Shown piece after piece: positions 1-21,397 of a stretch of 21,397 bases of DNA; position 1 is the stretch's first letter, and each line of letters starts with the position of its first letter. The position numbers were made by a program, and so were the translations under genes. The DNA is from Candidatus Iainarchaeum sp. GTDB lineage: Archaea; Iainarchaeota; Iainarchaeia; Iainarchaeales; CSSED10-239. Under the pieces are notes generated by a model. That model had not been told where the DNA came from and did no database searches. It saw only the letters and a program-made list of their open reading frames with translations. The stretch is taken from NCBI GenBank assembly GCA_003559395.1, contig PWLL01000055.1, forward strand, positions 1 through 21,397, written 5' to 3'.

Positions 1-211
1 TCAGGCATCCGTAGATCTGAGATTGTGTAATTAGCATGTATAGGACTCAACAAAAGTATTAATCCTAAAAATAAAAATAAAAATTTATAGTTTATATTTA
101 TCACCTTTCTAAAGTTTCTTTAACAAATATATATACCATTTATAGTATATAATATTTTTCTTTTATATATATATATAGAAACATAAGAATTTATAAGGAT
201 AATTTTTTAAG

Positions 212-227
212 AAAAAATAAGAAAAAA
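212..227 (-). terminator. Oligo-T tracts downstream of rpl11 (archaeal-type terminator candidate)
   Basis: On the minus strand, just after the rpl11 TAA (232-234), the sequence reads GCC TTTTTT C TT A TTTTTT. Two T6 runs fit archaeal intrinsic termination signals. Confidence 0.4.
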
Positions 228-231
228 GGCG

Positions 232-702
232 TTATTTTATTTTTTCATCAAAAACGCCTGATTTTACCTCTTTAACAACTGAAGAAACAGGCTTGTTTTC
301 TACTCTAACACCCATAGATCTACAACTGCCCAAGATTTCTAAAATTGTAGACTTAAGATCTCTTGAAACAACTTGGTTGTGTTTAGATTTTGCAATCCTA
401 ATTATTTGATCAAAAGAAAGGTTTCCTGTAACTTCTGTTTTTACAGCACCTACTGCTTTTTTTACACCAAGTTCTTTTTTTATAAGCGCACTTGTTAATG
501 GGGCACCAACTTCAACAGTGAATGATTTATTTTTATCTATATGAACCATTACTGGAATTTGCATTCCTTCAAGATCTTTTGTTTTTTCATTAATTTCATT
601 AACAATACCCATTGTGTCTACACCCAATGGCCCAAGGGCTGGGCCTAGTGGTGGACCAGCGTTTGCTTTTCCTGCATCTATTAAAGCTTTTATTGTTTGC
701 AT
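232..702 (-). CDS. rpl11: 50S ribosomal protein uL11 (L11)
   Basis: 156-aa ORF with ATG start and TAA stop. The N-terminal GPPLGPALGPLGV motif and overall sequence are typical of uL11. It lies directly downstream of spt5, as in the conserved archaeal cluster. Confidence 0.95.
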   Translation of the reverse strand: MQTIKALIDAGKANAGPPLGPALGPLGVDTMGIVNEINEKTKDLEGMQIPVMVHIDKNKSFTVEVGAPLTSALIKKELGVKKAVGAVKTEVTGNLSFDQIIRIAKSKHNQVVSRDLKSTILEILGSCRSMGVRVENKPVSSVVKEVKSGVFDEKIK

Positions 703-715
703 ATCATATCACATT

Positions 716-1153
716 TTAATTTAATATTTTTATATTTTCTGCTTTTATTGTAATTGGTATCTTTACTGTTGCATCATAAAGTTCAATAACAACTTCTTCT
801 TTTGCAACATTTACTCTCATAACTTTTGCTCTAGAACCTTTAAAAGGGCCCATAATAATCTCAACAGTTTGTCCTTGTTTTATAGAACTCATTAAAGGCC
901 TAGACTCTAACACTCCTGCAATCTCTTTAATATTTATGTTTCCAGGAACTACTTTTCCACCTTTTATTTGAGAAACATTATGTATTAGTATTTCTGCAGA
1001 TTTTACAGAGTCAGCTTCTATGAGAATATATCCTTTAAGATCAGCCATCTCTACAAGAGAATATATTTCAATATCTTCTTTTTTTGCTTTATTATAAAGC
1101 ATATCAATTACAACTTTTTCTTGACCAACAGTTGTTCTGATTGTAAATATCAT
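716..1153 (-). CDS. spt5: Transcription elongation factor Spt5 (NusG homologue)
   Basis: The ORF-track entry 716..1249 is over-extended. An in-frame ATG at 1151-1153 overlaps the secE TGA (ATGA) and gives 145 aa. The product has an NGN-like N-terminus (MIFTIRTTVGQEKVV) and a KOW motif (GQTVEIIMGPFKGSRAKV). The position between secE and rpl11 is conserved in archaea. Confidence 0.9.
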   Translation of the reverse strand: MIFTIRTTVGQEKVVIDMLYNKAKKEDIEIYSLVEMADLKGYILIEADSVKSAEILIHNVSQIKGGKVVPGNINIKEIAGVLESRPLMSSIKQGQTVEIIMGPFKGSRAKVMRVNVAKEEVVIELYDATVKIPITIKAENIKILN

Positions 1154-1326
1154 AAAGAACCACTTATTACATTCATTAATAATCTTATTAAATATCCTAT
1201 AACACCAATAATTACCATCCCTAATCCAACAATCTTTGCCATTGTCCAATATTCTTTAGAAGATGGTTTTTTAGATATTAAAAATATCCTTTTTGATGAT
1301 CTTATAAATTCTGATATCTTACTCAT
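1150..1326 (-). CDS. secE: Preprotein translocase subunit SecE / Sec61-gamma
   Basis: Absent from the ORF track; found by manual translation of the minus strand. The 58-aa product is MSKISEFIRSSKRIFLISKKPSSKEYWTMAKIVGLGMVIIGVIGYLIRLLMNVISGSL. It has a basic N-terminus and one C-terminal TM helix, and the TGA stop overlaps the spt5 ATG. It sits in the canonical slot between ftsZ and spt5. Confidence 0.8.
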   Translation of the reverse strand: MSKISEFIRSSKRIFLISKKPSSKEYWTMAKIVGLGMVIIGVIGYLIRLLMNVISGSL

Positions 1327-1339
1327 ATTTAATCACAAA

Positions 1340-2416
1340 TTATACGCTATCTATATCTAAATCAAGCTCTCCTTTTTTTGCAAGAGTTTCAATATCTTCA
1401 AGATAAGGTATTTCAGCACCAGCAACAACAGTCATAACTTTTATTACGTTTCTTTGTAAATCGTCATCAATCATTGCACCACAAATAATATGTGCTTCAG
1501 AGTTTATTTTAGAAGCAACTGTTTCAAAAACCGTTTCTGCTTCTTTTAAAGTCATATCTTTTCCACCAATAACGTTTACTAAAGCTTTTGTTGACTTTGA
1601 AATGTCCATATCTAACAAAGGAGAAGTAAGTGCATTTTCTACAGCTCTTAAAGCTCTTGAGTCAGAACTTTTTTCAGTACTAGATTCTCCAACACCAATC
1701 ATTGCAAGCCCACCTTTTTCTAAAATGGTTCTTAGGTCTGCAAAATCAAGATTTATTATTCCAGAGTTTGTAACAAGATCAATAATTCCTTTTACAGCAT
1801 CTGTTAGTATTTTATCAACTTCTTGAAATGCAACTTGTAAAGGAAGATCAGGTGCAATTTCTAAAATCTTATCATTTGGTATAATTATTAAAGTATCTAC
1901 TTCTTTTTTAAGTTTGTTTAATCCAATTAATGCGTTTTCTATTCTTTTTTTTCCTTCAACAGCAAAAGGCAAAGTAACAACACCAATACACAAAGCTTCA
2001 GCTTCTTTTGCTTGTTTTGCAATTTCTGGAGCAGCACCAGTTCCTGTACCTCCTCCTAAACCACAAGTCACAAATATCATATCAGTTTCTTTAAATATTT
2101 TTTCTACATCTTGTTTAGATTCTTGTGCAGCAGATTTTCCAACATCTGGATTACTTCCAGCACCAAGTCCTTTTGTTGTTTTTCTTCCTAATAATATTTT
2201 TTTATCAGCTTTTATTCTTAATAGAGCTTGTGCGTCTGTGTTCATGGCAATTTTATCGCCACCATCAATTCCTACTTGAATCATTCTGTCTATACTGTTG
2301 CCACCGCTACCACCAACACCAACCACTGTGATTGTTGGCAAAGACGCAGATAAAAACTCTTCTAAATCTTTATCATCAGTGTTTTTTGATTGTATTTCTT
2401 TTGTCAAACCATTCAC
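1340..2416 (-). CDS. ftsZ: Cell division GTPase FtsZ
   Basis: 358 aa carrying the tubulin signature GGGTGTGAAP, the N-terminal VVGVGGSGGN motif and a T7-loop-like NLDFADL. The start called here is GTG (2414-2416) embedded in GAGGTG. A TTG at 2405-2407 is an alternative, so the start is uncertain by about 9 nt. Confidence 0.95.
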   Translation of the reverse strand: MNGLTKEIQSKNTDDKDLEEFLSASLPTITVVGVGGSGGNSIDRMIQVGIDGGDKIAMNTDAQALLRIKADKKILLGRKTTKGLGAGSNPDVGKSAAQESKQDVEKIFKETDMIFVTCGLGGGTGTGAAPEIAKQAKEAEALCIGVVTLPFAVEGKKRIENALIGLNKLKKEVDTLIIIPNDKILEIAPDLPLQVAFQEVDKILTDAVKGIIDLVTNSGIINLDFADLRTILEKGGLAMIGVGESSTEKSSDSRALRAVENALTSPLLDMDISKSTKALVNVIGGKDMTLKEAETVFETVASKINSEAHIICGAMIDDDLQRNVIKVMTVVAGAEIPYLEDIETLAKKGELDLDIDSV

Positions 2417-2616
2417 CTCATGAAATGTCCTATATTATTATTTATTTCTCTTATTAAAATATTATAAAAATAGATATCTTATAAATAATATAAGAAAAGA
2501 AACCTTTAAATATAAATGTATTTTAAAGAAAAAGTCAACCTTTTTAAAAAAACAACAATTTATAAATTATTTGTTCTTTTCTATTATATAGATAACAAAC
2601 GATAATTTGAGAATAT

Positions 2617-3525
2617 ATGGTTTCAACAAAAATAAAAAAACTTGCAAAAGATATAAAAGAAATAAAAATACAAGGAGCAAGTAATATAGAAAAAGAAGCA
2701 ATAAAAGCAATTATTGAATATATTAAAGAAAACAAACAAGAAGGAGATTTGTTTGTTAAAGAACTTAATGAAAATATACAACATGTTATTGTCCAAAGAC
2801 CAAACGAACCAAAACTTAGAAACTCTATGGCATATATATTAAATAAAGCACAAGAAATAAAAAACATAGAAACCAGAAAAGAACTTCTAAAGATTATAGA
2901 AAAATACTATGAAAAAACAAAAGAAGGCAACATAATTGCTTCAGAAAACGCAGCAAACATGATTATGGAAGGAGATGTAATATTAACACACTGTCATTCT
3001 TCACTTGTAGAAGAAGCACTTAAAAAAGCACATGATAAAAATATCTCTTTTAAAGTTTTTTGTACAGAAACAAGACCTTTATATCAAGGAAGAATAACTG
3101 CAAAAAAACTTTGTGAACATGGACTTGATGTAACTATGGTTGTTGATTCTAATGTTTGTGAGATTCTTAAAAAAGCAGATTATTTTTTTACTGGCGCAGA
3201 TGTTGTTCTTGCTGATGGATCAGTAATAAACAAAGTTGGCACACATGCACTAAGCATTGCTGCAAACCACTTTAAAGTATCTCATACAATCATAACAACC
3301 ACACACATCTGCGAACCACAACTACTTAACAACCTTAAAAGAAACATAGAAAAGAGACCAGCAGAAGAAATTTGGAAAGAAAAACCAAAAAATTTGAAGA
3401 TAGACAACCCTGCGTTTGATATCATCCCTAACAATCTTATTGACAAATATATCACAGAAGAAGGAGTTTTTTCTCCAGAAACACTTTATTTTTGGATAAA
3501 CAAAATAAACACAAAAACTATTTAA
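2617..3525 (+). CDS. eIF-2B alpha/beta/delta-family protein, probably ribose-1,5-bisphosphate isomerase
   Basis: 302 aa with family hallmarks: THCHS (candidate catalytic Cys), FTGADVVLADGSVINKVGT (candidate catalytic Asp) and TETRPLYQG. An AMP phosphorylase gene at 13945..15456 supports the salvage-pathway reading. Confidence 0.8.
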   Translation: MVSTKIKKLAKDIKEIKIQGASNIEKEAIKAIIEYIKENKQEGDLFVKELNENIQHVIVQRPNEPKLRNSMAYILNKAQEIKNIETRKELLKIIEKYYEKTKEGNIIASENAANMIMEGDVILTHCHSSLVEEALKKAHDKNISFKVFCTETRPLYQGRITAKKLCEHGLDVTMVVDSNVCEILKKADYFFTGADVVLADGSVINKVGTHALSIAANHFKVSHTIITTTHICEPQLLNNLKRNIEKRPAEEIWKEKPKNLKIDNPAFDIIPNNLIDKYITEEGVFSPETLYFWINKINTKTI

Positions 3526-5917
3526 AAAAATCTTTTAGGTTTTTTTGTTTTGTATTTGAAATAAGTTCTTCTTTAGAGATATCAAAAACATTAAGTATAG
3601 AAAAAACAGCAGGAATTAGTTGTTTTTCTAAATAATAAGAAACATCGTAACTTTTTTCTTTTACAAGATCTATTATTTTTGCTTTTTCTGAAATAGTTTT
3701 TCCGTCTTCAGTAATAACATACTCAATCACATCTGATCTAGAAAAAGTATACCCACTCTCTTTAGCAGAAATTACTGCAGATTGTGCAGGGTTTTTTGTT
3801 TTATACGCGGATAAATTCTTATGAACAAAAGACTGAATAACAAGATCCTTTACAGGCACCTTTTTTTCTTGAAGTTCAACAATCTTTTTTTTTACATGCA
3901 CGATTGCTTCTTTTGAATCTTTTTTTTCTAAAACTAAAAAAAGAACTTTTTTTTGTATATCTTTAACAAACCTACACCAATCTCTTCTAACAAACTCAAA
4001 ACCCCTTATCTTTAGTTCATTATTAAAATCTAAAAGAGCGTATTTTTTTTTTGCAGTTTTAGTTGCATCTCTTGCTTTTACAAAAAGTCCAGTTTTAAAC
4101 AAATCTTCAAGCTCAAGAAACATGTTTTTTGGAAGATTATCGTTTATTTTTGAAATCTCTTCTTTAAGTGTTTTTATATCCTTAAACTGAACAAAGCAAG
4201 AATCAGTATCTCCATATAAAACATGAAAACCTTTATCTTCAAAAGTTTTAATAATTTCTTGTATCTTTGTTCTTACAAGAAAATACATAGAATCTAGACA
4301 TTCAGAACAATACCATCTTGCACCAGCAAAACCCATATAGCCATAGGTTGAAGCAATTAAGATTTTTAACGCAAATTGTTGTCTATATATGGCTCTATAT
4401 TCTTGTGATTTTTTATCATAATTAAGCATTTTTCTTTTAAGATTAACTCTATATTCAATAAGATTTTCTAAAAGAGCAGGCACAAACCCTTGTTCTTTCT
4501 GAGATATTTTTACATTATTTACTTCTTTAAAATTTTCTTTGGCATTTACTGTTTCCGGACTAATGTTGTAGGCAATCAACAAAGAAACATGATAGGTTCT
4601 AAAATCAACCACAGCAATATTTTCATAAAGACCAGCTTCTGGTTGATAAACAAAAGCACCAGTAAAGGTGTGTTTTTTTCTTTCAGAGATTTGATATTTG
4701 TTTGGTTTGTTTGGGATTAGTTTTTTATGAGTAATGTATTCACCCATAAACAATTTTTCAACAATTGCAGATGCAGAAAAAAACAAAACGTCATCTACTG
4801 GACAATCAATAAAAGAACAAACTCCAAAAATAAAATCAATATACGTTTCTGCAAGATCTAAAGTTGCAGAAACATCATCTAGGTTATATCTTACAATATC
4901 TATATATTGTTTATTAAGATACTTATCTCTCATCTCTTTTGGACCTAAAGAAATTTTTTGATTATTTGTAATTGCTTGATAAACACTATTAAGATCAAGT
5001 TTTGCAAGATTTATTGCTTGAAAATATCTTAACAACTTTAAAAGCTGATAAACATCAATATGCACAATTTCTTTTAAAGAAACTCTTTTTCTTGGATATT
5101 TTAGATGTGTAAGAGAATGGTTTTTTATCTTAAGTTCTTCATCAAAATGTTTTTTATATGCTTCTGCTATATAAGTAAGATCAAAAACACCATTATAACT
5201 ATATAAAATATCAGGATCTTTTTTTTCAAGAAAATTAATAAAACCCAACAACATTTCTTTTTCAGAATAAAAAACAAACATAGACGCGTTTAGTTTTTCC
5301 TCTAGTTCTTTTTTAACATCTTTTACATCTTCTTTAACATACACAAAACAAGATTTGTTTTTTTCAGAATCCATATATGAGATAGAAATTATGGGTTGTT
5401 TTTTTGGATCTGGAAAATTTAACTCTTCATCAACCAAAACCTCAATATCAAAACAACCAACCTCTAAAGAAACAAGATTTGGTTTTCTGTTTTCTGAAAA
5501 AATATCAACAACGTAGCCATCTTTAATAACAACTGAAACATCTACAAAATTAGTTGATTTTTTATCTAATAAAAATCTTTGAACAAAAGGAATATCGTAC
5601 TCATAAACACTTACATCTTTGTTTATGATTCTTTTTTCATCTAAAATGTCTTTTGCAGAAACTAAAGAAGAAACTTTATCAAAAACAACTTTGTAAACCT
5701 GTTTTTGTTTGTGTTTTTTTTCTAGAAAAACAGCTTTTGCAGAAAGTGCTTTTTTTATATGTTCTGTTTCTTCTGTATCTAGTTGGTTATTAAAAACTAA
5801 ATAAAAATAAGGGGAAAAAGAAACAGGAAAAACCTCTTTTTTTTTATGTTTAAGAGTAATAAAAAGAATATCATCTTCATAAAAACAATCAATCAGTTTT
5901 CCTTTTATCTTAGTCAT
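3518..5917 (-). CDS. polB: Family B DNA polymerase (PolB)
   Basis: 799 aa. Exo I FDIEV, Exo II YNGVFDLTY, Exo III YNLDD, motif C YGDTDS and the KKKYA (KxY) motif are all present. Motifs A (DFRTYHVS) and B (KILIASTYG) deviate from consensus; see findings. Confidence 0.95.
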   Translation of the reverse strand: MTKIKGKLIDCFYEDDILFITLKHKKKEVFPVSFSPYFYLVFNNQLDTEETEHIKKALSAKAVFLEKKHKQKQVYKVVFDKVSSLVSAKDILDEKRIINKDVSVYEYDIPFVQRFLLDKKSTNFVDVSVVIKDGYVVDIFSENRKPNLVSLEVGCFDIEVLVDEELNFPDPKKQPIISISYMDSEKNKSCFVYVKEDVKDVKKELEEKLNASMFVFYSEKEMLLGFINFLEKKDPDILYSYNGVFDLTYIAEAYKKHFDEELKIKNHSLTHLKYPRKRVSLKEIVHIDVYQLLKLLRYFQAINLAKLDLNSVYQAITNNQKISLGPKEMRDKYLNKQYIDIVRYNLDDVSATLDLAETYIDFIFGVCSFIDCPVDDVLFFSASAIVEKLFMGEYITHKKLIPNKPNKYQISERKKHTFTGAFVYQPEAGLYENIAVVDFRTYHVSLLIAYNISPETVNAKENFKEVNNVKISQKEQGFVPALLENLIEYRVNLKRKMLNYDKKSQEYRAIYRQQFALKILIASTYGYMGFAGARWYCSECLDSMYFLVRTKIQEIIKTFEDKGFHVLYGDTDSCFVQFKDIKTLKEEISKINDNLPKNMFLELEDLFKTGLFVKARDATKTAKKKYALLDFNNELKIRGFEFVRRDWCRFVKDIQKKVLFLVLEKKDSKEAIVHVKKKIVELQEKKVPVKDLVIQSFVHKNLSAYKTKNPAQSAVISAKESGYTFSRSDVIEYVITEDGKTISEKAKIIDLVKEKSYDVSYYLEKQLIPAVFSILNVFDISKEELISNTKQKNLKDFFK
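3524..3547 (-). other. C-terminal PCNA-interacting peptide (PIP box) of PolB
   Basis: Residues 791-798 read QKNLKDFF, which fits Qxx[ILM]xx[FY][FYW]. They sit one residue from the C-terminus, the usual location in archaeal PolB. Confidence 0.7.
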
Positions 5918-5961
5918 AATCTACACAAATAAAAAAAAGAATTGAAAACAATTCTTTTTAA

Positions 5962-6594
5962 CTAAACTAAAAAAATCATATCTAACAAAGAAGCAACAAC
6001 AATCAATAACAAAAGATAAAGTATTGTTGTTATTGGTGTTTTTGTATTAAATATCTTTTTAACAAAATGGTATAACAAAATAACCATATATACAAAAAAG
6101 AAAATAGAAATTAAAACTAAAAAGATAACACCAATTACGTTTGGAGTCGTTAGATCTGGAATCGCAGTAGCACTTGATAGTAGTTCTGGATTTTGAGCCA
6201 CGTTTTGAGCAACACTTATATAGTTGCCTAAGAAAACAAAACCAATTACTCCAAAAACAACATAAAATACAATCAAAGGAACTCTTAAAGCAGCTAAGCC
6301 AGACAAAATCTTTTCTAGTGCTTTTTTAGACATCTTTTTTTTAGTTTTTATTAAATATACTAAAAGATAAATTACTACACCTAACACAAACCAACTAACA
6401 ACAACTCTAGAATATATTAGATATAAAGAAAAGAAACCAGCCTCAGGAATTCTTAAAACTCCAATTAAAAAGAATAGTTCTAATATTAATGCAATTAAAA
6501 TTATTAAAAAAGCAGATTTATAATTTACTTTGTCATAAAAATAATCAATGAGTGCTTTTGGCCCTCTTATTTTTTTTGCTTTGTAAGTTAACAA
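5962..6594 (-). CDS. Hypothetical multi-pass integral membrane protein
   Basis: 210-aa ORF with about five long hydrophobic segments and a TAG stop. The only available start is TTG (6592-6594). I do not recognise a family motif. Confidence 0.55.
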   Translation of the reverse strand: MLTYKAKKIRGPKALIDYFYDKVNYKSAFLIILIALILELFFLIGVLRIPEAGFFSLYLIYSRVVVSWFVLGVVIYLLVYLIKTKKKMSKKALEKILSGLAALRVPLIVFYVVFGVIGFVFLGNYISVAQNVAQNPELLSSATAIPDLTTPNVIGVIFLVLISIFFFVYMVILLYHFVKKIFNTKTPITTILYLLLLIVVASLLDMIFLV

Positions 6595-6736
6595 GTTTCT
6601 TCACCTTCTTTTATTTTTTTCTATATATATATTTGATTAATAATGTATTTAATTGTATTGGTTTTATAAAAAACACTCAAAAATATAAAATAACAAAAAT
6701 ATAAAATGATTTTGAAACAAAACATATATTATAACT

Positions 6737-7819
6737 ATGAACAAAAAACAATTTTATACAAATCCAAAAAACTTTGTATTTGAGAAAAACTACCCAAACC
6801 TGTCTTTAGGCCCACTAGGAAACTTCAAAAAAGAACTTACGAAAGATTCAAATCCTAGAAAATGGATAAACAAAGACTTTAATATTGTTAAAAAAGAAAA
6901 AAAAAGCCAAGTTGTTATCTATGATCACTATAACAAAAACTTAGCTAGAAAACCAAACAAACAACTAGAAAATATGCAATTGCTATCACAAGGAATAAAA
7001 TCAACAGAACTAGAAGCAAACTTTGAAACAAAAATAACCAGAGTGGTGGATGATTTTTCAGGAATTAATAACTATGGGTATCTATCAAAAGATATAAAGA
7101 TAATAGACAATATAAAAATACCTAAAATAATAGACAAAGTAGTAAACGATACAGACCTAAAAGCAACAACAGGTGTTTTAGAGATCTATAACAAAAGAAA
7201 AGACGTTTATAAGATACAAGATATATTCTCTGTCGGGCTTTTAGGCATGAAAAAAAATAGTGTTTTAGTGCCAACAAAATGGGCCATCACCTCTGTTGAC
7301 GAAATTGTTAGTAAAAATAAGATTCTTGAAAAGATTATGTTCTTTCCAATAATTGACGACTTTAGAATTTTTTTTTATCAAGCCTACAAAAATAAGTTTG
7401 TAGTTTTGTTGCTTCCAGAAAACTGGGGTTTTGAAAATATTGAAATTACAACTGATCTAGAGATTATGAAAGACTACGAAATAAATTATCCTAGAAAAAA
7501 ATATGCTTTTTCTGTCACGGGTGGATATTATGCAACCAGACTATCTGTTTGTGAATATCTTGAAACAATAAAAAAACAAGCAAGAGTAATTGTATTTCGA
7601 GAAATTGAAAAAGGATATAAATCTGAAGGAGTTTGGCTTGTTAGAGAAGCTGTAAAAAAAGCCCTGTCTAACGATGTAAAAACTTTTGAAGACTTATCTT
7701 CTGCGATTAAAGAAATTTCAAAACATTTTCTTGTAGATGTAAATGTTTATAAGAAAGAATCAAAGATACTTGAAGACTTTAAAAAACAAAAAAAGATTTC
7801 AGATTTTTGGAAAACCTAA
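6737..7819 (+). CDS. Nre-like (DUF650/DUF651, COG1602) putative DNA-repair protein
   Basis: 360 aa. The N-terminal PKNFVFEKNYPNLSLGPL resembles the conserved P.vFVGr.gYP.v.vGPl block of Nre_N as I recall it. VPTKWAITSVDE resembles the family T(R/K)WSITAVD block. A C-terminal PIP box is present. The call rests on memory of family motifs, not on a search. Confidence 0.55.
   Translation: MNKKQFYTNPKNFVFEKNYPNLSLGPLGNFKKELTKDSNPRKWINKDFNIVKKEKKSQVVIYDHYNKNLARKPNKQLENMQLLSQGIKSTELEANFETKITRVVDDFSGINNYGYLSKDIKIIDNIKIPKIIDKVVNDTDLKATTGVLEIYNKRKDVYKIQDIFSVGLLGMKKNSVLVPTKWAITSVDEIVSKNKILEKIMFFPIIDDFRIFFYQAYKNKFVVLLLPENWGFENIEITTDLEIMKDYEINYPRKKYAFSVTGGYYATRLSVCEYLETIKKQARVIVFREIEKGYKSEGVWLVREAVKKALSNDVKTFEDLSSAIKEISKHFLVDVNVYKKESKILEDFKKQKKISDFWKT
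7787..7810 (+). other. C-terminal PIP box of the Nre-like protein
   Basis: Residues 351-358 read QKKISDFW, a canonical Qxx[ILM]xx[FY][FYW] match, two residues from the C-terminus. Confidence 0.65.
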
Positions 7820-8847
7820 ACAAAAAGAATAAGACCTAAAACACAAAACAACAACTGTAAAAGTAAAATAGAGATTGTAATTTGTTTTTCTGTAAACTTT
7901 TTATCAATTATTTTTTTTGGATAGTGCATAAAAACGTGCGTCCAAGAAAAGATGCGTTTGTATGGTTTTTTAATAGTGTTGTTCTTTTGAAGATCTCCAA
8001 AACTTCTAACGCGCATCTTTCCTTTTAACTTTAAGATAAGCTCAATAAATAAAGGAATGTAAATAAAACCAGCAATAAACTCAGCACGCCCAACCAATAA
8101 CAAACTAGCAAAAGTAACACCAGAAAAATAAGTTAAAGAGTCCCCTGGCAAAACCTTTGCAGGACACCAATTAAAACATAAAAAAGCAAGAGCTGAAGCA
8201 CTTGCAACAAAAGCAAAGATGGCTAAAGAAAGATTGTTGTTTAAAAAGAAAAAAACACCCAACGTTAAAGTTAATAAAAACATTATCCCGCCTTCTAGAC
8301 CATTCGTGCCTGCAAGAAGGTTTGGAGAATTTGTAACAACCACAAAAATTAAAGGAGCTAACAAAAATGGATAAAACAACCCTAGATGAACATAACCAAA
8401 AACTGGAAATTCAAGAAAAGTATGATTAAGAACAATAAACATTATTGGAACATATGCAAACAAAGTTAAAACAGGTTTGACAAACTGTGACAATCCAACT
8501 TTGTGCTGCTTGTTTCCATAAATGCTTTTTTTAAGAGTGAGATTTATTCTAGTATCATCTATTATTCCAACTAACGTTCCTAAAAAAATAGAAGACAAAA
8601 TCAAAGTATATTGAAAAGCATGTTGATTAAAAACAAACATAGAAACAAAAATAAAAACAATAATCGTTATAAAAAAACCTAAAAAAGTAGGAATCCCTCC
8701 TGCGTTTGATACTTTTGGTTTTCCTTTCTTTTGTTGGTCTATACAAAAAAGATTATTTTTAAAAAGTAAAGGAATAAATGCTTTTACAAGAATAAACGTA
8801 AGAAAAAAAGAAAATAAAACTAAAGTTAATAATAAAAGATTGTACAT
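7816..8847 (-). CDS. Glycosyltransferase family 4 polyprenyl-phosphate HexNAc-1-phosphate transferase (AglH/Alg7/WecA-MraY-like)
   Basis: 343-aa polytopic membrane protein. Family motifs seen: GIIDDT, NLLAGTNGLEGG and PGDSLTYFSG. It lies immediately downstream of aglB on the same strand. Confidence 0.8.
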   Translation of the reverse strand: MYNLLLLTLVLFSFFLTFILVKAFIPLLFKNNLFCIDQQKKGKPKVSNAGGIPTFLGFFITIIVFIFVSMFVFNQHAFQYTLILSSIFLGTLVGIIDDTRINLTLKKSIYGNKQHKVGLSQFVKPVLTLFAYVPIMFIVLNHTFLEFPVFGYVHLGLFYPFLLAPLIFVVVTNSPNLLAGTNGLEGGIMFLLTLTLGVFFFLNNNLSLAIFAFVASASALAFLCFNWCPAKVLPGDSLTYFSGVTFASLLLVGRAEFIAGFIYIPLFIELILKLKGKMRVRSFGDLQKNNTIKKPYKRIFSWTHVFMHYPKKIIDKKFTEKQITISILLLQLLFCVLGLILFV

Positions 8848-8854
8848 GTTTATC

Positions 8855-10852
8855 TTATTTGTTAACTATATCCTTATTTACCTTAAACACCTTTACAGTC
8901 TCATGATGGAAAACTTCTTCAAAATATTTTGAAGCCTCTTCTTCTCTAAACCACATCTTTGCTAAAGTTGAATTGTTTATGGCTGAATTAAATAAATAAA
9001 AGTATTTTTTGTTTTCATCTCTATAAAAATATGTAGGAATCGATTGTATTAGTTGTGTGGGTCTATCTTGCCAAGTAGTAGAAGTGTTGACCATATCGTT
9101 ATAGTCTAAAGTACCAAAAGAACAACGATAACTTTTTTGTTGAGTAATAGATGTGCTTTGTTCATAACATCTAGAAGACCTACCATGACTGTATTTTGTA
9201 ACATTTGGATCTGAAAAGTTTCTGGCATTATATTTATATAAGGCATATGCAGAATATTTAGAAAACATTTCGTTTTCTACCATTATATAGTCGGCATCGT
9301 ATTTTCTAATAAGCTCTATACTTTCATTAAGATCAGAAGACAAAATAAATGCAGCAAAATCTCTGTTAGCTTCCTGTGAAAAATTAGTGTTATCTGTACT
9401 TGCTCTTCTTTCTGTAAAATAAGTTATCCAATGTCCATGATCCCACCAATTGAAAATCTTTGCATCCTCTGCAGCATTCTCGTTTATCCACTCAAAACTT
9501 TCTAACCATCCTAGATTTGTGTTGATTTGTGGGCGATGAATCTCTACATGGTGTGTGCCTGCAGCAATTGAAGTTATTAAAAACACAGCAATCACAAAAG
9601 TGCCTATTCTTTTTACATTTAATGATTTTTCTTTAACCCAATTAATATAAAGATAAACTAAAAAACCAGTTGCAGCAGCGATTGGCAAACCTAAATAAAA
9701 AGTAAACTTTAGTTTAGTATACGCTAGATATAAACAAACCGCAATCCACGAAAAAATTAACAACGACCTATAGTCTTTGTGATTTTTCTTAAAACCAAAC
9801 TTGTGAGGCCACAAAAGATAAATCGGAATTAATAATAAAGCTAAAAAAGGTAAAAACGTTAAAAGACTATATTTAGAAAAAAAATAAGGCCACCCTTTGT
9901 TTTCTTCACCAATAGTTATTACAGATGCATCTTCACTAGTAGATCTTCCTAAAACACGATCTATGTTTTCTTGTGAATAAGGCACATATCTTGAAGCATA
10001 TGATTGAAAAGTTCTGTGCCATATAGAACCATAAGCTAAAGATGCTACGGCCATAAACAAAATACCAACAATTACAATCATCTTTACAAAAGAACCAATC
10101 TCGTATTTTGTGGCGTTTTTATAAGCCATAAAGAAAATATTAATTACAAAATAAAAACCAACAATTAACGGAATTAATAAATAAGCACGCCAAGTAATAA
10201 TCATTAAAGAAAAAAACAAACAAGCAATAAGTGTTTGCGTAAGATGGGTTTTAGTAGCATGCATGTTTTTAGTTGCTTTTACTAAAAATATAAATCCTGC
10301 AACAAGCCATAAAAAACCAAAAGCATCTTCTTCATAGAACCCAGCCATGGTTCTATATACAAAAGCAGGGATTGTTGCAGCAACAATACCCATAACAACT
10401 CCAACTTTTTTGTTATATAGCTCTTTTCCTAAAAAATACATTAACACGGCAATAGTTGCGCCAAAGAAAGCAGGCATAACTCTTGCAAAACTCATTAATA
10501 ACCATTTATCAAAAGCAAGACCAAAAGTAAACAAAGTATATACAAACGAAACAAAATACCATAAAAACTGAGGACGATTTTTATAGATTTGATCATCTGG
10601 GCCTCTATGATAATAATAACCTAACGGGTCTCCTTCTGTAAGTTCTCCCTGTAAAGTATATTCTGTTGCTCTTAGATGCCAATAGGTATCAAACTCAAAC
10701 ATGTAGTCATATTTTAGTAGATGACTTCTTACTCCAAAACCTAAGATAAAGATTAAAACAATAATCAAAACAACCATGGTTTTTGAATCCAATAATTTGT
10801 TTAAGAAAGATTCGTTTGTTTTTGGTTCTGTTTCTTTATTTTTTGAGTCCAT
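8855..10852 (-). CDS. aglB: Archaeal oligosaccharyltransferase AglB (STT3 family)
   Basis: 665 aa with a multi-TM N-terminal half and a soluble C-terminal half. WWDHGHW is a variant of the WWDYG signature, and an early-loop acidic motif (EFDTYWH) is present. Confidence 0.9.
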   Translation of the reverse strand: MDSKNKETEPKTNESFLNKLLDSKTMVVLIIVLIFILGFGVRSHLLKYDYMFEFDTYWHLRATEYTLQGELTEGDPLGYYYHRGPDDQIYKNRPQFLWYFVSFVYTLFTFGLAFDKWLLMSFARVMPAFFGATIAVLMYFLGKELYNKKVGVVMGIVAATIPAFVYRTMAGFYEEDAFGFLWLVAGFIFLVKATKNMHATKTHLTQTLIACLFFSLMIITWRAYLLIPLIVGFYFVINIFFMAYKNATKYEIGSFVKMIVIVGILFMAVASLAYGSIWHRTFQSYASRYVPYSQENIDRVLGRSTSEDASVITIGEENKGWPYFFSKYSLLTFLPFLALLLIPIYLLWPHKFGFKKNHKDYRSLLIFSWIAVCLYLAYTKLKFTFYLGLPIAAATGFLVYLYINWVKEKSLNVKRIGTFVIAVFLITSIAAGTHHVEIHRPQINTNLGWLESFEWINENAAEDAKIFNWWDHGHWITYFTERRASTDNTNFSQEANRDFAAFILSSDLNESIELIRKYDADYIMVENEMFSKYSAYALYKYNARNFSDPNVTKYSHGRSSRCYEQSTSITQQKSYRCSFGTLDYNDMVNTSTTWQDRPTQLIQSIPTYFYRDENKKYFYLFNSAINNSTLAKMWFREEEASKYFEEVFHHETVKVFKVNKDIVNK

Positions 10853-10971
10853 TTTTTTTCACATTATATTTAATATCTATAAATAATAATGTAACAAAAC
10901 AGTTTATAAAAATAGTCTTTTTTAAAAAAGATAAATAATAAAAATATAGTTTACAAAAAAAAGAATTTTTT

Positions 10972-10989
10972 AAAAAATTAGATAAAAAT
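10972..10989 (-). terminator. Oligo-T terminator after the 5S rRNA
   Basis: The minus strand directly after the 5S 3' end reads A TTTTT ATCTAA TTTTTT. Confidence 0.5.
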
Positions 10990-11105
10990 GTTAGCAACTT
11001 AATTGAGGCTCCAAAGAAGACTTTAGCGCCAACAACTACGGAAATGAACTTAACTTCTGGGTTCGGAAAGAGACCAGGTGTTTCTTCATCCCTTTGGTCG
11101 CTAAC
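10990..11105 (-). rRNA. rrf: 5S ribosomal RNA
   Basis: The 116-nt minus-strand sequence is GUUAGCGACC...CACCUGGUCUCUUUCCGAACCCAGAAGUUAAGU...GUUGCUAAC. Its core matches the universal 5S loop B / helix III / loop C consensus (CACCUG.UC.CAUUCCGAAC.CAGAAGUUAAG). The termini pair to form helix I (GUUAGCGAC with GUUGCUAAC). The segment is a local GC-rich island in AT-rich DNA. Confidence 0.9.
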
Positions 11106-11127
11106 AATAAATATAAGCTAAGAAAAG

Positions 11128-11135
11128 TTTATAAA
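11128..11135 (-). promoter_or_regulatory. TATA box for the 5S rRNA gene
   Basis: TTTATAAA is centred about 26 nt upstream of the predicted 5S 5' end (11105), the canonical archaeal TATA-to-TSS distance. It lies in the 50-nt gap after the tbp stop codon. Confidence 0.5.
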
Positions 11136-11155
11136 GCTGTTGTTTTTAAAATAAT

Positions 11156-11695
11156 TTATATTTTTGCAGCATTTATTTTTCTTTTTAACTTTTTTAAACC
11201 TTTTAAGATATCCTCTTCTGATTTTGCACCAGCACAAATAAGTTTTCCGTTTTTAAATAATAAAACAGTTACTTTGGGGTCGTAAAGTCTTGCAATAGCA
11301 CCTGGAAATTGTTCAGGCTCATATTCAATGTTGTCTAGCTTTAAAGCAACATCAAATAAATTTAATTGTTTTGGTAAACTAGATGTCGCAACTAAGTTTA
11401 CAATCTCATATGAAACTCTGGTTTTAACTTTTACATCACTTTGTACTTCGTGAATAATATTCATAGCCTTTTTTATTGCAATTTTTATATTTCTTTCACT
11501 AGATGCACCAGAAACGATTATTTTTCCGTTTTTAAAAAGTAATAAAGACACTTTTGGTTCTGCAATCTTTAAAATAGCACCAGGAAATTGTTCAGGCTCA
11601 TATTCTACTTCTGGAACCGCTGTTGCTAAGTTGTATAGATCAAGAGTCGCATTTAGGTTACTAGAAGCAACCAAATTTACAATTTTATATTCCAT
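11156..11695 (-). CDS. tbp: TATA-box binding protein (TBP)
   Basis: Two tandem TBP repeats are present, each with NLVA(S/T)S...EYEPEQFPGAI...LLFKNGK(I/L)I. The ORF track begins at a GTG (11704). I prefer the ATG at 11693-11695 (MEYKIVNLVAS), which has a GGTG 9 nt upstream. TAA stop. Confidence 0.93.
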   Translation of the reverse strand: MEYKIVNLVASSNLNATLDLYNLATAVPEVEYEPEQFPGAILKIAEPKVSLLLFKNGKIIVSGASSERNIKIAIKKAMNIIHEVQSDVKVKTRVSYEIVNLVATSSLPKQLNLFDVALKLDNIEYEPEQFPGAIARLYDPKVTVLLFKNGKLICAGAKSEEDILKGLKKLKRKINAAKI

Positions 11696-11775
11696 TTTGT
11701 TCACACCATTTTTATATGTTATATTTAAATCTTATTCTTTTTTATTGATGATATATATACTATACTAAAACAAAA

Positions 11776-11787
11776 CCTTTATAAAGG
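11776..11787. promoter_or_regulatory. Perfectly palindromic TATA element CCTTTATAAAGG in the tbp / rpl21e divergent spacer
   Basis: A 12-nt perfect palindrome centred on TTTATAAA, roughly 85 nt upstream of the tbp ATG. Orientation and target gene cannot be assigned from sequence alone. Confidence 0.3.
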
Positions 11788-11958
11788 GATTTTTATTATA
11801 TAAAAACGTTTATCTTTTTTAAGAAAAAAATCACGGTTTATAAAAAACACTTAAAAACACAAAAATAAAAGGAAAACAAACAAAAAACAACGATAATGAT
11901 TGATAATGTTTTGCGAAATATAAACCTATTTAAACATTTACTAACATATATTATTTTA

Positions 11959-11967
11959 TTTATAAAA
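11959..11967 (+). promoter_or_regulatory. Candidate TATA box for the rpl21e-rpoF-DUF655-ksgA operon
   Basis: TTTATAAAA is centred about 33 nt upstream of the rpl21e ATG (11996), implying a very short leader. An AGGA lies 8 nt upstream of the ATG. Confidence 0.4.
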
Positions 11968-11995
11968 CACAAAAAAATATAAAAAGGAAATAAAT

Positions 11996-12313
11996 ATGTC
12001 AAATAAAAAAGCAATCGGAAAAAGATCAAGAACAAGAAGAAAATTTAAAAGAAAAGTTAGAGAAAAAACAACTGTTAATGAAATTTTAAAAACAGTTGAA
12101 TTAAATGATGTGGTGCAAATAAATGTGAACAGTTCAGTACATGCAGGACTACCACACTCAAGAGCACAAGGCAAAACAGGCGTGGTTATTGGATTTCAAG
12201 GAAAATGTCCAATAATACAAATAAAAGACGGAAACAAGCCTAAAAAAATCATTACACAAAACGTTCATCTAAAAGTTTTAAAACAAATACCAAAGGTGGA
12301 AAAAAATGAGTAA
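11996..12313 (+). CDS. rpl21e: 50S ribosomal protein L21e
   Basis: 105 aa with a basic N-terminus (GKRSRTRRKFKRKVREK). The core VHAGLPHSRAQGKTGVVIG is typical of eL21. It is the first gene of the conserved archaeal rpl21e-rpoF-DUF655-ksgA string. Confidence 0.9.
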   Translation: MSNKKAIGKRSRTRRKFKRKVREKTTVNEILKTVELNDVVQINVNSSVHAGLPHSRAQGKTGVVIGFQGKCPIIQIKDGNKPKKIITQNVHLKVLKQIPKVEKNE

Positions 12314-12389
12314 AAAAATAGAATATGTAGAAGAAGTACCATTAATAGAAATAAAAAGAATACTTTTAGAAAAGAAAAAAACCAAATAA
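12306..12389 (+). CDS. rpoF: RNA polymerase subunit Rpo4/F, N-terminal fragment (27 codons, ends at an in-frame TAA)
   Basis: The ATG overlaps the rpl21e stop (ATGAGTAA). The product MSKKIEYVEEVPLIEIKRILLEKKKTK matches the N-terminal helix of Rpo4/F (compare Sulfolobus YIVEEHYIPYSVAKKLL as I recall it). A TAA at 12387-12389 is in the same frame as ORF 12408..12632. Confidence 0.6.
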   Translation: MSKKIEYVEEVPLIEIKRILLEKKKTK

Positions 12390-12407
12390 TTAAACTATGA
12401 ACAAAAA

Positions 12408-12632
12408 ATGGCTTACGAACATGCAAAAATGTTTACAAACATAACGCCTGCAAAAGCAAAAAAACTACAAGAAGAGTTATTAAGTCTAGATCTTACACCA
12501 GAAGTAATAACAACAATAATAGATGTTCTACCAAACAAATATCAACTAGATTTGATTGCAGAAAAAAACAAAAGCATAACTGATGAAAATAAAGAACAAA
12601 TTATAGAACTTATAGAAAAAAATAAAAAATAA
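12408..12632 (+). CDS. rpoF: RNA polymerase subunit Rpo4/F, C-terminal portion (74 aa from the first ATG after the in-frame stop)
   Basis: MAYEHAKMFTNITPAKAKKLQEEL...VITTIIDVLP matches the Rpo4/F HRDC-like body. Read through the stop, the junction is TK*LNYEQKMAYEHAKMF, which matches the conserved (S/T)YEQK.A.EHA block. Gene order also supports the call. Confidence 0.85.
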   Translation: MAYEHAKMFTNITPAKAKKLQEELLSLDLTPEVITTIIDVLPNKYQLDLIAEKNKSITDENKEQIIELIEKNKK

Positions 12633-12639
12633 AGAAAAT

Positions 12640-13164
12640 ATGAAAGAAGCAATTGTTTTAGACAAAACCAAAAAAGAAAGACAATATAGACAAATTTCAA
12701 TCATACAATGTATAGGATCATCAAATTTCTCTTTGTTAGAGATAACTGGAGAAGAAAAAGTAAAGATTCAAGAAAAAATATCAACAGAAGATCAAAATGT
12801 AAAAAGAATAACTTATAATAAACTAACGTCAATTGCAAAAAAAGAACTAGAAAAAGCAATCGAAACAATTGTTCTAGAAAATAAAGAAAAATTTGTTAAC
12901 TTTTTTAATAATGCTAAACCAATAGGTACAAGAAGACACCAACTAGACCTATTACCACTAATTGGAAAAAAACATAGAATGGCTATTCTTGAACATTTAA
13001 ACAAAAAAGGCAAATTTACTAGTTTTGATGATTTTAAACAAATAACCATGATGCCTGATCCAGTGCATGTTATCGTAGAAAGAATAATCGAAGAAATCAT
13101 GAACGAAACGGAAGAAAAACATCATCTGTTCACTATGCCCTTTCTTAAAAAAAGACAATTTTGA
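12640..13164 (+). CDS. DUF655 (COG1491) putative nucleic-acid-binding protein
   Basis: 174 aa. FSLLEI, RITYNKLTSIAKKELE, FVNFFNNAKPIGTRRHQLDLLPLIGKKH and the MMPDP region match DUF655 conserved blocks. The protein always follows rpoF in archaea. Confidence 0.85.
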   Translation: MKEAIVLDKTKKERQYRQISIIQCIGSSNFSLLEITGEEKVKIQEKISTEDQNVKRITYNKLTSIAKKELEKAIETIVLENKEKFVNFFNNAKPIGTRRHQLDLLPLIGKKHRMAILEHLNKKGKFTSFDDFKQITMMPDPVHVIVERIIEEIMNETEEKHHLFTMPFLKKRQF

Positions 13165-13952
13165 AAAACATGCAAGATCTACTTTATTCTCAAATGTTAA
13201 GACATAACTTTAAACCAAATATAAAACTAGATCAACATTTTATTATTAATAAAAAAATTATTGAAGAAGTTGTTTCTTTATTAAACCTAAATAAAAAAGA
13301 CGTTGTTCTAGAAGTTGGGCCAGGAACAGGATTTTTAACCAAAGAAATAAATCAAAAAGTAAAAAAAACAATCGTTATTGAAAAAGACAAAAAAATGGTG
13401 GAAGTTTTAAAATACGAAAACGATCTTAAAAATACAGAAATAATAAACAAAGATTTTTTAGAAGTAAAAATTGATGAAGAAGTTAACAAGATTGTTAGTT
13501 TTGTACCATACTCTATATCTCAAGAATTTATTTATAAGATAAACAACAAAGCCTATGCAGTTCTGGTTTTACAAAAAGAATTTTCAGAAAAACTAATTGC
13601 AATTGAAGGTTGTGAAAACTATAACGCAGTTTCTGTTCTTGCACAATATTATGGAGATATAAAAATTGTTAAAAAAATATCAAAAGGAAGTTTTTTTCCT
13701 AAACCTAGTTGTGAATCATCAATAGTTGTTATTACGCCTAAAAAAATAGAATTTTCTGAAAGTTTTAATAAGTTTGTAAAAACAATCTTTAGATATTCTA
13801 AAAAAAACTTAACCAAAGCACTAATTCTATCATTAGAAGAAACTAATATTAAAAAAGAAAATATAAAAAACATAAAAAAAGAAATACTAATAACAAAAGT
13901 AAAACAACTAACACCTAAACAACTTAAAAAAATATACGAACAAGTTAGTTGA
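13161..13952 (+). CDS. rsmA: 16S rRNA (adenine-N6,N6)-dimethyltransferase KsgA/RsmA/Dim1
   Basis: 263 aa with the SAM-binding motif VLEVGPGTGFLT, the N-terminal LDQHFIINKKII (the QnFL equivalent) and PKPSCESSIV. The ORF-track start is a TTG overlapping the upstream TGA. An in-frame ATG at 13170 is an alternative start. Confidence 0.9.
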   Translation: MKNMQDLLYSQMLRHNFKPNIKLDQHFIINKKIIEEVVSLLNLNKKDVVLEVGPGTGFLTKEINQKVKKTIVIEKDKKMVEVLKYENDLKNTEIINKDFLEVKIDEEVNKIVSFVPYSISQEFIYKINNKAYAVLVLQKEFSEKLIAIEGCENYNAVSVLAQYYGDIKIVKKISKGSFFPKPSCESSIVVITPKKIEFSESFNKFVKTIFRYSKKNLTKALILSLEETNIKKENIKNIKKEILITKVKQLTPKQLKKIYEQVS

Positions 13953-15456
13953 ATTCTTTAACAATTATTTTTTTAAAAGTTATTAAATCATTTAAAGTTT
14001 TTTGAGAATAATTGTAGGCATAATCTAATCTTGTTTCTGAATCTGAATGAATCTCAAAGACAGGCTCGTTTTTCTTTACTTCATGACCAACAGGCTTTAA
14101 GATAAACACACCAGCAAGAACGTCTGTTGGAGCACCAGCAAACTTTGCAACTTGTGTAAGCTTAAATACATCCATATCTATCATATTTCCTTCTTCAGGA
14201 GATAAGATTTGTTTTACATACTTTGCTTTTGGTACATCTTCTGATCTTGTTATTTTTCCACCCTGTGCTTTTATAATCTTTATAAACGTGTTTAGTGCCT
14301 GTTTGTTTTCAATAGTTTTTTTTGCAAGATGATAGCCTTCATTCTTTTTTGCACGACCCACAAGTTCTAAAAGTTCTCCAGCAAGCTCACATGACTTTTC
14401 TGCAAGATTATCGAAATATTTCCCTTCTAGAATCTCTAAAACCGCTTTTGCCTCCAAAGAACAACCAAAAGAATTTCCACAAGGAGTTTTTCCATCCGTG
14501 ATTAAAACTTTTGTTTTTATTCCTAAATCCTTTGAAATTATTAAAAACTTTTTAGCAAGTCTTTCAGCATCCTCTGGATTTTTTATTTTCGTCTGTTCTC
14601 CAACTGGGATATCTATTATCAAATGAGTAGACCCAATACTTTTTTTCTTAGAAAGGATCGAAGCCACCATGATTCCTTCCGGATTAATACCAAGAGCATG
14701 CTCAATATCTATTAGTCTATTATCAACAGGACATAGATCAAACTTACCCTCCCAAACAACAACTCCGTTTGTTTTAGAGATAATGTTTTTTATCTCAGCA
14801 ACATTAAAACTAACAGGCGCTAAGATTTCCATAGCATCTGCAGTGCCTGTTGCAGAAGTTATTGATCGTGATGCTGTTTTTGGTATTTTATATCCAAAAG
14901 AAGCAATAATTGGAGTAACAATCATAGAAACTCTTCCATTAATGCCACCAATAGAATGTTTGTCCAAGATAACTTCATCATCAAAATCTAATCTATCACC
15001 AATATCAACTAAAGCATTACATAAAGCAGTAGTTTCTTCTAAACTAAGATCATTAATCTGACAAGCAGTAACAAAACCAGCAAGCTCAACTTCAGACAAA
15101 GAATTTTTATTAATATCTGCAACAATCTCAATTATTTGATCTTTAGACAACGGTTTGTTTTTTATTTTATTAAAAATATATTTGTTTGCAGCAGAAGGAG
15201 ATAAAAGACAAACATCTACAAGCTCTCCTTCTTTAAGATTAAACTCTTCTGCAGTATCTTTAAAAACACCAATACTTTCTTCATCTACATAAACAGAAGA
15301 AGTATCTAAAACAAATACCTGGTTAAAATCAGTTTTTTTAATATCTATTCTGTCTAAGTTGTGTGCACTAATCTTTTTTGCAGTTTTTGGATGCAAGATA
15401 GATACAGAATAGTTTGCGTAAATATCAAGTATTTTTATTTTTAATTTTAAATACAT
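13945..15456 (-). CDS. deoA: AMP phosphorylase (archaeal thymidine-phosphorylase family, DeoA-type)
   Basis: 503 aa, the length characteristic of archaeal AMP phosphorylases with their extra N-terminal domain. Family blocks present: HSIGGINGRVS, SRSITSATGTAD and the C-terminal alpha/beta domain. Confidence 0.85.
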   Translation of the reverse strand: MYLKLKIKILDIYANYSVSILHPKTAKKISAHNLDRIDIKKTDFNQVFVLDTSSVYVDEESIGVFKDTAEEFNLKEGELVDVCLLSPSAANKYIFNKIKNKPLSKDQIIEIVADINKNSLSEVELAGFVTACQINDLSLEETTALCNALVDIGDRLDFDDEVILDKHSIGGINGRVSMIVTPIIASFGYKIPKTASRSITSATGTADAMEILAPVSFNVAEIKNIISKTNGVVVWEGKFDLCPVDNRLIDIEHALGINPEGIMVASILSKKKSIGSTHLIIDIPVGEQTKIKNPEDAERLAKKFLIISKDLGIKTKVLITDGKTPCGNSFGCSLEAKAVLEILEGKYFDNLAEKSCELAGELLELVGRAKKNEGYHLAKKTIENKQALNTFIKIIKAQGGKITRSEDVPKAKYVKQILSPEEGNMIDMDVFKLTQVAKFAGAPTDVLAGVFILKPVGHEVKKNEPVFEIHSDSETRLDYAYNYSQKTLNDLITFKKIIVKEFN

Positions 15457-15460
15457 AAAA

Positions 15461-15778
15461 TCACTTATTTTTATTTAAATTTTCTTGAAGAAGTTTTTTA
15501 GGAATTGCACCTGTTTGTTGATCAACAAGTAGACCATCTTTAAAGATAGCGATCGTCGGAATGGATAAAACGTTATATTTTTCTGCAGTTTTGTGCGCTT
15601 CATCAATATTAACTTTAACACAAGAAACCTCTTGGTTATCATTTGCAAAATCCTCAAAGATAGACGCAAACATTTGACAGGGGGCACACCAGTCTGCCCA
15701 AAAATCAACAACCACAAGCGGGTTGTTTTTTATATGTTCTTCAAAAGTATCATCGTTAAGATTTTTTATATCGGACAT
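15461..15778 (-). CDS. trxA: Thioredoxin
   Basis: 105 aa. The active site is FWADWCAPCQ (CAPC rather than CGPC), and the SIPT cis-Pro loop is present. A GAGGT lies 8 nt upstream of the ATG. Confidence 0.9.
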   Translation of the reverse strand: MSDIKNLNDDTFEEHIKNNPLVVVDFWADWCAPCQMFASIFEDFANDNQEVSCVKVNIDEAHKTAEKYNVLSIPTIAIFKDGLLVDQQTGAIPKKLLQENLNKNK

Positions 15779-15855
15779 GTTTTTTACCTCTTTAAAATAA
15801 ATATTCTTGCTCTCTATTAATAAAATATATCAAAAGGTTATTAATAAGTATTGTT

Positions 15856-16653
15856 TTATACAAAAACTAAAACTAAATAAATAAAACCCAAGATATAACA
15901 AAACACAGCAAAATTTATTTTCTCTACAACTTTTAATAAAATATCAATAGTAAAATAACCAACCACAAAAGAAACAAAAATAGAAACTAATAAAAAAACA
16001 TTAAAAGAAGAAATGCCATTTAAAATAACATACGCAAGTTCTGCAATAATAACAGTAGGAACAGATAATAAAAAACTATACTTTAAAGCATCCTTTGGAG
16101 AAAACTTTTTAAAAACTAAAGCAGAAGTTGTTATTCCTGATCTGCTTATGCCAGGAAAAATTGCAAAACTCTGTAAAAAACCAACAAAGATTGCAGATTT
16201 TGTGGTTAGTTTTTTTTGAACATTTTTTTTATTTTTTGTATAGCTTTGTATTAGACCTGTAACAATTAATAACAAAGCAACAACTAAAGTAATCGCTTTA
16301 ATACTTAATAAAGTCATACTCTTATAAACAAAATAAAGTGCAGAAAACATAAGAATCGTAACAAAAACAGAGATAATAATGAATCTTAGTTCTTTTGTTT
16401 TTTTTGTATCTTTAAAAACGTTTCTTAAATTGTTGTAAGAAAATAAACTAAACAAATATTTTCTAAAATAAACAACTGCAGAAAAAACAGTACCAATATG
16501 TAAATAAACAGAATAGTCTAATGCTAAAGAAACAGGAACATCTAAAACATTAGTAAGAAAAATTATTAAATTTCCTTGTGAGCTTATTGGTAACCACTCG
16601 ATGACTCCTTGAAGAACACCAATAAAAACATACTGTAAAAATTGTGTAAACAT
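15856..16653 (-). CDS. uppP: Undecaprenyl/polyprenyl-diphosphate phosphatase (UppP/BacA family)
   Basis: 265-aa polytopic membrane protein with motif 1 EWLPISSQGN and motif 2 FPGISRSGITTS. Confidence 0.88.
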   Translation of the reverse strand: MFTQFLQYVFIGVLQGVIEWLPISSQGNLIIFLTNVLDVPVSLALDYSVYLHIGTVFSAVVYFRKYLFSLFSYNNLRNVFKDTKKTKELRFIIISVFVTILMFSALYFVYKSMTLLSIKAITLVVALLLIVTGLIQSYTKNKKNVQKKLTTKSAIFVGFLQSFAIFPGISRSGITTSALVFKKFSPKDALKYSFLLSVPTVIIAELAYVILNGISSFNVFLLVSIFVSFVVGYFTIDILLKVVEKINFAVFCYILGFIYLVLVFV

Positions 16654-16735
16654 TTTTAAAAACCAATTATTTTATATTGTTTAACCTTATATATATTTAT
16701 AGAGCTATACATTTATAAAATAAAACGAAAAAACT

Positions 16736-17179
16736 ATGAATAAATTTTATCATATACTCTGGGCTGTTGTTGCTTTTTTTATTGTTTTATTTATTTCTGG
16801 TGAGTTTATTTTTGCAGATGGGCCAGTTGTTCTAATGTCTTTGTTAATATGTATGGTTTATTCATTAATACCAGATCTAGATCTTAAAAATTCATGGATA
16901 AAACAACAATTTAACAGAATTGTTTTGTATCTTTTGATAATGTCTGCAATCATCTATCTCTTTACAGGAACAGGAACCTTATTGTTTTTGATTGGAATTT
17001 TAATTTTTATAGAAATTATTTTACAAATACTAAAACATAGAACCATCACACACTCTCCAATATTTGGAATAATCTTATCTTTACCACTTCTTTTGATTGA
17101 TTATCCAAACATTGGTTATTTTATTGGTGGACTAATCGGAATACTATCTCACTGGGTTGTAGACCATATTAAAAAATAA
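16736..17179 (+). CDS. Membrane-bound metal-dependent hydrolase-like protein (YdjM/DUF457-like)
   Basis: 147 aa with about four TM segments. IPDLD, HRTITHSP and a C-terminal SHWVVDH resemble the DUF457 His/Asp pattern. Confidence 0.55.
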   Translation: MNKFYHILWAVVAFFIVLFISGEFIFADGPVVLMSLLICMVYSLIPDLDLKNSWIKQQFNRIVLYLLIMSAIIYLFTGTGTLLFLIGILIFIEIILQILKHRTITHSPIFGIILSLPLLLIDYPNIGYFIGGLIGILSHWVVDHIKK

Positions 17180-17184
17180 GAAAA

Positions 17185-18135
17185 CTATTTTTTAGAAAGA
17201 AGAACAGCAAACATCATTATAACAATAATTACAATTAATATAGTTTTTAGATTTAATTGACCAATATCAGATAAATTACCTAAACTAAAAAAACCAGAAA
17301 TATTTAAAAAAGAATCATTTGGGTCTTCAGAAACTTCATCTTCAAAAACATTATCTAAAAAAATAAAAACAGAAATTGGTTTTAAATGATAAGATTCATA
17401 TTTGTCTTTTGCAAAACAATTAATAATGTGTTTTTCTGTAAATTGTTCTTGTTTATCTAATGAAACATGCAGTTTGTTTTTTCCTTCAACTCCTCTAGTT
17501 ATTTTTGTTTTAAGGTTTTCTGAAGTTTCACATACTAAACTATAGTGATCATATTCATAAGAATCAATTAAAAAATCAACATCAACTATAAAAACTTGAT
17601 TAATATCTGTAAACTCTATAACTCTATCAGATAAAGTATATCCTAAAAATCGAGGTTTTCTTCCTGTTTTTGTTAAATAATCAATTTCTTCATTATTTGC
17701 TTTAAAATAAAAATATTTCTTTTGAATATCTAAAAGATTATCAAACTCATCAAACAAACTAAAAGTTAAAACAACTCTTGTTGTTTTGTTTTGATAATTG
17801 TTTGGGTTTGCTGTTAGTGAAAAAGAAATGTTTGGGTTTTCTCTAAAGAAAAGTTTGTTGTTAGATGTTGTAAAACTTATGTTAGAAGAAGAATCTAAAG
17901 AATCTAAATCTACAGTTATATATGGTTCTTGCATTTGGTTAAGACCTTGTTTTTTGTAAGAAGTATTAATATTAAAGAAAATCTCTTTAGAAGCATTCTT
18001 AGAGATGTAGAAAATGTTTTCTTGATCAGCTTGAGTTTGTTGAGTAATATTTAAAGAATACGCATAAACATTACTTACGAATAAACAAAAAGCAAAAATC
18101 ATAAATATTTTTGAAAAAATTATAAATTGTTTCAT
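17185..18135 (-). CDS. Secreted, C-terminally membrane-anchored surface protein (hypothetical)
   Basis: 316 aa. It has an N-terminal Sec-type signal (MKQFIIFSKIFMIFAFCLFVSNVYA/YS) and a C-terminal TM helix with a basic tail (ILIVIIVIMMFAVLLSKK). Nine N-x-S/T sequons are present. No family is recognised. Confidence 0.7.
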   Translation of the reverse strand: MKQFIIFSKIFMIFAFCLFVSNVYAYSLNITQQTQADQENIFYISKNASKEIFFNINTSYKKQGLNQMQEPYITVDLDSLDSSSNISFTTSNNKLFFRENPNISFSLTANPNNYQNKTTRVVLTFSLFDEFDNLLDIQKKYFYFKANNEEIDYLTKTGRKPRFLGYTLSDRVIEFTDINQVFIVDVDFLIDSYEYDHYSLVCETSENLKTKITRGVEGKNKLHVSLDKQEQFTEKHIINCFAKDKYESYHLKPISVFIFLDNVFEDEVSEDPNDSFLNISGFFSLGNLSDIGQLNLKTILIVIIVIMMFAVLLSKK

Positions 18136-18198
18136 AGTTGTTCACTAAATAATTTAGTTTAGTTACTTTATTTAAATATATGCTTTTTGGAAAAATAA

Positions 18199-18285
18199 CG
18201 CAAGGGATGGGATTCGAACCCATGGACAAGAAAACTTGTCACTTGGTTTCGAGCCAAGCACTTTCGACCACTCAGTCACCCTTGC
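18199..18285 (-). tRNA. tRNA-Ser (anticodon CGA), class II with long variable arm
   Basis: The minus strand folds as acceptor GCAAGGG/CCCUUGC, 3-bp D stem ACU/AGU, and anticodon stem CUUGG/CCAAG with loop CUCGAAA. The variable arm is ACAAG-UUUU-CUUGU, the T arm AUGGG-UUCGAAU-CCCAU, and the discriminator G. No CCA is encoded and no intron is present. Confidence 0.9.
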
Positions 18286-18575
18286 AAAGAAGAGTTTATT
18301 GATTCTAACAAAAGAGCTAAAATCTCATAAGCTTCTTCTTTTGTAGACACTCTAACAATAATCTTAAGATTGTTAAAAATAGTTGTTTCACCAAACTTAC
18401 TCTTAATAATAACAAAAAAAGGAGAACTATCTTTTTCTAGATATATGTTTTTGTGTTTTATAGATTTTACAAAACTATCTAAATCGACTTTTGTAGATCT
18501 TCTACACAAAAACTCAAAACCAGGTGTTGCAACACACGGATCTAAGATAAAATCATCTTTGCTTAGTTGCTTCAT
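18276..18575 (-). CDS. Hypothetical 99-aa protein, coupled to the upstream HerA-like ATPase gene
   Basis: The ATG has a GGAG 6 nt upstream and starts 18 nt after the ATPase TAG. The sequence looks like a small alpha/beta domain (…FFVIIKSKFGETTIFNNLKIIVRVSTKEEAYEILALL…). The TGA stop lies 10 nt inside the tRNA-Ser 5' end. No family is recognised. Confidence 0.6.
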   Translation of the reverse strand: MKQLSKDDFILDPCVATPGFEFLCRRSTKVDLDSFVKSIKHKNIYLEKDSSPFFVIIKSKFGETTIFNNLKIIVRVSTKEEAYEILALLLESINSSLQG

Positions 18576-18593
18576 AAACTACTCCATAAACAC

Positions 18594-21206
18594 CTATAAC
18601 AACATGCCCAAAACAGCATCTACAACAACTACTCTTTCCTTAAAATTACTATCCACAAAAACTATATGCCAAACAGGCCAATAAATCTCATCAACAGAAG
18701 TAATTTCTATATCTGCCCATAACCTCTCTAAAAGAGAAGTTATCTTCTCAGAAGAAACTTTTGAATCAACTATGTTGTTAAAAGAAAGTTGTTTTTTAGT
18801 TTGTGGCAAATCATTTAAAGACTCAAGAATCTTATGTTCTGGATTGTAAGGAAGATCAAAGTTTTTAGAAAGCCTATAAACTTCAACATCATGTTTTACA
18901 GAAACATCTAAGATCTTTTTTTCTTTAAACAAAGAAATATTTTTTTTAAGTTCTTCTTCAGACAAATTAACTTCTTGTGTTAAAGAATAGACGGTACTTT
19001 GTTTTTTAAGAAGTTTTAACAAATAAAGTTGTTCATCAGAAAAAACATCAACAAGCAACAACCCTTTAGAAAACTTAAAAGAATCACCTGTAAAATGAAC
19101 AAACTCTTTTTTCATAGAATCAACATAACACGTTTTTTTTCTAAAATGTTCTTCTGAAGAATAGTGATTGTAAGCAAGCTTGTATATTCTACTATGTTTT
19201 ATAAAAGAATCATTTATACTTTCTTTTTGTTTTACAAAAAATAATTTTTTAGGAATTGTTTTTCTTGCAATATTTTCTGCAATCTCTCTGGAGATTCTTT
19301 GAGGAAGGCAATGACAGATTTCTTGTTCTTCTTTAGGAGGAATTATATCTTCAATTTCTTTTTCTAAAGAAACATCTTCTTTGCCTTTATTTTCTAAAGC
19401 CTCAACCTGTTCCTTAATCACATCTATGTCTTTTTCAGAAACTTTAGGTGTTGTTTTTGAAAAAAACAACAAACCATCTTTAAGCACAACATCATTTTCT
19501 CTTAATTTTTGTAAAATTTTCTTCCAAGAAACAGATTTGTGGTATTTTATGTTTACAACATCTAGTATGTCTTTTGCATAATGCTCTTTAATCTGTGTTG
19601 ATTTCTCAATCTTAGAGATTATAAGAACGGTTGCTTTATCAATAATCTCTTCTTCACTAAGATCATCTACAACTCTGATAGTCTCTGTATCTCTTCCTTC
19701 ATGTTGACTTAACCTTGGTTTTACTTTTAAAATAAAAGCTCTTGAAGTTTCTTCACAACGATCACCAACAAGCGCAACACCAACAGGCAAAGTTTTTATG
19801 AAGTTTGGTTTTTTATATTCTTCTGGAATTATTGCAGGCATTCTCTTATGAATCGCATTAATATCATCATTAAAAACAAGCTTATGACTTATAAAAATAT
19901 CAACTTGTGATAAGACTTTGTTATTTATAGCAGAAGGTTGTTGTGTTGCAAAAACTAAAGAACAACCAGGACGTCTTCCTTGTTTAACATACTCAATAAT
20001 AGATGCAGTTGCTGGAGTTTGTGTGTTTCCAGAAGGAATCAGAGTGTGTGCTTCATCAATATACAACCATGTTGGTGGAATCTCAATCTCTAGTAGAAGA
20101 TCAGGATTTTGTTCTGCAGAATCTAGTTTTTTAACAGCATCTTGTCTAGTTACTAGTTTTCTTGCAGATAAGATTCTTCTAGCAAGTATGCCTATAACCA
20201 AAGCAGTTATATTATCGTCCAAAAAACTAGTGTCCAAGATAGTGAGTTGTTTTTCTCTTGCAAGTTTAGTTAATGGAGTTCCATGATCACTAAAAATACC
20301 CCAGGACTTAGCAGCTTCAAATCTTGAAACTAATGCTCTTATTGAATCTGGCTTATATCCTTTTTGAGAAGACTTATAATCAATATTGTTTCTTAAACAA
20401 AAAATAATGTCCTCTAAAGTAAACTGAGACCCCTTAGGCAAGATTTCTTTTAGTTCTGCATCTGTTTTTTCATCACCTGCAACATATCCATCACTTACAA
20501 AAGTTAAAGTTTTTTCAAGTAAAAGACCAGTAGGACTAAAACGATCAATTCCAAAAGTTAAACACCAATCTTCAACATTCAAAAGTGAAGGATACAAAGA
20601 AAAGGTTTCATCATACGTTTCTTTAGAAATTTGATTTGCAACACCCTCAGGCACAAAAACTTTAAGGTTCTTTAAACCTTTTGGTTCTAGATTCCACTCT
20701 TTTAAAATTTCAAGCTCTTTTTTTTCTTTATTAGGATATTTCATAGACCAAAAAACACCAACAGGATCAACAACAATCTGACCAATATAGTCGTTTGTTT
20801 GTGCAAGTTCTTCAGCAATAACTCCTAGACCATAACTTTTTCCAGAACCCCTAGAACCATCAATAAAAACAACGTGTGGGTTAAGTCCATCAAGTCTTAC
20901 TTTTTGATTAAGTTTATCTTCTTCAACTACTTTTCCTAAAAAAGCACTTGCTTTTTTTCCATATTGTTTAAGCACTGATTTTTTTCTACCAATATAAACA
21001 AAAGAAGCATCATCTAGATCTTCAAGAAACTTAAGAGACGGTTTTATTTTGTTTTCTGGTTTTGCTGTTTCGTTTTTTTTTAGATTGTGATTTGGGATAT
21101 AGGTCTCTTGATCTTCTGTTTCTGAAGAATCTTTATTATCTTCTGTATTTTCTTTAAAATCATCAACTAGATCTTTTCCATTCGAAGTATATTTTTTTAC
21201 AGTCAT
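18594..21206 (-). CDS. HerA/FtsK-superfamily (DUF87-like) P-loop ATPase with long C-terminal wHTH-containing extension
   Basis: 870 aa. Walker A is GSRGSGKS (nt 20835-20858) and Walker B is WLYIDEAH (DE within nt 20046-20066). The HerA-type block GRRPGCSLVFATQQPSAINNKVLSQVDIFISHKL is present. The N-terminal ~65 aa are charged and low-complexity. Residues ~510-870 are unassigned, and no TM segments are evident. Confidence 0.85.
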   Translation of the reverse strand: MTVKKYTSNGKDLVDDFKENTEDNKDSSETEDQETYIPNHNLKKNETAKPENKIKPSLKFLEDLDDASFVYIGRKKSVLKQYGKKASAFLGKVVEEDKLNQKVRLDGLNPHVVFIDGSRGSGKSYGLGVIAEELAQTNDYIGQIVVDPVGVFWSMKYPNKEKKELEILKEWNLEPKGLKNLKVFVPEGVANQISKETYDETFSLYPSLLNVEDWCLTFGIDRFSPTGLLLEKTLTFVSDGYVAGDEKTDAELKEILPKGSQFTLEDIIFCLRNNIDYKSSQKGYKPDSIRALVSRFEAAKSWGIFSDHGTPLTKLAREKQLTILDTSFLDDNITALVIGILARRILSARKLVTRQDAVKKLDSAEQNPDLLLEIEIPPTWLYIDEAHTLIPSGNTQTPATASIIEYVKQGRRPGCSLVFATQQPSAINNKVLSQVDIFISHKLVFNDDINAIHKRMPAIIPEEYKKPNFIKTLPVGVALVGDRCEETSRAFILKVKPRLSQHEGRDTETIRVVDDLSEEEIIDKATVLIISKIEKSTQIKEHYAKDILDVVNIKYHKSVSWKKILQKLRENDVVLKDGLLFFSKTTPKVSEKDIDVIKEQVEALENKGKEDVSLEKEIEDIIPPKEEQEICHCLPQRISREIAENIARKTIPKKLFFVKQKESINDSFIKHSRIYKLAYNHYSSEEHFRKKTCYVDSMKKEFVHFTGDSFKFSKGLLLVDVFSDEQLYLLKLLKKQSTVYSLTQEVNLSEEELKKNISLFKEKKILDVSVKHDVEVYRLSKNFDLPYNPEHKILESLNDLPQTKKQLSFNNIVDSKVSSEKITSLLERLWADIEITSVDEIYWPVWHIVFVDSNFKERVVVVDAVLGMLL

Positions 21207-21295
21207 AAATAATCTTTGTTTATAAAATATATTTTGTTAATATATAAATATAGATAGAAATATTATAAATTACTTTGGTTTAAGAAAAATCTGCG

Positions 21296-21310
21296 AAAAA
21301 AAAGAAAAAA
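21296..21310 (-). terminator. Oligo-T terminator after tRNA-Ser(UGA)
   Basis: The minus strand immediately 3' of the tRNA reads TTTTTT C TTTTTTTT. Confidence 0.5.
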
Positions 21311-21393
21311 CGCAGAGGACGAGATTTGAACTCGCGTAGTCGTAAGACTCCAGGTCTCAAGCCTGGTGCGTTTGACCGCTCCGCCACCTCTGC
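21311..21393 (-). tRNA. tRNA-Ser (anticodon UGA), class II
   Basis: The minus strand folds as acceptor GCAGAGG/CCUCUGC, D stem GCG/CGC, and anticodon stem CCAGG/CCUGG with loop CUUGAGA. It has a 14-nt variable arm, T arm GCGAG-UUCAAAU-CUCGU and discriminator G. No CCA is encoded. Confidence 0.88.
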
Positions 21394-21397
21394 AAAA

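Follow-up and report, generated by a model that had tools for sequence, protein, structure and literature searches.

A HerA/FtsK-superfamily ATPase gene and a neighbouring monopartite TBP-domain gene in Iainarchaeota: a candidate housekeeping DNA-handling pair

Near one end of a 21,397-nucleotide stretch of DNA from Candidatus Iainarchaeum sp. (contig PWLL01000055.1; hereafter the window) a large ATPase ORF is followed closely by a 99-aa ORF, which raises the question of what the two genes are and whether they belong together. An earlier note, made from the sequence, had described them as an orphan HerA/FtsK-type ATPase with a wHTH-rich tail and a coupled unknown protein, possibly a segregation motor or a defence or mobile-DNA module. 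The locus is composed as follows.

18198..18286 (-): tRNA-Ser(CGA) (ARAGORN)
18276..18575 (-): small ORF, gene for the 99-aa monopartite TBP-domain protein (ORF list)
18582..18585 (-): GGAG, 6 nt before the ATG of the small ORF (read from the sequence)
18594..21206 (-): ATPase ORF, 870 aa, whole ORF including the TAG stop (ORF list)
21310..21394 (-): second tRNA-Ser, tRNA-Ser(UGA), upstream of the ATPase gene

The layout first described was confirmed: 18 nt separate the ATPase stop (TAG, 18594-18596) from the ATG of the small ORF (18573-18575), which has its own GGAG and the final 11 nt of which lie inside tRNA-Ser(CGA). An overlap of 10-11 nt between ORF and tRNA was also found in eight related loci. 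Both ORFs are real genes, since the ATPase has more than 700 homologues and the small protein has a family profile and a confident AF2 model. Elsewhere the window encodes L11, Spt5, FtsZ, PolB, Nre, AglB, L21e and, separately at 11156-11704, a bona fide two-repeat TBP.

On sequence evidence, the 870-aa protein is a HerA/FtsK-superfamily P-loop ATPase without a HAS-barrel. Its predicted parts, in order from the N-terminus, are listed below.

21036..21206 (-): N-terminal head, residues 1-57, a conserved motif and then a charged low-complexity spacer
19677..21035 (-): P-loop ATPase core without HAS-barrel, residues 58-510 (DUF87, HerA_C, mad8 profile, alignment)
20835..20858 (-): Walker A GSRGSGKS, residues 117-124 (motif position)
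20046..20069 (-): Walker B block WLYIDEAH, residues 380-387 (aligns to Walker B of the solved HerA 8xau)
19932..19985 (-): KQGRRPGCSLVFATQQPS block, residues 408-425, arginine-finger and sensor region (invariant columns)
19461..19655 (-): three helices and a beta-hairpin, residues about 518-582, winged-helix-like topology (AF2)
19332..19454 (-): acidic disordered linker, residues 585-625 (pLDDT <50; 29% D+E)
19068..19325 (-): helix and beta-sheet module, residues about 628-713, PepSY-like by topology only
18870..19061 (-): wHTH of the ArsR/MarR/TrmB type, residues about 716-779 (profile, Foldseek, Pfam in homologues)
18597..18833 (-): C-terminal PepSY-type module, residues about 792-870 (Pfam in a homologue, AF2)

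The Pfam DUF87/HerA central domain matched residues 90-345 (E 2.4e-14), HerA_C (PF05872) gave a weak and partial match to residues 376-481 (22.7 bits, cut-off 22), and positions 5-309 of the 314 in the PADLOC mad8 profile aligned to residues 89-505. Many columns of the core were invariant in an 18-sequence alignment, including those of Walker A, the DEAH of Walker B (residues 384-387), the GRRPG of the arginine-finger block (residues 410-414) and TQQPS (residues 421-425); the KQGRRPGCSLVFATQQPS block aligned to KEGRKYGVTLLLASQRPS of HerA 8xau. Based on extein alignments, the Walker A of some homologues is interrupted by an intein between K123 and S124 (in L088, GARGSGK precedes the junction and C follows it), and a P-loop intein was taken as a usual mark of strongly conserved proteins. 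From the end of the disordered head to the DUF87 match there are only about 30 residues (58-89), a stretch which, going by its length, is too short for a HAS-barrel. No TM helix was predicted in the ATPase (best 19-residue Kyte-Doolittle window 1.34). The superfamily core, the missing HAS-barrel-sized N-terminal domain and the missing TM helix are all as the earlier note had read them. The head (23% D+E, 18% K+R, 18% hydrophobic) contains a motif, K11-D12-L13-V14-D15-D16-F17, that is kept in homologues, with D12 nearly invariant in the same 18-sequence alignment, while the spacer varies in homologues from about 0 to 250 aa.

Archaeal HerA, the helicase of HerA-NurA-Mre11-Rad50 end resection, belongs to the same P-loop superfamily (DUF87) and has the same conserved Walker A, Walker B and arginine-finger blocks; by analogy, the window ATPase is probably likewise a hexameric dsDNA motor. 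Unlike HerA it has no HAS-barrel and no NurA or Mre11 neighbours, it reaches 30-33 bits with the NCBIfam HerA equivalogs against cut-offs of 800-970, and it carries a disordered head and a 360-aa wHTH/PepSY tail, neither of which occurs in HerA. The DUF853/YjgR-type HerA-like NTPases are linked to it through the HerA_C profile, which matches the window core and in some homologues the first post-core module too. Some homologue records are titled 'DUF853 family protein', a family that to our knowledge is uncharacterised.

Besides PepSY-type beta modules, the tail has a single confirmed wHTH and a winged-helix-like module that is unconfirmed. In the AF2 model of residues 505-870, the region about 518-582 comprised H14-32, H37-51, H57-66, E69-72 and E75-78 (pLDDT about 88-93); it is winged-helix-like by topology, with no database match in support. 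A HerA_C/DUF853 Pfam match in homologue P0078 (residues 458-680) extends about 150-170 residues beyond the ATPase core, into the equivalent region. The linker at 585-625 differs in length among homologues. For the module at about 628-713, AF2 gave E124-129, H136-144, E159-178, E184-192 and E198-209 (pLDDT >90), and no PDB match was listed for it in the Foldseek search with the tail model. The wHTH was identified by matches of tail profile positions 215-292 to AdcR, HlyU, SmtB and ZitR, by best Foldseek matches to HlyU, CzrA and BigR (probability 1.0), and by Pfam TrmB or HTH_27 above cut-offs in homologues. The last module, a helix with long beta-hairpins (pLDDT >90), was assigned from a Pfam PepSY match in homologue P0109 (29.1 bits, cut-off 24) at its extreme C-terminus (residues 803-858 of 859). 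The winged-helix DNA-binding potential first attributed to the tail thus stands, with one confirmed wHTH; 'rich' does not, the rest being PepSY-type modules and linker. PepSY-type modules are not typical of DNA-handling proteins.

The 99-aa protein, previously listed as unknown, is monopartite: it consists of one TBP domain, which corresponds to half a TATA-binding protein. This is based on Pfam TBP matches above cut-off in the orthologues from L002 (24.8 bits) and L030 (26.6 bits), on the match of the family profile to solved TBPs (M. jannaschii TBP 2z8u, E 1.2e-7) and on matches of the AF2 model to the PDB; the window's own protein had no Pfam match. With the model (pLDDT 87.6), Foldseek returned mainly TBPs (probability about 1.0, TM about 0.6), and hhalign against the window's own TBP gave an E of 2.7e-5. 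When the ORF was used as a single sequence, three homologues besides itself were found, and with the family profile 360 cluster representatives at E<=1e-3. The protein is homologous to TBP in fold and in sequence signature ('PF' and 'lF-SGK' strands, C-terminal helix), but has one repeat instead of two and about 15-23% identity. In the HMMER alignment to 2z8u, F stood opposite F at both 'PF' and 'lF-SGK', and P52-F53 and F66 occupy the positions at which a TBP repeat has its two DNA-kinking phenylalanines. The family is distinguished by invariant Cys14 and Glu21-Phe22 residues in its N-terminal strands.

In their section on monopartite proteins of the Thermococcales, Brindefalk et al. (2013, PMC3597702) describe single TBP domains that stand alone, are about 91-97 aa long and are distinct from the two-repeat TBP. 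The small protein, likewise single-domain and apart from the two-repeat TBP of its genome, resembles these in that description. That section does not mention a link to an ATPase, whereas here the small gene follows that of a HerA-like ATPase after an 18-nt gap and is near-coupled to it. According to the same paper, TBP-domain folds also occur in roles that do not involve DNA, as in the N-domain of AlkA-type glycosylases. More distant monopartite relatives that were sampled lay next to FEN1 and after a CDP-alcohol phosphatidyltransferase gene.

Far from being an orphan, the ATPase belongs to a large family conserved over its full length (43-76% identity) throughout the Iainarchaeota, which are tiny DPANN archaea. 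There were 222 matches in GTDB species genomes; the best 80 of the 222, two closed genomes among them, were mostly titled Iainarchaeum, Forterrea, Diapherotrites or 'archaeon', one being titled Micrarchaeota and three as bacteria. Syntenic YdjM, BacA and thioredoxin genes lay near the ATPase in relatives' loci, and its inheritance looks vertical. The TBP-domain gene was directly 3' of the ATPase gene in 22 of 23 close-clade loci. Adjacent pairs were also seen in nine deeper-clade loci, where the ATPase is about 45% and the TBP-domain protein about 20% identical to the window's; spacing over the close and at least nine deep-clade pairs was -7 to +35 nt. In about 50 of 54 judgeable deeper-clade loci there was no TBP-domain gene within 4 kb of the ATPase, and four loci had a TBP-domain gene with no ATPase beside it, so the partnership need not be encoded in cis and may be a loose one. 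The link between the genes is real but, given its sporadic occurrence in deeper clades, not obligatory. No NurA, Sir2 or DUF4297 gene was present near the ATPase loci examined, in keeping with what had been noted for the window, and a Rad50-like gene was found in one locus only (L090, about 4.8 kb away). No paper describing the gene pair was found in the literature.

The pair looks like an uncharacterised housekeeping DNA-handling machine, neither orphan nor defence gene. We tentatively prefer, as close to an even chance, the reading of the locus as a pair of housekeeping genes, ancestral and vertically inherited, in which a motor and a TBP-domain partner serve chromosome maintenance and not defence. 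By analogy with the HerA/FtsK superfamily, the soluble ATPase would assemble into a hexameric ring and move along double-stranded DNA. Its own targeting or regulatory modules would be the short linear motif on the N-terminal disordered tether, the winged-helix-like module and the wHTH between two PepSY-type beta modules. The monopartite TBP domain would most likely form a dimer, a TBP-like saddle for binding or bending DNA, and, in contact with the ATPase, could load it, give it specificity or present its substrate. With its own wHTH and this DNA-binding partner to target it, the motor may function in segregation, resolution or repair of the chromosome.

A specific sub-case of chromosome maintenance, an FtsK-like division-coupled motor at the FtsZ/SepF divisome, is unlikely. 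The N-terminal peptide and disordered spacer would tether the ATPase to the divisome, where septal DNA would be cleared or resolved, and the wHTH and TBP-domain protein would provide orientation or site recognition as an analogue of FtsK-gamma with KOPS. A conserved motif on a disordered tether is an arrangement typical of divisome-binding peptides, and the organism divides with FtsZ (ftsZ in the window, SepF in the syntenic locus L001). FtsK/SpoIIIE is of the same superfamily and is also a DNA motor with a winged-helix DNA-recognition domain. However, the window ATPase has neither the N-terminal membrane domain nor a TM anchor, and its wHTH is internal, PepSY-flanked and of the ArsR/MarR/TrmB type instead of a terminal gamma domain. 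The surroundings showed neither an Xer recombinase nor a dif-like element, and ftsZ is about 16 kb away in the window, a linkage that is not conserved. Since the Pfam search of the ATPase gave no FtsK_SpoIIIE match, such a motor would be an analogue and not a copy.

More doubtful still is a transcription-factor remodeller, in which a ring ATPase would load, remove or redistribute DNA-bound TBP-domain proteins (the partner or TBP) on an extremely AT-rich genome, in the manner of eukaryotic Mot1/BTAF1. The retained DNA-kinking phenylalanine positions of the partner and the transcription-regulator-type wHTH modules of the ATPase agree with this, as does the abundance of TATA-like sites expected at about 28% G+C. 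The reading is nevertheless built on analogy: Mot1 is a Swi2/Snf2 enzyme, we know of no HerA/FtsK ATPase that remodels transcription factors, and the pair was not seen linked to genes for TBP, TFB or RNA polymerase.

That the ATPase senses invading DNA, with the small protein as effector or adaptor (as in Sir2-HerA, DUF4297-HerA or MADS), is very improbable and has already been largely refuted by distribution and context. It was suggested by the best core matches, which were the bacterial defence HerAs among solved structures (8xau, 8wiv, 9c1m) and mad8 in PADLOC; mad8 and a 389-aa Haloplanus plasmid ATPase have the HAS-less minimal core (residues 89-505) in common with the window protein. The nearest relative of the core outside Iainarchaeota, on a haloarchaeal plasmid (30% identity over the core, E 1e-42), sits in a defence-like island with BREX-, PglZ- and PD-(D/E)XK-like genes. 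These likenesses, however, span the P-loop core only and are far under family cut-offs (NCBIfam HerA_antiphage, 33-40 bits against 800-850), the C-terminal modules and partner differ, and plasmid matches were distant and confined to the core. No Sir2, DUF4297 or nuclease effector gene was adjacent in any locus examined, and no toxic or enzymatic activity is known for the TBP domain. The family is phylum-wide and not patchy, in syntenic housekeeping neighbourhoods; no phage homologue was found, and PHROG matches were weak and core-only. Together with the vertical-looking inheritance and the P-loop intein of some homologues, this core-genome context disfavours the defence or mobile-DNA module proposed earlier.

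Equally improbable is a membrane-associated DNA import or export motor of the Ced/Ted or VirB4 type with a channel formed by neighbouring small membrane proteins, which, if true, could be of use to a host-dependent DPANN cell. The ATPase and TBP-domain genes of several deeper-clade loci are followed by a third, conserved gene for a two-TM protein of about 110 aa (DUF3566-like), and in the Ced system two-TM proteins go together with a VirB4/HerA-like ATPase (PMC9905601). Against it, the two-TM gene is absent in the window's clade, the neighbourhood has no conserved gene for a multi-TM channel (CedA/VirB6-like) or a pilin, and the ATPase has no TM segment and no VirB4/CagE family match in Pfam. 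Chance adjacency or a spurious small ORF, to which the three homologues of the single-sequence search and the missing Pfam match had pointed, is the least probable reading and is already refuted by the 360 cluster representatives, the confident AF2 model and the conserved adjacency of the genes in both close and deep clades.

The ATPase and the 99-aa ORF lie on the minus strand of the window, and the features around them are as follows.

18594-21206, minus strand, ATPase ORF, 870 aa (ORF list)
18276-18575, minus strand, TBP-domain ORF, 99 aa (ORF list)
18198-18286, tRNA-Ser(CGA) (ARAGORN)
17185-18135, minus strand, 316-aa ORF downstream of the tRNA, hydrophobic at both termini and rich in Asn/Ser in between (by eye)
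11156-11704, minus strand, two-repeat TBP gene (Pfam TBP, E 8.6e-52), separate from the monopartite TBP-domain gene

The two ORFs are separated by an 18-nt gap, and GGAG is found 6 nt ahead of the 99-aa ATG. A tRNA-Ser(UGA) gene was identified by ARAGORN just upstream of the ATPase gene. The sequence features described in the earlier note (the ORFs, their spacing, the GGAG, the tRNA and the ATPase motifs) were borne out by the ORF list, ARAGORN and the motif positions.

Based on profile searches and a predicted structure, the 99-aa protein is a monopartite TBP-domain protein. Alone it gave no Pfam match, and a single-sequence search returned only three relatives besides itself, which creates the false impression of an orphan and made profile searches necessary. 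The products of syntenic small genes in more distant relatives align with it; C14 and E21 are invariant, and F22 and A82 nearly so. Two orthologues passed the Pfam TBP (PF00352) cut-off of 22.9, with 24.8 and 26.6 bits. A search of the PDB with a 44-sequence profile of the family found M. jannaschii TBP (2z8u) at E 1.2e-7, and TBPs made up nearly all of the 34 other matches listed. The same profile detected the two-repeat TBP of the window (E 1.4e-5 by HMM; E 2.7e-5 over 81 columns by hhalign). The AF2 model of the 99-aa protein (pLDDT 87.6) shows the element order E-E-H-E-E-E-H, as in a TBP repeat. Its PDB matches in Foldseek were mostly TBPs, at a probability of 0.97-1.0 and a TMq of about 0.6 over about 85 columns; the small size of the domain kept the E-values weak (0.06-0.5). 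The profile and structure searches proposed in the earlier note thus identified a TBP domain, and together with hhalign they contradict its description of the protein as unknown.

TBP proper consists of two tandem repeats (about 180 aa) forming one saddle, whereas the 99-aa protein has one repeat. In the HMMER alignment P52-F53 ("PF") and F66 ("lF-SGK") fall on the Phe residues of the TBP repeat, which we take to be DNA-kinking residues, after F99 and F116 of yeast TBP. An exhaustive profile search gave 360 cluster representatives of the family, the best 150 of which are 59-152 aa long. No ATPase-TBP-domain fusion was present among these best 150 of 360, and they therefore provide no Rosetta-stone evidence. 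Stand-alone TBP domains of archaea have been known since at least 2013 without a functional clue; those described in Thermococcales (91-97 aa) have no known function (Brindefalk et al. 2013, PMC3597702). The near-coupling to a DNA-motor ATPase, with a gap of 18 nt and seen throughout a lineage, gives such a domain a concrete, testable partner.

The adjacency of the two genes does not look like chance, and the pairing noted earlier was upheld by its conservation among related loci. In the close clade (loci whose ATPase is at least 55% identical to that of the window) the TBP-domain gene lies immediately downstream of the ATPase gene in 22 of 23 loci, the two genes overlapping by, or being separated by, a few bases. 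Among deeper-clade loci (43-48% identity) the TBP-domain gene adjoins the ATPase gene in L005, L030, L076 and L081 and is 1.5 kb off in L037. Searching from the TBP-domain side gave five loci in which it is adjacent to the ATPase gene (L086, L088, L090, L091, L098), one in which it is 2.4 kb away (L087), and four in which the two are unlinked (L089, L092, L094, L097); a narrower alignment of the small protein, used as the query, returned eight metagenome loci only. In about 50 judgeable loci of the deeper clade, iterated HMM searches detected no TBP-domain gene in the 4 kb around the ATPase gene, so that universal adjacency is ruled out. Adjacency in several deep sub-clades, at about 45% (ATPase) and 20% (TBP-domain) identity to the proteins of the window, points to a functional link of ancestral origin that was frequently lost.

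The sole close-clade locus without a TBP-domain gene, L009 (about 2958-3600), has instead a 213-aa ORF 5 nt past the ATPase stop, which gave no match with the TBP-domain HMM. Distant monopartite TBP-domain genes (products of 88-91 aa) were also seen in other uncultured archaea with no ATPase neighbour, directly after a FEN1/XPG gene in L099 (3945-5276) and directly after a CDP-alcohol phosphatidyltransferase gene in L100 and L101 (4400-5267). In deeper Iainarchaeota clades the TBP-domain gene is directly followed by a conserved gene whose product has two TM segments and about 110 aa, with a weak match to Pfam DUF3566, giving a three-gene array. The two-TM gene is absent from the clade of the window; its positions are:

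L005, 8519-8869
L076, about 4523-4885
L086, 5949-6275
L087, 6335-6676
L088, 5365-5706
L090, 5347-5670
L098, about 3058-3384

On its motifs and profile matches, the ATPase belongs to the HerA/FtsK superfamily of P-loop ATPases. Residues 90-345 matched Pfam DUF87 (PF01935) with 54.4 bits against a cut-off of 23.2 (E 2.4e-14), as did all 18 aligned homologues, and a weak HerA_C match was also found in Pfam. The motifs are Walker A GSRGSGKS (117-124), Walker B DEAH (384-387), GRRPG (410-414) and TQQPS (421-425). The Walker A, Walker B and Arg-finger/sensor blocks are invariant in the 18-sequence alignment and line up with their counterparts in the solved HerA 8xau. Dozens of residues are invariant across positions 58-510 of that alignment, and the tail is conserved yet more divergent. 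No hydrophobic stretch fit for a TM helix was found in the ATPase, the best 19-residue hydropathy window (1.34) being inside the core. Residues 1-57 are charged and of low complexity, and just some 30 ordered residues (58-89) stand ahead of the DUF87 match, which as judged from the sequence leaves no room for a HAS-barrel.

A short conserved motif occupies residues 1-17 (window 21156-21206, minus strand). It reads KDLVDDF in the window, with D12 nearly invariant, and has a family consensus of about D-L-F-D-D-V-F-G-L. After it comes a disordered acidic/basic spacer, anywhere from about 0 to 250 aa long depending on the homologue, and the arrangement resembles a tethered docking peptide. Two homologues carry an intein (Intein_splicing plus the LAGLIDADG domain LAGLIDADG_3) that splits the P-loop directly behind the lysine of Walker A; the junction, GARGSGK/C, corresponds to the boundary between K123 and S124 in the ATPase of the window. 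The intein-bearing homologues are:

L087, 1-3517
L088, 671-4984

The C-terminal tail was modelled with AF2 from a 15-sequence alignment (residues 505-870; pLDDT 83.9), and the following parts were predicted.

About 518-582, three-helix and hairpin module
585-625, disordered acidic linker
About 628-713, helix and beta-sheet module
About 716-779, wHTH
About 792-870, final helix and beta-hairpin module

The wHTH was confirmed, by profiles and by the model, as a member of the ArsR/MarR/TrmB clan. It matched AdcR, HlyU, SmtB and ZitR in PDB profile searches (E about 1e-3) and reached a probability of 1.0 in Foldseek with a TMt of about 0.6; Pfam TrmB or HTH_27 was above cut-off in the homologues P0078 and P0084. 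The tail had been called wHTH-rich, which is right only in part, this being its one confirmed wHTH. The first module has a winged-helix topology in the model, with no confirming match, and the last module is a putative PepSY-type one, judged from homologues: Pfam PepSY (PF03413, cut-off 24) was matched by P0109 with 29.1 bits and by P0084 with 26.4 bits, the window protein itself falling below, and the AF2 topology of the C-terminus is compatible with PepSY. When the 366-residue tail was searched by itself, as had been proposed, the top 50 Foldseek matches were all to the wHTH, which leaves the beta modules without structural annotation.

The ATPase is not the orphan that it had appeared to be from the sequence. 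More than 700 homologues turned up among the 5.8 billion proteins searched; the top 120 show 43-76% identity at 61-100% query coverage (nearly all at least 87%) and belong to "archaeon", Diapherotrites and Iainarchaeum records. In GTDB species genomes 222 matches were obtained, the best 80 of which include closed genomes of Ca. Forterrea multitransposorum and of an Iainarchaeum, both of the phylum Iainarchaeota. By sequence comparison, the ATPase is among the best-conserved large proteins of Iainarchaeota, with 43-47% identity across deep clades, dozens of residues invariant in the 18-sequence alignment and, in some genomes, a P-loop intein, and it looks vertically inherited in a core-genome context. 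Three contigs with the ATPase gene (L026, L042, L051) carry bacterial MAG names in GTDB records (Falkowbacteria, Chloroflexi, Peregrinibacteria), which are probably binning errors. Family members bear generic database names ("ATP-binding protein", "DUF87 domain-containing", "HerA-like ATPase"), and public records label the protein just "ATP-binding" or "DUF87".

Three known types of motor were compared with the ATPase. Canonical archaeal HerA has an N-terminal HAS-barrel, whereas none is predicted here. Against the NCBIfam models of archaeal HerA (NF040819 and NF040937) the ATPase scored 29.9 and 32.8 bits, compared with cut-offs of 970 and 800, and only residues about 314-448 were aligned. 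The canonical operon partners nurA, mre11 and rad50 are absent from the window and from the gene tables of L001-L005 and L086-L090, the sole exception being a Rad50-like gene 4.8 kb from the ATPase in L090. Canonical archaeal HerA was rejected on these three grounds. FtsK/SpoIIIE has an N-terminal membrane domain, which the ATPase lacks; no FtsK_SpoIIIE or FtsK_gamma match was found in it by Pfam at E<=1, and its wHTH is internal and of ArsR/MarR/TrmB type, unlike the terminal gamma domain of FtsK. This identity was likewise rejected. For defence-type HerA (Sir2-HerA, DUF4297-HerA), the NCBIfam HerA_antiphage scores were 33-40 bits against cut-offs of 800-850, and no Sir2 or DUF4297 effector gene was found next to the ATPase in any locus gene table examined. 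Defence HerA is patchy and island-associated, whereas the ATPase, with 222 matches across species genomes of one phylum, has a syntenic housekeeping context; this identity was rejected on score, effectors and species-level distribution. The PDB and PADLOC matches were to defence HerAs and restricted to the Walker B-to-sensor region, except for mad8, a HAS-less PADLOC profile of 314 positions that aligned across residues 89-505.

The nearest relative seen outside Iainarchaeota is a DUF87 ATPase of 389 aa with 30% identity over residues 89-504 (E 1e-42):

L102, Haloplanus sp. HW8-1 plasmid NZ_CP098519.1, 114950-117258, stand-alone HAS-less DUF87 ATPase

Its gene overlaps an upstream gene for a 380-aa protein with a weak PglZ-like match, and the two are set among BREX-ATPase, PD-(D/E)XK and helicase genes; this pair looks like a defence-type relative of the ATPase core in a defence-like island. 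No phage homologue of the ATPase was found in the INPHARED set by tblastn, and plasmid matches were distant and core-only; on these searches a viral or plasmid origin was rejected. In PHROGs the ATPase gave weak, core-only matches (a family of unknown function, terminase, Zot) and the TBP-domain protein gave none.

With its HAS-less core, tethered N-terminal peptide and wHTH between two putative PepSY-type modules, the ATPase has an architecture that appears new for the HerA/FtsK superfamily. The parts come from known superfamilies; the architecture and the partnership with a TBP-domain protein appear undescribed, and no paper on the ATPase family or on the pairing was found in the literature searched.

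The reading we tentatively prefer, with somewhat less than even confidence, is that the pair is a housekeeping DNA motor. The ATPase would be a soluble hexameric ring tracking dsDNA, guided by its own wHTH and by a TBP-domain protein that would bind or bend DNA, probably as a saddle-forming dimer; the PepSY-type modules and the tethered N-terminal peptide may serve regulation or recruitment. By analogy, such a motor could be coupled to the divisome, as an FtsK or partition analogue in FtsZ-dividing DPANN archaea, or could act like Mot1 as a remodeller of TBP-domain-DNA complexes. Once worked out, the role of the ATPase would fill a gap in the chromosome maintenance and segregation of genome-reduced DPANN archaea, which lack FtsK. 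It is unlikely, on our estimate, that the monopartite TBP-domain protein, probably as a homodimeric "proto-TBP" saddle, is the dedicated DNA-binding partner of the ring translocase and forms with it an unrecognised archaeal chromosome-handling machine. If true, stand-alone TBP domains would for the first time have a functional context, and a present-day TBP domain would be seen at work outside transcription initiation. A Ced-like DNA import motor (cf. PMC9905601) is suggested by one feature, the two-TM (DUF3566-like) gene that lies downstream at some loci of the deeper clades. A defence or mobile-element module, an option raised in the earlier note, is disfavoured by the phylum-wide distribution, the housekeeping surroundings and the absence of effectors.

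The TBP-domain ORF ends with 11 nt, stop included, that double as the 5' end of tRNA-Ser(CGA): the last three codons and stop (LQG*) are encoded by its 5' acceptor stem (window 18276-18286, minus strand). An overlap of 10-11 nt is kept in at least nine loci (the window, L001, L002, L004, L006, L007, L011, L019 and L022), among them:

L001, 8950-8960
L002, 7912-7921
L004, 7936-7945

RNase P cleavage of a co-transcript would strip the stop codon from the mRNA, which hints at coupled expression or processing; a conserved stop codon within a tRNA gene is a small, unusual case of mRNA-tRNA coupling. In many relatives tRNA-Ser isoacceptors (UGA, GGA, CGA) are clustered around the locus.

The window, described here over positions 1-16700, is core chromosome of a DPANN archaeon at about 28% G+C. 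Genes for L11, Spt5/NusG, FtsZ, PolB (family-B DNA polymerase), Nre, AglB/STT3, TBP and L21e were identified, along with aIF-2B-like and glycosyltransferase genes and, by synteny with L001, those for DUF655, rRNA adenine dimethylase, AMP-phosphorylase-like protein, thioredoxin, BacA and YdjM. The YdjM, BacA, thioredoxin and AMP-phosphorylase-like neighbourhood is syntenic in relatives. The product of the 316-aa ORF is probably a surface or membrane protein, and in L001, L002 and L004 the syntenic position is occupied by proteins of comparable length (297-314 aa) for which no Pfam match is recorded.
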